Of a DNA stretch of 64,000 bases, positions 1-64,000 are shown one piece after another. The first letter of the stretch is position 1, and every line of letters begins with the position of its first letter. The stretch is from Acidimicrobiaceae bacterium. GTDB taxonomy: Bacteria; Actinomycetota; Acidimicrobiia; Acidimicrobiales; JACDCH01. A program made the position numbers and the translations under genes. The notes under the pieces are model-generated. The model was not told the origin of the DNA. It ran no database searches and saw only the letters and a program-made list of their open reading frames with translations. The stretch is taken from contig JBEEGH010000006.1 of assembly GCA_041166745.1 (NCBI GenBank), positions 34,033 through 98,032 of the forward strand, in the 5' to 3' direction.

Positions 1-1
1 C

Positions 2-235
2 GGCCAGACCGTCGACGAGTTCTGCGCCGATTCCGCCGACGCCAACGCAGCACCCTCGCCGGAGCCGCAGGCTCCCGACGACGGCACGGCGAGCGACAAC
101 ACCAAGTCCAACGAGAACAAGCCGGCCGACCCAGGCGGGTCCGGGGTTGCCCCGCCCGCCAGCGACCACCCGAACAACGGGAAGCAGCCGGTCGCGCCGA
201 ACGCGCAAGGACTCCAGCCCAAAGCGCGACCGTGA
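2..235 (+). CDS. 3' end of a CDS that starts upstream of the window; low-complexity Pro/Asn/Ala-rich tail, function unknown
   Basis: Frame is open from the window edge to TGA 233-235 (..DEFCADSADANAAPSPEPQAPDDG..KARP*). No recognisable domain. Confidence 0.3.
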   Translation, partial: GQTVDEFCADSADANAAPSPEPQAPDDGTASDNTKSNENKPADPGGSGVAPPASDHPNNGKQPVAPNAQGLQPKARP

Positions 236-298
236 CAGCCGCGCCTTCGAGCAACTTCTTGTAACGCCAGACCGGCGGTCAACGCTGAACGAGTTGAC

Positions 299-841
299 AT
301 GCCTCGCTCCCAACGCGCCAAAGGTGACTCCGGCGCGGTTCTCGTCGAGTTCGCCATCACTCTTCCCTTGCTCGTCATGCTGCTCCTCGGCATGTTCACC
401 GGTGGGCTCGCATGGAACCAGAAGCTCGCCACCACGAATGGTGTCCGGGAGGGGTCGCGCTTCGGAGCGACACTCGGGGTGTCTTCGGCTTCGTGCAGTT
501 CGGGCGCAGGAACGCTGGATTGTTGGCTGAAGCAGGTCGCTGATGTCACGCAGTCCGCCAGCGAAGGTGAGTTGGGATCGAGCGTCGCGTCGCGGAACAT
601 TTGCGTCGCATACGTGTACCCGACGGGTGCGACAGCCAATGACCGGACCAAGGCCTTGGTGCGTACCGCCAGCGGAGACAGCATCACGACGGGAGCGACG
701 TGTTTCTCTGACGGGCGGCCCGACACCGAGCGGCGGGTGCAGGTGACCGGCAGCCGCCAAGCGACCATCGAGTTCATGCTCTTCACGTTGACGCCGACCC
801 TGTCGACCGAATCCGTCACGAGATTCGAAGCGTCGACATGA
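299..841 (+). CDS. TadE-like pseudopilin / Flp pilus assembly protein
   Basis: N-terminal GAVLVEFAITLPLLVMLLLG is the TadE-type membrane anchor motif. Its stop overlaps the next start (ATGA 838-841). Confidence 0.75.
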   Translation: MPRSQRAKGDSGAVLVEFAITLPLLVMLLLGMFTGGLAWNQKLATTNGVREGSRFGATLGVSSASCSSGAGTLDCWLKQVADVTQSASEGELGSSVASRNICVAYVYPTGATANDRTKALVRTASGDSITTGATCFSDGRPDTERRVQVTGSRQATIEFMLFTLTPTLSTESVTRFEAST

Positions 842-2547
842 ACCGCGCCACTCGCGACGCAGGTGTTGTTCTGCCGTTCGTCGCGCTGTCCATGATCGCG
901 TTGCTGACCGTCGTGGCCATCGTCATCGATCTGGGCGCGACCCGGAGCTTTCGGCGTGACACCCGTCTGGCGGCCGACGCTGGTGCGACCGCCGGAGCGC
1001 TCGGCGTCAAAGACACGACAGGGACGGGCGTGCCCTGCATCACCGCGATGGCGTACGCCTTTCGCGATGTCGGAGGCACGCAGCCGTCGTCGGCGGCAAT
1101 CGCGTCGGCGTGCGGAAGTATGACCGCGACCTGCTCGGGCACCTCGGCACGTACAGCGACCATGACCGTCGACTCCACCACGATCACCGTGACCAATCCT
1201 GTGCCGGACGGCAGTCCGTTGATGGACGGCACGTCGCTCGGCAGCGGAGTGACCCAAGGTGTCAATGCCACCGTCGACGGTGTGCCGTGCGATCGAGTCG
1301 GTGTCCAGATCACGCGACCGCAGCCGAGCTTCTTCCGCGGCATCATGTCGAGCAGTCCGGGCACCTACACCGTGCACAGCGTCGCTCGTTACTCGCCGAA
1401 CGCCCAGCCCGGCTCGATCCCACCAGCGCTGGTGGCCCTGAATCAGACGGCATGCAAGGCGATCGACGCGGGGAGCAACGGAAACATCGTGCTCGTGTCG
1501 AACAGCGTCGGGCCGGGGATCGCGTACAGCGACTCGAACGGTCCGGGCTGCAGCGGATCGAACGCGATCCTGGCGAGCAGAAGCTCGGCGCGCTTGGTCG
1601 CCGAGTCTTCGGGAGCAGTCGTCGGCGAGCTCGGTTGGTTCTCCGCACCCGATGCGAACGGTTACAACAGTGCCTCGACCACGAACCAGGTGGCACCGGC
1701 CACCTTCGGGTCGACGAGCCAGAACTACGTCGGTCGGCTTTTCGCCCGCGACCAACGCGTGACTCGCGCCAAGGTCGACGACAGGTATCACTGCAAGAAC
1801 GTTCCGGTCACGGTGCAGACGTTGTGCACCACTACGGACCCGATCCTGGCCCTGCAGGCGTTGGCCGCCGGCTCGACCGCCTCCGCGCCTTCGGGCTACG
1901 CCACCTATTCGGGCGCCTGCGACACCACTGCCGCCGCAATCGTGTTCCCGACGGGCAACCTGTGGGTGAACTGCCCGACGTTCACCGTGAAGGGCAACTC
2001 GTTGCGGATTCCGGGCGGTAGCACCGTCATCTTCAACGGAGCCCTCTCCGTCGAATCCAATGGGACACTTCTGGTGAACACGACGGGCAGCACTGACGGA
2101 AGTGGCTACCCCGTACCGACAGACGGCTCCAAGCAATCGACGGTGCTCGTGAACTCGACGAGCTCCTCCGCCGTGAGCATCTCGTCGAACGCGTCGAGCC
2201 TTCTCATGGCGCAGACGATGCTCTACAACGGGGGCGGGTTCACGCTGTCGTCGAGCCAATCGATTCACTGGACCCCGCCGACAACGGGCGATCTCAAGGG
2301 GCTGCTCTACTGGAGTGAGTCGACGCAGCCGTTCTCCATTCAAGGCGGGCCGCAGATCAAGGCGAAGGGCGTCGTGTTCCACGGCAACGGGCAACTCATC
2401 GGCGGCGGCGGTGGCACCATCGACTTGACCAAGGTGCAGATGTGGGTCGACACCATGGCGACCGGCGGCAGCACGACTGTGCGGCTGGCGGCCGACCCCG
2501 AGAACAGCATCACGCTCACAGGTGCGGGCTCGGCGCTCATTCGCTGA
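838..2547 (+). CDS. TadG-like pilus assembly protein (TadE/G-like N-terminus, long Ser/Thr/Gly-rich extracellular part)
   Basis: N-terminus GVVLPFVALSMIALLTVVAIVIDLGATRSFRRDTRLAADAGATAGA resembles the Tad N-terminal domain. Translationally coupled to the TadE-like gene. Confidence 0.7.
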   Translation: MNRATRDAGVVLPFVALSMIALLTVVAIVIDLGATRSFRRDTRLAADAGATAGALGVKDTTGTGVPCITAMAYAFRDVGGTQPSSAAIASACGSMTATCSGTSARTATMTVDSTTITVTNPVPDGSPLMDGTSLGSGVTQGVNATVDGVPCDRVGVQITRPQPSFFRGIMSSSPGTYTVHSVARYSPNAQPGSIPPALVALNQTACKAIDAGSNGNIVLVSNSVGPGIAYSDSNGPGCSGSNAILASRSSARLVAESSGAVVGELGWFSAPDANGYNSASTTNQVAPATFGSTSQNYVGRLFARDQRVTRAKVDDRYHCKNVPVTVQTLCTTTDPILALQALAAGSTASAPSGYATYSGACDTTAAAIVFPTGNLWVNCPTFTVKGNSLRIPGGSTVIFNGALSVESNGTLLVNTTGSTDGSGYPVPTDGSKQSTVLVNSTSSSAVSISSNASSLLMAQTMLYNGGGFTLSSSQSIHWTPPTTGDLKGLLYWSESTQPFSIQGGPQIKAKGVVFHGNGQLIGGGGGTIDLTKVQMWVDTMATGGSTTVRLAADPENSITLTGAGSALIR

Positions 2548-2617
2548 GCCACGGTCGCGCCTCGCGACCTCGAGCTGCAAGGTTCGCGGGACGCCCAGCG
2601 GGGTAAGGGCTCGGGTC

Positions 2618-3157
2618 ATGACGGCCGTGCGCAAGATCGCCGAGATCGCCGAGGCGGCAGAACAGCGTGTCGACGACATCCGCAGCGAATACGCCCCGGA
2701 GGGCGAGCACCCCATCGGGTCGTACGCGGTGCTGCTCGCGACGTACGGCACCATGACCGCGGCACTGGGTGCGCTGGTGGCGAAGCGGCGCAAGCTGCCG
2801 GCGCGATTCGACGGTCGTGACTACGTCCTGCTCGGCGTGGCGACGCAGAAGTTGAGTCGGTTGGTGGCAAAGGACTCAGTAGGGGCCGCGATACGGGCGC
2901 CGTTCACTCGTTTCGAAGGGGCGACGGGCGAGGCCGAGGTGCAGGAGAAGGTGCGTGGCAGTGGTCTCCGTCACGCCATTGGCGAGCTCGTCACCTGTCC
3001 GTTCTGTCTCTCCGTTTGGATCGCGACGATCTTCTCGTTCGGCTTGGTGCTCGCGCCTCGCGCCACTCGTTTCGCGGCGTCGATCCTCGCGACGGTGACC
3101 CTTAGTGACTCGCTGCAGTTCGCGTACGCCCGGGTACAGCGCGCCGAGCACTCATAG
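2618..3157 (+). CDS. DUF1360 family membrane protein
   Basis: KLSRLVAKDSV...CPFCLSVWIATIFSF matches the DUF1360 CxxC-x2-W signature. ATG at 2618 chosen; the track ORF start at 2522 is probably an over-extension. Confidence 0.65.
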   Translation: MTAVRKIAEIAEAAEQRVDDIRSEYAPEGEHPIGSYAVLLATYGTMTAALGALVAKRRKLPARFDGRDYVLLGVATQKLSRLVAKDSVGAAIRAPFTRFEGATGEAEVQEKVRGSGLRHAIGELVTCPFCLSVWIATIFSFGLVLAPRATRFAASILATVTLSDSLQFAYARVQRAEHS

Positions 3158-3666
3158 ATTCGGCAGCGTCGACAGCAGTTGGTCGACGATGTCGGGCGGC
3201 GGTTCGCTGGCGTCCACCACGACGTTCGCGAGCTCGCCGTAACGGCCGGAGCGAGCCTCGGACTGTTGAAGGAGCTGCGGTGTCGGGTCCGAGGCGAGTG
3301 GGCGATGGCCTGCATGTGCGCCCGGTCGGCAAGTTCCTCGACATCGGCGCGCAACCAGATCACGACGGAGCGATCGTGCAACCGTGCTCGCAACGATGGG
3401 TCGTCCACAACCGACGCCGCCGCGGCGATCACGGCCGGGCGTTGTTCGTCGAGCGCATCCGCGAGCGCTCGCGCCTCCAGCGCGTGGAGGGCGTCTGGTC
3501 CTTCCTCGGCCTGCACTTCGCGCGCCGTGCGGTCTGTCATCGCCGCGAGTTGCATGTCGTTGTCGATGAATTCGCGCCCTGACCGTTGCGCCAGCAGGCG
3601 GCCGACCGTGGTCTTGCCCGAGCCCATGAGCCCGACGAGCACCCAGTGTCGTGACAAGGGTGGCAA
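3152..3666 (-). pseudogene. Shikimate kinase-family gene with an apparent 1-nt frameshift
   Basis: N-terminal part in one frame (VLVGLMGSGKTTVGRLLA Walker A, ...VVIWLRADVEELADR). C-terminal part in another frame (GAHAGHRPLASDPTPQLLQQSEARSGRYGELANVVVDASEPPPDIVDQLLSTLPNL*). The span is 515 nt, not a multiple of 3. The switch lies at the CCCGG run near 3319-3327. Confidence 0.6.
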
Positions 3667-3678
3667 TCAGCGTGCGAG

Positions 3679-4854
3679 CTAGAGACCCGTCCCGTGGGCC
3701 TGGTCGCACAGGCGTTGCTCGCCCGGCTTGATCTGGCCGGCGCCGACCCCTTCGAGCGCGGCGAACGGCCCGCACTCGTTGGTGGTGATCCACACATGGA
3801 TCATCGGGACCGGTTGCAACTTCACGAATGGCGAACGGCAGTTGCCGCTGCCGTCGGTGAGGCCGGTGACGCGTGGCGCGACGGGATCGTCGGTGAAGCA
3901 GAGGTTGTCGTGGATGTGCCACTGCGTGAGCGGCCCGCCGATGTCGGGAACGGTGTCGAGCGTCGAGCCCGGCTTCAGCATGAACATCGCGGCTTCGAGC
4001 ACGCGCTTGCCGGTGCGCGTGCTGTACACGAGCGCCTCGGGATGATCGGGATCGAGCACCTTGTCGTCGTCGATGTACGTCCAGTTGATGAGGTGCTCGT
4101 CGCCCGTTCCACCGTCACCGATCGTGTGGAAACCCGCGGCCTCCGCGACGGCGGGATCAGACCATTGCGGCAGGCGAACCAACGTGACGGCCACGAGGTT
4201 CTCGGCGCGCGCCTGCTGTTCGGGCGTGACTCCCGCAATGCCGCCGAGGTCGATCGGCTGGGTCGGGTCGTACCGCTTCACCGGCACGGCCGCGGCGGTA
4301 TCCGTGAGCGTGGCCTTGCCGTCGACCACCACCACCGACGCGTGGCTGTGACTGTGCACGTGGTTGCCGGCTTCGATCATCCCGGGCAGCGCGATGGCGA
4401 CGAGCAGCCCCGCGGAGAAGTTCGCGAGTCTCGGTCGTGCGAAGACCTGACGAGGTCGCCACGCAAAGGCCCCGGATTCGAGGGCGGCGTACAGCGCGAG
4501 CGCCGCGCAGAGCGCGTCAGCGAACTGGATCGGCTCGGCGACATCGAGACCCTCGATGAACGACAGGCCACTCTTCTTTGCGACGGCCCAGCAAACGACG
4601 AGCGCGCCGTTGAGCGCCAAGCCGACGAACGCCAGCCGCCGCGACGGCCATGCGAGCGCGGCGACGCCCCACGCGACTTGCAGCAGCGCAACGGCGGCGA
4701 AGACCTTCGCCGCTTGTGGGTGTTCCGCGTGCGAGCCGATCGCGGCGGCGTGAATCGCTCCTGCACTGATCGACGCCGCGCCGGCGATCAACAGCGGTCG
4801 TAGGTGATGATCACGAGAAGAGTCCCGCGGTGGTCGTTCGGTGGTCGCGGTCAC
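3679..4854 (-). CDS. Membrane protein of unknown function (N-terminal TM helices, large C-terminal domain)
   Basis: 391-aa ORF with hydrophobic N-terminal third and a His-rich segment (NHVHSHSH). The C-terminal part looks like real coding sequence. No family recognised. Confidence 0.6.
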   Translation of the reverse strand: MTATTERPPRDSSRDHHLRPLLIAGAASISAGAIHAAAIGSHAEHPQAAKVFAAVALLQVAWGVAALAWPSRRLAFVGLALNGALVVCWAVAKKSGLSFIEGLDVAEPIQFADALCAALALYAALESGAFAWRPRQVFARPRLANFSAGLLVAIALPGMIEAGNHVHSHSHASVVVVDGKATLTDTAAAVPVKRYDPTQPIDLGGIAGVTPEQQARAENLVAVTLVRLPQWSDPAVAEAAGFHTIGDGGTGDEHLINWTYIDDDKVLDPDHPEALVYSTRTGKRVLEAAMFMLKPGSTLDTVPDIGGPLTQWHIHDNLCFTDDPVAPRVTGLTDGSGNCRSPFVKLQPVPMIHVWITTNECGPFAALEGVGAGQIKPGEQRLCDQAHGTGL

Positions 4855-4896
4855 GCGGGTCCTTCGTTCTGGGTGCGGCTCAAGGATACGGGGTCA

Positions 4897-5799
4897 TCAG
4901 CAGCGAAGCGTTGGCAGCATCGAGCTCGCCGGGCTGGATGACGGCCGAAACCAGACGAAAGGAACGTCGGCGACGTTGGTCCGCCGGAAGGGAAATGCGA
5001 GTTGGCCGAGATACGTCTCGGGCATCGCACCGTCGACGCCATAGCGCTCGGGCCACTCGCCCTTCGGCATGTGGAGCGTTCCGAACATCCAGTCGACCAA
5101 CGGGAGTTGGCCGGCGAAGTTGTTGTGGTACAGCGCAGGGTCGTCGACGTGATGCCAATGGTGGAACTCGGGTGAGGCGATCAGCCAGCGCAACGGACCG
5201 AGCGAGATCCTGACGTTCGCGTGCACGAACAGTCCCTGGGCCCGCTTGATCGCGTAGTGCGCGGCGATCGTCGGAACGGTGAAGCCCAGCGCGAGCAACG
5301 GCAGTCCGACGGCGAGGCGCGACCCGATGAGATCGACAGGATGTCGACGATTGGGCGCCAGCCAGTCGAGCACCGGCGACGAGTGGTGCACTCGATGGAA
5401 GCGCCATAGACCGGGCCAGTCGTGCTGGGCCCGATGACCCCAGTAGCCCGCGAGCTCGCCGACAACGAGCGCCTCGACCCACCGCACGAGCGACGACTGG
5501 GCCTCCACGAGCGTGCGCATCGGCGCGACCAACCACTCGAGCACCGGCAACGCCACGATCAAGCCGAGGGCGACGCCGATCGCCGCGATGGCTTCGTCGG
5601 CAACGAAGTGCACAGCGTCGGTTCCGAGACCTCCGCGGCGCATCGGCTGCCGGTGCACGGGTCGCATCCGCTCGAGCGGGATGAACACGCAGCCGAGGAT
5701 CACGAGCGCAAGCGCAACATCAGGTTGGTACCGCGCCGACGCCACAAAGATCGCGGCTGCACCCGCAGCCATGAGCACCGATCGGCTTCCCCCGAGCAC
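4897..5799 (-). CDS. Sterol desaturase / fatty acid hydroxylase superfamily membrane protein
   Basis: Histidine boxes HRAQH, HRVHH and HHWHH in a polytopic membrane context. Confidence 0.75.
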   Translation of the reverse strand: MLGGSRSVLMAAGAAAIFVASARYQPDVALALVILGCVFIPLERMRPVHRQPMRRGGLGTDAVHFVADEAIAAIGVALGLIVALPVLEWLVAPMRTLVEAQSSLVRWVEALVVGELAGYWGHRAQHDWPGLWRFHRVHHSSPVLDWLAPNRRHPVDLIGSRLAVGLPLLALGFTVPTIAAHYAIKRAQGLFVHANVRISLGPLRWLIASPEFHHWHHVDDPALYHNNFAGQLPLVDWMFGTLHMPKGEWPERYGVDGAMPETYLGQLAFPFRRTNVADVPFVWFRPSSSPASSMLPTLRC

Positions 5800-5829
5800 G
5801 AGTGTGAGGATCGCGCCGACGGCCGGTGC

Positions 5830-6516
5830 TCAAGATAAAGGCGGCTCGAGATCGAGAGCTTCGCGGAAGGCCTCCGTCCACCCGGCGTAACCGGTGTCGT
5901 TCGGGTGGAAGTGGTCGGCGCTGAACTTGCCCTGCCACGGAGGCCCAGTGTGACTCCAGAGGTCGACGACGACGAGATCGTGCTCGGTCGCCAGCGCGGA
6001 GATGAGCGCGTTGATGTGAAGGGCGCGACGAGACGCGAGACCCTGTGGCAGGTTCGCCACGCGTGATCCGGCCGGAAGGCGGCTGGCCAACTCACGCAGT
6101 TCGCGCTCCAACCGCCGCTGCGGCGTCGGCACCAGGTCGTTGGCGCCCGCGGCACACGAGACCAGATCGGCATCGAGCGCGTCGAGCAGCGGGAGCTGCT
6201 CTCTGATCACGTCGCGCACGCGTGCTCCGCTGCGGGACAGATTCACCACCCGCCAGGCCGGATCGCGCTGCTCCCGCAACGCCCGCAGCACCACGAGCAC
6301 GTAGCCGTGCTCGCGACTCGATGTGCCGATGCCTTGCGCCGTGGAGTCGCCGAGCACGACCCACAGCGGTCCCGCGGCCTGCGAGGCCGCGTCGTTGTCG
6401 GCCGCCCACGCCGCGAGGTAGTCGGCCGTCTGTCGCCGGCGCTCGTCCGCGCCGGGTAGGAACCCGCCCACCCAGCGGCGCAGCCGATCCACGAGACCGC
6501 CGGCGCGCGAGGCCAC
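5830..6516 (-). CDS. SGNH/GDSL family hydrolase
   Basis: Block I VVLGDSTAQG, block III GANDL and block V DHFHPN. Confidence 0.75.
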   Translation of the reverse strand: MASRAGGLVDRLRRWVGGFLPGADERRRQTADYLAAWAADNDAASQAAGPLWVVLGDSTAQGIGTSSREHGYVLVVLRALREQRDPAWRVVNLSRSGARVRDVIREQLPLLDALDADLVSCAAGANDLVPTPQRRLERELRELASRLPAGSRVANLPQGLASRRALHINALISALATEHDLVVVDLWSHTGPPWQGKFSADHFHPNDTGYAGWTEAFREALDLEPPLS

Positions 6517-6525
6517 CGCTACTGA

Positions 6526-6987
6526 CTAGCAGCAGCGAGCGGCGGCTTCGGGTACCGAGGCGCAGCCGAGCTCGTCCTTCGCGTCGGCGAGTTTGTCGGA
6601 CACATGGGCGGTGGACTGGCCGAAGCTGTCGGTGTCCTCGAGGACGGTGTAGATCTCCCACGAACCGTCAGGCCCGTCGACCCACACCTTGTCCTGCTTC
6701 GCGAAGCAGCAGGTGCCGTTCTCCTCGACGGTCGAGACACCTTCGCCGGTGAGGCGGGCTTGGTGCGCCGTGACCTCGTCGGTCGACATGACCTCGACGC
6801 CGAGGTGGTTGAGGCGGCTGTCGGCGCCGGCCTTCTCGAACAGCACGAGCTTCAGCGGCGGATCGGCGATGGCGAAGTTGGCGTAGCCCGGCTTGCGCTT
6901 GTTGGGCTCGGTGGCGAAGAGCTTCGAGTAGAAGCCGACCGCCTCATCGATGTCGGGAACATTGAGGGCGAGCTGGAGCCGTGACAT
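6526..6987 (-). CDS. ArsI/CadI-family glyoxalase-fold metalloenzyme (C-As lyase / cadmium-induced protein type)
   Basis: MSRLQLALNVPDIDEAVGFYSKLF...HLGVEV...GTCCFAKQDKVWV, with the vicinal Cys pair. GGAGGA RBS before ATG 6987. Divergent from an ArsR gene. Confidence 0.75.
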   Translation of the reverse strand: MSRLQLALNVPDIDEAVGFYSKLFATEPNKRKPGYANFAIADPPLKLVLFEKAGADSRLNHLGVEVMSTDEVTAHQARLTGEGVSTVEENGTCCFAKQDKVWVDGPDGSWEIYTVLEDTDSFGQSTAHVSDKLADAKDELGCASVPEAAARCC

Positions 6988-7014
6988 GCGTTGGGTCCTC
7001 CGGTAGATTGACCG

Positions 7015-7050
7015 ATGTCGATACATCGACTCTTGCAAATGTATCGACAT
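7015..7050. promoter_or_regulatory. Perfect 12-bp inverted repeat (ATGTCGATACAT N12 ATGTATCGACAT), candidate ArsR operator in a divergent promoter region
   Basis: Arms at 7015-7026 and 7039-7050 are exact reverse complements. Located between the ArsI/CadI start (6987) and the ArsR start (7083). Confidence 0.6.
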
Positions 7051-7082
7051 CTGTCAATAGGTGTTCCGAGAGGGGAGCAATC

Positions 7083-7424
7083 GTGGCGACGAAGCGGACG
7101 GCACTGATCGAGCTGGATGCGGGTGTCTGCTGCGCGCCGCTGCTGGCCGCGCCCTTGGCCGACGACGAAGCGGCCGAGCTGGCCAAGGTCTTCGCCGCCC
7201 TCGGTGATCCGGTTCGTCTTCGGTTGCTGAGCCTCGTCGCGGCCGGCGGGGAGGTCTGCTCGTGCGATCTCGAGGTGCCGCTCGGGAAGTCGCAGCCGAC
7301 GATCAGCCACCACACGAAGGCGCTGGCCGATGCTGGTCTGCTGGTCGGCGAGAAGCGCGGCCGCTGGATGATGTGGCGTGTCGTACCCGATCGGGTCGAG
7401 GCGCTCCGCGCCGCCCTGGCCTGA
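7083..7424 (+). CDS. ArsR/SmtB family metalloregulator
   Basis: LGDPVRLRLLSLV..CSCDL..LGKSQPTISHHTKALADAGLL, a winged HTH with metal-binding Cys. GTG 7083 is preceded by GAGAGGGGAG. Confidence 0.8.
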   Translation: MATKRTALIELDAGVCCAPLLAAPLADDEAAELAKVFAALGDPVRLRLLSLVAAGGEVCSCDLEVPLGKSQPTISHHTKALADAGLLVGEKRGRWMMWRVVPDRVEALRAALA

Positions 7425-7433
7425 TCATTCGTC

Positions 7434-8138
7434 ATGGCTCGTGACCTCGCCCGCAAGGCGACGGCGGAAGCCGTCGGCACCGCGCTTCTCGTCGCCGTTG
7501 TTGTTGGCTCGGGCATCTCTGCTCAACGCCTTTCGCCGAACGACGTCGGACTCGAATTGCTCGAGAACAGCATCGCCACGGGCGCCGGCCTGATCGCGCT
7601 GATCCTTGCGTTCGGTCCCGTGTCCGGCGCGCACTTCAACCCAGTGGTGAGCGTGGCTGACCGAGTTCTCGGTGGTCTGACCACGAGAGAGCTCGTCGCC
7701 TATGTGCCGGCGCAAGTCTTCGGCGGATGCGTGGGCGCGGTCGTCGCCAACGTGATGTTCGAGCTCGACGCGATCGCATGGTGCACGCACACGCGATCGA
7801 GCGGTGGTTTGTGGCTCGGCGAGGTCGTTGCCACGTTCGGACTGCTCATGGTGATCCTCGGTGTGGTCCGGAGCGGGCGAGCCTCGACCGCGCCCTTCGC
7901 GGTCGGCGGCTACATCGCCGCCGCCTACTGGTTCACGAGCTCGACGTCGTTCGCCAATCCCGCGGTCACCGTTGCCCGGTCGCTGACGGACACGTTCACG
8001 GGGATCCGACCATCATCCGTTCCGATGTTCGTTGTCGCCCAGGTCGGCGGCGGCAGCGCCGCGCTCGCACTCGCGCGTTTCCTGTATCCGAACATTGTCG
8101 CCGACGACATCGTCGTCCCCCACGACGAGGTCGCGTGA
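7434..8138 (+). CDS. MIP/aquaporin family channel (AqpS/GlpF-like, likely arsenite/glycerol channel)
   Basis: Two NPA-type motifs (HFNPVVS and FANPAVTVAR). Six-TM pattern. Downstream of arsR. Confidence 0.85.
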   Translation: MARDLARKATAEAVGTALLVAVVVGSGISAQRLSPNDVGLELLENSIATGAGLIALILAFGPVSGAHFNPVVSVADRVLGGLTTRELVAYVPAQVFGGCVGAVVANVMFELDAIAWCTHTRSSGGLWLGEVVATFGLLMVILGVVRSGRASTAPFAVGGYIAAAYWFTSSTSFANPAVTVARSLTDTFTGIRPSSVPMFVVAQVGGGSAALALARFLYPNIVADDIVVPHDEVA

Positions 8139-8174
8139 TGCCCGGCAAGCGCTACGCGGATGGGAGCCCGACGA

Positions 8175-8870
8175 TCAGGCAAACAGCGCGTCGAGGACGG
8201 GTCGCCCGTCGGGCGGAGCATCAACGCCGAGCCACACACCCCGCGCGTCGACGGTGATGCTGAACGAGAAGAACGCGCAGCACTCGGCCTCCCTCGCCGC
8301 GAGGTCAGCGATCGTTGCCGCCACGTCAGGATCGGTGTCGAAGCGCAGTCGCATGCCGGTCGTCGTCGGCTCGCGCTCGGTGGCGCGACCGAGCAACTCC
8401 GTCCACGCGCTCGAACGATCGGCCATCGCGTCGGATGACAACGTGCACACGATCGGTGTCGAGAGGTCGGCGTCGCAGCCGCATCCGGGTCCGCAGCGGT
8501 CGGTGGGCTCGAGCGAGGCCAGCGACACACGCAGATGCTCGAGTTGCGCGGCGAACCCGTTCAGGTCAGAGAGTTGCTGACGAACATCACTCACCTTGTC
8601 GTCAAGAAGCACACGCAACCGGTTCTGTACGGGTGCGCACGGTCCGTCGGCCCACAGCGCGACGAGCTCGGCGATGTCGTCGAGCGACAGACCCATCTGC
8701 TTCGCCCTGGCGATGAACCCCAAACGCTCCAGCGCGGTGTCGTCGTACACGCGGTAGCCGGCGCTGGTCCGGTCGGGGTCGGGCAGGAGCCCCACGGATT
8801 CGTAGTAGCGCAGGGTGGAAGCTGCGAACCCCGTCCGGCGGGCCAGCTCGGAGATTCGGTAAGAGCTCAT
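8175..8870 (-). CDS. MerR family transcriptional regulator with Cys-rich C-terminal extension
   Basis: YRISELARRTGFAASTLRYYESVGLL HTH; CGPGCGC and ECC motifs in the C-terminal half. Start taken at MSSYRI. Confidence 0.8.
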   Translation of the reverse strand: MSSYRISELARRTGFAASTLRYYESVGLLPDPDRTSAGYRVYDDTALERLGFIARAKQMGLSLDDIAELVALWADGPCAPVQNRLRVLLDDKVSDVRQQLSDLNGFAAQLEHLRVSLASLEPTDRCGPGCGCDADLSTPIVCTLSSDAMADRSSAWTELLGRATEREPTTTGMRLRFDTDPDVAATIADLAAREAECCAFFSFSITVDARGVWLGVDAPPDGRPVLDALFA

Positions 8871-8966
8871 GACCGGACGGTACGCCTTCAAGTCGACTCG
8901 AAGGTCAAGCCCACTGGGGAACGGAACAATTCAACCCAGCAGGCCTGGCCGGCGGTCCATCGTCGC

Positions 8967-9944
8967 TCAGCTCCAAAAGCGCAGGCTGGGCGACCGTCGT
9001 AAGATCCGCCGCCATGAAGAAGCTGCTCCTCCTCCTCGCACTCGTCGCACTGGTTGCTGTTGCCGCCAAGAAGGTGCGGACCGCTTAATCGAGTTCACCA
9101 CACCAACGGCTTTGGCCACCGGCGTCGACGGCGCTTTGTGTTCGGGCTCGCGGTGCAACCACCACCAAACGCCACCACCGATCGCCGCAGCCGCGGCGAC
9201 CGATCCCGCGGCCGTGGTGGAGCGGGCGGTCGGCATCGGCACCCGGTCTCGTAGCCGAACCTTGCGAGTGAACGTCTTGACTTCCCACCCGAACTCCTCC
9301 GCGGCCCGCGCCAACTCGCGGTCAGGGTTCACGGCGACCGGATGGCCGACGCACTCGAGCATCGGGATGTCCGTCGCCGAGTCGCTGTACGCGTAGGAGT
9401 GCAACAGGTCGATGTCTTGCTCTTCGGCGATCGCGTGCATCGCTTGGGCCTTGTTCGGCCCGTAGCAGTAGAACTCCGTTGTGCCGGTGTAGCGACCGTC
9501 CTCGTCGATCGTGCTGCGGGTAGCGAGGTACGCGTCGACGCCGAGGTAACGGCTCAACGGCGCCACGATCTCCTCGGGTGACGCCGACACGATGAACACC
9601 TTCCGCCCGGCGGCCTTGTGCTCGTTGATGAGATCGAGCGCTTCGTCGTACACGATCGGCTCGACGACTTCTTCGAGTGTCTCCTCGACGATCTCGCGCA
9701 CCTTGGACTGCTCCCAACCCTTGGTGAGCGCGAGCACCGAATCGCGCATGCGCTCGAGCTTCTCCTCGTCGGCCCCCATGTACATGTAGATGAGCTGGCC
9801 GTAGATCGCGCGAGCGAGCACGCGCCGCGAGATCATCCCCTCGCGGTAGAGCGGGCGACCGAAGGCGACCATCGATGCCTTCGCGATCACCGTCTTGTCG
9901 AGGTCGAAGAACGCGGCCTCCATCGATCTGACCATAACGCCCAA
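8967..9944 (-). CDS. HAD-IB family hydrolase (SerB-like) with C-terminal TM segment
   Basis: Motif I FFDLDKTVI, VSASPEE and SDSATDIPML. The Arg-rich last ~40 codons may be over-extension. Start could be 9923. Confidence 0.8.
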   Translation of the reverse strand: MGVMVRSMEAAFFDLDKTVIAKASMVAFGRPLYREGMISRRVLARAIYGQLIYMYMGADEEKLERMRDSVLALTKGWEQSKVREIVEETLEEVVEPIVYDEALDLINEHKAAGRKVFIVSASPEEIVAPLSRYLGVDAYLATRSTIDEDGRYTGTTEFYCYGPNKAQAMHAIAEEQDIDLLHSYAYSDSATDIPMLECVGHPVAVNPDRELARAAEEFGWEVKTFTRKVRLRDRVPMPTARSTTAAGSVAAAAAIGGGVWWWLHREPEHKAPSTPVAKAVGVVNSIKRSAPSWRQQQPVRRVRGGGAASSWRRILRRSPSLRFWS

Positions 9945-10069
9945 AAGTTTCGACGAAACCCTTGTTCAGTGTCGTAGGGGTTACGTAGTGTCAACGATTC
10001 GCGGTGCAGTTCGCCGCTTTCCCCTTCCTTCCCTGTCCGTTCATTCATCGCGGGTTCAGGGAGGGTGGC

Positions 10070-10723
10070 GTGCTGGTGTGTTGTTGGTCGGCCAAAGGGG
10101 GCGCGGGCACCACCGTCGTGGCGGTCGCTCTTGCGTTGGTGATGGCGCGCACCGCGCCCGCAGGTGCGTTGCTCGTCGATCTCGCCGGCGATGCGCCGGC
10201 GGTAGCAGGGTTGCCAGACGATCCCGAGACGGCCGGGGTCAGCGATTGGCTACGCGAGGGTCCGCTCGTTCCGGCCGACGGATTGGCTCGTCTCGAGATC
10301 ATCGTCGGTCACGGGCTGTCGCTGTTGCCGCGTGGTCACGGGCCACTGGCGAGCGAGCGCGGGCACGCACTCGCGGCGTTGCTGTCCGCCGACCCGAGGC
10401 CCGTTGTGGTCGACGCCGGCCTCGTGTCGGGCACCGATCTTGGCTCCATCGTCGCCGCATCGGCCTCCGAGTCGCTGCTCGTCACGCGGCCGTGCTTCCT
10501 CGCGCTGCGGCGCGCCTTGGTTGCGCCCGTTCGCCCATCGGCGGTCGTGTTGGTCGTCGAAGAGGGGCGAGCGCTCACAGCGTCTGACGTCGAAGCGGCT
10601 CTCGGCGTGCCGGTGCGAGCCGAAGTGTCCGTCACCGCGCAAGTGGCGCGGGCGGTCGACGCGGGCGTGCTCATGGCCCGGTTGCCCCGCTCGCTGGAGC
10701 GCGAGTTGCGTCATGCGGCTTGA
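10070..10723 (+). CDS. Ssd/TadZ-like ParA/MinD-family ATPase of the tad locus
   Basis: Deviant Walker A WSAKGGAGTTVVAV. GTG 10070 follows GGGAGGG. Its stop overlaps the tadA start region. Confidence 0.65.
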   Translation: MLVCCWSAKGGAGTTVVAVALALVMARTAPAGALLVDLAGDAPAVAGLPDDPETAGVSDWLREGPLVPADGLARLEIIVGHGLSLLPRGHGPLASERGHALAALLSADPRPVVVDAGLVSGTDLGSIVAASASESLLVTRPCFLALRRALVAPVRPSAVVLVVEEGRALTASDVEAALGVPVRAEVSVTAQVARAVDAGVLMARLPRSLERELRHAA

Positions 10724-11825
10724 CGAGCAGGTGGCCGCGCTGGTCGACGCTGTCCACGACGAGGTCGTCGACCAAGCCGACAGCGGGCGCGCCGCCGTCG
10801 CGCAGTTGGCCCGCGCTCATGCCCCACTGGCCGCCGCCGAGGTCGTCGATGCGATCGTCGAACGCGTACTGGCGCGAACCGTCGGCCTCGGGCCGCTCGA
10901 GCCGCTCTTGGCCGACGCCGACATCACCGAAGTCATGGTCAACGGCCCCGGTGCCGTATGGATCGAGCGGCGGGGAGCGGTCGAGAGCACCGACGTGACC
11001 CTCGATCGCGCCGGCATCGAGTTGCTGGTCGAACGCATCGTTGCGCCGCTCGGATTGCGCGCCGATCGCACGAGCCCACTCGTCGACGCCCGCCTGCCCG
11101 ACGGCTCGCGCGTCAACGTGATCATCCCTCCGCTGGCCATCGACGGCCCGTGCATCACCATTCGCCGCTTCGGCGCGCGGGCCATTCCCTTGAGCGACCT
11201 GTGCCCGCCCGACGTCGCGGCGTTCCTGAGGCGAGCGGTGCTCGAGCGCGCCAACATCATCGTGAGCGGCGGCACCGGCGCAGGCAAGACCACGTTGTTG
11301 AACGCACTGGCGGCCGCGATTCCCGACGGTGAGCGCATCGTGACCGTCGAAGACGCGGCCGAGCTTCGCCTGCCCGGTCGTCACGTCGTGCGGCTCGAAG
11401 CACGGCCGGCCAATGCCGACGGCGTGGGTGCGGTCACGGTGCGGGCGCTCGTCCGCAACGCGTTGCGTATGCGACCCGATCGCATCATCGTGGGAGAAGT
11501 ACGCGGCCCCGAGTCGCTCGACATGTTGCAGGCCATGAACACCGGGCACGAGGGCTCGTTGTCGACGTGTCACGCCAACGCGCCCGTCGACGCGCTGCGC
11601 CGAGTCGAGACGATGGTGATGATGGGCGATGTCGGCCTCCCGCTCGGCGCGATCCGCGAACAGTTGGTGTCGGCGCTGGATCTCGTCGTGCATGTGGCGC
11701 GGCAGCCAGATGGAGATCGCGGCATTGTCGCCGTCGCGGAAGTCACGAGCGACAGCCGGCGCGTTCGTTTGCTGGCCGACGCACATCAGGTCGTGGCGAC
11801 TCCCGAGCGACAGGCGCGCCGATGA
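10713..11825 (+). CDS. tadA: Tad/Flp pilus secretion ATPase TadA/CpaF
   Basis: Walker [15 protein letters not shown]; [21 protein letters not shown] and [12 protein letters not shown] motifs of the VirB11/CpaF family. Confidence 0.9.
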
Positions 11826-12901
11826 ATGCCACCCGTCGTCGCGTCGAGCGAGAGCTCGTTCCGCAGCGCGAACGCATGGTCGTGAGATGGCCCACGTTCG
11901 TGCAGCCCGCAGTGCGCGTCGACATGGCCTTGCCAGAGACCCTCGAGTCGATGGCGCGCTCGTTGCGGTCAGGGTCATCGCTGCGGCTGGCCATCGCCGA
12001 GGCGAGCGCGTCCGCACCCGCGCCGCTGGGTGATGGGCTGGCCGGCGTCGCCGACGTCGCGGGCCGCGGACGTCCGTTGACCGCGGCGATCGATCAATGG
12101 AGCGCGAGCGCACCAGGTGACGGCGTCCCGCTGGCGGCGGCGGCGCTTGGTCTCGCAGCCGACCTCGGAGGTGCCGCGGCGCGATCACTCGATGGGGTCG
12201 CCGACACGTTGCGCGACCGCAACAGCGTGCGCCGCGAGGTGCGAGCGCTGTCGGCCCAGGCGCGTGCGTCGGCCGCCGTCATCGGGGGCGCGCCGATCGT
12301 GTTCCTCCTGCTCGTGGCCGCCGCCGACCCAGGGGCGATCGCGTTTCTCATCCGATCACCCATCGGATGGCTGTGCCTCATGTCCGGACTGGGGCTCGAC
12401 GCGCTGGGTGGGTGGTGGATGCGGCGCATCGTCGCCAGAGCCGGAATCGACCGCGACGCGGTGGCCGCGCAACAGGCCGACGTGATCGACCTGTTCGTTC
12501 TCGCCTTCGGCGCAGGGCTCAACCTCCGGCTGGCGCTCGCCGCGGTCGCTCATCGCGCGCCGTCGGCGTGGGCGCCGTCGCTCGGCGACGTCGTCGACCA
12601 AGTCGACCGCGGCCAACGTGCCGCCGATGCACTCGACGCGCTTCCGGTCACGCTCGGCGAACCAGCTCGTCCGCTGGTGCGTGTGTTGGCCGGCGCGGAG
12701 CGGTACGGCACGCCCTTGCTGCCCGCTCTCGATCGGCTCGCGCTCGACGCGCGCCTTGATCGCCGGCGACGCGCCGAGGAGGCCGCTCGGCGCGTCCCGG
12801 TGAAGTTGCTGTTCCCCTTGGTGCTGTGTGTGCTCCCCGCGTTCGGGTTGCTCACCGTCGCACCGCTTCTCGCCGGCGCTCTCGAGTCGCTGCGCCTCTA
12901 A
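11822..12901 (+). CDS. Type II secretion system F-family membrane protein, apparent TadB-TadC fusion
   Basis: ATG 11822 overlaps the tadA stop. A single 359-aa frame holds two T2SSF-like halves, each with cytoplasmic helices followed by a TM pair. No in-frame stop between them. Confidence 0.7.
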   Translation: MNATRRRVERELVPQRERMVVRWPTFVQPAVRVDMALPETLESMARSLRSGSSLRLAIAEASASAPAPLGDGLAGVADVAGRGRPLTAAIDQWSASAPGDGVPLAAAALGLAADLGGAAARSLDGVADTLRDRNSVRREVRALSAQARASAAVIGGAPIVFLLLVAAADPGAIAFLIRSPIGWLCLMSGLGLDALGGWWMRRIVARAGIDRDAVAAQQADVIDLFVLAFGAGLNLRLALAAVAHRAPSAWAPSLGDVVDQVDRGQRAADALDALPVTLGEPARPLVRVLAGAERYGTPLLPALDRLALDARLDRRRRAEEAARRVPVKLLFPLVLCVLPAFGLLTVAPLLAGALESLRL

Positions 12902-12974
12902 ACCCGTTCTCGACGCAACTGGGCATCGCTCAGCGATGCGTACTGCGTCGAGTTTCAGCGAAAGCGAGTTTTCG

Positions 12975-13184
12975 ATGCTGCATCTCTACGTGGCCGCCTA
13001 TGCGGCGGCCGTTTCCGCTTCACCTCGCGCCCGTGGCGACCGCGGTCAGGCCACTGCGGAGTACGCCCTCGTGCTGCTCGGCGCGGCTGCCGTGGCGCTG
13101 CTGCTCGTCGCCTGGGCGATGAAGTCCGGCAAGGTCACCGCTCTGCTCGACGGCGTGATCGACAAGATCCTGTCGCAGCTGTGA
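12975..13184 (+). CDS. Flp-like prepilin (DUF4244-type, Rv3656c-like)
   Basis: GQATAEYALVLLGAAAVALLLVAW is a Flp/DUF4244-type processing motif followed by a hydrophobic helix. Start uncertain (12936 or 12975). Confidence 0.6.
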   Translation: MLHLYVAAYAAAVSASPRARGDRGQATAEYALVLLGAAAVALLLVAWAMKSGKVTALLDGVIDKILSQL

Positions 13185-13558
13185 GTCGGCGCCGGTGCGA
13201 GCGCGGCCAAGCCTCCGTCGAGGCCGCGCTCGTACTGCCGCTCGTCGTGATCCTGCTGTTGGCCGTGGTGCAGGTCGGCCTGCTCGTGCGCGCCGAGGTG
13301 CTCGTCACCCACGCCGCCCGCGAGGCTGCACGCGCCGCGGCTGTCGACCCCGACCCGCAGGCCGCGGCTCGGGCCGCGGCGCAGGCGACGACGCTCGATT
13401 CGCACCGGCTGACCGTCAGCGTGCAGGGCCGCAAGGGTCCTGGGAGTCGCGTGCAGGTCGAGGTCACGTACCGCGCGCCGACCGATGTTCCCTTTGTCGG
13501 GGGCCTGCTCGGCGACGTCACGCTGCACGCCAGCGCCACGATGCGAGTCGAGCAGTAG
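13181..13558 (+). CDS. TadE family pseudopilin
   Basis: GQASVEAALVLPLVVILLLAVVQVG TadE N-terminal motif. Its start overlaps the flp-like stop. Confidence 0.75.
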   Translation: MSRRRCERGQASVEAALVLPLVVILLLAVVQVGLLVRAEVLVTHAAREAARAAAVDPDPQAAARAAAQATTLDSHRLTVSVQGRKGPGSRVQVEVTYRAPTDVPFVGGLLGDVTLHASATMRVEQ

Positions 13559-13623
13559 CCGACGCGGAATCGTCCAGCCCGACTCCAAAGCCACCAAACA
13601 GACTCGCTAACGTTGTCGAGCCC

Positions 13624-14463
13624 ATGATCGTCGCTGCGCTCGCCGCCGGTTTTCTCATCGTCGCCCTCGTGGCTTGGCAATCCGCACTGCTCACCGTGGC
13701 CAAGCGCCGGCAGCCCGCTCCAACCGTTCTTCCGGAACGGCCGCGCATTCCGTTCCGCAAAGACCCTCAGGGTTGGATGGTCGATGTCCTGCGTCGTCGC
13801 AAAGGGCTGCGACTGTCGCTGTCGCTCGGTTCGCTCGTGGCGTTCCTGTTCGCGGTCGGGGTCATCGGCTACCCCTTCTACACAAACCTGGTCCAGAGCC
13901 GAATCCAGCAACAGCTCGACCGGCAGTTCGCCAGCCCTGAGCTCAAGCAGGCGTATCTCGAACACCGCTTGCAGGAAGGCGACAGCCTCACCCGCATCAA
14001 GATCCCGGCGATCGACGTCGACGTGGTCGTTGTGGAAGGCACCGGCGCAGACGCGTTGCGCGCGGGCGCGGGCCACTACCGCGAGACCGCTTTGCCGTGC
14101 GAGGACGGAACGGTCGGCATCGCCGGCCACCGCACCACGTACGGTCGACCGTTCGCCAACATCGATCTCCTGAAACCGGGCGACACCATCACGCTCGAGA
14201 CGCCGATCGGTTCCTGTACTTATCAGGTGCTGCCGCCGCCACCGAAACGCAAGGCGGCCGACAGCAACGGGGCCGCGTTCATCATCCAACCCAACGAGAT
14301 CTTCGTGATCGCAGGGCCAACCGTCGCTCGTGCCGGTGAGAGTCCGCCCCCGGCTGCGCTGCTCACGTTGACGACGTGTCATCCGAAGGGTTCCGCCGCG
14401 CAGCGCCTCGTCGTGCAGGCCGTGCTCGTGACCGGTCCAGCACCCCCACAACCCGGAGCATGA
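13624..14463 (+). CDS. Class E-type sortase
   Basis: Catalytic motifs IAGHRTTYG, LTLTTCHP and the downstream Arg (RLVVQA). N-terminal TM segments. Confidence 0.8.
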   Translation: MIVAALAAGFLIVALVAWQSALLTVAKRRQPAPTVLPERPRIPFRKDPQGWMVDVLRRRKGLRLSLSLGSLVAFLFAVGVIGYPFYTNLVQSRIQQQLDRQFASPELKQAYLEHRLQEGDSLTRIKIPAIDVDVVVVEGTGADALRAGAGHYRETALPCEDGTVGIAGHRTTYGRPFANIDLLKPGDTITLETPIGSCTYQVLPPPPKRKAADSNGAAFIIQPNEIFVIAGPTVARAGESPPPAALLTLTTCHPKGSAAQRLVVQAVLVTGPAPPQPGA

Positions 14464-15977
14464 CCGCGGGCGCTCGGCGCGGGCGAGCCCAGGCCGCGTC
14501 CGCGCTCGCGAGCGCCTTCGTGACGGGCCTTGCCATCGCGTTCATGGGATTGATCTGGTCGGCACCGAGCCGCGCGCAAACGATCCCCTGCGCGCCCCTG
14601 CCGTGCGACTCGACGACGACCACACTCGACACGACGACCACGCTCGACGCCACGTCGACGACCACCACACCCGGGTGGGAAGGATCGCGGTGGACCGGTC
14701 CCACCGCGAATGGCGAGACAGTCACCGACGGAACCTTCAGCGGCACGTTCGTTCATGCCTCACCGACGCCCGCCGTCACCAGCGTTGACCTCACCGTGTC
14801 GTACACGCCCGGCGACGTTCACGCGAGCGCGTGCGGAAGCGGCCCTGGAAAACAGGCGCAGCACACCGCACCGACGACGTCGACCCCGTCGGGATCGGAC
14901 TCGACGACGATGAACTTTCTGTTCGAAGTGGCGTTCACGTGCAACGGCATCTACGACGCGACCGCGACAGGAACGCTGGAGAACGACCTCGACAGCTACG
15001 ACCTGACGTTGAAGGTCCTGCACGTCGCAGTTCCGCCCCAGTCCCCGCTCTCCTTTCTCGCCACCGACAACGGCAACCGAACGGTGACGCTCACCTGGCA
15101 ACCGCCGAAGAGCGCGCCGCCCGACCTCATCGGCTACCGGCTGAGCCGGCGCGACCCCTCCGGGCAGGACTTCTACGGAGCCGCAGACGTCGCGCCAAAC
15201 GTCTTCTCCTACACCGACACGAACATCCCGGCCAACGGGGGCTCGTACTTCTACAAGGTCGAGACGTTGCGGAAGTCGCCGAACGGCACGCTCCTCTCCA
15301 ACCCCGTGGTCACGAGCGAGGCACTGGTCGTCGGAGGCGGATCGGACGGAGGCGGTGGCGGCGGCAGTGTGGGTGGTGTGCCGGCGCCCCGAACCGGTGG
15401 TGGCGGCGACCAGCACTTCGACGTGCCGTCCACACTGGCGGCCGACGAAGGCGAGCCTGGTGCCGGCGACTTCGCCTTGCCGGGCGCGGGCACGATCCAA
15501 CGCTTCGCGGGCCGCGACGGCGCGGGACTGCTCAAGCCGTTCGCGGCGGCGCTCGATCTTGCGGTGTGGGCCGGGTTGTTGCTCTTCCTGACGCGCCGAG
15601 CGGCGCGCGCGGAACGGGAAGCCGAGCTAGCGGTCGAGCTGGAGCACCCGCCGCAGCACCGCGGCGGCGCCGACCTTGTCGAGGGGCTCGTTCCAGTTGC
15701 CGCACTTGGGCGATTGCACGCACGAGGGGCACCCGTCGGTGCACCCGCAGCCATCGATCACCTCGAGCGTGGTGGCGAGATGGCGATCGGCTACGTCGTA
15801 GCCGAGCTCGGCGATGCCCGCCCCGCCGGGATAGCCGTCGTAGATGAGGATCGTTGGCTGGCCGGTGTCGGCCTGGAGCACGGTGGATACGCCGCCGACG
15901 TCCCAACGGTCGCAGATGGTGAACAGGGGCAGGATGCCAATCGCCGCGTGCTCTATCGCATGAAGCGTGCCCGCTGA
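14460..15977 (+). CDS. Secreted/surface protein with Thr-rich linker, FN3-like domain, Gly-rich region and C-terminal TM; 3' end uncertain
   Basis: ATG 14460 overlaps the sortase stop. Signal-like N-terminus; VTLTWQPPKSAPPDLIGYRLSRR...YFYKVE is an FN3 pattern; TM LDLAVWAGLLLFL followed by RRAARAERE. The last ~117 codons run antisense through the helicase 3' end. Confidence 0.55.
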   Translation: MTAGARRGRAQAASALASAFVTGLAIAFMGLIWSAPSRAQTIPCAPLPCDSTTTTLDTTTTLDATSTTTTPGWEGSRWTGPTANGETVTDGTFSGTFVHASPTPAVTSVDLTVSYTPGDVHASACGSGPGKQAQHTAPTTSTPSGSDSTTMNFLFEVAFTCNGIYDATATGTLENDLDSYDLTLKVLHVAVPPQSPLSFLATDNGNRTVTLTWQPPKSAPPDLIGYRLSRRDPSGQDFYGAADVAPNVFSYTDTNIPANGGSYFYKVETLRKSPNGTLLSNPVVTSEALVVGGGSDGGGGGGSVGGVPAPRTGGGGDQHFDVPSTLAADEGEPGAGDFALPGAGTIQRFAGRDGAGLLKPFAAALDLAVWAGLLLFLTRRAARAEREAELAVELEHPPQHRGGADLVEGLVPVAALGRLHARGAPVGAPAAIDHLERGGEMAIGYVVAELGDARPAGIAVVDEDRWLAGVGLEHGGYAADVPTVADGEQGQDANRRVLYRMKRAR

Positions 15978-17915
15978 TCGAGCTGACATGACGCCCGCGG
16001 CGGCGAGCTCGCGCGCGTCGATCGTGTACCAGACGCCCCGTGTGACGAGCCGCGAGGGCGGAAGCTCGAGCATTTCGGTGCCGAGCACCTCGCCCGACGT
16101 CGCGTCCTTGCGTTGGTAACCGGTCACCTGCGAGGCCACCTCGATCGAGCCGAGATGCAACTGAGCGCGGCCCACCGCTCGCGAGCGATCGACCCCGAGC
16201 ACGCGCATCGACATGTCGGTACGGGCCACGGTGTATTCGCGACCGTCGCAGGGCTCGACGTGCGCGAGATGCTCGTCGAGGTCGAGCGCGCGGACGCGGT
16301 ACGTCGTGCCTTGATGCAGGTACACGGCGCCCGGATGCACGAGATCGAACGCCCGGCCTTCGTCGACCGTGCCCACCAACGAGTCGTCGGCGCGCACGAT
16401 GCGGTATTCGGTGGACGATCCAGAGCGCAGACCGATGCCGTGCGCGGGAAAGCCGCGCGCCGCCCACACGGCCGACACGGACCGCCGCCGGGAGGTGGGT
16501 GGGCGGATCTTCAGACGGTCGTCGTGCACCATCGCCCGCACGCCGTCGTCGAGCAACTCGGGCCACCACCGTTCGTCGGCGGGGGTGAGGGGCAGCTCGA
16601 ACGCGGCGCAACCGAGGTGGGGGTGCAGGATGAAGGGGTTGGCGGGGTTGATCACCGCGGGCTCGGCCGGGCGGGTGAACACCTCGGTGGGGTGGGCCAT
16701 CAGCCACTGGTCGAGCTGATCCTCGCCGGCGACGAGCACCGAGAGCGACAACTGGCAGGCCCGACCCGCCCGGCCCATCTGCTGCCACATCGACGCGATC
16801 GTGCCGGGGAAACCGTCGAGCACGCACGCGTCGAGTCCGCCGATGTCGACACCCAGCTCGAGGGCGGTGGTGGCGATCACGCCCTGCACGTTCCCGTTGA
16901 ACAACTCGTTCTCGATCTCACGGCGCTCTTCGGGCAGATAGCCGCCGCGATACGGGCGAACGCGATCGGCCAGCTCGGGAGGCAGGCGCCGGCGGACGTC
17001 GGCGGCGACGACTTCGGTGCCACGACGGCTGCGGCAGAACCCGATCGACTTGTGTCCGCCGCTGATGAGGCTCGTCAGCACCGACGCGGTCTCCGAGTGC
17101 GACGACACCCGAGTGCGACTCCACGTCTCGTCGAGCAGCGGCGGATTGCACAGCGCCACGAGGCGCTTGCCGCGCGGCGAGCCGTCGTCGGTGACGGCAT
17201 CGACGGGCCCGGCCCACAACGCCGAGGCCAGCTCGGCGGGTGCGCCGAGCGTGGCCGAGCAGGCCACGAAAGAAGGACGGGCCGCGTAGGACGCGCTGAC
17301 GCGTCGTAACCGGCGCAACACGTGGGCGACGTGCGTACCGAACACGCCGCGGAACGCGTGCAACTCGTCGAGCACCACGTAGCGCAGGCGCATGAGGAAC
17401 GTGGCCCACCTCGCGTGATGCGGAAGCACGCCGTAATGCAGCATCTCCGGATTGGTCAGCACCACGTTGGCGTTGCGGCGCACCCACGTGCGCTCCTCGG
17501 GCGTGCAGTCGCCGTCGTAGGCCGCGGCAACGAGACCAGGGATCTCGAGGTCGGTGATCGCTCGCAACTGATCGCGGGCGAGCGCCTTTGTCGGGAACAC
17601 GAGCAGCGCGGTGCCCGGCCTGATCGGATCGCTGACCGTTTCGGCCACTGGCGCCTGGAAGCACAGCGACTTGCCCGAAGCCGTTCCTGTCGCGATGGCG
17701 ACGCTGCGACCGGCGCGCACGAGATCAATGGCCTCCGCTTGATGCGACCAGAACGCATCGACACCGAGCCGGTCGCGCACCTCGACGGGGAGAGGAGTGG
17801 TCAGTTCCGCGTACCGCGCCGCTCGCGCCTCGATGCGCTGAACGTGGACGAGGCTGCCGTCGGCCGCGAGGTCGGCGAGCACTCCATCGATCCGTGGAAG
17901 CTCGAGAACAGCCAT
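15627..17915 (-). CDS. DEAD/DEAH-box helicase with C-terminal DUF1998 zinc module (MrfA/YprA / Rv3649-like)
   Basis: Walker A TGTASGKS, VLDELH box, helicase C motifs, and C-terminal CGCTDGCPSCVQSPKCGNWNEPLDK four-Cys motif. Confidence 0.9.
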   Translation of the reverse strand: MAVLELPRIDGVLADLAADGSLVHVQRIEARAARYAELTTPLPVEVRDRLGVDAFWSHQAEAIDLVRAGRSVAIATGTASGKSLCFQAPVAETVSDPIRPGTALLVFPTKALARDQLRAITDLEIPGLVAAAYDGDCTPEERTWVRRNANVVLTNPEMLHYGVLPHHARWATFLMRLRYVVLDELHAFRGVFGTHVAHVLRRLRRVSASYAARPSFVACSATLGAPAELASALWAGPVDAVTDDGSPRGKRLVALCNPPLLDETWSRTRVSSHSETASVLTSLISGGHKSIGFCRSRRGTEVVAADVRRRLPPELADRVRPYRGGYLPEERREIENELFNGNVQGVIATTALELGVDIGGLDACVLDGFPGTIASMWQQMGRAGRACQLSLSVLVAGEDQLDQWLMAHPTEVFTRPAEPAVINPANPFILHPHLGCAAFELPLTPADERWWPELLDDGVRAMVHDDRLKIRPPTSRRRSVSAVWAARGFPAHGIGLRSGSSTEYRIVRADDSLVGTVDEGRAFDLVHPGAVYLHQGTTYRVRALDLDEHLAHVEPCDGREYTVARTDMSMRVLGVDRSRAVGRAQLHLGSIEVASQVTGYQRKDATSGEVLGTEMLELPPSRLVTRGVWYTIDARELAAAGVMSARSAGTLHAIEHAAIGILPLFTICDRWDVGGVSTVLQADTGQPTILIYDGYPGGAGIAELGYDVADRHLATTLEVIDGCGCTDGCPSCVQSPKCGNWNEPLDKVGAAAVLRRVLQLDR

Positions 17916-18002
17916 GCCGAATCGAACTGTAGGCGTTTCATCGCTGTAGTTACAGAGGTGTCATAGGACCACCACGCGCACGTCAGGTAGGGTCCATGAG
18001 CC

Positions 18003-18347
18003 ATGGAACTCGGACTTGTCGTGCGTGAGCAGGACGGATGGACCGTTTTGGCGGTCAGCGGTGAGATCGACATCGCGACCGCCCCCAGCCTCCGGGAGCG
18101 CCTCCACGGACTGCTCGCCGAAGACAAGCGCCAGATCGTGGTCGATCTGGACGATGTCGGCTTTCTCGACTCCACGGCCCTGGGCGTCCTGGTCGGCGTG
18201 CTCAAGCGAGCCCGCAGCGAGGATGGCGAGGTCCGCATCGTCTGCACGCAGCCTCGGGTGCGCAAGGTGTTCGAGATCACCCGGCTCGACAGCGCCTTCG
18301 ACCTCTTCGACTCCGTCGACGAGGCCGTCAGGGGTGCGCGGGAGTAA
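18003..18347 (+). CDS. STAS-domain anti-sigma factor antagonist (RsbV/SpoIIAA-like)
   Basis: VLAVSGEIDIATAPSLRERL...VVDLDDVGFLDSTALGVLVG, with the conserved DST phospho-site context. Confidence 0.85.
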   Translation: MELGLVVREQDGWTVLAVSGEIDIATAPSLRERLHGLLAEDKRQIVVDLDDVGFLDSTALGVLVGVLKRARSEDGEVRIVCTQPRVRKVFEITRLDSAFDLFDSVDEAVRGARE

Positions 18348-18360
18348 GAGGCACTCGGGC

Positions 18361-18798
18361 ATGGGCGACCACATCGAGCTCGAAGTTCCTGCCCGCCCGG
18401 AGTTCTTGGCGATGGTCCGCGCCATCGTCACCCTGATCGCCGAGACCGGCTCCAAGCTCCCGAGCCCTCGCATCGACGATCTGCGGCTCGCAGTCACGGA
18501 AGCGTTTGCGAATGCCATCGATGCCGAACGCCGAAAGCCCGACGGCGATCGCCACTCGGTCGTCGTGCGGTGCGATCTCGAGGCGGACTTCGTCGCCGTC
18601 GAGGTGCACGACGAAGGCGGCGGGTTCGATCCTGCGGAGCTGACGCCTCACCCCGATGTCACCAAGCCGGCGCGCCTGCAGTTCGAGCGCGGGCTCGGCA
18701 TCCCGCTGATGCGCGAGCTCACCGATCAGCTCGAGTTCCGGCACGAAGGCGGTGGCACCACCGTGAGGCTGGTGCTGAAAGCCCATCTGCGGGGCTAG
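18361..18798 (+). CDS. Anti-sigma regulatory factor, Ser/Thr kinase (RsbW/SpoIIAB-like HATPase_c)
   Basis: LAVTEAFANAI (N box), VHDEGGGFD (G1) and GLGIPLM (G2). Immediately downstream of the STAS gene. Confidence 0.8.
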   Translation: MGDHIELEVPARPEFLAMVRAIVTLIAETGSKLPSPRIDDLRLAVTEAFANAIDAERRKPDGDRHSVVVRCDLEADFVAVEVHDEGGGFDPAELTPHPDVTKPARLQFERGLGIPLMRELTDQLEFRHEGGGTTVRLVLKAHLRG

Positions 18799-19247
18799 TT
18801 GATCGAATCCGCCACCGAGCTGAACGTCGAGGCCGAATTGCCGCCCAGGTCGAGGTGGCACTTCTCGGTGGCAAACGTGGTGACCTTCTGCGACGCCGCG
18901 TTGAGCGAGTCGCTCTGCGACGAGACCTCCGCCGCGCGCGACGACGACCGGCTCGCGCTCGGATCCTTCGAGAGGTTCGACGCCGCGGCGATCGACCCTT
19001 TCAGGAATTGGAGGAGCGTGTTCATCTCGGCCTTGATCTCGCTCGGCGCCTTCTTGACGAGATCGTCGAAGAGCTGCACCGCCTGATCGCTGTCGCTCGC
19101 GGTGTTGCCGAGCGTCTTGAAGATGTCGTTGTCGGCCGTGAGTTGCGCACAGAACCCTTCGACGGTGCCGCCACCTCCGCCGCCACCGCACGCGGCGGTC
19201 ACCGCGATCAGCATCGCCATCGTCGTCGCAACCAGGAGTTTCTTCAC
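18795..19247 (-). CDS. Lipoprotein of unknown function
   Basis: [23 protein letters not shown] is a signal peptide with a lipobox. GTG 19247 overlaps the upstream stop (GTGA). Confidence 0.6.
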
Positions 19248-20461
19248 ACCTTCGCCTCGTGCTTGCGCAGTTCGCGACGGGCCACGGTGAGGCGGTGGAC
19301 CTCGTCCGGCCCATCGGCCAAGCGCAGCGTGCGGATGTGGGCGTACATCGACGAGAGCGCGAAGTCGTCGCCGATGCCGGCGGCACCATGGGCCTGGATG
19401 GCGTGGTCGATGATGTCGAGCGCCATCTGAGGGACCGCGACCTTGATGCCGGAGATCTCGGTGCGAGCGGCCTTGTTGCCTTCGTTGTCCATCAGCCACG
19501 CCGTGTAGAGCGTGTAAAGGCGGGACTGGTCGATGTTGATCCGCGCGTCGGCGATCCACGTTTGGATCACGCCTTGCTCGGCCAACGACTTGCCGAATGC
19601 AGTGCGCTTCGTGACGCGTTCGCACAGCATGTCGAGCGCACGTTCCGCGGCGCCGACCGTACGCATGCAGTGGTGAATGCGGCCCGGGCCGAGACGTGCT
19701 TGCGCGATCGCAAACCCGCCGCCTTCCTCGCCGAGCAGGTTCGTCTTGGGAACGCGCACGTTCTCGAAGACCAACTCGCAGTGGCCTTCGACGTCTTGGT
19801 AACCGAAGACCGGTAGCGACCGGACGTTGGTGACCCCGGGCGTGTCCATCGGCACGAGCACCATCGACTGCTGCAGATGGCGCGCCGCGTTCGGATCGGT
19901 CTTGCCCATGACGATGAGGATCTTGCAGCGAGAGCTCGCCGCACCCGAGATCCACCACTTGCGGCCGTTGATGACGTAGTCGTCACCGTCGGATTCGATG
20001 CGGCATTCGATGTTGGTCGCGTCGGACGAGGCCACCGCGGGCTCGGTCATCGCGAACGCCGAGCGGATCTCGCCCTCGAGCAGCGGATGCAGCCACTGTT
20101 CCTGCTGTTCGGGGGTGCCGAACATCGTGAGGATCTCCATGTTCCCGGTGTCGGGGGCGGCGCAGTTCGTGGCCTCGGAAGCGAGCGCCGACCGCCCCAT
20201 CACCTCGCACAGCGGGGAGTAGTCGAGGTTCGAGAGTCCCTCGGTCCACTGCGTCTTGTGCGGGAGGAACAGGTTCCACAGGCCCCGCTTCTTGGCGTCG
20301 GCCTTGAGGTCTTCCATCACCGGCGGGTGGAAATGCGGGTCGCCCGACTCGTGTAGCTGCTGGCGATACACCGGCTCGGCTGGCAGCACCTTCTCGTCCA
20401 TGAAGGCCAACAGTTCGCCTCGCAGGCGCGAGGCAGTTTCCGACAACGCGAAGTCCATCAC
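19244..20461 (-). CDS. Acyl-CoA dehydrogenase (FadE-type)
   Basis: 405-aa ACAD pattern: [48 protein letters not shown] and [16 protein letters not shown]. Confidence 0.9.
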
Positions 20462-20484
20462 CGGGACACTACGTTGCGTCTTCT

Positions 20485-21177
20485 ATGTCGGTCTCATTCG
20501 AACGTGACGGTGCCGTTGCAGTCATCTCGATCGACGACGGGAAGGCGAACGCCTTGTCGCCCGACGTCTTGAGCGCGATCGCCGAAGCGCTCGACAAGGC
20601 GGAAGCGGACGGCGCCGCCGCCGTGCTTCTCGAAGGTCGGCCGGGCCGGTTCTCGGCCGGATTCGATCTGTCGATCATGACGTCGGGTGCCGAGCCGATG
20701 CGCGCGCTGGTCACGCAGGGTGCTGAGCTGCTGCTGCGCATCTTCACCTATCCCGCGCCGGTGATCGCGGCCTGCACCGGGCACGCGCTCGCCGCGGGAG
20801 CGCTCGTGTTGCTCGTGAGCGATGTGCGCGTCGGGGCCGAGGGCGAGTTCAAGATCGGGCTCAACGAAGTGGCGATCGGCATGGGTCTGCCGATCTTCGG
20901 GGTCGAGTTCGCCCGCTACCGGATGCCCCCGTCCGCGTTCGACAGCGCGTTGTTGGGGGAGGTGTTCGACCCGCGAGCCGCGGTGAGTGCCGGCTACCTC
21001 GATCGCACGTCCGACAATGTGATCGACGATGCACGCGCGACCGCGCAACGGCTGTCCGCCCTGCGCACCGGCGCCGTCAGTCACACGAAGCACCTCGCGC
21101 GAGCTGCCCTCGCCGCCGAGATCAAGGCGTCCCTGCAAGCCGACATGGCGTCGCTCTCCGGCCCCGCCCTCTCCTGA
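20485..21177 (+). CDS. Enoyl-CoA hydratase/isomerase (crotonase) family protein
   Basis: GKANALS...GRPGRFSAGFDL...PVIAACTGHALAAGALVLL crotonase-fold motifs. Confidence 0.85.
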   Translation: MSVSFERDGAVAVISIDDGKANALSPDVLSAIAEALDKAEADGAAAVLLEGRPGRFSAGFDLSIMTSGAEPMRALVTQGAELLLRIFTYPAPVIAACTGHALAAGALVLLVSDVRVGAEGEFKIGLNEVAIGMGLPIFGVEFARYRMPPSAFDSALLGEVFDPRAAVSAGYLDRTSDNVIDDARATAQRLSALRTGAVSHTKHLARAALAAEIKASLQADMASLSGPALS

Positions 21178-21185
21178 TTTGGGAA

Positions 21186-22664
21186 TCAGGAGACGTCGAC
21201 GAGCATGCCCTCGCAGGTGCGGATGAGGACTCGGGAGGCGTCGGCGACGTCGCGACTCGAGAGCGGGTTCTCGGCTCGTCGTTGCCAGCGGCCGATGGCG
21301 TTCTGCAACGCCGTGCGGATCTCGCTTTCGCCCGAACCGCCCTCGAGCCCGAGCCGGGTCGACGGGGTCGGGCCTTCGGCGCCGAGCAACCGTTCCATCT
21401 CCTCGCTCTCGGCGGCCTTCACGCCCTTCACGGCGCCGGCCCGCAGCGCGTTGAGCAGACGCACCTCGGCGAACTCGTGCGCTCCCGCCGTCACCCGCTC
21501 GAGTTCCGACGCGATCTGATCCGAGCCCGGGACGGTGGACTCCCGCACGATCGCCTCCAGCGCGAGCAGCGCGGAGCGCGATTTCAACACGTCGCGCCGC
21601 GCCGCGAACTGCGACAACAGCACCTGCTTCAACTCGACCAACCCGCTGCGCAACACGAGCTCGTTCGCGAGCTGACTCGACGTCGTCACCGCTCCCTGAC
21701 GCACGAGCGCGGCGCCCAACCGCACACCGAAGAGCCCGAAGCGGTCGAGCAGGTGCTCGCGTTCCATCGACGTGAGCGGGATCTGGGTCGGAGCCTGCAC
21801 GAACCGATCGGCCGACAAGAACAGCCGCTCGGCCTCCTCCGCGGGTGCGGTGCCGATGAGGTGCAGCGCCTTGTACTCCGCCTCGCGTAGCGTCGAACCC
21901 GACTGCGCGAGCAAGCCCGCGACCGGCACCACGGTCTGGCACAACCGGCGCACCTTCGGGTCGTGCTTGTAGCGGTTGGCGATGCGCGACGCCGATGACA
22001 TCGAGTCGAGCCGCCCGACGCCCACCTCATCGGCCCGCGACAGCACCGCGATCGCATTCACGGGCGTAGCTTGCGCGAACTCCTGGTCGTGGAACGCTTC
22101 GAGGAACCCGATGTCGGTCGTGTGCAGATGGCGCATCAAGTACAGGACGGCATCGGCCGGCGTCACTTGGTCCTCGCCGGGCGCCAAGAACGCTTGCGCG
22201 CGTGCCGACACGTCGATCGACAATGACGCGATCCCGGGCGTGTCGATGAGCGTGATCGACCGCAACGACGAGGAGGGCCACTCCACCTCCAGCCGCTCGA
22301 CGCTGTCGGCGGGAATGCCTTGGAGATCGACGTCGATCGCGCCGGCGTCACGCGAGAACGGCACCTGCCGCGGCTCACCCTGGTGCGGGTGCATCATCAC
22401 GCGATACGTGATGCCGTCGCGGTACCAGGTGACGATCTTCGTGCACTCTCCCGCGTCGGTCGGGGCCAGCTCCTCGCCCACGAGCGCGTTGAGCAACGTG
22501 GATTTGCCTGCCTTCACCTTGCCGGCGATCGCCACTCGCAAGGGCTCATCGAGCCGCGCCCGCTCAGCCGCCAACACGGGGCCGTGCGGCGTGTCGCGAT
22601 ACACATCGCCGGCGCGCGTGAGCAGGCCGCGTACTTCGTCCAACAGCGATGCTCGTCGGACCAT
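21186..22664 (-). CDS. Dynamin-like GTPase (IniC-like)
   Basis: G1 GKVKAGKSTLLNAL, G3 LIDTPGIAS and LSRADE. Its ATG overlaps the upstream stop (ATGA 22661-22664). The 1036-aa track ORF is an over-extension into another frame of the upstream gene. Confidence 0.8.
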   Translation of the reverse strand: MVRRASLLDEVRGLLTRAGDVYRDTPHGPVLAAERARLDEPLRVAIAGKVKAGKSTLLNALVGEELAPTDAGECTKIVTWYRDGITYRVMMHPHQGEPRQVPFSRDAGAIDVDLQGIPADSVERLEVEWPSSSLRSITLIDTPGIASLSIDVSARAQAFLAPGEDQVTPADAVLYLMRHLHTTDIGFLEAFHDQEFAQATPVNAIAVLSRADEVGVGRLDSMSSASRIANRYKHDPKVRRLCQTVVPVAGLLAQSGSTLREAEYKALHLIGTAPAEEAERLFLSADRFVQAPTQIPLTSMEREHLLDRFGLFGVRLGAALVRQGAVTTSSQLANELVLRSGLVELKQVLLSQFAARRDVLKSRSALLALEAIVRESTVPGSDQIASELERVTAGAHEFAEVRLLNALRAGAVKGVKAAESEEMERLLGAEGPTPSTRLGLEGGSGESEIRTALQNAIGRWQRRAENPLSSRDVADASRVLIRTCEGMLVDVS

Positions 22665-24514
22665 CAGCTGGTGCCCGCCAGATCGGGCGCGATGGCGGCG
22701 ACTTCCGTCCGCAACGCGCGGATCCGCGTCAGCTCGGCCTCGACGTCGGGAAGCCGCTTCGTGCGGGTCTTGGCATCGATCTCGATGGCTTGCTGCGCCT
22801 TGTGCAGCGCTTCGGTCGTCGAGCGATACAGCTCCTCGGCCCGCGCCGTGAACTGATCGCGTAGCTGACGCTGGATGCGACGCACGGTGTCGCGCGCATC
22901 CTTGCCGACCTCGAAGGCGAGCTCGTCGGTGTACTTCCGATGAGCGTTCTTCGCCTGTGACCGCCGTTGTGCGAGCGCACGGTTCTTCTCGTCGCGATAC
23001 GCCTTGCCGCCGAAGATGATGCCGGCGACCACGCCGACGGGGTTGATGAGCGCCAGCCCCACCATCTGGCCGAACATGCCGAACATGAGGGCGCCGCCGT
23101 ATGACGAGCGCAAGGTGCTCATGCCAGTACTCAAGCCGTCGCCCTCTTGCAGCTCGACATCCGCCGACGCCTCCACTGCCTTCAGGAGCTCCGCTGGATT
23201 GAGCACGTCGAGCTGCACGGCGATGTCGTGGCCGTCCGCCGAGAACAGCTCTGCCACCCGCGCCGCGATCTCCCCGGCTCGTCGTTGCAGCATCGTGTAG
23301 TTGGCGACGACGTGGTCGGAGGCCTGGCGGTAGAGCCACGGCTCGAACTCCTCCCACGACTCTGCCGGGTCGCTCTGGTCGATCGCGTTGTCGGCGTCTT
23401 TCGTGAGCTGGCGCAGCCGTGCCCGCAGATCGTGATCCACATCGGTCAGCAGGTCGGTGAACCCGTCGTTGAGCGTGAGCTGCCACCGAGACGCCGTCGA
23501 ACGCAGCCGATCGCTCTGCTCGGTCGCGATCTGAAGCTGATGGACGAGGTTGCCAGCGCGCTCGGGATCGGCGAGGGCGGTGCGCTCGGACGAGAACTGG
23601 CTCTCGAGCTGAGCGATGGCCGACAACATCTCGGCGGCGGCGGTGCGCACGACGAGCAGCTCCCGCTGCCCGACGATCTCCGTCGAGAGATACGACTCGA
23701 GTTGCGCGAAGCCTGACTCCTCTTCGACCGACGCGTCGCCTGTCTCCGCCGCGACGCGTCGCAAGGTCGACGAGATCGGGAGTATCGGCGCGGTGAGCCC
23801 GGCATCGGCCAGGTGACCCAAGTCGAGATCGAGGATCTTGCGCCACGCTGGGTAGAAGTCGATCTTGGTCATCACGCAGCCGACGTTCGGGCAGAGCGAG
23901 CGAGCCGTGCGCATGAACTCGAGCTCGGGCCCCGAGTACTCCTGCGACGCGTCGCTCACGAACAACACGGCATCGGCCATGGGCAGGGCCCCGATGGTGA
24001 TCGTCGAGTGCGTCGATCCCAGCCCGCCCACGCCCGGAGTGTCGACGAGCACGAGCCCGCCTTGCAGCAACGCCGCGGGCACGCCGACATCGACCGACTC
24101 GATGTGGCGCACGTTCTCGGGATTGGCCGCCTCGGTCACGTATTGGCTCACCTGGTCGAACGGCACCGGTTCGGTCGTCGAGGCGGTGCCTTCCGGAGCG
24201 TCGGACGCGGGACTGACCGACGCCGACGCTTCCGGCTTCGGCGCGTAGTGCAACTTCGTGGGCACCGCGGTGGCGATGTCGTCGTCCACCGGGCATACGT
24301 CGACCCCGAGCAGCGCGTTGATGAGCGAGCTCTTGCCCTGCTTGAATTCACCCACCACGAGCACGTGGAACAGCGGGTCGACGAGTCGCTCGCGGGCCCG
24401 CGCCAGGCGCTCGCCCAGGTCGTCGCGGTGGTACGCGTTGGCCGCCCGGATGCACAGGTCGAGCGCTGCGGTGGCGGTTTCTCGCTCTGTCGGAGGGGTC
24501 TTCGCCTTGGCCAT
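22664..24514 (-). CDS. Dynamin-like GTPase with membrane paddle (IniA-like)
   Basis: G1 GEFKQGKSSLINAL, G3 LVDTPGVGG and G4 TKIDF. Long helical stalk. Hydrophobic Gly-rich paddle GGALMFGMFGQMVGLALINPVGVVAGIIFGG. Confidence 0.85.
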   Translation of the reverse strand: MAKAKTPPTERETATAALDLCIRAANAYHRDDLGERLARARERLVDPLFHVLVVGEFKQGKSSLINALLGVDVCPVDDDIATAVPTKLHYAPKPEASASVSPASDAPEGTASTTEPVPFDQVSQYVTEAANPENVRHIESVDVGVPAALLQGGLVLVDTPGVGGLGSTHSTITIGALPMADAVLFVSDASQEYSGPELEFMRTARSLCPNVGCVMTKIDFYPAWRKILDLDLGHLADAGLTAPILPISSTLRRVAAETGDASVEEESGFAQLESYLSTEIVGQRELLVVRTAAAEMLSAIAQLESQFSSERTALADPERAGNLVHQLQIATEQSDRLRSTASRWQLTLNDGFTDLLTDVDHDLRARLRQLTKDADNAIDQSDPAESWEEFEPWLYRQASDHVVANYTMLQRRAGEIAARVAELFSADGHDIAVQLDVLNPAELLKAVEASADVELQEGDGLSTGMSTLRSSYGGALMFGMFGQMVGLALINPVGVVAGIIFGGKAYRDEKNRALAQRRSQAKNAHRKYTDELAFEVGKDARDTVRRIQRQLRDQFTARAEELYRSTTEALHKAQQAIEIDAKTRTKRLPDVEAELTRIRALRTEVAAIAPDLAGTS

Positions 24515-24553
24515 CGAAGGCGCAGAGTAGTGAAGGTATCTAGGGTTGCGTCC

Positions 24554-26350
24554 GTGGGGTGGGTGTTAGGCGTCGATCTTGGGACGACATTCACTGCCGC
24601 GGCGGCGTGGAGAGATGGACGGGCGGAGATCATTTCGCTCGGCACGCACACTGCGGCGGTGCCGTCTGTCGTGCTCTTCCGCGAGGACGGCTCGACGATG
24701 TTCGGCGACGCCGCCGAGCTCCGGTCGGTCACCGAGCCCGAACGAGTGGCCCGTGAATTCAAGCGGCGGGTGGGTGACAGCACGCCGCTGATGATCGGCG
24801 GCTCGCCCCGGTCGCCCGAGTCGGTGATGGCCGTGCTGCTGCGAGCCGTCGTCGACGCCTCGATCCAACTCGAGGGCTCGAGGCCCGACCGCATCGCCGT
24901 GACGCACCCCGCCAGCTGGGGCGAGTACAAGCTCGACGTGCTGCGCCAGGCGATTCATCTCGCCGACCTGGGAGTCGAGACCGAGCTGGTGCCCGAGCCG
25001 GTGGCCGCCGCGGTGCACTACGCCATGCTGCAGCGGGTCGAGCTCCACGACTTCGTCGCCGTGTACGACCTCGGCGGCGGCACGTTCGACGCCGCCGTCG
25101 TGCGCCGGACGGCCGATGGCTTCGATCTCTACGGCAAGCCGGAGGGCATCGAACGCCTCGGCGGGATCGATGTCGACGCCGCAGTGTTCAGCCACGTGCA
25201 GTCGTCGCTGGGCTTGCAGCTCGACACCCTCGACCGAGACGACCCGGCCGTGATGTCGGCGTTCGCCCGGTTGCGATCTGATTGTGTCGCGGCCAAGGAA
25301 GCGCTGTCGTCCGACACCGACGCGGTGATCCCGGTGATGCTGCCCGGGCTGGCCACCGAGGTGCGCATCACCCGAAGCGAGCTCGAGACAATGATCCGGC
25401 CGGCGATTCGCGACACCATTGTCGCGCTCCGCAGGGCGATCACTTCCGGCGGGCTCGTGCCGGAGCACCTGGCGCGCGTCCTGCTCGTCGGTGGTTCGTC
25501 GCGCATCCCGCTCGTCGGCGAGATGGTGAACGCCGACCTCGCCCGTCCGATCGCGCTCGACACGCACCCCAAACACGCGGTCGCTCTCGGCGCCGCGCTC
25601 ACTGCCGCGCCCGAACCCGTACCGGTGACGGCCGCGCCCGCGTTCGCGCCGCCGCTCCAACCGCCTACGCCACTACCCCCACCGCTGCTCTCGACCCAAC
25701 CGTTCCCGTACACCCCATCGCCGTCTCCGCCCTCGACGGCGAGAGGGGTCTCGCCCGCGCTCATCGCCGCGCTCGCGGCGCTGGTCCTCGCCCTCGGCGG
25801 AGTCGGTTACGCGGTCACGCAGTCCGGTGGCAGTTCTCGCGCGACCACCACGACGACCGACAGCTCGCCGGAGGACACGACCACGACGACCGACAGTTTC
25901 TCGGATCTGACCGCACTCGAGGACAGCGACGCCCAATTCGCGGCCGAGCACCTCATGTCCACGCTCCTCACGTTCGGACCGGACGACGTCGAAAGCGTGC
26001 AGAGCTCCATGCTCGAGCTCACGACCGGGAACTTCAGCGATCAGATCAGTTCGGACAACACCAGCTTCGTGCAGTCGGTGCAGGACAACCAGACCTTCTC
26101 GATCCCGACGGTGGGGGATTCCACCGTGCGCAGCAACGATGGCTTCACCGCGGTGGTGGAGGTTCCCGTCCAGATCGATCTCGAGGATCTCGAGGGCAAC
26201 AGCAGCAGCGAGCTCCGCGACGCGACCTTTCTCGTCATCCTCGTGAACGTCGACGATCAGTTCTTGGCGGCAGAAATCGTCGACTGCACCGATGGCAGCT
26301 CGTCGTCGGCCACGGACTTCCCGGATCTCGGGTCGGACGCCTCTTGTTGA
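24554..26350 (+). CDS. Hsp70-family ATPase fused to Pro-rich linker, TM helix and extracytoplasmic domain
   Basis: GVDLGTTFT, VYDLGGGTFDAAVV and LLVGGSSRIPLV actin/Hsp70 motifs. No canonical substrate-binding domain. TM ALIAALAALVLALGGVGYAV. C-terminal domain resembles Mce-associated membrane protein ectodomains. Start is GTG 24554 or 24563. Confidence 0.8.
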   Translation: MGWVLGVDLGTTFTAAAAWRDGRAEIISLGTHTAAVPSVVLFREDGSTMFGDAAELRSVTEPERVAREFKRRVGDSTPLMIGGSPRSPESVMAVLLRAVVDASIQLEGSRPDRIAVTHPASWGEYKLDVLRQAIHLADLGVETELVPEPVAAAVHYAMLQRVELHDFVAVYDLGGGTFDAAVVRRTADGFDLYGKPEGIERLGGIDVDAAVFSHVQSSLGLQLDTLDRDDPAVMSAFARLRSDCVAAKEALSSDTDAVIPVMLPGLATEVRITRSELETMIRPAIRDTIVALRRAITSGGLVPEHLARVLLVGGSSRIPLVGEMVNADLARPIALDTHPKHAVALGAALTAAPEPVPVTAAPAFAPPLQPPTPLPPPLLSTQPFPYTPSPSPPSTARGVSPALIAALAALVLALGGVGYAVTQSGGSSRATTTTTDSSPEDTTTTTDSFSDLTALEDSDAQFAAEHLMSTLLTFGPDDVESVQSSMLELTTGNFSDQISSDNTSFVQSVQDNQTFSIPTVGDSTVRSNDGFTAVVEVPVQIDLEDLEGNSSSELRDATFLVILVNVDDQFLAAEIVDCTDGSSSSATDFPDLGSDASC

Positions 26351-26385
26351 CAGGGGGCCCTCCCGCCCCGTAGGTGTGGAGCTTC

Positions 26386-28998
26386 GTGGCCAAACCCCTC
26401 GTCATCGTCGAATCGCCCGCCAAGGCCCGCACCATCGCGGGCTTTCTCGGCCGCGATTTCACGGTGCTGGCCTCGATGGGCCACGTCCGTGACCTGCCCA
26501 GCAAGGGTTTGAGCGTCGATACCGAAAATGGGTTCAAGGTCGACTACGAGGTCCACGCCAGCAAGAAGAACGTCATCAAAGAGCTCCGAGATGCGCTGAA
26601 GGATGCCGACGAGCTGTATCTCGCGACCGACGAGGACCGTGAGGGTGAGGCCATCTCGTGGCACCTGCTCGAGGTCCTCAAGCCCAAGGTGCCGGTGAAG
26701 CGGATGGTCTTCCACGAGATCACCCAGGGCGCGATCGACGATGCCATCGCCAACTGGCGTGAGGTCGACTACGGCCTCGTCGACGCCCAGGAGAGTCGCC
26801 GCATCGTCGACCGCCTCTTCGGCTACCCGGTGTCGGAGGTGTGCTGGCGCAAGATTCGAACGGGCCTGTCCGCGGGCCGTGTGCAGTCGCCCGCCGTCCG
26901 TCTCGTCGTCGAGCGCGAGCGAGAGCGCATGGCGTTCGTCGCCGCCGCGTACTGGGACTTGGAAGCCGCCTTCCCGACGGAACCGCAGTTCACCGCTGGA
27001 CTGGTTGCGGTCGGCGAGCAGAAGGTCGCGGAAGGCAAGGACTTCGACTCGTTCGGCCAGCTCAAGCGGGCCGACGACGTCGTCGTCCTCGATGAGGCCG
27101 CCGCTCGCGGGCTGGCCGAACGCCTCGACGGCGCGGACTTCAGCGTTCGCAGCGTCGACACGAAGCCGTACACATCGAGACCGAAGCCGCCGTTCATCAC
27201 GTCGACGTTGCAGCAGGTCGGTGGCAGCCGACTGCGCATGAGCGCGCAACAGGTGATGCGGGTCGCGCAGGGACTGTATGAGCGGGGCTACATCACGTAC
27301 ATGCGAACCGACTCGACGACGCTCTCGGCTACCGCGCTCTCCGCTGCTCGTCAGCAGATCGAGCAGCTGTTCGGGCGCGACTACGTCCCCGATGCGCCGC
27401 GCACGTACGCCAGCAAGTCGAAGAACGCGCAGGAGGCCCACGAGGCGATCCGGCCGGCGGGCGAGACCTTCCGCACGCCCGATCAGCTGCGCAGCGAGTT
27501 GAGCGGCGACGATCTTCGGCTCTACGAGCTCATCTGGCAGCGGACGATGGCGTCGCAGATGCCCGATGCCCGCGGCTCGACGGTCACGGCGCGCATCGTG
27601 GCGAGGACGAACGCCGACGAGCTCACCGAATGGACGGCATCGGGCCGCACGATCACGTTCCCCGGTTATCTCGCGGTCTACGGCTTCGGGGGCGACGACG
27701 CCGAAGCCGACGGCGACACGTCGGCGAAGCTTCCCGATCTCACCGAAGGCCTGACGCTCCCTGGTCCGGCGATCGAGGCGCAAGGCCACAGCACGCAGCC
27801 ACCGCCGCGTTACACGGAGGCCACGCTCGTGCGTGCGCTCGAGGAGAAGGGCATCGGCCGGCCGTCGACGTACGCGTCGATCATGACCACGATCCAAGAT
27901 CGCGGTTACGTGTGGAAGCGCGGCCAGGCGCTCGTGCCGACGACCGACGCGTTCGCCGTCGTGAACTTGCTCGAGCAGCACTTCACCGACCTCGTGAACT
28001 ACGACTTCACCGCCCACATGGAAGACGATCTCGACGAGATCGCCGGCGGCCGTGAGCAACGCGAGCCGTGGCTGGGCAAGTTCTGGTTCGGCAACGGCAC
28101 GCCGGGCGTCAAGACGCTGTGCGCGCAGGCACTCGAGCAAGCCGACCCCGCGGCGATCAACGCCATCCCCATCGGGGTCGACGAGAACGGCGAGCTCATC
28201 GTCGTGCGCAACGGCAAGTACGGCCCGTACGTGAAGCGCGGCGACGACACCGCGTCGCTCCCCGACGACATCGCCCTCGACGAGCTCACGATCGATCGGG
28301 CGGTCGAGCTGCTCAATGCGCCGAAGGGCGACGAGCCGATCGGCACCGACCCGGCCTCCGGTCTGCCGGTCTACGCGAAGAACGGCCGCTTCGGCCCGTA
28401 CGTGCAGCTCGGCGACGCCGACACGCTGCCCGAGAAGCAGAAGCCGAAGATGGAGTCGCTGCTCGCCAGCATGTCGCTCACCGAGATCACCCTCGACGAC
28501 GCTCTCAAGCTGCTGTCGCTGCCGCGCGTCGTCGGAGCTGACGACGACGGCATCGAGGTCACCGCGTTGAACGGGCGATACGGGCCGTACATCAAGAAGG
28601 GCGACGAGACCCGCAGCCTCGAGTCAGAGGAGCAGATCTTCACGGTCACGCTGGAAGCGGCCCGCGCACTGCTGGCCCAACCCAAGCAGTACGGCCGCCG
28701 CAACGCGAAGCCGGCGGCGCCGTTGCGCGAGCTCGGCAACGACCCCGTATCCGGGCAGCCCGTCGTCGTCAAAGACGGTCGCTTCGGTCCGTACGTCACC
28801 GACGGTGAGGTGAACGCGTCGCTGCGCAAGGGCGACGTCGTCGAAGGCATCACGATCGAGCGAGCCGCGGAGCTGCTCCAGATCCGACGCGAGACCGCGC
28901 CCAAGAAACCCAAGCGCGCCGCCGCCAAGAAGAAGGCCCCAGCGAAGAAGAAGGCCCCGGCAAAGAAGAAGGCGGCCGCCAAGAAGAAGGCCGATTGA
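26386..28998 (+). CDS. topA: DNA topoisomerase I
   Basis: LVIVESPAKA Toprim start, LATDEDREGEAISWH, active-site region GYITYMRTDS, and a Lys-rich C-terminal tail (KKKAPAKKKAPAKKKAAAKKKAD). Confidence 0.95.
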   Translation: MAKPLVIVESPAKARTIAGFLGRDFTVLASMGHVRDLPSKGLSVDTENGFKVDYEVHASKKNVIKELRDALKDADELYLATDEDREGEAISWHLLEVLKPKVPVKRMVFHEITQGAIDDAIANWREVDYGLVDAQESRRIVDRLFGYPVSEVCWRKIRTGLSAGRVQSPAVRLVVERERERMAFVAAAYWDLEAAFPTEPQFTAGLVAVGEQKVAEGKDFDSFGQLKRADDVVVLDEAAARGLAERLDGADFSVRSVDTKPYTSRPKPPFITSTLQQVGGSRLRMSAQQVMRVAQGLYERGYITYMRTDSTTLSATALSAARQQIEQLFGRDYVPDAPRTYASKSKNAQEAHEAIRPAGETFRTPDQLRSELSGDDLRLYELIWQRTMASQMPDARGSTVTARIVARTNADELTEWTASGRTITFPGYLAVYGFGGDDAEADGDTSAKLPDLTEGLTLPGPAIEAQGHSTQPPPRYTEATLVRALEEKGIGRPSTYASIMTTIQDRGYVWKRGQALVPTTDAFAVVNLLEQHFTDLVNYDFTAHMEDDLDEIAGGREQREPWLGKFWFGNGTPGVKTLCAQALEQADPAAINAIPIGVDENGELIVVRNGKYGPYVKRGDDTASLPDDIALDELTIDRAVELLNAPKGDEPIGTDPASGLPVYAKNGRFGPYVQLGDADTLPEKQKPKMESLLASMSLTEITLDDALKLLSLPRVVGADDDGIEVTALNGRYGPYIKKGDETRSLESEEQIFTVTLEAARALLAQPKQYGRRNAKPAAPLRELGNDPVSGQPVVVKDGRFGPYVTDGEVNASLRKGDVVEGITIERAAELLQIRRETAPKKPKRAAAKKKAPAKKKAPAKKKAAAKKKAD

Positions 28999-29046
28999 CG
29001 GAACGGTCATCTGGGGGCACTCCGGTCGATCACTAATCTGAATTTC

Positions 29047-30522
29047 GTGGTGGAGCCGGCCTCTGAGCGACACGAGGTCGAGGAGACCGAACCGGACGTA
29101 CCGGTGGTCGCCTTTCCTCCGCTGGTCGAGGAACCCGTCGTCGTCGTCGAGCAAGCCGCGCTGCACGTGCGGCTCTTCGGGACCCACGCCTTCTTTCGGC
29201 TATGGCTGGCGCAGGTGGTGTCCGCCCTCGGCGACTGGCTCGGGTTCCTGGCCATCACCATCCTCGCGGCGTCGCTCGGCAGCGGCACGGGAGGGGCAGC
29301 CGTCGGCCTCGTGATGTCGGCGCGCATCATCCCGGGCTTCTTCCTCGCTCCGGTCGCGGGGGTGATGCTCGATCGCTGGGACCGCAAGAAGGTGATGGTG
29401 GTGTGCGACCTCGGGCGGGCGGCCGTCATCGCCACGCTGCCGTTCGTCCACAGCGTGACCGGACTCGTCCTCGCGTCGCTGGTGCTCGAAGTCTTCACGT
29501 TGTTGTGGTCGCCGGCCAAAGAGGCGTCCGTGCCGAACATCGTGCCGAGCGACCGCCTCACGTCGGCCAACTCGCTGTCGCTGGCGGCGGCCTACGGCAC
29601 CTTCCCCATCGCCGCCATCTTCTTCGCGTTGCTCGCCCAGCTGGCCAAATGGCTCGGGGGCATCGACGCCCTCGACTTCTTCCAGACCGACCAGACGGCG
29701 CTGGCGTTCTACGTCGACATGGCCACGTTCCTCACATCGGCCTTCCTGATCTCGACGCTCGCGTTGCCCGACGCCGCCCGGCGCGCCAAGAAGAAGGTGA
29801 ACGGCGACACCGGCAAGCGGATCAACCTCACCCAGACGTTCCAAGAGCTCAAGGAGGGCTGGCAGTTCATCTTCCTGAACCCCGTCGTGCGATCGGTCAA
29901 CCTCGGCCTCGCCACCGGCCTCATCGGCGGCGGCATGCTCGTGCCACTCGGCTCGATCTTCGCGACCGACATCCTCGGTGCGGGCGCCGCCGGCTACGGC
30001 ATCTTCATCACCGCGCTCGGCGTCGGCGTGGCCGCGGGCGTGCTGCTCCTGTCGGTGACGCAGAAGAAGCTGCCGAAAGTGAGGGTGTTCGAGCTCGCGA
30101 TCTTCGCCGCCGGCGGCACGCTCATCTTCTCGGCGTCGACGTCGACGCTGGCGTTGGCGGTCATCGGCGTGTTCGGCCTCGGCATCTGTGGTGGTGCGGT
30201 CTACGTCGTGGGCTTCACGCTCCTGCACGAGAACGTCGACGACGAGTTGCGCGGCCGTATCTTCAGCGCGCTCTACACGATCGTGCGGCTGTGCTTGTTG
30301 ATCGCATTCGCACTCGGACCGTTCCTCTCGGAGCTGCTCGATCGCGTCTCGAGCCGGCTGTTCACCAACCGCACGATCACGATTCTCGGCCGCGACCTGT
30401 TCGTGCCCGGCGAGCGTCTCACCCTGTGGTTCGCCGGAATCATCATCCTCGCCGCGGGCACGATCGTGGTGTGGTCGCTGCGCGCGGGCGCCCGTGACAC
30501 GCCCGCGGAGCAGCCGGTCTGA
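29047..30522 (+). CDS. MFS transporter
   Basis: About 12 TM segments. DRWDRKKVMV loop motif typical of MFS. Confidence 0.85.
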   Translation: MVEPASERHEVEETEPDVPVVAFPPLVEEPVVVVEQAALHVRLFGTHAFFRLWLAQVVSALGDWLGFLAITILAASLGSGTGGAAVGLVMSARIIPGFFLAPVAGVMLDRWDRKKVMVVCDLGRAAVIATLPFVHSVTGLVLASLVLEVFTLLWSPAKEASVPNIVPSDRLTSANSLSLAAAYGTFPIAAIFFALLAQLAKWLGGIDALDFFQTDQTALAFYVDMATFLTSAFLISTLALPDAARRAKKKVNGDTGKRINLTQTFQELKEGWQFIFLNPVVRSVNLGLATGLIGGGMLVPLGSIFATDILGAGAAGYGIFITALGVGVAAGVLLLSVTQKKLPKVRVFELAIFAAGGTLIFSASTSTLALAVIGVFGLGICGGAVYVVGFTLLHENVDDELRGRIFSALYTIVRLCLLIAFALGPFLSELLDRVSSRLFTNRTITILGRDLFVPGERLTLWFAGIIILAAGTIVVWSLRAGARDTPAEQPV

Positions 30523-31112
30523 TGCTCATCGCGTTCGAAGGCGGCGAAGGGTCGGGGAAGTCGACCCAGGCGAGCATCCTCGCCGACCGTCTCGGTGCCG
30601 TCCTCACGCACGAACCCGGAGCGACGCGCCTCGGCGCCCGCCTACGGGAACTCGTGCTCGACCCCAACGCCAGCATCGACCCGCGCGCCGAGGCGCTGCT
30701 CCTCGCCGCGGACCGGGCGCAGCATCTCGCCGAGGTGATCGGTCCCGCGCTGGCCAAAGGCCGCGATGTCGTGACTGACCGCTACCTCTATTCGTCCCTC
30801 GCGTACCAAGCCTTCGGCCGAGGGCTCGAACTGCAGAGCGTGCGTTCGCTGTCCGCCTTTGCCGGCGCGCCGGAAGCCGACCTCGTCGTGCTCATCACCG
30901 TGTCGCCCGAGACCAGAGGGCAGCGCCTCAAGGCGACGCCCGACCGTATCGAAGCGTCAGGCGACGACTTCCACGAGCGCGTCGAGCTCGGGTTCAAAGC
31001 GATGGCCGACGCCGATCCGCGCCGATGGGCGGTGATCGACGGCGACGGAACGGTCGACGACGTTGCGGCCAGCGTGTGGCAGGCGGTCACCACTGCGAAA
31101 TCCCGTGCATAG
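30522..31112 (+). CDS. tmk: dTMP (thymidylate) kinase
   Basis: IAFEGGEGSGKSTQ P-loop and DRYLYSSLAYQ. Its ATG overlaps the MFS stop (TGATG). Confidence 0.9.
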   Translation: MLIAFEGGEGSGKSTQASILADRLGAVLTHEPGATRLGARLRELVLDPNASIDPRAEALLLAADRAQHLAEVIGPALAKGRDVVTDRYLYSSLAYQAFGRGLELQSVRSLSAFAGAPEADLVVLITVSPETRGQRLKATPDRIEASGDDFHERVELGFKAMADADPRRWAVIDGDGTVDDVAASVWQAVTTAKSRA

Positions 31113-31142
31113 CCACACATACATGTGTGGCTATGCACGGGA
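31101..31142. terminator. 42-nt near-perfect palindrome (20-bp arms, 2-nt centre), bidirectional terminator between convergent genes
   Basis: TCCCGTGCATAGCCACACAT-AC-ATGTGTGGCTATGCACGGGA. It includes the tmk stop codon and is unusually AT-rich for this sequence. Confidence 0.7.
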
Positions 31143-31154
31143 TTTGCTCAGGGA

Positions 31155-33344
31155 TCAGTGCGGCCAGAGGGCCGTGCCGTCGTGCGGCAAAATCAGGTCC
31201 GTGTAATTCGAGACCGAGGTGAAGTCGTCGAGGAGGGTGCTTCCCGCCCACTCCTGCAACTGTCGCGGCGTCACGGTGATCGGTCCGGAGACGACACCGT
31301 TGGCGGCGTTGCGCAGCGAATCGACGTAGGGCGTTCCGAGCTGTTGCTCCGCGAAGGCGATCGTGTCCGCTTGCTCCTTGGTGAGCGTCGAGCCTGACTG
31401 CTGCGCGCGCACCGCCGCGATCAGGTGTCCTTCGGCCACGACCAACCGCTCGTGGTCGAACGCGGAGAACTCGGCGAGGTTCGTCGTGTATCCGGCGTGC
31501 TCTGCGTTGTTCGCGTCGCGGGACAGCACATTGTCCTTGAGGGTGTCGAAGCCCTTGTCGATCGCCTTGTCGACGAGGCCGCTGCCGGGGAACTTGGCCA
31601 ATCCGACGACGCCCATAGCAATTGTCTGGAACGTGTCGAGGTTCTCGTTGTAGTTGCGGGCGTCGGCGTCGAGCTGACGGGCGGTGACGAACACCTCTCC
31701 GTTGTCGCCGGACAGCACGATGCCGTCGAGGTTGGCAAGGCGTTGCGCCCACGGCGGATGCAGGTCGGTGTCGCTTTCGAGGCCAAGAACCACGGTCTGG
31801 ACGTCGAGGGCATCGCGCATTGTGAAGATGGCGTCCCTCGAACCGTCGTCGTGCATCGCGAGCGAAGTGAACTGCGCGGCCTGCATCGACCCGATCGAGA
31901 GGTGGTCGTCCCGGTTCGCCGCGTTCAGGGTCAGGGCCGGCGAACGAGCGAAGTCGGGCAGGTACTGAAGCACCATCTGCCCGTACGCCGGCGCGAGCGC
32001 GTGTGACGCGTCACCCGGCCCGGCATCGAGCGAGGCGTTGATCACGTTCGCCGTCGCGTCGCGGGCGAGCGACGGATCGCGCTCGGCCGCGTACACGGTT
32101 CCCGACACGATGAGGTCGCGAATCGACGGACCGATGATGTTCCAGTCGGGCGGGTGGCGTCCGTCGCGCCCGAACTTGTTGCCCGTGAGCCAACCCGCGT
32201 TCTCGTCGTCGCGCAGCAGTGCATTGGCCGCGTCGGGCGTTCGGGCGGCCGCTGCGACGAGGAGCGTGCCCCGGTCCTCCCAGTTCGTAGCGACTTGGTC
32301 GAAGTTCGGGTAGCCCGGGCTGCCGGCCCCCCGATCGACGACGACGGTGCCGTGGAGCACATCGAGGCCGAGCTGTCCGGCGGCCTGCGAGAACTCCGTG
32401 GAGTAGTGGCCGTAGGAGAACAGCAACGGAAACGAGTCGTCGAGCGTGCCGTCGCGGACGGCTCCGTCGAACAGGTCGTCGCGCCACGCGGTCGACAGAT
32501 TCGGTGACGCCAGCGCCAGTGCCGAGTCCACGTTGGCGAGGACATCGTCGATGCGAAACGTCGGCTCGCCCGACGTGCGCTGGTAATCGCTCCACGAGGA
32601 AAGCGAGATCGCTCGTGGCAGTAGCGCGGTCGTATCCGGGCCGAGCGCTTGATAGAAGGCCGTGGTGAACGCGGGATCGAACCGGCGTCGTCCGAGCAGG
32701 TCGGTCAGCGTCTCGAGTTGTCGCACCAGCGCGGCCGGGACGATGTCGTCATCGCCCGCCCCGTGGAGCACCACCCACGCCTGGTGCACCATCTCGAGGT
32801 CCGTCAGCGGGGGGTCGCGGTAGATGTTGCTGTCCTGTATCGAGAAGAGCAGCTCCTTGAGCCGGTCCTTCATCGCGTCGACGTCATCGCCGTCCATCGA
32901 GTCATTGATCTGACCGAGGACTGATCCGACCCGCCCGGCGAGCTCGCCTGGCGTTCCCGTGAGCGAATCGAGCGCGAGCTCGTAGACGTCGGCGTCGGCG
33001 TCACCCGGATGAGCAAGCCGCGACGCGACCAGCGCGTCGAACAAGTCGAGATCGTTCGTGTACAGGTACGTGCGATCTCTGGGCATGTCCGCCACGAAGT
33101 GGTCGAGCTGTCGAAGCGCGAACCCAAAGGCGGCCGGCCGCCGGTCGACGTTCCCCACGATCGTGAGCTCACCCTCGATCCACGCGCCCAGGTTGCTCAC
33201 CGCCAAGGCGAGGCTGCTCGGAGCGTGATTGAGCGCGTTGACGATCGAGCCGTACGCCATCGCATCGGATCGAGCCGGTGGAAGGGTCGCCAGCGTGATC
33301 GAGCTGTACTCCGCGAGGCGGTCGGGGTCGCCCTTGATCGTCAC
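31155..33344 (-). CDS. 729-aa protein of unknown function, candidate type VII-like secretion substrate
   Basis: Long clean ORF with no signal peptide or TM. GTG start overlaps the stop of the preceding small WXG-like gene (GTGA). The N-terminus IKGDPDRLAEYSSITLATL resembles starts of ESX-associated helical proteins (weak). Confidence 0.7.
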   Translation of the reverse strand: MTIKGDPDRLAEYSSITLATLPPARSDAMAYGSIVNALNHAPSSLALAVSNLGAWIEGELTIVGNVDRRPAAFGFALRQLDHFVADMPRDRTYLYTNDLDLFDALVASRLAHPGDADADVYELALDSLTGTPGELAGRVGSVLGQINDSMDGDDVDAMKDRLKELLFSIQDSNIYRDPPLTDLEMVHQAWVVLHGAGDDDIVPAALVRQLETLTDLLGRRRFDPAFTTAFYQALGPDTTALLPRAISLSSWSDYQRTSGEPTFRIDDVLANVDSALALASPNLSTAWRDDLFDGAVRDGTLDDSFPLLFSYGHYSTEFSQAAGQLGLDVLHGTVVVDRGAGSPGYPNFDQVATNWEDRGTLLVAAAARTPDAANALLRDDENAGWLTGNKFGRDGRHPPDWNIIGPSIRDLIVSGTVYAAERDPSLARDATANVINASLDAGPGDASHALAPAYGQMVLQYLPDFARSPALTLNAANRDDHLSIGSMQAAQFTSLAMHDDGSRDAIFTMRDALDVQTVVLGLESDTDLHPPWAQRLANLDGIVLSGDNGEVFVTARQLDADARNYNENLDTFQTIAMGVVGLAKFPGSGLVDKAIDKGFDTLKDNVLSRDANNAEHAGYTTNLAEFSAFDHERLVVAEGHLIAAVRAQQSGSTLTKEQADTIAFAEQQLGTPYVDSLRNAANGVVSGPITVTPRQLQEWAGSTLLDDFTSVSNYTDLILPHDGTALWPH

Positions 33345-33628
33345 GGCGGACTCGTTTGGCTCAGCGCGTCGAAGTAGTGCGCGGTGGCGATGGTCGAGCG
33401 CAGTTCGTCAGCGTCGCCCTCGAGGGAACGAGCGAACGCGGACAGCGTGTCCATCGTGCTGGCGAAGTCGCGGTCGAACTGATCGCGGGTCTCGCCCTGA
33501 AAGTCCGTGTGGGCGATCGTCAGCGCGTCATCGTGGGCGTTCACGACTGCCCGCAGCCGCGTCGCGAGGTCTTCCATGGCGGCTACCGCCTGTTGTGCGA
33601 TGGCGAATGGAAAGACGAACGACCCCAC
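33341..33628 (-). CDS. 95-aa helical protein, WXG100-like (FxG variant)
   Basis: Size and helix-turn-helix pattern fit, with central FQGETRDQF in place of WxG. GTG 33628 is preceded by GAGG. Start uncertain. Confidence 0.5.
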   Translation of the reverse strand: MGSFVFPFAIAQQAVAAMEDLATRLRAVVNAHDDALTIAHTDFQGETRDQFDRDFASTMDTLSAFARSLEGDADELRSTIATAHYFDALSQTSPP

Positions 33629-33662
33629 GGTCGACCTCGCGACGGCTGCGGCTCGGCAACGG

Positions 33663-34157
33663 TCAGGAGTACCTGATGGTCTGGTCGGTCTGCTCGAGCG
33701 CCGAGGCAAACGTGGTGGCGCCGTTGGCGAGTGTGCTGTAACGGTCGTTGACGTCGGTCATCACTTTGTTGAACTGACCGCGAATGGCGTCGTCGAACGC
33801 GGTGACCTGCTTGGTGACGTCGGCCCGCATGCCATCGGCTGCGCTCAGCGCTTCGTCGAGGATCTGTCCGACGGCCGCGCTGAGGTCGGCTTCGGCGGCA
33901 TCGGCCGCCGCTCTGCTGGTGCCGTCCCAGTCGGACGTTTGCAGCGAGTTCTTGGCCGTCGTGATCTGATCGCGCAGGCCCGTGGCCATCGTGGTGAAGT
34001 GGGTCTTCAACGTGTTGGTCACGCTGTCGACCTGCGCATGCAGCTCCGACGACACCTTGGCGGCGTCAGAGCCGGCCGTGGTGGCCGCCCCTCCCGCGTC
34101 GCCGAGCCGCTGGCTCGCCGCTTGGATGTCGGCCACGTTGCCGCCGATACGTCCCAT
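33663..34157 (-). CDS. 164-aa WXG100-like protein (extended)
   Basis: Ala/Thr/Asp-rich helical sequence with SDWDGTSRAAADAAEADL (W-x-G motif). ATG 34157 is preceded by GAGGTAAGG. Confidence 0.6.
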   Translation of the reverse strand: MGRIGGNVADIQAASQRLGDAGGAATTAGSDAAKVSSELHAQVDSVTNTLKTHFTTMATGLRDQITTAKNSLQTSDWDGTSRAAADAAEADLSAAVGQILDEALSAADGMRADVTKQVTAFDDAIRGQFNKVMTDVNDRYSTLANGATTFASALEQTDQTIRYS

Positions 34158-34192
34158 GTCCTTACCTCGTTTCGTCGGGAGAAGTCTTCGAC

Positions 34193-34221
34193 ATCTGACA
34201 ATAACTTTCATTGTGTGTCAA
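34193..34221 (-). promoter_or_regulatory. Candidate sigma70-type promoter for the WXG-like operon
   Basis: Minus strand TTGACA (34221-34216), a 17-nt spacer, then TCAGAT (34198-34193). It lies about 36 nt upstream of ATG 34157 in a low-GC intergenic stretch. Confidence 0.4.
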
Positions 34222-34251
34222 GAACTTTGATATGAGATCGTGGATGTCCGG

Positions 34252-34545
34252 TCAGGGCGCGCTGAAGATCACATGCGTACCGATGCGGCGCCAGACGACA
34301 TGCGGCTCGTCCTGCACGACGGCGGTGCCGTAGTGAAACGTTGCTCGTCCGTCGCCCGCCCAGCTCATCTCGAAGACGCCCGAGGCGCCTTGGACTCCCT
34401 TCACTCGGAGACCGTTGCGGAATGGTCGTCCGGCCCTCATGTCCTCGACGAACTGCGCGACCGCAGCGCGAAACGCCGCCTGCTGCGGGGGCGTCAATCG
34501 GTCGAAATCCGCGCCGAATCGCGCGAGCCACGCAAAGGTCGGCAC
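34252..34545 (-). CDS. RelE/ParE-superfamily-like toxin (type II TA)
   Basis: LRVKGVQGASGVFEMSWAGDGRATFHYG...VVWRRIGTHVIF resembles the K-x-L-x-G...w-E-x-R...IGtH-x-i-f pattern of RelE/ParE-like toxins. It lies 6 nt downstream of an AbrB-type gene. Confidence 0.5.
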   Translation of the reverse strand: MPTFAWLARFGADFDRLTPPQQAAFRAAVAQFVEDMRAGRPFRNGLRVKGVQGASGVFEMSWAGDGRATFHYGTAVVQDEPHVVWRRIGTHVIFSAP

Positions 34546-34551
34546 AAAGCG

Positions 34552-34857
34552 TCAGCGCTTCTGTCGGCGCGGGGGACGCTTGGAGCGGGCCTTCAGAGCT
34601 TCCTGGAACTGTTCGCCTGAAGCGAAGACCTCCACGCGTCCCGCGGCGAGGTCGGCATCGGCTTGGCGCTCACCGGCCTGCCACTCGGGTGTCCAGAACC
34701 ACGCTTGGGTGGCGTCGATGACCTTCTGCGGCCGCAACAGGATCCCGTTCTCCGTGATCTCTGCCTCGAGCAGGTCACCTTCCTCGAGCCGCGCGGCGAC
34801 CCGGATCTCCTCCGGCAGGGTGAGCTGTCCCTTGGCGCGAAGGGTCATGCGTGCCAT
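34552..34857 (-). CDS. AbrB/MazE/SpoVT-family antitoxin
   Basis: MTLRAKGQLTLPEEIRVAARLEEGDLLEAEITENGILLRP is a SpoVT-AbrB swapped-hairpin motif. Start is 34857 or 34848. Confidence 0.7.
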   Translation of the reverse strand: MARMTLRAKGQLTLPEEIRVAARLEEGDLLEAEITENGILLRPQKVIDATQAWFWTPEWQAGERQADADLAAGRVEVFASGEQFQEALKARSKRPPRRQKR

Positions 34858-34907
34858 CAATCCATCGTACATTCCGAGAATCGGATTGTCGTACTCGCCC
34901 GAGCGGA

Positions 34908-37900
34908 TCACGATGTGCCGCGCTCGGCTGCCGCGAGTTGCAGCAGCGCCGCCTGGCCGTCTTCGACGACGAAGCCCCGTCCGGGTACGAGAGGAACGGC
35001 CAGCCGTCGCGGGAGCCGCACGCCCAGGAGGTCGCCGTCGGCGGCAAGGTCGGGTTGGAGCAGAACGCCGGTGCGCGACTGACGCACGATGCGCAGCCAG
35101 TGGCCGTACGCGGCGCGCACGTCGTCGCCCCGCCCCGCGGCTACGACGTGGAGGTCAGGCCGGCCAGATCGCAACGCGGCCATGAGCACACCGTCGCCGT
35201 CGTCGACGCTGGGCGCGTCGTCGACGAACACGAACCACCGCCGGCGGTCTGTCGTAGCGGCGCGCACGATGTGGTGCAGCTCCGCGAGTGAGCCGATCGC
35301 GTCGAACGCATCGACAGCGTGCAGGAGCGAGCGCGGCTCGCACACGCCGACGAGCACCGTCTCAGGGTCGGCAGCGCGTATCACTCGTGCCATGAGCGCG
35401 AGCGCGCTTGTCTTTCCGCTGCGCGGCGGACCGGTGATGAGTACGTGCTCACCGTCGTGCACGCACAAGCCGGTGACGTCGAGGTCGTCGTCGCCGATAC
35501 CGAGTGGAATGTGACAGGGAGACTCGAGGCGTGCGGCCGGAAGCACGCTCGCGGACACCTCTGTGGGAAGCGTGCCGACCGATGGCGCGACGCGTGGCGC
35601 CGCCAGCGCGCTGAGGTCGCTTGGCATCCCGACTTGCACGATGCGGTTGCCGTCGCTGTGGACGGCGCGGCCCGGCACGAACCGCGGTAGCTGCGCCGCT
35701 CGCAACCCCAGCGTCGAATAGTCCGACGCGTCGGCCAGCCGGAACAGCAGTTTCTGGCTCACGAGCGACGCGAGCCGCAACGGCAGCGCACCCATGCGAT
35801 CGGCGGTGACGATGAAGTTGATGCCCACGGCCGGCCCTTCGGAGAAGATCCGCCGGAAGGCGTCTGACACCTCCGTGCCGTCGAGTCCCTCGTGTTCCGC
35901 GAGAAACGCACCGACGCCGTCGATGCATGTGACGATGCGCGGGAGCGACTCGCCGGTGACCCGCCGGCGGTCGACTTCAGCGCGCAGGAACCGCACGAGT
36001 CGGCCCTGCGCCTCCCGCTCGTTGGCGGTGATGACGGCCCCGACGTGTGGCAATGCGCGCAGCGGCGCCAGTCCGTTTGGCCCGTAGTCGATTGCATACA
36101 CGTGGCACTCGGGCGCGTCCCGCGTTTGCACCAGTGCCTCCACGACGGACAGCACCGCGGTCGTCGTGCCGCTGCCGACCATCCCGAAGAGGGCGAGATG
36201 GCCATCCGCCGGGGCCCATCCCACCGCGGCCTGTCGCTGCTGATCGGGCTCGTCGGCCATGGCGAACGCCACGACTCCAGGCGACCCCGCGGGCACGTCC
36301 GTGAGCTCGATCCGCTCGCTGAGCATCGGTAGCCAAGGGCGCCGCGGCAGCGGTCGGCCGTCGAACGCACCACGGATCGCGTCGACCAGCGTCGTGAGCT
36401 CACTCGGCCCCTCGTCGTCGAGCTGCTCACCGTCGGCTTGCGGTCCGCGGCGGAAGGCCTTCACGCGCAGCGGCCCGCTGCGCCCGGCCCGCTGCGGGGA
36501 GGTGGCCAGCGCGGTCTGCGCGAGCACGACATCGGTGGGGCCACGACGCAAGTACGCCCGCCCCGGTGTCGTTCGGCTGATCGTCGCCGCGCTCGGGCGA
36601 TCGACGATGTCGGTGGACTCGGACGCGTCCTGCACGCGCAGCGCAATGCGCAGGTTGGTGTTGGCCTTGATGTTGGCATTCACCGCGCCAGACGGACGTT
36701 GTGTGGCGAGCAACAGGTGCACGCCGAGGCTGCGCCCTCTCTGGGCGATGCCGACGAGTGCACCGAGGAAGTCAGGCAGCTCGGTGGCCATCGTGGCGAA
36801 CTCGTCGATCACGACCACGAGCCGAGGCAACGGGCCCCGAACCGAACCGGAACGAAGGTAGGTCGGCAGGTCTGGCACGCCCGCTTCGCGCAACGTTCGT
36901 TCGCGATGGCGCAGTTCGGCCTCGAGCGAGCGCAGCGCCCGCTCGGCCAACTGCTCGTCGAGGTCGGTGACCAGCCCGACCACGTGGGGCAGCCGGCTGC
37001 ACTCGTCGAACGCGCTGCCGCCCTTGTAGTCGACGAGCACGAACACGAGATGCTCAGGGTCGACGCGTGCGGCCATGCCCGCCACGAGCGAGCGCAACAG
37101 CTCGCTCTTGCCTGAGCCGGTCGTGCCACCGACGAGGCCGTGAGGCCCGTCGCGCACAAGGTCGACGTGCACGACACCTTCGTCACCTATGCCGATCGGT
37201 GTCGACGGCGACGGGTCGACCTCGCCATGCCGCCACGCCTCTCGTATCGCGGCGGGCGAGGGGTCATCGATGCCGAGCAACGGGAGCAGCCGGACGACGT
37301 CGGTCAAGCCGGCCCCGGCCAGCTCGAGCTCGGGGTCTTCGTACCGTGCAAGCGACCGTGCGCATTCGCGGGCGGTGGCGTCGTCGATCCCTGCGACGAA
37401 CAGCTCGCGAATGTGGAGACGGTCTTGCGGACGGCGCAGCTCGGCGTCGCCGAGGTCGTCGCGGATCACGACGATGCTGGTGCACATCGAAGGCAGCTGA
37501 TCCTCCGTGGCCGCGATGACGATGCCGGACTGGCGCTGCAACAGTTGCCGCACCGGAGCGCGACGCCCCTTGATCGACGCGACGTCGTCGACGACCACCA
37601 ACAGGGCCCGGTCATCGTCCTCACCGGCGAGTGCGTCGCCTTCGAGATGCGGCAACCACTTCACCCAATCCCAATCGGCTGCGCCGAACACCGCGATGCC
37701 GAGATCGGCGGGGCCGTGGTGCACCGCCGCCTGGCTGACGAGCGACCGGGCGAGCGCGAGCGCCATCGAGCGTTCACCCACGATGCCGACCACGCCGCCG
37801 GACGAGAGGTCGACGTCGACCGGAGCCCGCGGCAACCCGTCGTGTTCGTCGAGGAGCGCCCGGACTTCGGGCGGTGGAGCGTCGCGGCCTGCTGGTACCG

Positions 37901-38945
37901 CTGGGCTCCACGGCGGCCGACCGATGCCGGCCCTCAGCCGCAGGAAGTCGGCATCCGCCGGCCGCCTTTGCCACAACTTCACGCTGGGCCGCGTGGCGCG
38001 GCGGAGCACCTCGGCCGGGTCGGTCAGTTCGTCCTCCCGCCGGTTCCGTTCGTCGACTGCACGGACCGCGAGGTCGAAACGAAACTGCTGGAGCGCCGCT
38101 GCGAAGGTGCGGCTGTGGCGCCGACGCTCCTTGCGCGACGAACGCTTCGACGCGATCCAGTTGACCATCGCAATGATCGGTCCGAGCGCGGCGAACAGCG
38201 CGAAACGCGGGTTGCCGTAGATGACCACCATGCCGGCACCCATGAGGACCGGTCCGACGATCATCGCGATGCCGAAGGCGCGCGATGACGAGGAGGCCTT
38301 TGGCGCTTCGGGGGCGACGAGAGGCTCGAGCGGACTGGGCAGCGCGGCGCGAGGCGGGCGGTTGAACGGGACGAAGCCGCCAACCGGCAGACCGACCGGT
38401 CGGTCGTCGTCGTGGTCGAGCCGCAGTCGTAGGTGGCTCGCGCCGACGCGAACGAGGGCGTTCGGCGGCAACGGTGTCGACGCCGTCACCGGTACGTCGT
38501 CGATCCACGTGCCGTTCGTGGAACCGAGGTCGGTGATCGTCGCGTTGGCACTGATCGACGCATGGCGGCGCGAGACCGAAGGATCGTCGAGGACGATGTC
38601 GCACGACGCGTCGCGTCCGATGGTGACGTCGTGCTTGTCGATCGGATACGTACGGCCCGCAACCGGACCACCCACCACCGCGAGCACGAGGCCGGTGGCG
38701 CGTGGCCCCGGAGGACGTTCAGCGACGCGACGTGTGATCTCGGCGACGGCCCCCTCGTAGAGGCCCACTTCGTGAAGGCCGATGTCGGGACCGAACCATC
38801 GACCATCGATCCGGAGCCCGAGATCGTCGGACCGGGTGCCGTCGAGGCCCGTCGTGAGGTCGCCGACGCAGGCCTCCGGGTCTTCCATCGTGAGCTCGAC
38901 CTCCGCCGCCGCGCCGCCGTAGGCCAGAACTAGATGCATAGTCAT
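34908..38945 (-). CDS. FHA-domain FtsK/SpoIIIE-family triple ATPase (EssC/EccC-like type VII secretion ATPase)
   Basis: FHA motif TIGRDASCDIVLDDPSVSRRHASI...GSTNGTWID and two TM helices. Three P-loop domains: GGTTGSGKSELL, degenerate GMVGSGTTTAV, and GPPRSGKTSAL. FtsK-type VVVIDEFATMA and LLLATQRP motifs. Start taken at MTMHLVL (38945). Confidence 0.9.
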   Translation of the reverse strand: MTMHLVLAYGGAAAEVELTMEDPEACVGDLTTGLDGTRSDDLGLRIDGRWFGPDIGLHEVGLYEGAVAEITRRVAERPPGPRATGLVLAVVGGPVAGRTYPIDKHDVTIGRDASCDIVLDDPSVSRRHASISANATITDLGSTNGTWIDDVPVTASTPLPPNALVRVGASHLRLRLDHDDDRPVGLPVGGFVPFNRPPRAALPSPLEPLVAPEAPKASSSSRAFGIAMIVGPVLMGAGMVVIYGNPRFALFAALGPIIAMVNWIASKRSSRKERRRHSRTFAAALQQFRFDLAVRAVDERNRREDELTDPAEVLRRATRPSVKLWQRRPADADFLRLRAGIGRPPWSPAVPAGRDAPPPEVRALLDEHDGLPRAPVDVDLSSGGVVGIVGERSMALALARSLVSQAAVHHGPADLGIAVFGAADWDWVKWLPHLEGDALAGEDDDRALLVVVDDVASIKGRRAPVRQLLQRQSGIVIAATEDQLPSMCTSIVVIRDDLGDAELRRPQDRLHIRELFVAGIDDATARECARSLARYEDPELELAGAGLTDVVRLLPLLGIDDPSPAAIREAWRHGEVDPSPSTPIGIGDEGVVHVDLVRDGPHGLVGGTTGSGKSELLRSLVAGMAARVDPEHLVFVLVDYKGGSAFDECSRLPHVVGLVTDLDEQLAERALRSLEAELRHRERTLREAGVPDLPTYLRSGSVRGPLPRLVVVIDEFATMATELPDFLGALVGIAQRGRSLGVHLLLATQRPSGAVNANIKANTNLRIALRVQDASESTDIVDRPSAATISRTTPGRAYLRRGPTDVVLAQTALATSPQRAGRSGPLRVKAFRRGPQADGEQLDDEGPSELTTLVDAIRGAFDGRPLPRRPWLPMLSERIELTDVPAGSPGVVAFAMADEPDQQRQAAVGWAPADGHLALFGMVGSGTTTAVLSVVEALVQTRDAPECHVYAIDYGPNGLAPLRALPHVGAVITANEREAQGRLVRFLRAEVDRRRVTGESLPRIVTCIDGVGAFLAEHEGLDGTEVSDAFRRIFSEGPAVGINFIVTADRMGALPLRLASLVSQKLLFRLADASDYSTLGLRAAQLPRFVPGRAVHSDGNRIVQVGMPSDLSALAAPRVAPSVGTLPTEVSASVLPAARLESPCHIPLGIGDDDLDVTGLCVHDGEHVLITGPPRSGKTSALALMARVIRAADPETVLVGVCEPRSLLHAVDAFDAIGSLAELHHIVRAATTDRRRWFVFVDDAPSVDDGDGVLMAALRSGRPDLHVVAAGRGDDVRAAYGHWLRIVRQSRTGVLLQPDLAADGDLLGVRLPRRLAVPLVPGRGFVVEDGQAALLQLAAAERGTS

Positions 38946-38952
38946 GTTATTT

Positions 38953-38962
38953 AGTGTATTCT
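38953..38962. promoter_or_regulatory. Overlapping divergent TANNNT -10 boxes for apparently leaderless essC-like and kinase transcripts
   Basis: Plus strand TATTCT (38957-38962) lies 8 nt before ATG 38971. Minus strand TACACT (38958-38953) lies 7 nt before ATG 38945. The gap between the two starts is 25 bp and AT-rich. Confidence 0.35.
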
Positions 38963-38970
38963 CATGAACT

Positions 38971-40167
38971 ATGCCTGTCATTGGGCAATACTCGCTCGAG
39001 CAACTGCTCAGCTCGAACGCCGAAGCCAACGTGTGGCGGGGGCGCTGCCATCGTCCGGTCGACCGCTCCGTCGCGGTCAAGCAGGTGCTGCCGCGCGACC
39101 CCGACGACGCCGCCCGCCTGCTCGAGGAGGTCACGACCCTCCTGGCCCTCGATCATCCGCATGTCGTTCGGGTGCTCGAGGTGCTCGACGGCGAGGACGG
39201 CGTCATCGTCGTGATGCAGTACGCCCCGGGTGGTTCGCTGGCGGAGCTTCTCGCCGAGCGCCGATGCCTCGACGCCGGCGAGACCGTGGCGATCGCCGCC
39301 CCGCTCGCGGATGCGCTCGCGTCGGCGCACCGGCATGGCATCGTCCACGGCGATGTGAAGCCCGCGAACGTGCTGTTCACGTCAGACGGCGAGCCGCTCC
39401 TTGCTGACTTCGGGGGTGGCATGCGAGGAACCGACGGCTACATCGCGCCGGAGGTGGCAGCGGGCGCAACGGTCGACGAGCGGGCCGACGTGTACGCGCT
39501 CGGCGTCGTGTGTCGCGAAGCCCTGGGGGGCGACGTACCCGACGAGCTCGCGTCAGTGCTCGATGCCGCGGTCGCGCCGAACCCGAACGATCGGCCGGCG
39601 AACGCAACTGAGCTGGCGCGTCTGCTGCGGGCCGCGGTGCCGGGTGACTCGGTGCGCCTGCCTCGTCCCGCCCTCGGCGCCGCCCGCGTACTCGGACCGC
39701 CGACACGACTGTTCGGACCGCGGCCGCCAGCCCGCAGCATCGCCCGCCGGGCGCGGTCGAAGTCACCGTTGCTGTTGATCCCGCTGTTGCTGCTGGCCGC
39801 GTTCGCATGGGTCCGTCAGGGTTCCGCCCGCCGCACCGCCGAACCGGTCGCGTGTGCCGGCGCGCCGATCCCGGTGCCCGCGGGCGCCCAGATCGTGCGG
39901 GCGGACACCGCGGGCATCGGCTGTCTCGCCACTGGCGTGTACGCGAGCGGCGTGCTCACCATCCGGTTGCAACCGACCGACCCCAGACCACGCCGCTTCG
40001 CGCTCGGGCTTCCCGGCGATCGCATTTTTCTGGGTGATTGGGATTGCGATGGTGCCGCGTCGCCGGCGCTGTTCCGTCCGTCGACCGGCGCGACGCTCTA
40101 CTACGACACGTGGTCGGCGATCGAAACACCGTCAGACAACGCGAATCGCTGTCGTTCGATCGGCTGA
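38971..40167 (+). CDS. Membrane Ser/Thr protein kinase (Hanks type, non-RD, atypical Gly-loop) with extracytoplasmic domain
   Basis: VAVK, HGIVHGDVKPANVLF (HGD instead of HRD), LADFG and GYIAPE. TM SPLLLIPLLLLAAFAW. C-terminal GDWDCDGAASPALF is FG-GAP/VCBS-like. Confidence 0.85.
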   Translation: MPVIGQYSLEQLLSSNAEANVWRGRCHRPVDRSVAVKQVLPRDPDDAARLLEEVTTLLALDHPHVVRVLEVLDGEDGVIVVMQYAPGGSLAELLAERRCLDAGETVAIAAPLADALASAHRHGIVHGDVKPANVLFTSDGEPLLADFGGGMRGTDGYIAPEVAAGATVDERADVYALGVVCREALGGDVPDELASVLDAAVAPNPNDRPANATELARLLRAAVPGDSVRLPRPALGAARVLGPPTRLFGPRPPARSIARRARSKSPLLLIPLLLLAAFAWVRQGSARRTAEPVACAGAPIPVPAGAQIVRADTAGIGCLATGVYASGVLTIRLQPTDPRPRRFALGLPGDRIFLGDWDCDGAASPALFRPSTGATLYYDTWSAIETPSDNANRCRSIG

Positions 40168-40340
40168 CTGCTTGTGGGTGTTCCTGTGGGCATCCGGTGG
40201 ACGAACGTCGAGAAGTGGGGACAACGAAAAAGGTTCGGGGATAACCCTGGGGATCTCGCGTTCTGCTATTGACGTTCGACGCGCGTTGATCGAAAGTCCC
40301 CTTACCGCAGCGATCCGAACGGAACGTGAACGGGAGGAGA

Positions 40341-40690
40341 CCGAAAGCTTCGGCTGACGGAAGATCACCCGGGAGCGAACCACGTAGGAATGTTGCGGGA
40401 GGGCGAGAAGTTCTGCCGCCCGCCTGGAAGAGCGGCTTCGGCCAATCGGAAGGGCGGTCCGCAAGGTGGTGGGGGCAACCCCAAGAACCGGCGGAATGTG
40501 GCTGAACCGCTTCGGCGGAACAGCTGCAAAAGGGCATCGCCCGCCAGAGCCTCGGCTCCGACGGGCGATGTGAGTGATTTGAAGTGAGGGTAACCCCTCA
40601 CCAAGATCGCTTGGCGGACTCTCGACCGACGGGTAGCCCTGGGCTGCGAACGGCTTCGGCCAATCGGAGTGCAGGGCTGCTTGCTTTTTG
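40341..40690 (+). ncRNA. Candidate structured RNA or long attenuator-type leader (unclassified)
   Basis: No credible ORF. Tandem hairpins with UUCG/CUCG/UAAC/AUCG loops. An 18-nt exact repeat CGGCTTCGGCCAATCGGA occurs at 40433-40450 and 40651-40668. The terminal hairpin (40635-40678) is followed by GCTTGCTTTTTG. Confidence 0.3.
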
Positions 40691-40702
40691 CGCCGGGATA
40701 CG

Positions 40703-41773
40703 GTGACCGTCATCGCTGAACCGACCATCGATCCGTGGGCCGCCATCGTCGGCCAAGACTTCGCCGTCACGCAGTTACGCGCCGCGTCGAAGCGTCCGAT
40801 CCACGCGTACTTGCTCGTCGGGCCGCGGGGGAGTGGCAAACGCCAGCTCGCGCGAGCGTTCGCGGCCACGCTGCTCGCGTCGACGTCCGATGACCCCGAT
40901 CGCGCCGTGCGGCTCGTGCTCGCCGGGCGGCATCCGGATCTGCACGAGTTCGAGCGCGCCGGTCCGTACATCACCGTCGAACAGGCCGACGCGATCATCC
41001 GTGAGTCGAGCCGCAGTGGGGTGGAGAGCGACCGCAAGGCGTTGGTGCTCGTCGATTTTCATCTCGTGCAGGCTGCGGTCGAGGGCAAGCTCCTCAAGAG
41101 CATCGAGGAACCGCCGGGCGACACGGTCTTCATCGTGCTGGCCGAGTCGGTGCCCACGTTGCTCGAGCCGATCGCCTCGCGCTGCGTGCGCATCGATGTC
41201 GATCCCCTACCCGACTCGGTCGTCTCGACGGCACTGGTGTCGTCGGGTGTCGACGCAGCTGTGGCCGACGAAGTCGCGATCGCCGCACGGGGTGATCTCG
41301 AACGGGCTCGACTGTTGGCCACCGACCCGCGCTTCTCCTTGCGACGCGCACGATGGCGCACGATTCCGGAGCAGATCGACGGCACGGGTGCCGCGGTCGC
41401 GCGTCTCGTCGCAGAGGTGCGAGCGATGATCGACGACGCCGCCCAGCCGGTACAGGCCCGTCACGCCGAAGAGATCGCCGAGCTCGAGGCGCGCATCGAG
41501 CGTTACGGCGAACGCGGCTCCGGTAAGACGCAGCTCGTCGACCGGCACCGTCGCGAGCTCCGGCGCCACCGCACCGACGAGATCCGCTTCGGGCTTGCCA
41601 CCATGGCGGCCCGCTACCGCGACGAGCTCACGCTGCAGCCGGGGATGGCGATCGACGCGATCGGCGCCATCGAGGACTCGCACAAGTCGATGGAGCGCAA
41701 CCCCAACGAGACGTTGCTGCTGCACGCGCTGCTCCTGCGCCTGCCGGCCATCGCAACTGCCGTGCCGGCCTGA
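40703..41773 (+). CDS. holB: DNA polymerase III subunit delta'
   Basis: HAYLLVGPRGSGKRQLARAFA P-loop, LVLVDFH, and the SIEEPPGDTVFIVLA clamp-loader box. Start is GTG 40703 or TTG 40688. Confidence 0.85.
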   Translation: MTVIAEPTIDPWAAIVGQDFAVTQLRAASKRPIHAYLLVGPRGSGKRQLARAFAATLLASTSDDPDRAVRLVLAGRHPDLHEFERAGPYITVEQADAIIRESSRSGVESDRKALVLVDFHLVQAAVEGKLLKSIEEPPGDTVFIVLAESVPTLLEPIASRCVRIDVDPLPDSVVSTALVSSGVDAAVADEVAIAARGDLERARLLATDPRFSLRRARWRTIPEQIDGTGAAVARLVAEVRAMIDDAAQPVQARHAEEIAELEARIERYGERGSGKTQLVDRHRRELRRHRTDEIRFGLATMAARYRDELTLQPGMAIDAIGAIEDSHKSMERNPNETLLLHALLLRLPAIATAVPA

Positions 41774-41802
41774 CACAGGCTGCTGCTACCTTTTCTCCTC
41801 CC

Positions 41803-41875
41803 GCCCGGGTAGCTCAGACGGCAGAGCAGCTCACTCGTAATGAGCAGGTCAGGAGTTCGATTCTCCTCTCGGGCT
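41803..41875 (+). tRNA. tRNA-Thr: tRNA-Thr (anticodon CGU)
   Basis: Cloverleaf by eye: acceptor GCCCGGG/CTCGGGC (one G-U), D arm GCTC-AGACGGC-AGAGC, anticodon stem-loop AGCTC-ACTCGTAA-TGAGC, and T arm AGGAG-TTCGATT-CTCCT. Confidence 0.9.
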
Positions 41876-41945
41876 CCGAACATTTTTCGTAAGAACACGC
41901 ATCTCCCTGGATCAACCGTGCAGCACGACGATCCGGGAGGACGCA

Positions 41946-42116
41946 ATGGACGCATCACGCACTATCCGCACGCAGGACTCGGGATCTGCCCGCGTCCGTC
42001 TCTCGCTCTGGTTGGCTCAGGCCGACGAACTCCTCGCTGAGCTCGACCGCGAAGACCAGGTGCAGCGGCTGCGAGTACGCCGAGCCCGCGAAGCACGAAG
42101 CGCGGGTCTCCGATGA
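41946..42116 (+). CDS. Hypothetical 56-aa protein (small ORF)
   Basis: Strong RBS GGGAGGACGCA before the ATG. Encodes MDASRTIRTQDSGSARVRLSLWLAQADELLAELDREDQVQRLRVRRAREARSAGLR. Below the ORF-track cutoff, and no homology recognised. Confidence 0.3.
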   Translation: MDASRTIRTQDSGSARVRLSLWLAQADELLAELDREDQVQRLRVRRAREARSAGLR

Positions 42117-42196
42117 GGTTCCTCATCACGGTTCTGCTTCAGGCCCACTACGGCCGTCAGGCTCGCCGCGCTCGCTGAAGGCTCACGTCGAAGGCA

Positions 42197-42236
42197 GGAG
42201 GGCGTCCTCTTCGGAGGGCGCCCTCTTCGCGTTTCC
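42197..42236 (+). terminator. Stem-loop with UUCG tetraloop, weak T-tract
   Basis: GGAGGGCGTCCTC-TTCG-GAGGGCGCCCTCT forms a ~13-bp stem with G-U pairs, followed by TCGCGTTTCC. Confidence 0.45.
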
Positions 42237-42315
42237 GGAGAAATGGCTCCTCGGATCTGTAAGAACCCCGAGCTGCGACGGTCACTCAGGCATCACAACG
42301 ACCCTGGAGGATTCA

Positions 42316-42993
42316 ATGCACAACAAGACCCGGTCATCCGCCCGCTGGTTCATTGCCCTCGGTGTCGCGCTTGCGATGCTCACGGCGCTCGGCGCCGACC
42401 GGCTCGCCGGGTCGCACTCGTCAGCGGTGCCAGCGAGCCGCTCGAGCGCCTCGCAGTCCAAGGCGGGCGCCACCACCACGTCGCCGTCGTCGCCCGCGGC
42501 AACGCCTGCGCCCGCGGAATCGTCCAAGCCCGGTCAGCCCGCGACCTCGAAGCCCGCGACGCCTGCGACACCGACGCCTGCGGCGCCGAACCCCGCGACG
42601 TCGAAGCCTGCGAGTGACACCAAGGCCCCGGCGGACGGAACCAAGCCCAACGCGCCGACGCCGGCCACGACCAATCGTGCCCCGGTGATCTCCGATGTCA
42701 CCGCCAGCGTGCTGGCGTTCGGCCCGAACGCCTGTCCCGACGGACCCAGCTACGGCACGGTCGCCGCCCGAGTGGTCGACGAGGACGGGTTCAAGGCCAC
42801 GCTGCACACGACCGTTGTTGGCCCGAGGCGTGACCAACGTCGCGTCGAGAGCATTCCGATGAGCGTGTTGAACGACGGCCGAGTCGCGACATCGTTCGGC
42901 CCCTACGAGCAGGGCGCGTCGGTCTTCTACTGGGTCGAGGCCATCGACAGCCACGGCGTCAGCGCTCGCACCGCCGAGATGGTCGTCTGCTGA
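42316..42993 (+). CDS. Secreted protein: signal peptide, Pro/Thr/Ala-rich linker, ~105-aa two-Cys C-terminal domain (paralogue family P1)
   Basis: GGAGG RBS and signal RWFIALGVALAMLTALGA. C-terminal NRAPVISDV...C...FGPYEQGASVFYWVEAIDSHG...VVC is shared with the C-termini of the genes at 55046-56767 and 56935-57837. Confidence 0.7.
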   Translation: MHNKTRSSARWFIALGVALAMLTALGADRLAGSHSSAVPASRSSASQSKAGATTTSPSSPAATPAPAESSKPGQPATSKPATPATPTPAAPNPATSKPASDTKAPADGTKPNAPTPATTNRAPVISDVTASVLAFGPNACPDGPSYGTVAARVVDEDGFKATLHTTVVGPRRDQRRVESIPMSVLNDGRVATSFGPYEQGASVFYWVEAIDSHGVSARTAEMVVC

Positions 42994-42994
42994 A

Positions 42995-44260
42995 TCAGAT
43001 GACGTCGATCGCCGCTTCGGTCGGCTGCATGCTGACGTCGAGCTCGACGTCACGCGTGCGCCGGCCTGGCGTCGCGAGTGCCGCCGCGGCCACCACGGTC
43101 ACTGTCCCAGCAAGGCCGAGGCCGGCGCGCGGGTTCCAGTGTTGGCACACCCAACCGACGAACGGTCCGCCCACCACCGTGGTGCCGAGCGTGAGGAAGC
43201 TGTAGATCCCCATCACGCGACCGCGGAAGTGTGGCGCTGACCACATCTGCATGTGGGCGTTGGCCGACGATCCGAAGAACGTGGCCAGTGCTCCGATCGG
43301 GACGAGGGCGATCATGACCATCACCTCGTTCGGCAACAGCGCGGCGACGACCAGCGCGCTGCCCAGCGCCGCGGCTGCGGCCAACACCGTGCGGGTCGAC
43401 TGCCGCGAACGATGGGCGGCGTACAGCGCACCGATGACTGTCCCGATGCCGAGCACCGCCATCAGCAGGCCGGCGAGGCCGGCGCCACCGTGAAACGTGT
43501 CGCTCGCCATCAGCGTGAGCGTCGTCGGGAAGTTGTAGACGAGCGTGCCGACCACACCGACGAGCAGGATCGTCGCCCGGATCTCGGTGATGCTCCACGC
43601 GTAGCGGAGGCCCTCGCGGACACGAGGGCGAGTCGTCGGCCGGTGAAACGTCCGCAGCTCCGACCGGCGCATCGCCGCGAGCGCGGCGACGACCGCAGCG
43701 AAGGTGACGGCGTTCACGAAGAACACCCACGCTTCGCCGACGACCGCGATCAGCAGTCCGGCGATGGCCGGCCCCGTGATGCGCGCCGAGTTGCCGACCG
43801 CGCTGTTGAGCGCGACCGCGTTGGAGAGCCGTTCCCGACCCACCATCTCCTCGACGAACGTGTGATGGGCGGGCTGATCGACGACCGTGACGAGTCCGAG
43901 GCCAACCGCCAGCGCGTAGACCATCCAGACCTGCACGACGTCGGTCAGCACGATGAGCCACAGCACCACCGCGAGGCCGGCGGCGACCGACTGCGTGATG
44001 AGCAGGACGGTCCGGCGGTCGTAGCGATCGACGATCGCTCCTCCCCACAGACCGAGCAGCAGCACCGGCAGGAAGCGGAAGGCGAACGTGGCCCCGACGG
44101 CCGCCCCGTTGCCCGTAAGGGTCAGCACCAGCCAGGCCTCGGCCATGGTCTGCATCCACGACCCGGTGTGCGAGATCAGCTCGCCCGTGAAGAACAGCCG
44201 GTAGTTGTAGGTGTCGAGCGAGCCAAAGGTGCGGCGTAGCGCGGCGCGGGTCGAGGCCAT
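42995..44260 (-). CDS. MFS transporter (EntS/DUF894-like)
   Basis: YRLFFTGELISHTGSWMQ...GGAIVDRYDRR motif and about 12 TM helices. Confidence 0.85.
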   Translation of the reverse strand: MASTRAALRRTFGSLDTYNYRLFFTGELISHTGSWMQTMAEAWLVLTLTGNGAAVGATFAFRFLPVLLLGLWGGAIVDRYDRRTVLLITQSVAAGLAVVLWLIVLTDVVQVWMVYALAVGLGLVTVVDQPAHHTFVEEMVGRERLSNAVALNSAVGNSARITGPAIAGLLIAVVGEAWVFFVNAVTFAAVVAALAAMRRSELRTFHRPTTRPRVREGLRYAWSITEIRATILLVGVVGTLVYNFPTTLTLMASDTFHGGAGLAGLLMAVLGIGTVIGALYAAHRSRQSTRTVLAAAAALGSALVVAALLPNEVMVMIALVPIGALATFFGSSANAHMQMWSAPHFRGRVMGIYSFLTLGTTVVGGPFVGWVCQHWNPRAGLGLAGTVTVVAAAALATPGRRTRDVELDVSMQPTEAAIDVI

Positions 44261-44352
44261 GACTGGACTGAAGGTACCGGTCGCCTTGGGCTGGTCCCCA
44301 GTCGATTCGGCGCACGGCGTAGCGTTCCCGAGCGGTGCGGGCAGAAACAGCG

Positions 44353-45081
44353 ATGGTCTACGTGCTGGTGCACGGCGGCGGCTCGACCGCGCGGTACTGG
44401 GATCGCGTGCTGCCGCCGCTCGACGCGCCGGCGCTGGCCGTCGATCTCCCTGGGCGTAACGACAAGCACGCCGACCTCGCGACCATCACCGTCGACGACG
44501 AGGTCGCGTCGGTGCTCGGCGATGTCGCGGATGCCGGTCTCGACGGGCCCATCGTGCTTGTCGCGCATTCGTCGGGTGGCCTGGTCGTCCCCGGTGTGGT
44601 TGCCGCGCTCGGCGATCGCGTCACGCACATCGTGCTCAGCGCCGCGTTGATCCCACCGGAAGGCGGCTGCGGCGTCGATTGCCTCAAGCCGGCGCAGCGC
44701 GAGGGACTCACGGCCGTGGTCGAGCAGGCCCGCGTCGACGGCACCGCGATAACGCTGCCGGGCCCGCCCGCCGATCCCGAAGCGTTCCGCACGGCGTACG
44801 GCGGTGATCCGCTGAGCGACGACGACCTCGCGTTCGTCGTCGACCCGGTGCGTTGCGTGCCGGACGGGGTCAACCACTACTTCCAACCGGTCCACTGGTC
44901 GGCCGTCGGTGACGTACCGGTGACGTACGTGCTCAACGAGCGTGACCGACCGATCTCGCCAGCGCAGCAGGAGACGATGATCGCCTCGCTGGCCCGCCCG
45001 CCGCGCGTCCTGCGCCTTCCCGGAGGGCACCTGCCCGCGGTCACCGACCCTCGGGCCTTCGTGGCCCTGCTCCGGGCGTAG
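44353..45081 (+). CDS. Alpha/beta hydrolase
   Basis: VLVHGGG oxyanion region and nucleophile elbow AHSSGG. Confidence 0.8.
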   Translation: MVYVLVHGGGSTARYWDRVLPPLDAPALAVDLPGRNDKHADLATITVDDEVASVLGDVADAGLDGPIVLVAHSSGGLVVPGVVAALGDRVTHIVLSAALIPPEGGCGVDCLKPAQREGLTAVVEQARVDGTAITLPGPPADPEAFRTAYGGDPLSDDDLAFVVDPVRCVPDGVNHYFQPVHWSAVGDVPVTYVLNERDRPISPAQQETMIASLARPPRVLRLPGGHLPAVTDPRAFVALLRA

Positions 45082-45083
45082 CG

Positions 45084-45746
45084 GTGCGAGCAGTGCGAGC
45101 CGCGCGGGCCGTCCCCGCCACCGTCGCGCGGGCTCGGCATCTGGCACTCGCCGGTGTCGTCGGTCCGGTGGTGTTCGGCCTCGCCGCGGTCATCGGCGCG
45201 ACACGAGTGCCGGGCTACAGCCACGTCCACAACTTCGTCAGCGAACTCGCGGCGGAGGGCTCGGAGGCGCGCGTGCCGATGACGATCGGCTTCCTCGGGT
45301 TCGGCGCGTGCATCCTGGTGTTTGCGTGGGCGCTGCGGCGGTTGCGCCCGTCCGCGGCCGCGCTCGTTGCGGTCGTCGCGCTCAGCGGCATCGGCACGCT
45401 GATGGCCGGAACGTTCTCCTGCGACGAGGGCTGTCCCACGAAGGGCGACATCTCGACCCATCAGCAGCTGCACAACGTGGCGAGCGTCATCACGTTCTCG
45501 GCGTGGATCATCGCCCCGCTCGTCGCGGCGCGGCAGCTGCGCGGCTCGCGGTTCGCTCGGGTGTCGCTACTGCTCGGCCTCGTCGAGCTCGCTTTCGGGC
45601 TCGTGCTCGGATCGATGAACGATCACCAGCCCGACGACCCGGTCGGCCTGCTGCAACGAATCGTGCTCGTCAGCGTGGCGGTGTGGTTCGTTCTGCTGGC
45701 ACTCGAGCTGCGTGGTCGGCCAGACCGTTCACCGCGTCTCGAATGA
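45084..45746 (+). CDS. DUF998-like membrane protein
   Basis: Multi-TM protein with the SELAAEGS and HNVASVITF patterns seen in DUF998 proteins. Confidence 0.65.
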   Translation: MRAVRAARAVPATVARARHLALAGVVGPVVFGLAAVIGATRVPGYSHVHNFVSELAAEGSEARVPMTIGFLGFGACILVFAWALRRLRPSAAALVAVVALSGIGTLMAGTFSCDEGCPTKGDISTHQQLHNVASVITFSAWIIAPLVAARQLRGSRFARVSLLLGLVELAFGLVLGSMNDHQPDDPVGLLQRIVLVSVAVWFVLLALELRGRPDRSPRLE

Positions 45747-46131
45747 ACTTGCCGAGCGCGAGGCGATAGATCCATCCCGTGCCCCGCCACTTGGGGAAGA
45801 AGGTCGAGCGCCAGCGGATCTGGGTGCCACCGTCGCGCGGCGTGAGATCGATGTCGGCCCGGTAGTCCTTCAGCGGCAGTCCGGTGAGCAGCGCGTAGCT
45901 GAAACGGCGGTTCGGCACGAGCTCGACGATGCGCTCGCGGCTCGTCGTCCGTCCCGTGCGGAAGGCGCGGATCGCGTTGAGGCTCTCGCCGCCGTCATCG
46001 CCGGCCTGCTCCAAGACGAACGAGCCGATTCCCGACCAATCCGGCCACGTCGAGCCGTCAATGAGGAGCGCGAACACATGGTCCGCGTTCGCAGTCGTGG
46101 TGGCCTGCTTGTCGATCACTTGCTTGCGCAT
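45670..46131 (-). CDS. SRPBCC/START-fold family protein
   Basis: ADHVFALLIDGSTWPDWS...RFSYALLTGLPLKDYRADIDL pattern. GGAGG RBS before ATG 46131. Confidence 0.75.
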   Translation of the reverse strand: MRKQVIDKQATTTANADHVFALLIDGSTWPDWSGIGSFVLEQAGDDGGESLNAIRAFRTGRTTSRERIVELVPNRRFSYALLTGLPLKDYRADIDLTPRDGGTQIRWRSTFFPKWRGTGWIYRLALGKFIRDAVNGLADHAARVPAERTTPPR

Positions 46132-46146
46132 CGGAGCCTCCAACTT

Positions 46147-46178
46147 TGTACCATATGGTACATGTACCATATGGCACA
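46147..46178. promoter_or_regulatory. Two abutting 16-bp palindromes, candidate TetR operator
   Basis: TGTACCATATGGTACA (46147-46162, perfect) abuts TGTACCATATGGCACA (46163-46178, one mismatch). The second overlaps the TetR ATG (46178). TACCAT is a TANNNT box 7 nt upstream of that ATG. Confidence 0.6.
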
Positions 46179-46756
46179 TGCCGAAGCAACTGGAGATGTC
46201 AGACGCCAAGGCCGCGCTCCTCGACAAGGCCGTCGCCTTCGTCGCGGTGCACGGCCTGGGCGACGTCAGCCTGCGGCAGATGGCCAACGCGCTGGGCACG
46301 AGCCACCGCATGCTCAGCTATCACTTCGGGTCGAAGGAGGGCGTGTTCGTCGCCGTCGTCAACGAGATGGAGCGACGGCAGCTCGAGCAGATGGCCGCGC
46401 TCGACGCCGACGACGCCACGACGCCTGACGAGTTGCTGCGGCGCATGTGGCGCCGGCTGTCCGACCCCAAGCTGTGGCCCCACGAGCGACTCTTCTTCGA
46501 GGTCTACGGGCAGGCGCTCCAGGGTCGGGCGCACACGAAGCAGTTCCTCGACGACATCGTCGACTCATGGCTGGTGCCTGCGACGGAGATCGCTCAGCGC
46601 CAAGGGCTCCCGAAGCGCGAGGCGCGAGCGCGGGCGCGTCTCGGGCTCGCAGTCGTGCGAGGTCTGCTGCTCGACCTGCTCGCCACCGGCGACCGTAAAG
46701 GCTGCAACGACGCGATGGAAGCGTTCATCGCGTCGCTAGCGCGTTCCACTGTCTAG
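46178..46756 (+). CDS. TetR/AcrR family transcriptional regulator
   Basis: LLDKAVAFVAVHGLGDVSLRQMANALGTSHRMLSYHFGSKEGV is a TetR HTH. Start is 46178 (leaderless) or 46196. Confidence 0.85.
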   Translation: MPKQLEMSDAKAALLDKAVAFVAVHGLGDVSLRQMANALGTSHRMLSYHFGSKEGVFVAVVNEMERRQLEQMAALDADDATTPDELLRRMWRRLSDPKLWPHERLFFEVYGQALQGRAHTKQFLDDIVDSWLVPATEIAQRQGLPKREARARARLGLAVVRGLLLDLLATGDRKGCNDAMEAFIASLARSTV

Positions 46757-46778
46757 AGTCCGCGGTTCAAATCGACGG

Positions 46779-47237
46779 ATGGAGGCGACGATGGCGGGGA
46801 AAGCGAAGTTCGCAGAGCGGATGGCGAAGTACCTCAACGAGCCGGTCGATGCCGCGTGCCCGATCACTCGTCCCGGCGGCACCGCGGGACAGATCGGCGG
46901 CAGCGTCGGCGGTGCGGTGGGGGCGGCGATCTCGTCCGTTGGTAAGCAGCGCGACAGCGATGTGCAGGTAGGCCAGTTCGCCTGGCTCGGTCTCGGTGCC
47001 GACCATTTCGCATTGGCCAAGGCTTCGATGATGGGCAAGCCGACGGGTGATCCGTTGGCCCGCGTGGCCTACGCCGACGTATCGGAAGCGACGCTCACCG
47101 AAGGCAAGATCACCATGCGCGTCGACCTCGCGCTGCAGAGCGGCGGGCACATCGCCTTCGAGGCGAAGCGGCACGGGCAGAACAAGCCCAGTGTCGAGGT
47201 GCTCGAGTTGTTGCGCGATCGCTGCACCCGCGCCTGA
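46779..47237 (+). CDS. Hypothetical protein
   Basis: 152-aa ORF with plausible coding composition. No family recognised. Confidence 0.5.
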   Translation: MEATMAGKAKFAERMAKYLNEPVDAACPITRPGGTAGQIGGSVGGAVGAAISSVGKQRDSDVQVGQFAWLGLGADHFALAKASMMGKPTGDPLARVAYADVSEATLTEGKITMRVDLALQSGGHIAFEAKRHGQNKPSVEVLELLRDRCTRA

Positions 47238-47250
47238 CGCGTAGGTTGCG

Positions 47251-48078
47251 GTGATGCGTTTCGGACTCGATGTTGCGCAACAACGGATGCCATGGGACGA
47301 GGTCGTGAGCCGCGTCCAGTTCGCCGAGGAGCTGGGTTTCGACGGCGCCTGGGGCTTCGATCACTTCCAGCCGATGTACGGCGACGGCCCGGGCGAGGTG
47401 TTCGACGGCATGACCACGCTCGCCGCGCTGGCCGGCCTCACGTCACGGATCCGGCTCGGACTGCTCGTGGCCGGCGTGACCTACCGGCACCCGTCCGTGT
47501 TCGCCGCGCAGGCGCTCACGATCGACCACGCGTCCCACGGCCGCCTCGAGCTCTCGCTCGGCGCCGCCTGGTTCGACAAGGAGCACCACGAGCTCGGCAT
47601 CCCGTTCCCATCGACGTCGGAGCGCTTCGACCTGCTCGAGGACGCGCTCGAGATCGTGCAACGGCTGTTCACGGGCGACGTCGTGTCGTACGACGGGCGA
47701 TCGGTGTCGCTGCGCGACGCGCAGCTCCTTCCCGTGCCTGTGCAGCAGCCCCACCCACCGATCTGGATCGGCGGCAGTGGCCCTCGCCGCACGCTCCCGC
47801 TCGTCGCGAAGTACGCCGACGTGTGGCACACGTGGGGCACACCGAACTCGTTGCGCGACGCGAACACCCGCATCGACGAGCTCGCCGTCGAAGCGGGACG
47901 CGACCCCGCGTCGATCATGCGCGCGAACTCGCTGTCACTCGACGATCTCGACACCGGTCGCAAGCACGCTTCGAAGTGGGTCGACGCCGGCTACGGCTAC
48001 CTCGTGTGCGGCTGGCCCGACGCGGGCCGCGCCCAGGTCGAGGCGTTCGCCCGCGACGTGATGTCCGATTTCGCCTGA
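47251..48078 (+). CDS. LLM-class (luciferase-like) F420-dependent oxidoreductase
   Basis: FDGAWGFDHF, GLLVAGVTYRHP, GRLELSLGAAW and PPIWIGGSGPRRTLPLVAKYAD motifs. Confidence 0.85.
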   Translation: MMRFGLDVAQQRMPWDEVVSRVQFAEELGFDGAWGFDHFQPMYGDGPGEVFDGMTTLAALAGLTSRIRLGLLVAGVTYRHPSVFAAQALTIDHASHGRLELSLGAAWFDKEHHELGIPFPSTSERFDLLEDALEIVQRLFTGDVVSYDGRSVSLRDAQLLPVPVQQPHPPIWIGGSGPRRTLPLVAKYADVWHTWGTPNSLRDANTRIDELAVEAGRDPASIMRANSLSLDDLDTGRKHASKWVDAGYGYLVCGWPDAGRAQVEAFARDVMSDFA

Positions 48079-48135
48079 CCATCCATCGTCCGGTCAGCGC
48101 AACGTACGCTTGCGCTGAGCATTGCGGGGGCTTCG

Positions 48136-51100
48136 ATGGGAATGGTGTGCGGGTCGTGCGGGGTCGCCAACCGCGACGCGGCCCGCTTTTGCTCGGATTG
48201 TGGCGCTCGCATGTTGCGTCGTTGCACGACCTGCGACGCCGAACTGGCGCACGGCGTGCGCTTTTGCGACGCCTGCGGTGCGCCGGTGGCGACCGACACC
48301 GAGAGCCCCGTCACCGTGGATCAATCGCGCAAGATCGTGACAGTTCTCTTCGCTGACCTGGCCGGGTCTACGCCGATGCAGGAGCAGATGGATCCGGAGG
48401 CCGTCCGCGCGTTCAACGCCCGCTACTACGCCGCGATGCGCGCGGCAGTCGAGGAGCGCGGTGGACGGATCGTGAAGTTCGTCGGCGACGGCGTGATGGC
48501 GGTGTTCGGTGTGCCTGAGGTGGCCGAAGACGACGCCGCCCGTGCGCTGGCCGCGGCGGTCGCCATGGTCGATGCGTTCGAGGTGCTCGCGGCCGAGTTG
48601 CGCCGCGAGCGTGGTGTCGACATCGCGCTGCGCATCGGCGTGAACACCGGCGAGGTCGTGGTGGACGAGGGTGACGACGACGTCGTCGGCGACGCGGTCA
48701 ACGTCGCCGCTCGTCTCGAGCACGTCGCGCCGCGGGGCGGGATCCTGGTCGGAGAGGACACGTACCGGCTCACTCGTGAGCGCGCTGTGTTCGAACCTCC
48801 TCAGGAGTTGCAGGTCCGCGGTCGCGCCGGGGCCGTTGCCGCCCGCGTCCTCACGGCACTCGATCATCGCCGCGCCGACGGTCCGGCCGTCGTGTTCGTG
48901 GGCCGCGACGACGAGCTGACGACGCTCGTCGGCGCGCTCGGGGTGGCGGAGGCGACGAACCGGGCTCGACTGGTGACGATCATCGGCTCGCCGGGTGTCG
49001 GAAAGTCGCGGTTGCTCGAGGAGCTGCACGACGCGGTGACCGACGCGGCCGATGTGTTCGCCGGGCGCTGCGACGTCGCCAGCGCGTCGGCGTTTGCGCC
49101 CGTGGCGGAGGTCGTGCGGGCTGCGGTCGATGCCGCCGGCGGTGTCGACGCGCTGCTTGATGACGACGCGGAGCGCGAGCGTGTCGCTCCGGTGATCGAG
49201 GCGTTGGTCACCGGCGGCGAACCGGGCACACCCCAGGAAACCTTCTGGGCCGTCCGCCGCGTGATCGAGGCGGCCGCCCGCCGCCGGCCCGTGGTCGTCG
49301 TGCTCGACGACCTGCACTGGGCCGAACCCCTGCTGCTCGACCTCGTCGAGCACCTCGCCGAATGGTTGGGCGCGGTGCCCGTGTTGCTCGTCGCGGCGGC
49401 CCGTCCCGAGTTGCGCGAGCTGCGACCGACCCTCGTCGACGCGGGCACGCGACCCAAAGCGGTGCTCGCGCTCGAGGGCCTCGACCCGCAATCGACACAG
49501 CGGCTCGCGGTCGAGCTGCTCGGATCGGACGCGTTGCCCCCGGATGTGGTCGCTCGCATCGTCAGTGCCACCGAGGGAAACCCGCTGTTCGTCCGCGAGC
49601 TCGTGCGCATGCTCGTCGACGACGGCGTTCTGCGTGCCGACGGCGACGGGTGGGTCGTCACGGTTGATGCGCGCGACATCGACGTGCCCCCGACGATCAG
49701 CTCGCTCCTGGCCGCCCGCGTCGGGCGGCTACGGGCCGACGAGCGCACTGTGCTCGAGCGCGCGTCCGTCATCGGTCACGAGGTGTACCGGGGCGCGCTC
49801 GTCGCGTTGCTTCCCGCCGAGAGCCGCGCCGTGCTCGACACGGTGCTCGAGTCGCTGCGGCGCAAGGAGCTGCTCGAACCCGCCGGTACCTACTGGATCG
49901 ACGAACCCGTGCTGCGGTTCCACCACGCCCTGATCAGAGAGGCCGCCTATCGGCGACTGCTGAAGGAGGCACGCGCCGACCTGCACGAGCGCACGGCAGA
50001 CTGGTTGCGAGCGAAGACGGGCGGGGGCACCGACCACGACGAGGTCATCGGCTTCCACCTCGAGCAGGCGCAGGCCAGCCGGCGCGAGCTCGGCCCGCTC
50101 GACGAGCACGGGCGCCGCGTCGCGACGGAGGCCGCCACCCGGCTGGCCGGTGCCGCCCATCGAGCCCTGGATCGCGATGACCTGCCCGCGGCGGCCACGC
50201 TGTCCGGTCGCGCCCTGCTGTGCGTCGACCCCGACGACCCCAGCCGCACGGACATGCTGCGCGTTCGGTGTGAAGCCTTGCTCGGGACGGGGGACATCAG
50301 CACGGCGCGCGGGGCGGTGGACGAGCTCGAGACGCTCGCGCGCGGTGTCGTACACCTGTCGGCGTGGGCGACGGCGTTCCGCGTGCAGCTCGCCACGCTC
50401 ACGGGGGAAGCCGATCTCGACGACGCCAGCCGGCGCGCCAGCGATGCAGCCGTGCAACTCGCCGAGCTCGGCGACCCGACGGGCGCGGCCAAGGCGCACC
50501 GCGTGCACGCCTCCGTGCTCGCCCGCCAGGGGCGCGTCGGTGAGACGGAAGCCGCGCTCGACCGGGCCTTGACCGCGGCGCGCGAAGCGGGTGACAGCCG
50601 GCAGATCAGCGGCGTGTTGGCGGCGGCGCCGCTCGCCGCGCTGTGGGGCCCCAGCCCGGTGCCCCGCGCGGGAGGACGCTGCCTCGACGTCGTTCGCCTG
50701 TTGCGCATCACCACCGGAGCGCGACCCGTCGAAGCCATCGCCACGCGCTGCCAGGCGGTGCTCGAGGCGTTGCGCGGTCGCACGGACGCGGCCCGCACGA
50801 TGATCGCCACGGCGCGCGGCACCCTGGAAGACCTCGGCCTCGGCCACGGCCTGCTCGAGCTCGAGCTCTTCTCCGGTCTCGTCGAGCTCACCGCCGGCGA
50901 CGCGGTCACGGCGGAAGCGCACCTGGCGGTCGCATACGAGGGGTTCCACCGCCTCGGCATCGAAGCCGACGCCGCTCAGGCGGCCGCGTTGCGCGCTCGC
51001 GCCGCACTGGCCGTCGACGATGGCGAGCGGGCGCTCGCGTTGGCCGAGACGGCCGAGCAACTGGGCGGGCGTGATCTGAAGACCGCGATCGCGTGGCGCG

Positions 51101-53481
51101 CCGTCAAGGCCGAGGTGCTCGCTCGCCGCGGCCAGCATGCGGAGGCCATCGCGCTCGCGCGGGCCGCGACCGAACTGGCCGAGCCGACCGACGCACTCCT
51201 CGACCGCGCCGACGCACAAGCCGCGCTCGGCGCCGTGCTCACGATCGCGGGCGACGTCGACGGCGGACAGCGCGCCACCCACCACGCGCGCTCCCTCTAC
51301 GAGCAGAAGGGCGCCACCGCGCTCGCCTCGCGGTTGGCCGGGAAGGAGACGCCCACCGATGCGCCGCGACCGCAGGTCGCCACCCCTGTCGGTGATGCCG
51401 ACGACGGACACGAGAACGCTGCGACCACGGCGTTCTACGACTTCACCGATGCGATGGCGCGTGGCGAGGCGAGCCGCGTACACACGTCGAGTTCGTTCCT
51501 GCTCGAAGACCGTCGTCGGGGTCTCGGGGCTTCGATAGTGGGCGAACCGGGCGACATGGTGAGCAGCCTGCCGCCGCTCGCGCACATGCAACGGCACACG
51601 CTCGCCGTGCGCGGCGAACGGTTGTGCCTCGCATGGGGACGCTACGAGTACGTCGACAGCGAGTTCGTCAACGAGTCGATCAGCCTGGTGGGCACCGACG
51701 CGGATGGCCGGGGTGAGTTCACGGTGGTGTACGACGTCGCGGATTCCACCGACGCCATCCGCGAGATCGACGAGCGGTACGCCGTCGGCGACGGTGCGCC
51801 GCACGCGCAGACGCTCCTGGCCGCCGCCCAGTTCGGCACCGCGTTCAACAGGCGCGACTGGAACGCGTTCGAGTTGGTCTGCACTCCTGACGTGGTCCTC
51901 GTCGACCATCGCCGGGCGTCGTTCGGTCCCGCGTCCGGTGTCACGGCGCTCGTCGAACGCTCTCGCAGCCTCGTCGAGGTAGCGCCCGACTTCGTCGTCA
52001 TCGGGCGCCGTCTCCTCGCGTTACAGGGGCGCGTCGTGCTGGTCGAGGCCGACCTCCGGCGCGGCGGGGGAGCGGAGCCGTCATCGCGGCAGTTGATCTT
52101 GTTCGAGTCCGAGCAGGGGCGGGTGTGCCGGTACGAGAGCTTCGAAATCGACGACCTGTCGACCGCGCTCGCTCGTCTGGAGGCGCTGAAGGGCCACGAT
52201 GCCGGCGCCCTCGAGAACGGGGCCACGCGGGCGGTGGCGCGATGGCAGGCGGCGTTCGTCGAGCACCGCTGGGACGACATGGCCGCGAGCTACGCCGACG
52301 ACATCGTCCACGACGACCGGCGCAGCGTTGTCGGCGGCGACCACGCCGAGGGTTCCGCCGCCCTCATCGGCCGCCGCGCCGGGCTCCAAGAGCTCGGCGT
52401 GACCGACGTTCGCTCGACGGTGATCGCCGTCCGGGGCGATCGTCTCTCCCTCACGCGTGAGATCTACACGTACCAGGACGCGTACGAGCTCGACATGCTG
52501 CGCGTGAACGAGATCAACGACGGCGGGCAACTGGCGTTCGGCGCGTTGTTCGATCCCGACGATCTCCCGGAGGCGCTGGCGTTGCTCGACGACCGGTACA
52601 GCGCGACGCTGACGCCCGCCGTGCAGGAGACGGTGCCAAAGGCGAACTGGCTGGATCAATTGCTCGACACCCCTGCGATGCGCGCCGCGCGTCGGTACGC
52701 CGACGCGAACCAACGCGGCGACCTCGACGCGCTCGCCAACCTCGTGAGCGACGATCACGACGGCGAAGATCGGCGCGCCGGGTTGAGCTACCTGATTCGC
52801 GGCCGGGCCGCCCGCCTCGAGGTGGCTACCGCGGCGGCGGACTTCGGTATTTCGTCGATCGAGATCGCACCGGTCGCGGTCAGGGGAGACCAGCTCGCGT
52901 TGGTGCGGGCCACGATGCACGTGAGGAGCGGTGAGATCCGGATGTTGGTGCTCGGGGAGATCGATCGGGATGGGCTGATGTCCAGGGTCGTCAACTTCGA
53001 CGAGCACGACCTCGGGGGTGCGATCCAGGAGCTCGACGCCCGCTCGATCGCGCTCCTCCCGCCGCGAGAGGCGGCCGCGGCCGTCATCGGCGACCGTTTC
53101 AACGCCGCGCAGCGCGCCGGTGACGCAGAGGCGGTGGCCGCGTGCCTGACCGACGACTTCGTGGTGGTCGACCACCAGCTGCTCGGCAGCGGCGTCGACG
53201 GCAGCGACGAGTTCGTGGACAGGACGATCAGTCGGACCGAGCTCACCACCGAGTTGGTCGACGTCGTCGCGTACTACGCCGCGGCACCGCACGGCGGCGT
53301 CGCCGTCAGCACGGAGGTCGGTGTGCTTGCCACCGGCGGCGGCTTCGAGGTTCCGCGCGTCACGCTCTTCACCGTGCGCGACGACAAGATCGATCGCATC
53401 GAGATGTTCCACCACGAGCAGTTCGACGCCGCGCTGGCGCGCCTGGCCGAGCTCGCACCCAACGCGACGGCGGGCCACTGA
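48136..53481 (+). CDS. 1781-aa multidomain signalling protein: double zinc ribbon, class III adenylate/guanylate cyclase, STAND-type P-loop ATPase, TPR-like helical region, five tandem NTF2/SnoaL-like modules
   Basis: CGSCGVAN..CSDCGA..CTTCDA..CDACGA; VLFADLAGST, KFVGDGVMAVFG and GDAVNVAARLE cyclase motifs; IIGSPGVGKSRLLEEL with VVVLDDLHWAE. The C-terminal 700 aa form five ~135-148-aa repeats, each ending in a (F/Y)D..DL..A...L motif. Confidence 0.85.
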   Translation: MGMVCGSCGVANRDAARFCSDCGARMLRRCTTCDAELAHGVRFCDACGAPVATDTESPVTVDQSRKIVTVLFADLAGSTPMQEQMDPEAVRAFNARYYAAMRAAVEERGGRIVKFVGDGVMAVFGVPEVAEDDAARALAAAVAMVDAFEVLAAELRRERGVDIALRIGVNTGEVVVDEGDDDVVGDAVNVAARLEHVAPRGGILVGEDTYRLTRERAVFEPPQELQVRGRAGAVAARVLTALDHRRADGPAVVFVGRDDELTTLVGALGVAEATNRARLVTIIGSPGVGKSRLLEELHDAVTDAADVFAGRCDVASASAFAPVAEVVRAAVDAAGGVDALLDDDAERERVAPVIEALVTGGEPGTPQETFWAVRRVIEAAARRRPVVVVLDDLHWAEPLLLDLVEHLAEWLGAVPVLLVAAARPELRELRPTLVDAGTRPKAVLALEGLDPQSTQRLAVELLGSDALPPDVVARIVSATEGNPLFVRELVRMLVDDGVLRADGDGWVVTVDARDIDVPPTISSLLAARVGRLRADERTVLERASVIGHEVYRGALVALLPAESRAVLDTVLESLRRKELLEPAGTYWIDEPVLRFHHALIREAAYRRLLKEARADLHERTADWLRAKTGGGTDHDEVIGFHLEQAQASRRELGPLDEHGRRVATEAATRLAGAAHRALDRDDLPAAATLSGRALLCVDPDDPSRTDMLRVRCEALLGTGDISTARGAVDELETLARGVVHLSAWATAFRVQLATLTGEADLDDASRRASDAAVQLAELGDPTGAAKAHRVHASVLARQGRVGETEAALDRALTAAREAGDSRQISGVLAAAPLAALWGPSPVPRAGGRCLDVVRLLRITTGARPVEAIATRCQAVLEALRGRTDAARTMIATARGTLEDLGLGHGLLELELFSGLVELTAGDAVTAEAHLAVAYEGFHRLGIEADAAQAAALRARAALAVDDGERALALAETAEQLGGRDLKTAIAWRAVKAEVLARRGQHAEAIALARAATELAEPTDALLDRADAQAALGAVLTIAGDVDGGQRATHHARSLYEQKGATALASRLAGKETPTDAPRPQVATPVGDADDGHENAATTAFYDFTDAMARGEASRVHTSSSFLLEDRRRGLGASIVGEPGDMVSSLPPLAHMQRHTLAVRGERLCLAWGRYEYVDSEFVNESISLVGTDADGRGEFTVVYDVADSTDAIREIDERYAVGDGAPHAQTLLAAAQFGTAFNRRDWNAFELVCTPDVVLVDHRRASFGPASGVTALVERSRSLVEVAPDFVVIGRRLLALQGRVVLVEADLRRGGGAEPSSRQLILFESEQGRVCRYESFEIDDLSTALARLEALKGHDAGALENGATRAVARWQAAFVEHRWDDMAASYADDIVHDDRRSVVGGDHAEGSAALIGRRAGLQELGVTDVRSTVIAVRGDRLSLTREIYTYQDAYELDMLRVNEINDGGQLAFGALFDPDDLPEALALLDDRYSATLTPAVQETVPKANWLDQLLDTPAMRAARRYADANQRGDLDALANLVSDDHDGEDRRAGLSYLIRGRAARLEVATAAADFGISSIEIAPVAVRGDQLALVRATMHVRSGEIRMLVLGEIDRDGLMSRVVNFDEHDLGGAIQELDARSIALLPPREAAAAVIGDRFNAAQRAGDAEAVAACLTDDFVVVDHQLLGSGVDGSDEFVDRTISRTELTTELVDVVAYYAAAPHGGVAVSTEVGVLATGGGFEVPRVTLFTVRDDKIDRIEMFHHEQFDAALARLAELAPNATAGH

Positions 53482-53534
53482 ACACCTGAGTGTCCAGTGG
53501 CCCGCAATGCGAGGGTCTCGCTAGCGCGTGGTGG

Positions 53535-54329
53535 TCATTGGATGACGCCGAAGGCGGGGCCCTCCGGTCCACCACCGTCGATCGTCGGCTGCTCGGCAAT
53601 GCCGCTGCCGAAGCGCGTGGCCGGACCGGTCGGGCCGCCACCGTCGATCGTCGGCTGCGTCACCCGGTCGAGGGGGACGTGTACCGCTGGCCCGGACGGA
53701 CCGTCGCCATCGGGGTTGGGATACTCCCCGGTCGGCGGGCAGTTGGGCGTGCAGTCCTCGGGCGGCTCGCCGTCCTTGTCGGCCTTCGAGCTGTCGATCT
53801 TGTCGTTGGTGTCACTGCCGCTCTTGGACGTGTCGTTGATCGTCTTGTCGGTCGGCGTCTCCTCCTTCGGCGGAGGCGGCGTCGTGTCCTTCGACTTGTC
53901 CGGGAACGGGATGATGCCGGGGTCCAGAGGGACGCCGCCGGGAACGCCACCGTCGACCGGTCCGCTCGGCGATCCGGGTTGGGGAGCGCTGTGTATTGCC
54001 TCGACGGCGCTCTTGACGCCGTCCTTCACGAGGTCCTTGCCCACCTGGATCACGATCTCGACCGCGGCCTCGCCCAGCGACACCGCGCCGCTGAACACGC
54101 CGCCGAGCAGCCCGAGAGCCGGGAGCGGAACGGTGCCCTCGCTCTTGACCGGGTTGTCGCTGTGCCCCGGCCCCTGGATGTAGCCGTCGCCAAAATTGAC
54201 GAACGACCCGGCTTCTTCATCGGTGAAGTGCACGTGCGCCACGCCCTGGGCTGACGCCGCGCTCGCACCGAGCCCGAGCGTCATACCGGTGAGCACGACA
54301 CCGCCTACCAACTTCTTCTTGAAGCTCAT
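53535..54329 (-). CDS. Secreted protein of unknown function with Pro/Gly/Asp-rich region and C-terminal QPTIDGGGP repeats
   Basis: GAGGAG RBS and signal KKKLVGGVVLTGMTLGLGASAASAQG. The repeat QPTIDGGGP(T/E)GPA occurs twice. Confidence 0.65.
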   Translation of the reverse strand: MSFKKKLVGGVVLTGMTLGLGASAASAQGVAHVHFTDEEAGSFVNFGDGYIQGPGHSDNPVKSEGTVPLPALGLLGGVFSGAVSLGEAAVEIVIQVGKDLVKDGVKSAVEAIHSAPQPGSPSGPVDGGVPGGVPLDPGIIPFPDKSKDTTPPPPKEETPTDKTINDTSKSGSDTNDKIDSSKADKDGEPPEDCTPNCPPTGEYPNPDGDGPSGPAVHVPLDRVTQPTIDGGGPTGPATRFGSGIAEQPTIDGGGPEGPAFGVIQ

Positions 54330-54400
54330 CACGATCTCCTCTGGTGTGTGGATTGGTTGCGAGGAAGACCGCGCCGTGCACGCGAACTTTCAATTCCTTC

Positions 54401-54440
54401 GGCAAAACGCAAACGACGACGCGCCCCAGGCGCGTCGTCG
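54401..54440 (-). terminator. Intrinsic terminator after the 54461-54979 gene
   Basis: Minus strand CGACGACGCGCC-TGG-GGCGCGTCGTCG forms a 12-bp stem, followed by TTTGCGTTTTGCC. Confidence 0.6.
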
Positions 54441-54460
54441 CGTTGCTGTACTCCGTTGCG

Positions 54461-54979
54461 TCAGGATGGGGCGCGCGTCACCAGGAGCTTGAACGTGTCG
54501 CTGCGCTCGCCCTTGGCACCGATCGCCACGACTGTGTAGGTCTTCGGATCCGCGGTACTGCAGTCGAACGATCCCCGGTACGTGGCCATGTTGGCGTCGA
54601 CCGTGGAGGGTGCGTCGTCGGCCGGCGACTTCACGTCGACCTGCACGGCATTTTCCGTCTTCCAATGGATGAAGATGTCGACGATCGGCGACGCCGTGTT
54701 CGAGGGACACTGCACCGGATCGTTGGTGACCGACACGACCTTGGGCGCCGTGGTCTGCGGCGTCGTCGTTGTCGTGGTTCCCGGCGGACGGGTGGTGTTC
54801 GGTCGTGTGGTCGACGGCGCCGTTGTCGTCGTGGTCTGCGGTGCGGCCGACGCGGACGAGCTCGCGGTGGCGTTCACCTTTGTATCGTCGGAGCCCGACG
54901 CCAACAGCCAGATGATGAGCCCGATGAGCAGGGCGAGCACCACACCTCCGGCGATGATCACCTGTCGTCTTCGATCCAT
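54461..54979 (-). CDS. N-terminally anchored membrane protein with Thr/Pro-rich linker and Ig-like two-Cys domain (divergent paralogue P4)
   Basis: AGGAGG RBS, TM VIIAGGVVLALLIGLIIWLL, and a poly-Thr linker. C-terminal KVVSVTNDPVQC...TYTVVAIGAKGERS resembles the PVIS...C...YWV.A.D..G domain. Confidence 0.65.
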   Translation of the reverse strand: MDRRRQVIIAGGVVLALLIGLIIWLLASGSDDTKVNATASSSASAAPQTTTTTAPSTTRPNTTRPPGTTTTTTPQTTAPKVVSVTNDPVQCPSNTASPIVDIFIHWKTENAVQVDVKSPADDAPSTVDANMATYRGSFDCSTADPKTYTVVAIGAKGERSDTFKLLVTRAPS

Positions 54980-55045
54980 CACTGCCTCCTTGTTGTCGAG
55001 TCGATGCGAGGGAGATCGCGGCTCGACGCCCGACTTACGAAAAGC

Positions 55046-56767
55046 TCAGAAGAGACACGAGTGCGCGACGGTGATCGCGTGATGCGCACTCTCGACGACG
55101 TGTCCGCCAGGGTCGCTGGCGGTCACCCACCACTCCACCGTCTGGTCGCCCTTGAATGGACCCAGCGAGCCGACGTAGTCGTTGCCGGAGTCGTTGGGAG
55201 CCATCTGAGCGGATCCGTTCCCGTCGCCCGGCGACGACCAATGGAGTTGTACGGAGGGAATGCCGCTGCCGTCGCTGACGGACACATCGACGTCGGTGCG
55301 CTCGGGCAGGGACGGACTGGCGCAATCGGCGGCCGCCAACGAGTTGCTCCGTGCGGCTTCGCCGGAGATCACGGGCGGTCGGTCGACGAGCGCGGCGAGC
55401 GTCACGGTCGCGTGATCACCGCCCGCCGTCACGGTGACCAGTCCGGCGAGTGACTTCTCCGGTGCGGCAGCCCGATCGAGCGCGACCGTCACCTGCTGTT
55501 GCGCTCCCGGTTGGAGTGTCCCACTCGTCGGCGTCACCGAGAACCACAAGTCTGAGCTCGACGCCGACCAGGACAGCGCGCTCTGGCCCTTGTTCAGGAT
55601 CGTCATCGGAAGCTGCGTCGCGCTCGAACCGAAGTCGAGCCCGCGGGTGCTCAAGACCAGCCCCGCCGGGGTGGGATTGGTCGGGCCATTCGATGCCGTC
55701 GAAGCATTCGAGCTCGAACTGCTCGAGCCGTTCGACCCGGTCGACGCGGGATCACCCCGCGTCGTTGTTTGGGGGGCGCCGCTCGAACCGGAGCCCGTTG
55801 GCGTTTCGGTCCCGTCGGGCAGTCGGGTCGAGCCGGCCTGCAGCGAGCGCGGCGACGAGCTGTGAGAGACCAGCAAAGCGATGATGACCACCGCCACCGC
55901 GGCGGCGCTGATGCTGGCGACGAGCGCGCGCCGCGCGCTGAGCGCGCTGGGCGCGGGGAACCCGTCGGCGCCGGAGCGAATCGAACGGGCCCCACTCGTC
56001 GGCCGGGCCGATGGCGCCAACACGTGCTCGCGCACGATCGCAGGTGCGGCCAGGAAAGGAACGGCGCCGTACGCCGCGAGAGGGCTGACGAGCGTGCGCC
56101 GACGTTCACCACACGTCTCGCATGCTTCGACGTGACGCACGACGCGCTTGCGCAGCAGCGGTGAGAAGCGACCGTCCCAGCCGCGCAGGATCTCGCCGAG
56201 TTCTTCGCAGTCGCTGCGCCCATGACGGGCAACGAGCAGCGCGCCGACCGACCGCTCGATCTGCTCGCGCACACGGAACAACAGCACGTAGGCGTGCGAC
56301 GACGAGGTGCCGATGGCGTCGGCCAGCTCCTGGCCCTCGAGCCCGTGGCGCACGTTCAGCTCGAGGATCGACCGGTCGCGTTCGTTGAGACCCTCGGCCC
56401 CGCTCCAGACGAGCTCGCGCACTTCGTCGGCCGCGAGGCCCGTGTCGACGGCGCTGCCGGTGGCGGGGATCATCGTCAGGTCCTCGACCGGAGCGACCCG
56501 GGCACGTTTGCCGGACGTCCGCATCGCCTGATTCCGAGCGATGGCGTACAGCCAGGCTCGCAAGCGCTCGGGATCGCGCAGCTGACCGAGGCGCTGCGAG
56601 GCGAGCACGAACGTGTCTTGGGCGGCGTCGGCCGCGTCGGCGTCGTTGCGCAGCATCGAGCGGCAGAAGTCGTAGATGCGGTCGCCGTAGCGGTCGTAAA
56701 TCTGCGCGAACGCGCCCGAATCGCCCTGAAGGTACGCGCCCACGAGTTCGCCGTCGTCCGCCACCAC
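55046..56767 (-). CDS. ECF sigma factor fused to zf-HC2 anti-sigma domain, TM helix and extracytoplasmic sensor domains (paralogue P2)
   Basis: Sigma region 2 (DAAQDTFVLASQRL, RAWLYAIARNQA). Region 4 (LNERDRSILELNVRHGLEGQELADAIGTS). HxxxCxxC (HVEACETC). TM LVASISAAAVAVVIIALLV. BACON/Ig-like domain, then the PVIS...C...WWVTASDPGG...C domain. GTG 56767 chosen; start uncertain. Confidence 0.8.
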   Translation of the reverse strand: MVADDGELVGAYLQGDSGAFAQIYDRYGDRIYDFCRSMLRNDADAADAAQDTFVLASQRLGQLRDPERLRAWLYAIARNQAMRTSGKRARVAPVEDLTMIPATGSAVDTGLAADEVRELVWSGAEGLNERDRSILELNVRHGLEGQELADAIGTSSSHAYVLLFRVREQIERSVGALLVARHGRSDCEELGEILRGWDGRFSPLLRKRVVRHVEACETCGERRRTLVSPLAAYGAVPFLAAPAIVREHVLAPSARPTSGARSIRSGADGFPAPSALSARRALVASISAAAVAVVIIALLVSHSSSPRSLQAGSTRLPDGTETPTGSGSSGAPQTTTRGDPASTGSNGSSSSSSNASTASNGPTNPTPAGLVLSTRGLDFGSSATQLPMTILNKGQSALSWSASSSDLWFSVTPTSGTLQPGAQQQVTVALDRAAAPEKSLAGLVTVTAGGDHATVTLAALVDRPPVISGEAARSNSLAAADCASPSLPERTDVDVSVSDGSGIPSVQLHWSSPGDGNGSAQMAPNDSGNDYVGSLGPFKGDQTVEWWVTASDPGGHVVESAHHAITVAHSCLF

Positions 56768-56934
56768 GAAGGGATGATGCGCTCTTGCTTCCGGTATGTC
56801 ACGCGTCGAACCATCTCCTGTGTTCCGGTCGGTCGTTCGTGGTGATCCCGGTGCGGCGAAGGTCTTACGAAAAGTTGTAAGGACTTCGCCCCGCTCCGCT
56901 CTTTGGGTCTGTGAATCCCCGAACGGAGACCCCA

Positions 56935-57837
56935 ATGCACACCACCACTCACCAGCCCGCCATCCACACCAGCGGCCGACCCAGCCGCTTCGCCGTCGCC
57001 GTTGTCGTCTCGCTGGTAGCGCTCGCGGCGATCGTCGCCGGCGTGCTGGCGACGGCACACGAGCGCACGTCGACTACCCGCAGCGCGAGTGCACCGGCCG
57101 GCTCGGTGGCGCCGAGCGGCTCGACTGGCTCCACCGGCTCGACCGGCTCGAACGGCTCTTCCGGTTCCAACGGCACCGCCGGGACCGGCTCCCAAGGGCA
57201 GACCTCGAACAACAGCTCGTCGATGCCTCCGGCCCAGCCCGGCCAGCCGGCGTCCGTCGCTCCCGTGGCGATCGACCTCGGCGCGGGATACACCGATGCC
57301 TCGTTCCAGATCCGCAACAGCTGCGATGCCAAAGCCGACTTCACGGTCGACACCTTCGACGAGGCGATCGGCACGAAGTTCGTCACGGCGTCACCCGATC
57401 ACGGCTCGCTCGAGCGGTGCGCCGTGGTGGATGTCGGGCTGCACCTCGACCGTGCCCACAGCCAGAAGGGTGATTTCGCGGAGCCCACCAAGGTCCACCT
57501 CGGTTCGGCCACGCTGTTCGTCGTGGTGAAGGCGGTCGTCGATCGCAACCCGGTGATCAGCAACGTCTTCTTCGACAACAACGACCCGGCCAACTGTTCC
57601 TCGACCCAGCTGCTCGGCGCGGTCTCGGCCAACGTGGACGACCCGAAGGCGGCGGTGACCCTGTACTCCTCGGAGCCGACCGGAAAGCACTACACCCCGA
57701 TGACCCGCAACAAGGCGGGACAGTTCGTTGCCCTGCTCGGCCCGTTCCCCCCGAAGACGGTCGTGACCTACTGGATCTCGGCCGTCGACACCCGCGGCAG
57801 CAGCATGGTGACTCGGCAGTTCACCGCCAGCTGCTGA
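56935..57837 (+). CDS. N-terminally anchored membrane protein with Gly/Ser-rich linker and two domains paralogous to the sigma/anti-sigma ectodomain (P3)
   Basis: TM FAVAVVVSLVALAAIVAGVL. C-terminal DRNPVISNV...NC...LLGPFPPKTVVTYWISAVDTRGSS...SC. Divergent from the sigma fusion gene. Confidence 0.7.
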   Translation: MHTTTHQPAIHTSGRPSRFAVAVVVSLVALAAIVAGVLATAHERTSTTRSASAPAGSVAPSGSTGSTGSTGSNGSSGSNGTAGTGSQGQTSNNSSSMPPAQPGQPASVAPVAIDLGAGYTDASFQIRNSCDAKADFTVDTFDEAIGTKFVTASPDHGSLERCAVVDVGLHLDRAHSQKGDFAEPTKVHLGSATLFVVVKAVVDRNPVISNVFFDNNDPANCSSTQLLGAVSANVDDPKAAVTLYSSEPTGKHYTPMTRNKAGQFVALLGPFPPKTVVTYWISAVDTRGSSMVTRQFTASC

Positions 57838-57850
57838 ACCGTTGGTTCCG

Positions 57851-57884
57851 AAGAGCGCCTGCGCCCCGTGCGCAGGCGCTCTTT
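57851..57884. terminator. Bidirectional stem-loop between convergent genes
   Basis: AAGAGCGCCTGCGC-CCCGT-GCGCAGGCGCTCTT, with 14-bp perfect arms. Confidence 0.6.
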
Positions 57885-57921
57885 CGCGTCGGGGCTGTCC
57901 GTCAGCGCCGCGGAGACACGA

Positions 57922-58530
57922 TCAGCGCAACACGTGACCGGATCCGTTACACGACGTGCACGTGGGCCCGCCGAAGCCCGCGCACGTGACACACGTCGAG
58001 CGCCCAGACCCGCCACACATCGTGCACGACGTTCGTTGTCCACCCGGCCGGTTCATCGCGAAGGTGGTCTTTCCCCCCGATCCGCCACACGATGTGCATG
58101 CGACGCGGCGCATGCCGTTGCAGCGCAGGCAACGAGTTCGTCCTGTCCCCGTGCACGTCGGACAGCGCACGCGACTGGATGCGGCGCGACCGGAAGGCGG
58201 AAGGGGGAGCGGGGCAACAACCGGTGCGCCCGCTTGGGTGACGCGCAACGTGGTGCTGTTGGCGATCCTGACGACGTCGTTCGCTCCCACCCACACCGCC
58301 CCATCGATCCGGTGACCGTTGACGAACGTGCCGTTCGTGGAGCCCACGTCGTGGATGGCGACGCCGTCGGCAGACACGCTGAGGGCCGCGTGATGTCCGG
58401 AGACGTCGGGCTCCAACAATTGAATCGAATTGCCCGGCGCTCGACCGACCGTGACCGTGCCGTGCTGAAGCTCATACCGGGACTGCGCGCCACCCGCGTG
58501 TTCGACCACCAGGTGGAACTGATCGCCCAC
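57922..58530 (-). CDS. FHA-domain protein fused to a DnaJ-type cysteine-rich zinc-finger array
   Basis: FHA: TVGRAPGNSIQLLEPDVSGHHAAL...GSTNGTFVNG. C-terminus has six CxxCxGxG motifs (CPTCTGTG, CLRCNGMR, CTSCGGSG, CTMCGGSG, CVTCAGFG, CTSCNGSG). GTG 58530 follows AAGGGGGGTGG. Confidence 0.75.
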   Translation of the reverse strand: MGDQFHLVVEHAGGAQSRYELQHGTVTVGRAPGNSIQLLEPDVSGHHAALSVSADGVAIHDVGSTNGTFVNGHRIDGAVWVGANDVVRIANSTTLRVTQAGAPVVAPLPLPPSGRAASSRVRCPTCTGTGRTRCLRCNGMRRVACTSCGGSGGKTTFAMNRPGGQRTSCTMCGGSGRSTCVTCAGFGGPTCTSCNGSGHVLR

Positions 58531-58669
58531 TGTCCACCCCCCTTGCTGCGACTCCCGCCGGCGCGATCGTATGCTCTGCGTGGCGCGAGGCTCCGTTCGG
58601 CCGAGGGGTGTCGACGTCGAGTCGAAGACTTGAATTCCCGTGTGCGCTGCTTCGGTCGGGAGGCTGACA

Positions 58670-58846
58670 ATGCTCGAGATGCGCCCCGCATGTGAACGGT
58701 GTTCCGTCGAGCTCCCCGCCACGGCATCCGACGCGCGGATCTGTAGCTACGAGTGCACGTTCTGCGCGTCCTGTGCGGCCGAGATGAACGGTCGCTGCCC
58801 GAACTGCTCCGGCGAGCTGGTCCGCCGACCGACCCGAGTGGCGTGA
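58670..58846 (+). CDS. DUF1272 zinc-ribbon protein
   Basis: MLEMRPACERCSVELPATASDARICSYECTFCASCAAEMNGRCPNCSGELVRRP matches my recollection of the DUF1272 pattern. GGGAGG RBS. Confidence 0.75.
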   Translation: MLEMRPACERCSVELPATASDARICSYECTFCASCAAEMNGRCPNCSGELVRRPTRVA

Positions 58847-59808
58847 GCAAGGACACTGACGGCGGATCCCGCGAGGGCGTGCCGCTGACGAACCTCGATC
58901 AGCCGTTGTTCGACGGCGCCGGAGCGACGAAACGTGATCTCGTCGACTACCTCGACGCCGTGTCCGACCGAATCCTGCCCGTGCTCCGCGACCGTCCGCT
59001 CTCGGTGATCCGGGTGCATCGAGGTCAAGAAGCGTTCATGCAGAAGAACGTGCCGAAATACACACCCGACTTCGTGCGCACCGTCACGTTCTGGGCGGAA
59101 ACGTCGAAGCGCGATGTCTCGTACGCGCTGTGCAACGACCGACGGACACTGTTGTGGTTCGCGAACCAGCGCGCCATCGAGTACCACCCGACGCTGGTGT
59201 GCGCGGATCCTCCGGATCGAGCAACGCACCTCGTGCTCGACCTCGATCCGCCCGCCGACGCGGCGTTCGACGTCGTGGTGCGCGTCGCTCACCTCGTGCG
59301 GCAGGTCCTCGCCGATGTCGGGCTCGAAGGCGCGGTGAAGACGAGCGGTGCGAAGGGCGTCCACGTGTACGTTCCGATCGACGACGAGGCCACGCTCGAA
59401 GACGCGGCTGCGGCCACGCGCGCGATCGGGTCGCGGGCCGTCGCGCTGGATCCGAGCATTGCAACGTCGGCGTTCATGAAGGAAGACCGCGAGGCCAAGG
59501 TGTTCGTCGACACCACGCGCGTCGGAGGCGCCACGGTCGTCGCTGCGTACAGCCCGCGCGTACGGCCGGGTGTGCCGGTGTCGTTCCCCGTGGCCTGGGA
59601 CGACCTCGACGACGTCGCACCGGCAGACTTCACGGTGCACAACGCGCTGTCCCTGCTCGGCGACTCCGACCCTTGGGCCGAGCACATGCCCGCCGCGCAG
59701 CACCTGTCGGAGGCGCTGCTGGACGAGGGCCGCGCCATCCCGATCGCTCGGGTGCAGGCGATGCACGAGGGCAAGCGTCGCAAACGCGCCCGCAAGGCGT
59801 CGTCCTGA
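58843..59808 (+). CDS. LigD-type NHEJ polymerase/primase domain protein (stand-alone PolDom)
   Basis: LTNLDQPLF..TKRDLVDYL, VLDLDP and SGAKGVHVYVPI are archaeo-eukaryotic primase motifs of LigD Pol. GTG 58843 overlaps the DUF1272 stop (GTGA). Confidence 0.85.
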   Translation: MSKDTDGGSREGVPLTNLDQPLFDGAGATKRDLVDYLDAVSDRILPVLRDRPLSVIRVHRGQEAFMQKNVPKYTPDFVRTVTFWAETSKRDVSYALCNDRRTLLWFANQRAIEYHPTLVCADPPDRATHLVLDLDPPADAAFDVVVRVAHLVRQVLADVGLEGAVKTSGAKGVHVYVPIDDEATLEDAAAATRAIGSRAVALDPSIATSAFMKEDREAKVFVDTTRVGGATVVAAYSPRVRPGVPVSFPVAWDDLDDVAPADFTVHNALSLLGDSDPWAEHMPAAQHLSEALLDEGRAIPIARVQAMHEGKRRKRARKASS

Positions 59809-59834
59809 GCGCTCACGCGATCGGGCGCAGCAGT

Positions 59835-60677
59835 TCAGGCGCGAGCGGTGACGATCCAGACGGCGCGGCTGAGGTGAACGACACCATCACGCGATGACCG
59901 GGCGAGAGCATCCCGGACACGGTCAGCGGCCGCCGCCCGCACCTCATCGCTCGCGTTCATCAGCGCTCGAGCCGCTGGTCCCTGTCGCAGGCTGAACTCC
60001 ACTCGTTGGTCGAGGTTCTCGACGATCTCGTCGCGATACGCCCGCACGTCAACGTCTCGCCATCCGCCCGCGGCGAGGACTCGCCGGACGCGATCGGAAT
60101 CAGCGAACGCGAACGGTCCGGGCTCGTCGGGACCGAGCGGAGGCGGCACTTCCAGGTCGGGCAGCCCCGAGAGCGCTATGAGCGGCGCCAGAAACCACGG
60201 GTTGTCTTCTGGCTTCTGCCAACACACGAACGCGAGCCGACCGGCGGGTGAGGTAGCGCCGTGCAGATTCGCAAACGCGGCGTCCGGGTCGGCGAAGAAC
60301 ATGACACCGAACCGCGAGAACACGGCGTCGAATGGAGACCCGGGCGGGATCGTCGTTTGCGCGTCAGCCTCGACGAAGCTCACGTTGTCGACTCCGGCCG
60401 CGCGTTCACGCGCGAGGGCGAGCAAGGGGGCCGAGATGTCGAGACCAACGACCCGACCGGCGGGACCGACATGCTCCGCCACGATCAAGCTGGTGGTGCC
60501 GGGCCCGCATCCGACGTCGAGCACCGACTCGCCCGGTGTCGCCGCCAGCGCCTCGAGCCCCGCGGTGCCGAGTGCTTGCAGCTCGCGATCTTGAGCATCG
60601 GCATTGCTCGCCCACGCCTCCCCGGCCGGGCCGTTCCAGAAGGCGATCATCTGCTCGTTCTGCGTCACGGCCGACAA
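59835..60677 (-). CDS. Class I SAM-dependent methyltransferase
   Basis: Motif I VLDVGCGPGTTS, followed by VVGLDIS. Confidence 0.85.
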   Translation of the reverse strand: MSAVTQNEQMIAFWNGPAGEAWASNADAQDRELQALGTAGLEALAATPGESVLDVGCGPGTTSLIVAEHVGPAGRVVGLDISAPLLALARERAAGVDNVSFVEADAQTTIPPGSPFDAVFSRFGVMFFADPDAAFANLHGATSPAGRLAFVCWQKPEDNPWFLAPLIALSGLPDLEVPPPLGPDEPGPFAFADSDRVRRVLAAGGWRDVDVRAYRDEIVENLDQRVEFSLRQGPAARALMNASDEVRAAAADRVRDALARSSRDGVVHLSRAVWIVTARA

Positions 60678-60783
60678 CCTACGACGAGTGACCGTTGACG
60701 ACGGCGCTGCAGATGCCGGTGGCGTTCGTGCGGTGTGTCAATGCGCTGAGCGCCCTCCGGGTGACCGCGCGAACCTGTCGAGC

Positions 60784-61158
60784 ATGGAGTTCGACACGTT
60801 CAACACCGACACGTTTCGTGACGAGCTGGCGTCGGCTCCGGGCAACCAAGCCATCGGGACCTCCGTGTTGTTCGAGAACGATCGCGTGCGCGTCTGGGAC
60901 CTCACTGTCGAACCAGGGGATCGGCTGCCGTTCCATTGCCACACGACCAGCTACTTCTTCACGTGCGTCGAGGGCGGTCGCATGATCAACCGCTTCGCCG
61001 ACGGCAACCAGGTGACGCTCGACGTGGACGACGGCTTCACGTGGTTCACCGACATCGGCGACGAGCCCGAGATCCACGATCTCGAGAACGTCGGATCGGC
61101 CCGCGTCCGCTTCGTGACCGTCGAGTTGCTCGCCGGTCAGGGCATGGGAGACAGCTGA
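60784..61158 (+). CDS. Cupin-domain protein
   Basis: PGDRLPFHCHTTSYFFTCVEGG...EIHDLENVG cupin motifs. Confidence 0.7.
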   Translation: MEFDTFNTDTFRDELASAPGNQAIGTSVLFENDRVRVWDLTVEPGDRLPFHCHTTSYFFTCVEGGRMINRFADGNQVTLDVDDGFTWFTDIGDEPEIHDLENVGSARVRFVTVELLAGQGMGDS

Positions 61159-61289
61159 CGGTCATACGCACCTTCACGATGGTGCTTCCCCGAGGTCGAC
61201 GATTGGTTGCCGCACGGAAACCGGTTCGCGTTCGTGCATCTCGGTCGGTGAGACTGCATCACGATGCGGGGCGGGGACGGGAGGAGTCG

Positions 61290-62120
61290 GTGGCGAACAC
61301 CGTGTCGCTGATCGTCACCGATCTCGACGGCACGCTCTGGGAACACGAGTCCACGATTGCGGCGCGCACGTTGGCGGCGCTCGCTCAGCTCGCGACTGCG
61401 GACGTGGCCGTGCTCGTCGCCACCGGTCGCCGAGTCCGCTCGACGCGCACACCGTTGGCGGCGTTCGGATGGACACCGCCCGCCGTCGTCCTCAATGGCT
61501 CACTTGGCCTCGATCTCGGCTCAGGGCATCGGTTCCACCGTGGCGGGTTCAGCCGAACCGACGCCGAGGCGGTCCTCGAGTGCTTCTTCGCCCACAGCAT
61601 CCATCCCGTTGTCTACGTCGATCACGAGGATCGCCCGGTCTGGGTCACCACGACACCGTCGACGCACCCGGATCACCTCGCCGACTTCGGCAACGACGTC
61701 GGAGTCGGTGAGCTCGACCGGATCATCGAGACGGAGGACGTCCTCGCGTTCAGTGTTCTCGGCCTTCCGCAAGACATCGCGGAAAAGCTCGGCCGCGAAC
61801 TCGCCCCGATTGCGTCACCGCACGTGGACCGCGACCGGAACTATGGCGGCTACTCGGTCACCGTCGCGCCGAGCGCGCAGTCCAAGTGGGACGGGGTCCT
61901 GGCCTTCTGCTCCTCTCGTGGCCTCGACCCCCACGCCGTGCTGGCCATCGGCGACGGACCGAACGACGTCGACCTGCTCGCCAACGCCGCCGTCGCCGTC
62001 GTGCCCGACGACGCCCATCCCGCGGCGCGAGCGCACGCGCAGCACATCGTTGGGCGCGCCGCGGACGGGGGATGGGCGGACATCCTCGATCTCCTCGACC
62101 TCGTCGGGCGACACCGTTGA
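61290..62120 (+). CDS. HAD-IIB (Cof-type) hydrolase
   Basis: LIVTDLDGTLW motif I and AIGDGPNDVDLL motif IV. GTG 61290 follows GGGAGGAG. Confidence 0.8.
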   Translation: MANTVSLIVTDLDGTLWEHESTIAARTLAALAQLATADVAVLVATGRRVRSTRTPLAAFGWTPPAVVLNGSLGLDLGSGHRFHRGGFSRTDAEAVLECFFAHSIHPVVYVDHEDRPVWVTTTPSTHPDHLADFGNDVGVGELDRIIETEDVLAFSVLGLPQDIAEKLGRELAPIASPHVDRDRNYGGYSVTVAPSAQSKWDGVLAFCSSRGLDPHAVLAIGDGPNDVDLLANAAVAVVPDDAHPAARAHAQHIVGRAADGGWADILDLLDLVGRHR

Positions 62121-62214
62121 TCCGAACTCATTTCCGATCGCCGCGCATGCGCCCGACAGGAGGCGATGCGCGCCATCCTCGAGAAGCGCGCCCCCGAGTT
62201 CCGCGGGCGTTGAC

Positions 62215-63048
62215 ATGACGAACCGCGCCGCCGAGCAACAAGCCGCGGTCGACGAGTTTCTCGACCTGCTCCGGCACGAGCGCGAGGGCGACCACTGGGT
62301 CGGTCGCACCCCCGACTGGTACGGACCGGTCGTCTTCGGTGGGGTCGGGCTCGCTCTCATGGTCAGCGCCGCATGTGGGGACGCGCCGCCGAACAGTCGG
62401 CTGCACTCGCTCCACGCGCACTTCCTGCGCCCGGTCCAAGGTGACCGGGACATCGTCTTCCGCAGCGACGTCTTGAAGGCGGGCCGGACCTTCAACGTGC
62501 ACACCGTCACGGCGACGCAGGACGACAAGCCCGTCATCACGATGACGTGCTCGTTCACGGATGACACCGACGGGTACGTGTACGACCTGTCTGGCATCGC
62601 TGACGGCACACCGTTCCCCGACACGCTGCCCGAACCCGACCACGACGAGTACGGGCCCGGGCCGTGGGACGTGCGCTGGCTCGGACCAAGCGAGCTGCGA
62701 CCTGACGGCACGCGGGAAGCAACCCACCGCCACTGGTTCCGCTTCGCCCGCACCCTTGGCGACGACCCGCATCTCCACACGGCGCTGCTCGGCTACGCGA
62801 CGGACTGGACCGGCGTCGGCGGACGCCCGCTCTACCTCGACGGTGACACCACTGGCATGATCAGCCTCGATCACGCCGCGTGGTTCCACCGGCCCGCTCG
62901 CGCCGACGAGTGGCTGCTGCAAGACGTGCAAAGCCTCGTCAACGCCGGCGGCCGCGGAACCCTGCGAGGAGTGATCCGCGACACCGACGGTCACATCGTC
63001 GCCTCCATGACGCAGGAGATGCTCCTCCAACCGTGGAGTGCGCCGTAG
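62215..63048 (+). CDS. Acyl-CoA thioesterase II (TesB-like double hotdog)
   Basis: PVVFGGVGLALMVSAA, LHSLHAHFLRP and the LDHAAWFHRP pattern. Confidence 0.85.
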   Translation: MTNRAAEQQAAVDEFLDLLRHEREGDHWVGRTPDWYGPVVFGGVGLALMVSAACGDAPPNSRLHSLHAHFLRPVQGDRDIVFRSDVLKAGRTFNVHTVTATQDDKPVITMTCSFTDDTDGYVYDLSGIADGTPFPDTLPEPDHDEYGPGPWDVRWLGPSELRPDGTREATHRHWFRFARTLGDDPHLHTALLGYATDWTGVGGRPLYLDGDTTGMISLDHAAWFHRPARADEWLLQDVQSLVNAGGRGTLRGVIRDTDGHIVASMTQEMLLQPWSAP

Positions 63049-63087
63049 CGGCGGAAGCATCGGTCTTTCGCTACGTACGCTTTCGCG

Positions 63088-63777
63088 ATGACCAAGTTCA
63101 CGCCGCCGACGAGAGAGGAGGCGTTGGCGCGTCTCGGGATGCCGATGGCCGACGCGATGCGAACCCAACGCGCCGTGCGCAAGCTCCACACGGAACCCGT
63201 CGATCTCGACCTGGTGTACGAGCTGCTGGAGCTGTCGTTGAAGGCGCCGACGAGCTCGAACTCCCAGGACTGGAACTACGTCGTCATCACGGGCCGCGAG
63301 CAGAAGGAACGGCTGGCGAAGATGTACGTTCCGCTGTTCCGGGTGTTCGACCCCATCGCCCGCCGGAGCGCCGCCGGCGACGAGAAGCTTCTGCGCCAGA
63401 TGGCACCGGGCCAATGGCAGGCCGAGCATTTCGCCGACATCCCGGTGTTCGTGATCCCCTGTTACGAACGCAATCTCAAGCACCACCCGGTGGGCTGGCC
63501 CCAGATCTCGGTGTCGTCGTTCTACGGGTCGGTGTATCCGGCCGTGCAGAACCTGTTGCTCGCGTGTCGCGCGGTGGGACTGGGTGCGTCGCTCCAGACG
63601 TTGCCGATCTGGCTCGTGCCCGTCGCCCAACGCCTTCTCGGGCTGCCCCGCAAGATGGTGCCTGTGTGTGTGATCCCGATCGGCTGGGCGAAGGGGAACT
63701 ACGGCCCCACGACACGACGCCCGATCCGCGAGATCGTCCACATCGACCGCTACGGAAACCAACCCGACCGAGACTGA
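63088..63777 (+). CDS. Nitroreductase family protein
   Basis: MRTQRAVRKLHTEPVD...SLKAPTSSNSQDW nitroreductase N-terminal signature. Confidence 0.85.
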   Translation: MTKFTPPTREEALARLGMPMADAMRTQRAVRKLHTEPVDLDLVYELLELSLKAPTSSNSQDWNYVVITGREQKERLAKMYVPLFRVFDPIARRSAAGDEKLLRQMAPGQWQAEHFADIPVFVIPCYERNLKHHPVGWPQISVSSFYGSVYPAVQNLLLACRAVGLGASLQTLPIWLVPVAQRLLGLPRKMVPVCVIPIGWAKGNYGPTTRRPIREIVHIDRYGNQPDRD

Positions 63778-63830
63778 CCATCAGCCCAGGTGCACGACGA
63801 CGGCCAGCTCGCGGCGCGCGTCACGCAGAC

Positions 63831-64000
63831 CCAAGCAGTGCTGTGGCCGTGACGGCAGAGGCGAAGTGTTCGTCGATGAGGGCGGCTGCGGCGCGGTCGC
63901 CGTCGTCGGTGGGCTGCGCGTAGATCCTGAGCGTCAAGGCCGGGTCGGAGTGGCCGAGCCGGATTTGGGCGGTCTTGAGGTCGACATTTCGCTGGACCAG
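63831..64000 (-). mobile_element. 3' end of a tyrosine recombinase/phage-type integrase gene (partial, continues beyond the window)
   Basis: Minus-strand translation gives LVQRNVDLKTAQIRLGHSDPALTLRIYAQPTDD...GSA*, containing the LGH..(x)n..Y catalytic C-terminal box. Stop codon at 63831-63833. Confidence 0.7.

Follow-up and report, generated by a model that had tools for sequence, protein, structure and literature searches.

A candidate substrate operon of a minimal type VII-like module in an Acidimicrobiaceae bacterium

The known type VII secretion systems each depend on four to six membrane proteins, and to our knowledge the makeup of their translocation channel and the recognition of large folded cargo are still open questions. 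T7SSd is the type VII system of Olsenella and Bifidobacterium in the Actinomycetota (Garrett, Higginson & Palmer, 2024, PMC11217815), and the RefSeq-based T7SSd survey (PMC11217815) makes no mention of Acidimicrobiia, the class of the host studied here. In T7SSb, the small WXG100-like genes for Lap1/Lap2 (DUF3130/DUF3958) lie upstream of a gene for a large LXG protein and are coupled to it (PMC10801868, PMC9600955). For actinobacterial toxins, a 'WXG-like' alpha-helical N-domain with predicted export by an FtsK/HerA-type pump has been described (Zhang, Iyer & Aravind, 2011, PMC3113570; Zhang et al., 2012, PMC3482391), and the same papers describe LDXD as restricted to Firmicutes.

The window analysed here, a stretch of 64,000 nucleotides from an Acidimicrobiaceae bacterium (contig JBEEGH010000006.1, positions 34,033 to 98,032), carries on its minus strand genes for proteins of 164, 95 and 729 aa in series (p164, p95 and p729), matching the ORFs of the first-pass annotation. 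With T7SSd the locus shares an FHA-EssC ATPase with phosphothreonine-binding residues (GR...SxxH...NG), a membrane Ser/Thr kinase and WXG100-type small protein(s), and no ubiquitin-like YukD/EsaB component is present here either; however, between tmk and holB there is neither a TsdH-like single-pass protein nor a large Sec-dependent Ig-like TsdI with a C-terminal TM segment, p164, p95 and p729 all lacking TM segments and hydrophobic N-termini, and the conserved unit consists just of the genes for the ATPase, p164 and p95, the kinase being optional, with a WXG protein that is 164 aa long instead of about 100. Like the LXG loci of T7SSb, it has small WXG100-like genes upstream of and coupled to the gene for a large protein, a helical N-domain shared among diverse C-terminal toxin domains, and an adjoining EssC-type ATPase; it differs in the length of the N-domain (about 125 aa compared with about 200), which has no LXG (PF04740) match, in the phylum, and in a p729 C-domain that has neither a recognisable toxin nor an immunity gene. 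The likeness to EsxA/EsxB (WXG100, PF06013) lies in the modelled helix-turn-helix of p164 with W-x-G at the turn, in two small helical genes adjoining an EccC/EssC ATPase and in repeated, sub-threshold PF06013 and TIGR03930 matches, whereas the p164 helices (about 70 and 85 residues) have twice the usual length and p95 carries F-x-G. Judged from sequence, the three genes probably encode, as one operon, the substrates of a minimal type VII-like module that is rare and occurs in some Acidimicrobiia and in a handful of other Actinomycetota, and we infer secretion by this module from homology, architecture and co-occurrence. The first-pass annotation had suggested that two WXG100-like proteins act as chaperones for a new type of large T7SS substrate encoded downstream, and the adjacent ATPase, the conserved unit, the p164 hairpin, the p95-WXG100 alignment and the toxin fusions of the N-domain fit this.

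The p164 gene (33663-34157, minus strand) has an ATG start after GAGGTAAGGA; the p95 gene (33341-33628, minus strand) has a GTG start after GAGG, its relatives having the common start MGSFVFP, and the p729 gene (31155-33344, minus strand) also starts with GTG. The p95 stop overlaps this GTG in the tetranucleotide GTGA at 33341-33344, and the same 4-bp overlap is also present in the loci L002, L004, L056, L057 and L025 and on the P0050 contig; the annotated three-gene operon with its GTGA overlap is thus borne out by the ORF positions. No gene lies 3' of p729 at this locus. There is just a long, perfect hairpin (31098..31145, not assigned to a strand) between the p729 stop and the convergent tmk stop, with a folding energy of -46.3 kcal/mol (z = -9.1 against shuffles), so the earlier observation that a palindromic terminator alone, and no immunity-like gene, follows p729 stands. 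The hairpin is a probable bidirectional terminator common to the operon and tmk.

Upstream of p164, the element at 34193..34221 (minus strand) consists of TTGACA, 17 nt and TCAGAT and is followed by a conserved leader of about 35 nt. It had been called a near-consensus promoter, which is right for the -35 part, as TTGACA at 34221-34216 is perfect, and wrong for the -10 part, as TCAGAT agrees with TATAAT at three of six positions and the element is passed over by a sigma-70 consensus scan. Both TTGACA-17-T(C)NNAT and the leader are nevertheless conserved in four related loci whose proteins are merely 54-66% identical; the element is kept in L001, L002 and L004, and L056 reads ATGACA instead. 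Since the two hexamers form a partial inverted repeat (TGACA...TGTCA), an operator is as possible as a promoter. Between this element and the ATPase gene lies a toxin-antitoxin pair (34252..34860, minus strand) made up of a MazE/AbrB-type antitoxin (PF04014, E = 4.3e-8) and a small RelE/ParE-like ORF. It is missing at this site in L002, L003, L004 and L056, and L001 has an unrelated PIN/RHH pair there; the pair is an insertion, outside the secretion system, that has widened the gap from the ATPase, and the separate promoter of the cargo operon is ancestral.

The first-pass annotation described p164 as a helical protein of nearly twice the WXG100 size with W-D-G about 75 residues in. The AF2 model (pLDDT 85.8) agrees, with a helix at 2-72, a turn leading into W77-D-G79 and a second helix at 79-163, giving a hairpin of 164 aa compared with the roughly 100 residues usual for WXG100; of the two small proteins that were expected to model as helical hairpins, p164 does so at this confidence, and Foldseek does not tell the model apart from generic helical hairpins. 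W-D-G at 77-79 is invariant and becomes W-E-G or W-H-G in distant homologues, W and G themselves being invariant in nine sequences down to 25% identity, homologues of 25-41% identity included. Comparison with PF06013 gave 20.5 bits (E = 5.7e-4), under the gathering cut-off of 27.3 bits, divergent homologues scored 16-20 bits with WXG100 models, and hhalign of the p164 family against 13 canonical WXG100 proteins from Actinomycetota genomes gave a weak alignment (Prob 5%, E = 0.007, 49 columns). For p95, matches to PF06013 (18.8 bits, E = 0.002) and TIGR03930 (21 bits, E = 2.8e-4) were likewise below the cut-offs (27.3 and 44.85 bits), and hhalign of its family against the same reference gave Prob 56% and E = 1.1e-4 over 85 columns (full length), with FxG placed on WxG. 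This fits the earlier reading of F-x-G in the place of W-x-G in a 95-aa protein: the length is right for WXG100, the G is invariant and the F is replaced in the most distant member only. Among relatives, p164 is 82-89% identical and thus conserved like holB and topA, and the identities of p95 (55/66/65%) and p729 (54/65/66%) move in step. These very different evolutionary rates suggest that p164 and p95 are not simply an EsxAB-type pair, and the two small proteins appear to differ in role, p164 as a slow core component and p95 as one co-evolving with the cargo. We propose p164 as a slowly evolving EsxA-like core component or co-substrate. For p95, whose translation is coupled to that of the cargo gene, we propose the part of a targeting partner or chaperone specific to the cargo.

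The EssC/EccC-like ATPase (34908..38945, minus strand) combines FHA (1.4e-17) with two TM segments and three P-loop domains (FtsK_SpoIIIE 1.7e-43; Walker A motifs GSGKS, GSGTT and RSGKT), and its FHA domain keeps the phosphothreonine-binding residues GR, SRRH and NG. It scored 481 bits with TIGR03928, 370 bits with TIGR03924 and 273 bits with TIGR03925, all under the equivalog cut-offs, the E-values against EssC and EccCa/b models being 6e-144, 2e-110 and 4e-81. The adjacent, divergently transcribed gene on the plus strand (38971..40167) encodes a single-pass membrane Ser/Thr kinase (Pkinase 7.2e-30) with a TM segment at residues 263-285 and an ectodomain of about 110 aa with cysteines, and it is conserved in L002, L004 and L035. 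A search of the host's own genome (98.3% complete; PF05108, TIGR03920, PF08817 and PF10140; E <= 0.1) found none of EccB, EccD, YukD and EssB/YukC, so the components identified fall short of a complete secretion channel. The ATPase is proposed as the motor, possibly the sole membrane component, and the kinase as a regulator acting via the FHA domain.

ATPase and kinase genes lie just upstream of the cargo operon with the toxin-antitoxin pair alone in between, and nothing besides kinase, ATPase, this pair, p164, p95 and p729 is found between tmk and holB. The order holB, kinase, ATPase-164-94-730, tmk is kept in relatives at 54-66% p729 identity, and L056 has an ATPase-165-130-751 operon at an unrelated site. 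A p164 homologue directly follows the ATPase in L002, L004, L035, L036 and L056, the minimal locus L036 being flanked by helicase, STAS and PPase genes, and p95 homologues sit before N-domain proteins in L018, L025, L016, L056 and L057. In two distant genomes, G619 and G559, a p164 homologue (E = 1.7e-20 and 2e-36) and then a p95 homologue (E = 9e-9 and 1.4e-14) come after the ATPase, so that the three genes form a conserved unit across distant Actinomycetota, with or without the kinase. L018 has a close ATPase homologue (776 bits) and, downstream, the p95 homologue, a glycine-zipper protein with the N-domain and a membrane protein, which could be the immunity factor of the glycine-zipper protein. 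When eight genomes were compared directly, all five with the N-domain had a full-length ATPase homologue and the three same-genus genomes without it had FtsK only and no such ATPase, so that in this comparison the N-domain goes with the ATPase. One sample from the phylum, 401 genomes in size, had the p164 family in four genomes and the N-domain family in four, three of them shared. These co-occurrence counts are small and phylogenetically non-independent, three of the positive genomes coming from one family.

The N-domain of p729 (residues 3-128, about 125 aa; 32961..33338, minus strand) is modular. Profile search of 1.84 billion representatives led to about 75 proteins, 200-750 aa long, whose sole match to p729 is this domain, placed at their own N-termini, with the consensus GDPxrLExYT...AP.DL...LDxxPAAFAFALRxLD. 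The C-termini joined to it elsewhere are Abhydrolase_8, Peptidase_C2 (calpain), Ntox17, glycine zipper and Colicin_M, and the N-terminal 130 residues examined in N-domain proteins open with the acidic GDPxrLE motif and not with a hydrophobic stretch. The domain lies outside all Pfam and NCBIfam models, residues 1-145 of p729 gave no Pfam match (LXG, PF04740, included) even at E <= 10, and no LXG match was found in 73 N-domain proteins; in the AF2 model of p729 the domain has low confidence (pLDDT 33-45). By its domain combinations the family as a whole appears as one N-terminal trafficking domain with many alternative C-terminal toxin domains, as in polymorphic toxins. We propose it as an apparently undescribed secretion-targeting domain; the concept is that of the 'WXG-like' toxin N-domains, with which it was compared by description only.

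The remainder of p729 is an all-alpha C-domain of about 600 aa (31158..32960, minus strand; AF2) with about a dozen distant relatives, ten of which have no relevant Pfam domain. The whole protein, stated before to be without signal peptide, TM segment or nameable domain, indeed has a highest 19-residue hydropathy of 1.28 and zero Pfam or NCBIfam matches, and its N-terminus shows no hydrophobic stretch like that of a signal peptide. It is acidic (103 D+E compared with 50 K+R) with an acidic, cysteine-free C-domain, its family having 0-1 Cys per about 730 aa against a background of 0.85%. The term orphan, used for it earlier, holds for the C-domain insofar as this has no sequence or fold match, and fails for the protein, given an N-domain family of about 75 clusters and the distant C-domain relatives. 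Structure prediction followed by Foldseek, the check suggested for it, gave an all-helical model (pLDDT 61.5) with generic ARM/HEAT-like matches only in the PDB (E >= 6.6e-3, TM < 0.2).

A predicted ARM/HEAT-like alpha-solenoid is a fold typical of scaffolds, and p729 could be a non-secreted cytoplasmic scaffold, adaptor or regulator docking on the ATPase via the N-domain, which toxins would have borrowed. The position of p729-type genes inside the ATPase operon in near and distant lineages, the single copy, the missing immunity gene and the accessory components otherwise not found for the system would suit such a role. We nevertheless hold it to be unlikely: in G559 and G619 no p729-type gene adjoins the retained ATPase, p164 and p95 genes, and L018 has the glycine-zipper protein in the p729 slot, so a p729-type protein is dispensable and swappable like cargo, and p729 evolves at the rate of p95, faster than the ATPase, and shares its Cys depletion with other N-domain proteins.

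A somewhat smaller chance is given to p729 being an antibacterial polymorphic toxin whose immunity is encoded elsewhere or is needless, the producer having no target. Ntox17, colicin M, glycine-zipper and hydrolase fusions have the N-domain in common, small membrane proteins or a lipoprotein come after other members of the N-domain family, and in L056 small unknown genes follow, so this reading may hold for distant relatives. In four closely related loci, however, there is no downstream gene and tmk converges directly, the C-domain is uniformly conserved and not cassette-like, and p729 itself has no recognisable toxin domain by family or fold and no adjacent immunity gene; in being single-copy, syntenic and without immunity gene it differs from typical polymorphic toxins. 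That the module is instead a kinase/FHA-controlled FtsK-like device for DNA transfer, development or anti-phage defence, with the helical proteins as intracellular structural partners, is very improbable: single FtsK-like proteins do drive conjugation in Streptomyces, all canonical channel components searched are absent and PADLOC gave domain-level matches (kinase to PD-T4-6 and mad6, ATPase to mad8 and SspH), but these are generic kinase and P-loop domains with no other MADS or Ssp gene present, the layout of FHA, two TM segments and three P-loops is specific to EssC/EccC, which are also the best models, and N-domain fusions to extracellularly acting toxins require an export route.

For the type VII-like substrate operon, the following mechanism may be drawn up on the model of EsxAB and Lap1/Lap2-LXG targeting in known T7SS. 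Through the coupling, p95 would be made 1:1 with p729, and its hairpin would bind the helical p729 N-domain of about 125 residues to give a helical bundle, which the FHA-EssC-like translocase would recognise with its cytoplasmic ATPase domains. Expressed from its own promoter with a strong -35, p164 would be the EsxA-equivalent core co-substrate or a conduit component, with W-x-G at the turn, and the membrane Ser/Thr kinase would probably gate the system through the phosphothreonine-binding FHA of the ATPase. Exported p729 would then act outside the cell with its acidic all-alpha C-domain of 600 residues, for which we propose the effector function. With no cognate immunity gene and no polymorphism at this locus, p729 would more probably be an effector dedicated to the cell exterior or envelope than an antibacterial toxin. 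A more far-reaching version, which we regard as tentative, is a truly minimal system in which the ATPase is the sole integral-membrane part, p164 replaces or extends the accessory proteins, perhaps as conduit or plug, and N-domain and p95 together are the export signal for a polymorphic effector family that includes p729, with an entirely new activity.

If the module exports proteins, no T7SS-like machine available for reconstitution would be simpler than this set of one ATPase, two small helical proteins and an optional kinase, and the pairing of kinase and FHA domain would be a testable switch. With the N-domain as a guide, unannotated metagenomic proteins in about 75 clusters can be read as candidate secreted effectors of uncultured Actinomycetota, among them Ntox17, colicin-M-like, calpain-like, lipase-like and glycine-zipper types, and the 600-residue C-domain of p729 would add an effector-sized fold with no known relative.

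The three genes of the operon follow one another on the minus strand, as the first-pass annotation had proposed, in a window with a G+C content of 66-73%. The gene for p164, a 164-aa WXG-hairpin protein (33663-34157; ATG start, preceded by GAGGTAAGGA), is followed by that for p95, an F-x-G protein of 95 aa (33341-33628; GTG start, preceded by GAGG), and its stop overlaps the GTG start of the gene for the 729-aa proposed cargo p729 (31155-33344) in the described GTGA at 33341-33344; p95 and p729 are translationally coupled. A small GC hairpin around the p95 start (CGACC-GTGG-GGTCG, 33620-33633) could modulate translation initiation. No gene at all follows p729, in line with the earlier claim that no immunity-like gene does, and a hairpin (-46.3 kcal/mol, z = -9.1) separates its stop from that of the convergent tmk. 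The operon's promoter had been described as near-consensus; TTGACA (34221-34216), the 17-nt spacer and TCAGAT (34198-34193) were located as described, but the -10 element matches TATAAT at only three of six positions, and a sigma-70 consensus scan did not call the promoter. Nevertheless, it is very probably functional, as three other loci, with proteins only 54-66% identical, retain both the element and its leader of about 35 nt. The hexamers also form a partial inverted repeat (TTGACA-N17-TGTCAG, 34193-34221) conserved along with the promoter, and because of this TGACA...TGTCA symmetry the site may be an operator, in addition to or in place of a promoter.

Upstream of the operon on the minus strand lies an FHA-EssC/EccC-like ATPase (34908-38945, 1345 aa) that combines an FHA domain with two TM segments and three P-loop domains of the FtsK type. 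Its top family matches were EssC (E = 5.7e-144), EccCa (2.1e-110) and EccCb (4.1e-81), all under the equivalog cut-offs. The middle P-loop reads GSGTT, without the Walker A lysine, against GSGKS in domain 1 and RSGKT in domain 3; no Pfam match covered the stretch of about 75 residues N-terminal to the FHA domain. Divergent from the ATPase, a Ser/Thr kinase (38971-40167) spans the membrane once, at residues 263-285, and carries a cysteine-containing ectodomain of about 110 aa; its identity among relatives is 54-69%, and this divergence at cargo-like speed would be in keeping with a role in sensing an external signal. The ATPase and p164 are separated by a MazE/AbrB-type antitoxin and a small toxin-like ORF (34252-34860). 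Nothing occupies the corresponding site, from the end of the ATPase gene to the p164 promoter, in three related loci (L002, L004 and L056), so the pair is a local insertion, and the separate promoter is not a by-product of it, since the element is present in insertion-free loci. In L001, a same-genus MAG, an unrelated PIN/RHH (VapBC-like) pair occupies this intergenic site on the opposite strand (3706-4493), and toxin-antitoxin cassettes seem to have landed here repeatedly. The whole block is flanked by tmk and holB, with topA adjoining; unrelated to the operon, two tandem dynamin-like GTPases (21186-26350) stand divergent from an Hsp70-like gene beside topA, an arrangement kept in L002. A known defence system was ruled out, the PADLOC matches reflecting generic kinase and P-loop similarity only.

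In a word-indexed homologue search, p729 and p164 each had no more than 13 close relatives. Contigs with p729 homologues carry holB, the kinase (reverse), the ATPase, genes for 164, 94 and 730 aa, tmk (reverse), an MFS gene and topA, without the toxin-antitoxin pair; the locus is also present in a related MAG labelled Acidimicrobiaceae. A more distant full-length p729 homologue (L056) belongs to an ATPase-165-130-751 operon that lies elsewhere on the chromosome, with the 4-bp overlap retained. The genomes G619 and G559 belong to other families of the phylum; in both, a p164 homologue (E = 1.7e-20 and 2e-36, with the motifs W-H-G and W-E-G, respectively) comes directly after the ATPase and is itself followed by a homologue of p95 (E = 9e-9 and 1.4e-14), after which no further related gene was found in G559. 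Since such distant genomes retain these three genes together, the conserved core consists of the ATPase, p164 and p95, usually with a kinase close by. Compared with three related loci, identity is 82-89% for p164, similar to holB and topA, and 67-79% for the ATPase; p95 (55, 66 and 65%) and p729 (54, 65 and 66%) change in step. The slow rate of p164 and the shared pace of the other two fit a constrained core component and a specific partner of p729, respectively.

The AF2 model of p164, of good confidence (pLDDT 85.8), is a single long hairpin, with a helix at residues 2-72, a short turn into W77-D-G79 and a helix at 79-163, although AF2 structure predictions here rest on shallow alignments. 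The tryptophan and glycine are invariant down to 25% identity, which agrees with the W-D-G-bearing helical protein noticed earlier. Matches to PF06013 in three divergent members reached 16-20 bits (cut-off 27.3 bits), and profile-profile comparison of the family with 13 canonical actinobacterial WXG100 proteins gave a weak match (E = 0.007). Foldseek of the model against the PDB gave no significant match and did not separate it from other helical hairpins, with EsxA:EsxB of Thermomonospora curvata at rank 47 (E = 2.8); PDB sequence and profile searches with p164, its profile and the profile of the p729 N-domain (residues ~3-128) led to coiled-coil noise only. In p95, for which an F-x-G in place of W-x-G had been noted, the length suits a WXG100 protein, the glycine is invariant in the family, and F-x-G falls on W-x-G when the family is aligned with the canonical WXG100 profile (Prob 56%, E = 1.1e-4, 85 columns). 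Both proteins are best called WXG100-like on these comparisons, formal family membership being unestablished.

For p729, the reported lack of a signal peptide, TM segment or nameable domain was confirmed, with no TM segment, hydrophobic N-terminus, Pfam or NCBIfam match detected. Pfam and NCBIfam searches with p729, its first 145 residues, ten distant homologues and 73 N-domain proteins covered neither the N-domain nor the C-domain of about 600 aa. The AF2 model is all-helical (pLDDT 61.5), and Foldseek against the PDB returned generic ARM/HEAT solenoids only, with non-significant scores. The N-domain is modular, which the word-indexed search had missed: when 1.84 billion representatives were searched exhaustively with a profile, about a dozen relatives matched p729 at full length or over the C-domain, and about 75 proteins of 200-750 aa matched positions 3-125 only, each at its own N-terminus. 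By Pfam, the C-termini of N-domain proteins include Abhydrolase_8 (four), calpain-type peptidase (two), Ntox17 (two), glycine zipper (two), colicin M (one) and DUFs, and about half of the proteins have a GxxxGxxxGxxxG run near the C-terminus. This architecture is of the polymorphic-toxin trafficking domain type. The N-terminal 130 residues examined open with an acidic GDPxrLE motif in place of a hydrophobic stretch, which argues for an export route other than Sec. Depletion of cysteine in the p729 family (0-1 per ~730 residues vs a background of 0.85%) and the acidity of p729 (103 acidic vs 50 basic residues) are a weak hint of export. Identity of the N-domain with LDXD was ruled out, as the source paper restricts LDXD to Firmicutes. 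A 'WXG-like' N-terminal domain has been described in actinobacterial toxins (Zhang, Iyer and Aravind; PMC3113570); it might be the same domain.

The N-domain also co-occurs with the ATPase. A full-length FHA-ATPase homologue was present in five of five other N-domain genomes, and three N-domain-negative genomes of the window's genus have FtsK only. A sample of 401 genomes from the phylum contained four with the N-domain and four with the p164 family, three of them shared, these being small counts; in a class-level survey the window's own genome was the only positive (1/301). The system is rare and patchy. On the metagenomic contig L018 (1-7212), a close ATPase homologue (776 bits) has a cargo downstream that differs from p729, in the order glyoxalase-like gene, p95 homologue (E = 1e-14), 158-aa gene, N-domain glycine-zipper protein and 192-aa membrane protein; a p164 homologue was not detected on this contig. 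The contig P0050 carries a truncated 688-aa gene followed by genes for 168, 133 and 713 aa, the last an N-domain protein, and here too there is an overlap of 4 bp; in G487 and L057 a p95-like gene overlaps an N-domain/p729-like gene by 4 bp, distant from any ATPase. L016 (contig C286 of G009, 243-3638), from a different genus of the same family, has a p95-like 138-aa gene ahead of an N-domain protein of ~690 aa with a different C-terminus, and the predicted lipoprotein encoded 3' of it, with the lipobox LGGGC, could be an immunity factor.

Taken together, p729 is probably the export cargo of the module. By analogy with Lap1/Lap2, the targeting factors of LXG toxins in T7SSb, p95 would bind the N-domain to form a composite helical signal, and the ATPase would recognise and export the complex; p164 may act as an EsxA-like co-substrate or conduit element, and the kinase may gate the ATPase via its FHA domain. 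That p729 is instead a non-secreted component of the machine seems unlikely. Somewhat less likely still is a toxin with unlinked immunity, despite the toxin domains in other N-domain proteins: for p729, a dedicated extracellular or envelope function is favoured over an antibacterial one because it is single-copy, syntenic and without an immunity gene. A function of the module other than secretion is very improbable.

A search of the 98.3%-complete genome for canonical WXG100, EccB, EccD, YukD and EssB/YukC found none of them, and this is the only EssC-like ATPase besides FtsK. Among arrangements already described, T7SSd of Olsenella and Bifidobacterium comes closest, with an FHA-EssC of intact phosphothreonine pocket, a kinase, a WXG100 protein and no ubiquitin-like protein, but its TsdH and large TsdI are both absent here. 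The locus is best seen as a variant of the known T7SS-like modules, marked by unusually few conserved genes, by a WXG protein of double length and by a proposed export domain not described before.

Follow-up and report, generated by a model that had tools for sequence, protein, structure and literature searches.

A predicted stand-alone structured RNA gene in Acidimicrobiales with putative DnaA boxes upstream of its promoter

The window considered here is the whole 64-kb stretch of DNA that was analysed, and the genome carrying it (4.5 Mb in 34 contigs) is 98% complete. Within this window, a gap of 535 bp separates a protein kinase gene from holB, whose GTG start codon at 40703 lies 13 nt past the U-tract of the RNA gene described below. 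The protein and tRNA genes at the locus are as follows:

38971..40167, + strand: Ser/Thr protein kinase gene (Pfam Pkinase, 7e-30), the upstream neighbour of the gap
40703..41773, + strand: holB, DNA polymerase III delta' (Pfam DNA_pol3_delta2, 5e-26), starting at GTG 40703 or TTG 40688
41803-41877: tRNA-Thr (ARAGORN), the next gene after holB

An initial annotation had described the interval between the kinase stop codon (40167) and the holB start (TTG 40688 or GTG 40703) as devoid of a credible ORF and as lower in GC content than its flanks, and both observations hold. Several frames of 59-301 codons are open in the gap on both strands; ORFs overlapping it gave no match in a Pfam search, and a common reading frame was sought among homologues of the region with none retained, the frames differing from one homologue to the next, so that no conserved small protein was found. 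In 200-nt windows, GC content amounts to 0.57-0.65 over 40100-40700 vs. 0.69-0.75 in the flanks. An identical 18-mer reported at two positions was likewise recovered: the 64-kb window has exactly two copies of CGGCTTCGGCCAATCGGA (40433-40450 and 40651-40668; chance expectation 0.01), each being part of a longer 21-mer repeat with one mismatch (copies at 40430-50 and 40648-68). The open frames on both strands and this internal duplication would suit a small-protein gene or a degenerate mobile-element or repeat remnant. Such an identity is extremely unlikely, given the missing Pfam match, the unconserved frames, the large insertions and deletions between relatives, the substitutions that preserve base pairs and the single copy per genome.

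The gap consists of two parts, an upstream region of DNA-level control (40168-40303) and a downstream RNA (40304-40690). As a whole it folds more stably on the + strand (z -5.8) than on the - strand (z -4.3), and it had been annotated as packed with hairpins over its entire ~0.5 kb. That description applies from about position 40304 onward. The first ~135 nt (40168-40303, 136 nt) fold no better than shuffled sequences (z +0.19) and contain a promoter and sites upstream of it; the annotated extent of structured RNA had wrongly taken in both the promoter and an array of DnaA-box-like words, neither of which had been recognised. The elements of the predicted RNA are as follows:

40304..40690, + strand: predicted structured non-coding RNA of 387 nt (MFE -206.1 kcal/mol, z -7.72; no Rfam 15 match at E<=1)
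40305..40398, + strand: 5' domain closed by helix P1 (40305-12/40391-98; 93% of cells paired), in which both G-U and compensatory changes occur
40342-59, + strand: UUCG hairpin inside the 5' domain (hairpin 1 of the initial annotation)
40399..40411, + strand: purine-rich linker, conserved in alignments (GGGAGGGCGAG at 40397-40407; GGGAGGACGAG in relatives)
40412..40618, + strand: central domain closed by long-range helix P3 (40412-17 UCUGCC/40613-18 GGCGGA), which is paired in 96.7% of cells
40416..40457, + strand: inserted hairpin with the first 21-mer copy (40430-50), present in the window and one relative (L012), missing from L013, L004/L037, L005, L006 and L007
40501..40524, + strand: P4, a UUCG-capped hairpin (annotated hairpin 3), with 3 of 4 consensus pairs changed on both sides
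40534..40571, + strand: hairpin A, which holds the invariant box CCCGCC/GACGGG (C-A mismatch conserved) and has covarying outer and apical stems
40572..40612, + strand: hairpin B, with outer helix 40572-79/40605-12 and an apical hairpin at 40584-40601 that carries a conserved UAAC loop (AGGcUAACgCC)
40633..40690, + strand: branched terminator hairpin (40633-80, with the second 21-mer copy at 40648-68) and U-tract UUGCUUUUUG

For the RNA at 40304-40690, the MFE fold equals the centroid and agrees with the comparative fold. Hairpins 1, 3, 4, 5 and 7 of the initial annotation were recovered by both the energy fold and the comparative fold. Hairpin 2 (40416-40457) appears in the energy fold and not in the comparative fold because most relatives lack it; judged from its distribution, this hairpin and its 18-mer copy are a recent lineage-specific insertion. 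The proposed hairpin 6 (40602-40613) gave way to a longer helix, 40572-40579/40605-40612 in hairpin B, of which it supplies the 3' strand. The purine-rich linker is mostly unpaired in the consensus fold and partly paired in the single-sequence energy fold. In isolation, hairpin A folds with -27.6 kcal/mol (z -4.4). The terminator hairpin (40633-80) reaches -37 kcal/mol (z -4.85), and a simple scan calls a T-tract terminator at this site. Nearly every homologue ends in a hairpin, and in most of them a T-run comes next.

Covariation among homologues supports the predicted fold. A full-length alignment of 11 sequences from the families closest to the window was made with MAFFT, and its RNAalifold consensus contains 74 pairs, 21 of them doubly changed; 93.6% of cells are paired vs. 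30-43% for slid partners. The terminator hairpin is both present and covarying in this alignment, and P3 shows one AU/GC compensatory column. A second alignment, restricted to the two-hairpin core (hairpins A and B), extends to 34 sequences from six families. Here, 21 of 28 pairs are doubly changed and 91.6% of cells are paired (21-44% in slid controls), and none of 500 shuffles matched any observed measure. In hairpin A, helix 1 is 96.1% paired, and changes on both sides affect five of its pairs as well as three of the four pairs in helix 2. In hairpin B, two-sided changes occur across families in all nine pairs of the outer helix, and the apical stem is 99% paired and covarying. The 34-sequence alignment was fitted to the model and is therefore biased in favour of structure, but the conclusion is considered safe in view of the magnitude of the effect and of the full-length result obtained with MAFFT.

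Beyond the immediate relatives of the window, the RNA combines near-invariant parts with highly variable ones. Three elements are near-invariant across the whole family: the G-C helix UCGCCCGCC...GACGGGCGA with its C-A mismatch, the AGGcUAACgCC element with its UAAC loop and covarying stem, and GGUGGAU. The outer stem of the G-C helix in hairpin A covaries, e.g., as CUCACCCGCC paired with GACGGGUGAG. The partner of the GGUGGA segment differs between groups. In the window's group it is an upstream AUCCACC, with the compensatory pair GGCGGA/UCUGCC in the window's genus; in family f7, this near-invariant segment is instead often paired with a UCCACC immediately downstream of it. The topology of this helix and the fold of the 5' part differ between f7 and the window's group, and a single consistent fold for the 5' half and an upstream GGUGGA partner, sought in f7, yielded no consistent model. 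In other genera, the 5' ACCGC likewise has an alternative local partner, GCGGU, that competes with the P1 pairing. Among homologues, promoter and core lie 186 to 663 nt apart, and members of the family are therefore about 350-830 nt long; the extra length of the longer ones consists mainly of GNRA- or UUCG-capped hairpins. On this comparative evidence, the conserved parts of the predicted RNA are core hairpins A and B, the adjoining GGUGGA/UCCACC helix and the terminator hairpin, and the expansion segments vary. An invariant core with variable arms points to a specific molecular partner.

The distribution of the RNA was explored by several searches. A DNA search of relatives retrieved full-length homologues from the window's genus and from other genera of its family. 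A first covariance model, comprising the 95-nt core (hairpins A and B), was then searched against 401 sampled genomes of Acidimicrobiia and detected a single copy in each of 29 of them, belonging to six families (f1, f5, f7, f27, f31 and f34), all within Acidimicrobiales. A second model, built from the 34 sequences, was run over 401 genomes sampled across the phylum, and its credible matches were confined to Acidimicrobiales. One weak match outside the class (G508) lies antisense to a tRNA and covers hairpin A alone; it was treated as spurious. Among the sampled genomes, the predicted RNA thus forms a family confined to Acidimicrobiales and new to Rfam 15.

The genes that flank the RNA differ markedly between lineages. 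Only in the window's genus is holB found downstream (the window, L012 and L013). Other genera of the same family have other neighbours: L004 has WS/DGAT upstream, L006 a histidine kinase with DUF480, and L007 AzlC. In family f7, the RNA gene is usually divergent from an HMGL-like (leuA-type) gene and is followed by an aminotransferase IV or arginase-family gene. Because the neighbours differ between genera and holB follows the RNA in the window's genus only, the RNA is regarded as having its own gene rather than as forming a leader of holB.

Both of these options had been raised in the initial annotation, namely an independent RNA of ~350-400 nt and an attenuator-type leader of holB. The former is supported by the conserved predicted promoter and terminator, the single copy per genome, the occurrence in six families and the unrelated flanking genes. 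The comparative evidence shows 40304-40690 to carry a predicted stand-alone, single-copy gene for a highly structured RNA of ~387 nt. The leader reading, under which the hairpins and terminator would act in cis and govern read-through into holB, draws on three local observations: 13 nt separate the end of the terminator from the holB start, a promoter of holB's own was looked for and none was found, and the adjacency of RNA and holB is kept in three species of the window's genus. It is nevertheless hardly probable and, as judged from gene order, largely refuted. Other genera have the RNA with its promoter and terminator beside unrelated genes, with holB absent from the locus; no riboswitch, T-box or leader family matches the region; and in six related genomes (70-79% holB protein identity), the holB loci gave no match to the RNA element or to the kinase. 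At three of these six loci, a divergent FtsK/EssC-like gene lies directly upstream of holB.

A more limited connection with holB may still exist. In the window's genus, read-through past the imperfect, interrupted U-tract probably also feeds holB, although this suggestion is speculative. Co-transcription of ssrS and ygfA in E. coli offers a parallel. Such read-through would reflect the local gene order rather than the function of the RNA family.

The RNA at 40304-40690 was also compared with known RNA families. A permissive Rfam 15 scan of 39500-41500 returned no match at E<=1, a scan of six homologous loci returned no relevant match, and no Rfam family was assigned to the region. These results agree with the initial annotation, in which no signature of RNase P RNA, tmRNA, SRP RNA or 6S RNA had been recognised. 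The genome has its own copy of RNase P RNA elsewhere (C5:290994-291348, 219.8 bits). As for tmRNA, ARAGORN reports only the tRNA-Thr in the window, and Rfam gives no match. A literature search did not find a description of the RNA.

Among the known RNAs, 6S RNA and its actinobacterial counterpart deserve particular attention. Canonical 6S RNA is generally absent in Actinobacteria, in which the related role is taken by Ms1, an RNA that is hard to find by sequence and is known in practice by its synteny with HAD-IB hydrolase and oxidoreductase genes and by its binding to the RNA polymerase core (PMC9130861). A search with the 6S model (RF00013) gave no match at E<=1 anywhere in the 98%-complete genome, and the positive control matched in five known genomes. 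One might look here for a functional analogue of 6S or Ms1: a plentiful RNA, bound to RNA polymerase as holoenzyme or core, by which transcription is adjusted to growth state. The missing 6S RNA and the elusiveness of Ms1 leave room for such an analogue, and the size, promoter and terminator of the predicted gene suit RNAs of this kind; like them, it would be an independent gene for an RNA some hundreds of nucleotides long, and its phylum mostly lacks canonical 6S. Even so, this analogy is unlikely to hold. The predicted architecture comprises a P1-closed 5' domain, a separate P3-closed central domain and a 3' terminator, unlike the end-paired rod with a central bubble that typifies 6S RNA; the HAD-IB hydrolase and oxidoreductase synteny of Ms1 is absent at all flanks examined; no covariance model in Rfam matches at E<=1; and members of the family reach ~830 nt.

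A second comparison concerns the orphan structured RNAs, such as raiA, OLE, ROOL and GOLLD. With these, the predicted RNA shares a gene that stands alone between its own predicted promoter and terminator, many covarying helices, an invariant core with variable expansion segments and a lineage-limited distribution. The raiA motif RNA is present in Acidimicrobiia (PMC10861870). Its model (RF03072) finds 25 of 401 Acidimicrobiia genomes, in other families of Acidimicrobiales, and thus works in this class; it gave no match in the region or in the window's genome. The raiA consensus looks unrelated in sequence and structure, and one genome (G021) carries raiA and a member of the present family at separate loci. 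Furthermore, no DnaA-box array was found upstream of the three raiA genes examined. The predicted RNA would represent a new, order-wide structured class in a poorly studied, mostly uncultured actinobacterial lineage without detectable 6S RNA.

Upstream of the RNA, conservation follows a different logic. The region is conserved across families about as strongly as the RNA core, and its pattern in the alignments is promoter-like and unlike that of an RNA helix, on which grounds a promoter is proposed:

40269..40297, + strand: predicted promoter, with -35 TTGACG (40269-74), a 17-nt spacer and -10 GAAAGT (40292-97); predicted transcription start at about A40304

Transcription would accordingly start near 40304, from TTGACG-17-GAAAGT, and stop at the hairpin and U-tract ending at 40690. 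In seven aligned copies (the window and six homologues), TTGAC never varies, the spacer keeps a length of 17-18 nt despite sequence differences, and a NANN(G)T hexamer is conserved, with a conserved UACCGCAGCG 6-7 nt past this -10-like element. The hairpins and the terminator are conserved in these copies as well. Similarly, (GU)ACCG is conserved 6-10 nt after the -10 element in most of the 23 recognised promoters of the family, 22 of which have a base other than T at the first position of the -10 hexamer. A simple consensus scan called no promoter at 40269-40297, because GAAAGT matches TATAAT poorly. Across families, the upstream elements follow a common order: CTGTG.../C(T/G)GTG... blocks, GGTGGA(C/T)GA, CTG(G/T)GGAnAA, (G/T)G(G/T)GGATAAC, CCTG(G/T)G..., an A-rich stretch (AAAATACC in f7, upstream of the -35 element) and TTGACC-17-18 nt-(C/G)A(G/A)AGT.

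Several of these upstream blocks correspond to an array of short words on one strand:

40171..40257, + strand: six same-strand DnaA-box-like 9-mers, spaced ~11-12 and 20 bp from start to start
40173-81, 40185-93 and 40196-204, + strand: 9-mers 1-3, TGTGGGTGT, TGTGGGCAT and GGTGGACGA
40216-24, 40236-44 and 40248-56, + strand: 9-mers 4-6, TGGGGACAA, CGGGGATAA and TGGGGATCT

These words belong to the family TG(T/G)GGA(C/T)(A/G)(A/G), which we take to be the reverse complement of a relaxed actinobacterial DnaA-box consensus. The same 9-mers crowd the surroundings of dnaA and the dnaA-dnaN spacer in the window's genome (e.g., TGTGGACAG, TTGTCCACA, CGGGGACAATCCGTGGACG and GGGGGACAA), and in eight relatives, too, dense clusters of this 9-mer family lie upstream of dnaA and in the spacer between dnaA and dnaN. 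The clustered, phased 9-mers at 40173-40256 fit the organism's own DnaA-box consensus. With a position weight matrix (PWM) built from the dnaA/oriC boxes of the window's genome, the words starting at 40185, 40196, 40216 and 40236 score 7.5, 10.4, 13.2 and 6.6 bits, respectively, and only two boxes of the array reach 10 bits or more.

The box blocks are conserved in 22 RNA promoters from several families. Over 23 promoters, the 110 bp upstream of the -35 element contain 52 matches to a degenerate box pattern, all on the + (RNA-sense) strand, which corresponds to an ~18-fold enrichment over the background at the same loci (0.12 per 110 bp). Measured from the -35 element, most matches lie near -33, -53 and -73, and there are further ones around -85, -20 and -107. 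Within the window's own genome, the cluster is only moderately unusual, and the case for it rests on conservation across families. When genome windows were ranked by PWM matches (7 bits), the RNA locus was not among the top ones, the count being too noisy; exact-word counts across the genome were too sparse. A criterion of same-strand box triples within 70 bp worked better and picked out 11 places in the 4.5-Mb genome, of which oriC and the RNA promoter are two.

Because the same 9-mers crowd dnaA and oriC and form a conserved, one-strand, phased array here, the words at 40173-40256 are interpreted as putative DnaA boxes that control the RNA promoter. Another DNA-binding protein is also conceivable, since the boxes at the RNA promoters favour GGATAA and those at oriC favour GGACAA. 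Close, same-orientation boxes upstream of a promoter and far from oriC are also a feature of known DnaA-regulated promoters and non-origin clusters, such as those of E. coli dnaA and nrdAB and of B. subtilis sda, ywlC and yydA. The known regulated promoters serve protein genes, whereas the predicted target here is a structured non-coding RNA for which the role of DnaA is deduced from sequence. A literature search turned up no report of a non-coding RNA or sRNA gene controlled by DnaA. The apparent tie between the promoter of the RNA and the replication initiator is one reason for interest in this family.

Taken as a whole, the locus is probably best explained as an RNA gene of its own (~387 nt), with a predicted promoter and terminator, control through DnaA boxes and a product that acts in trans. 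DnaA would occupy the six phased boxes upstream of the RNA promoter, and if the boxes are indeed DnaA boxes, DnaA occupancy would set RNA output. Activation rather than repression would be our guess, given that downstream of the boxes a perfect -35 element is combined with a weak -10 element lacking the first T. The level of the RNA would then follow DnaA status. The RNA itself would function in trans, binding proteins or serving as a scaffold by means of its core of invariant sequence, whose C-A mismatch and UAAC loop would dock a protein or another macromolecule. Protein binding in trans is a best guess and speculative. A more elaborate version, which we offer tentatively and would not expect to hold in full, is a replication-coupled riboregulator: DnaA on the phased boxes would gate a large RNA whose level reports the initiation state to another machinery, such as transcription, translation or the replisome, and in the window's genus the link would be direct, via read-through into holB.

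The DNA itself, rather than the transcript, might also be the key element. Non-origin clusters of DnaA boxes are known in other bacteria, and the array could titrate or reactivate DnaA (cf. datA, DARS and the clusters of B. subtilis and Streptomyces), with the transcript secondary. The conserved, phased six-box array and its location away from the origin would suit such a role, yet conservation is stronger in the RNA body than in the boxes, and selection at the DNA level alone leaves the pair-preserving covariation unexplained, so that this reading of the locus is very unlikely. A role of the DNA cluster could coexist with that of the RNA. In five complete genomes, the RNA gene lies 18-45% of the chromosome from oriC, at a position that is not constant.

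The two strands of P3, the long-range helix of the predicted structured RNA, consist of the near-invariant RNA words GGUGGAU and AUCCACC, which map to 40613-40619 and 40412-40417 of the window and recur in relatives. Read as DNA, these words themselves resemble DnaA boxes, as illustrated by GTTATCCACC at the related locus L039. The compensatory pair GGCGGA/UCUGCC, which occupies P3 in the window's genus, favors interpretation of the P3 words as strands of a putative RNA helix.

Hairpin A is near-palindromic, both in the window (40535-40570) and at three related loci (L012, L039, and L040). On account of this near-palindromy, its reverse strand also scores approximately 30 bits with the covariance model, and such reverse-strand matches are to be taken out of alignments. 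Hairpin B encloses a second promoter-like pair of words:

40579-40610, TTGAAG-17 nt-CAAGAT, promoter-like pair within hairpin B

We do not think that this pair serves as a promoter for holB, as a transcript initiated there would still run into the terminator.

Class-wide searches of 401 genomes returned near-complementary sets of Acidimicrobiales families for the window's RNA (f1, f7, f27, f31, and f34) and the raiA motif RNA (f22, f28, f33, f35, f11, f15, and f37); a further family, f5, possesses both RNAs, in genome G021. With 29 carriers of the window's RNA and 25 of the raiA motif RNA among the 401 genomes, chance alone would give an overlap of 1.8 genomes; the single genome observed is close to this value, so the complementarity is not significant.

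In three loci from other genera, which possess neither the kinase gene nor the RNA gene, a gene for an FHA/FtsK (EssC-like) ATPase lies directly 5' of holB in divergent orientation:

3001-4002, holB (L016, L018, and L019)
ending near 2884-2934, strand opposite holB, FtsK-like match (same loci)

Since it is present in genera with neither element, the ATPase–holB adjacency is older than the kinase-plus-RNA insertion of the window's genus. Downstream of holB, the window contains a tRNA gene:

41803-41877, tRNA-Thr (CGU), 30 nt past the holB stop codon

The relative G224 has a tRNA gene (L038:1038-1121) a few hundred nucleotides 5' of the RNA-gene promoter region.
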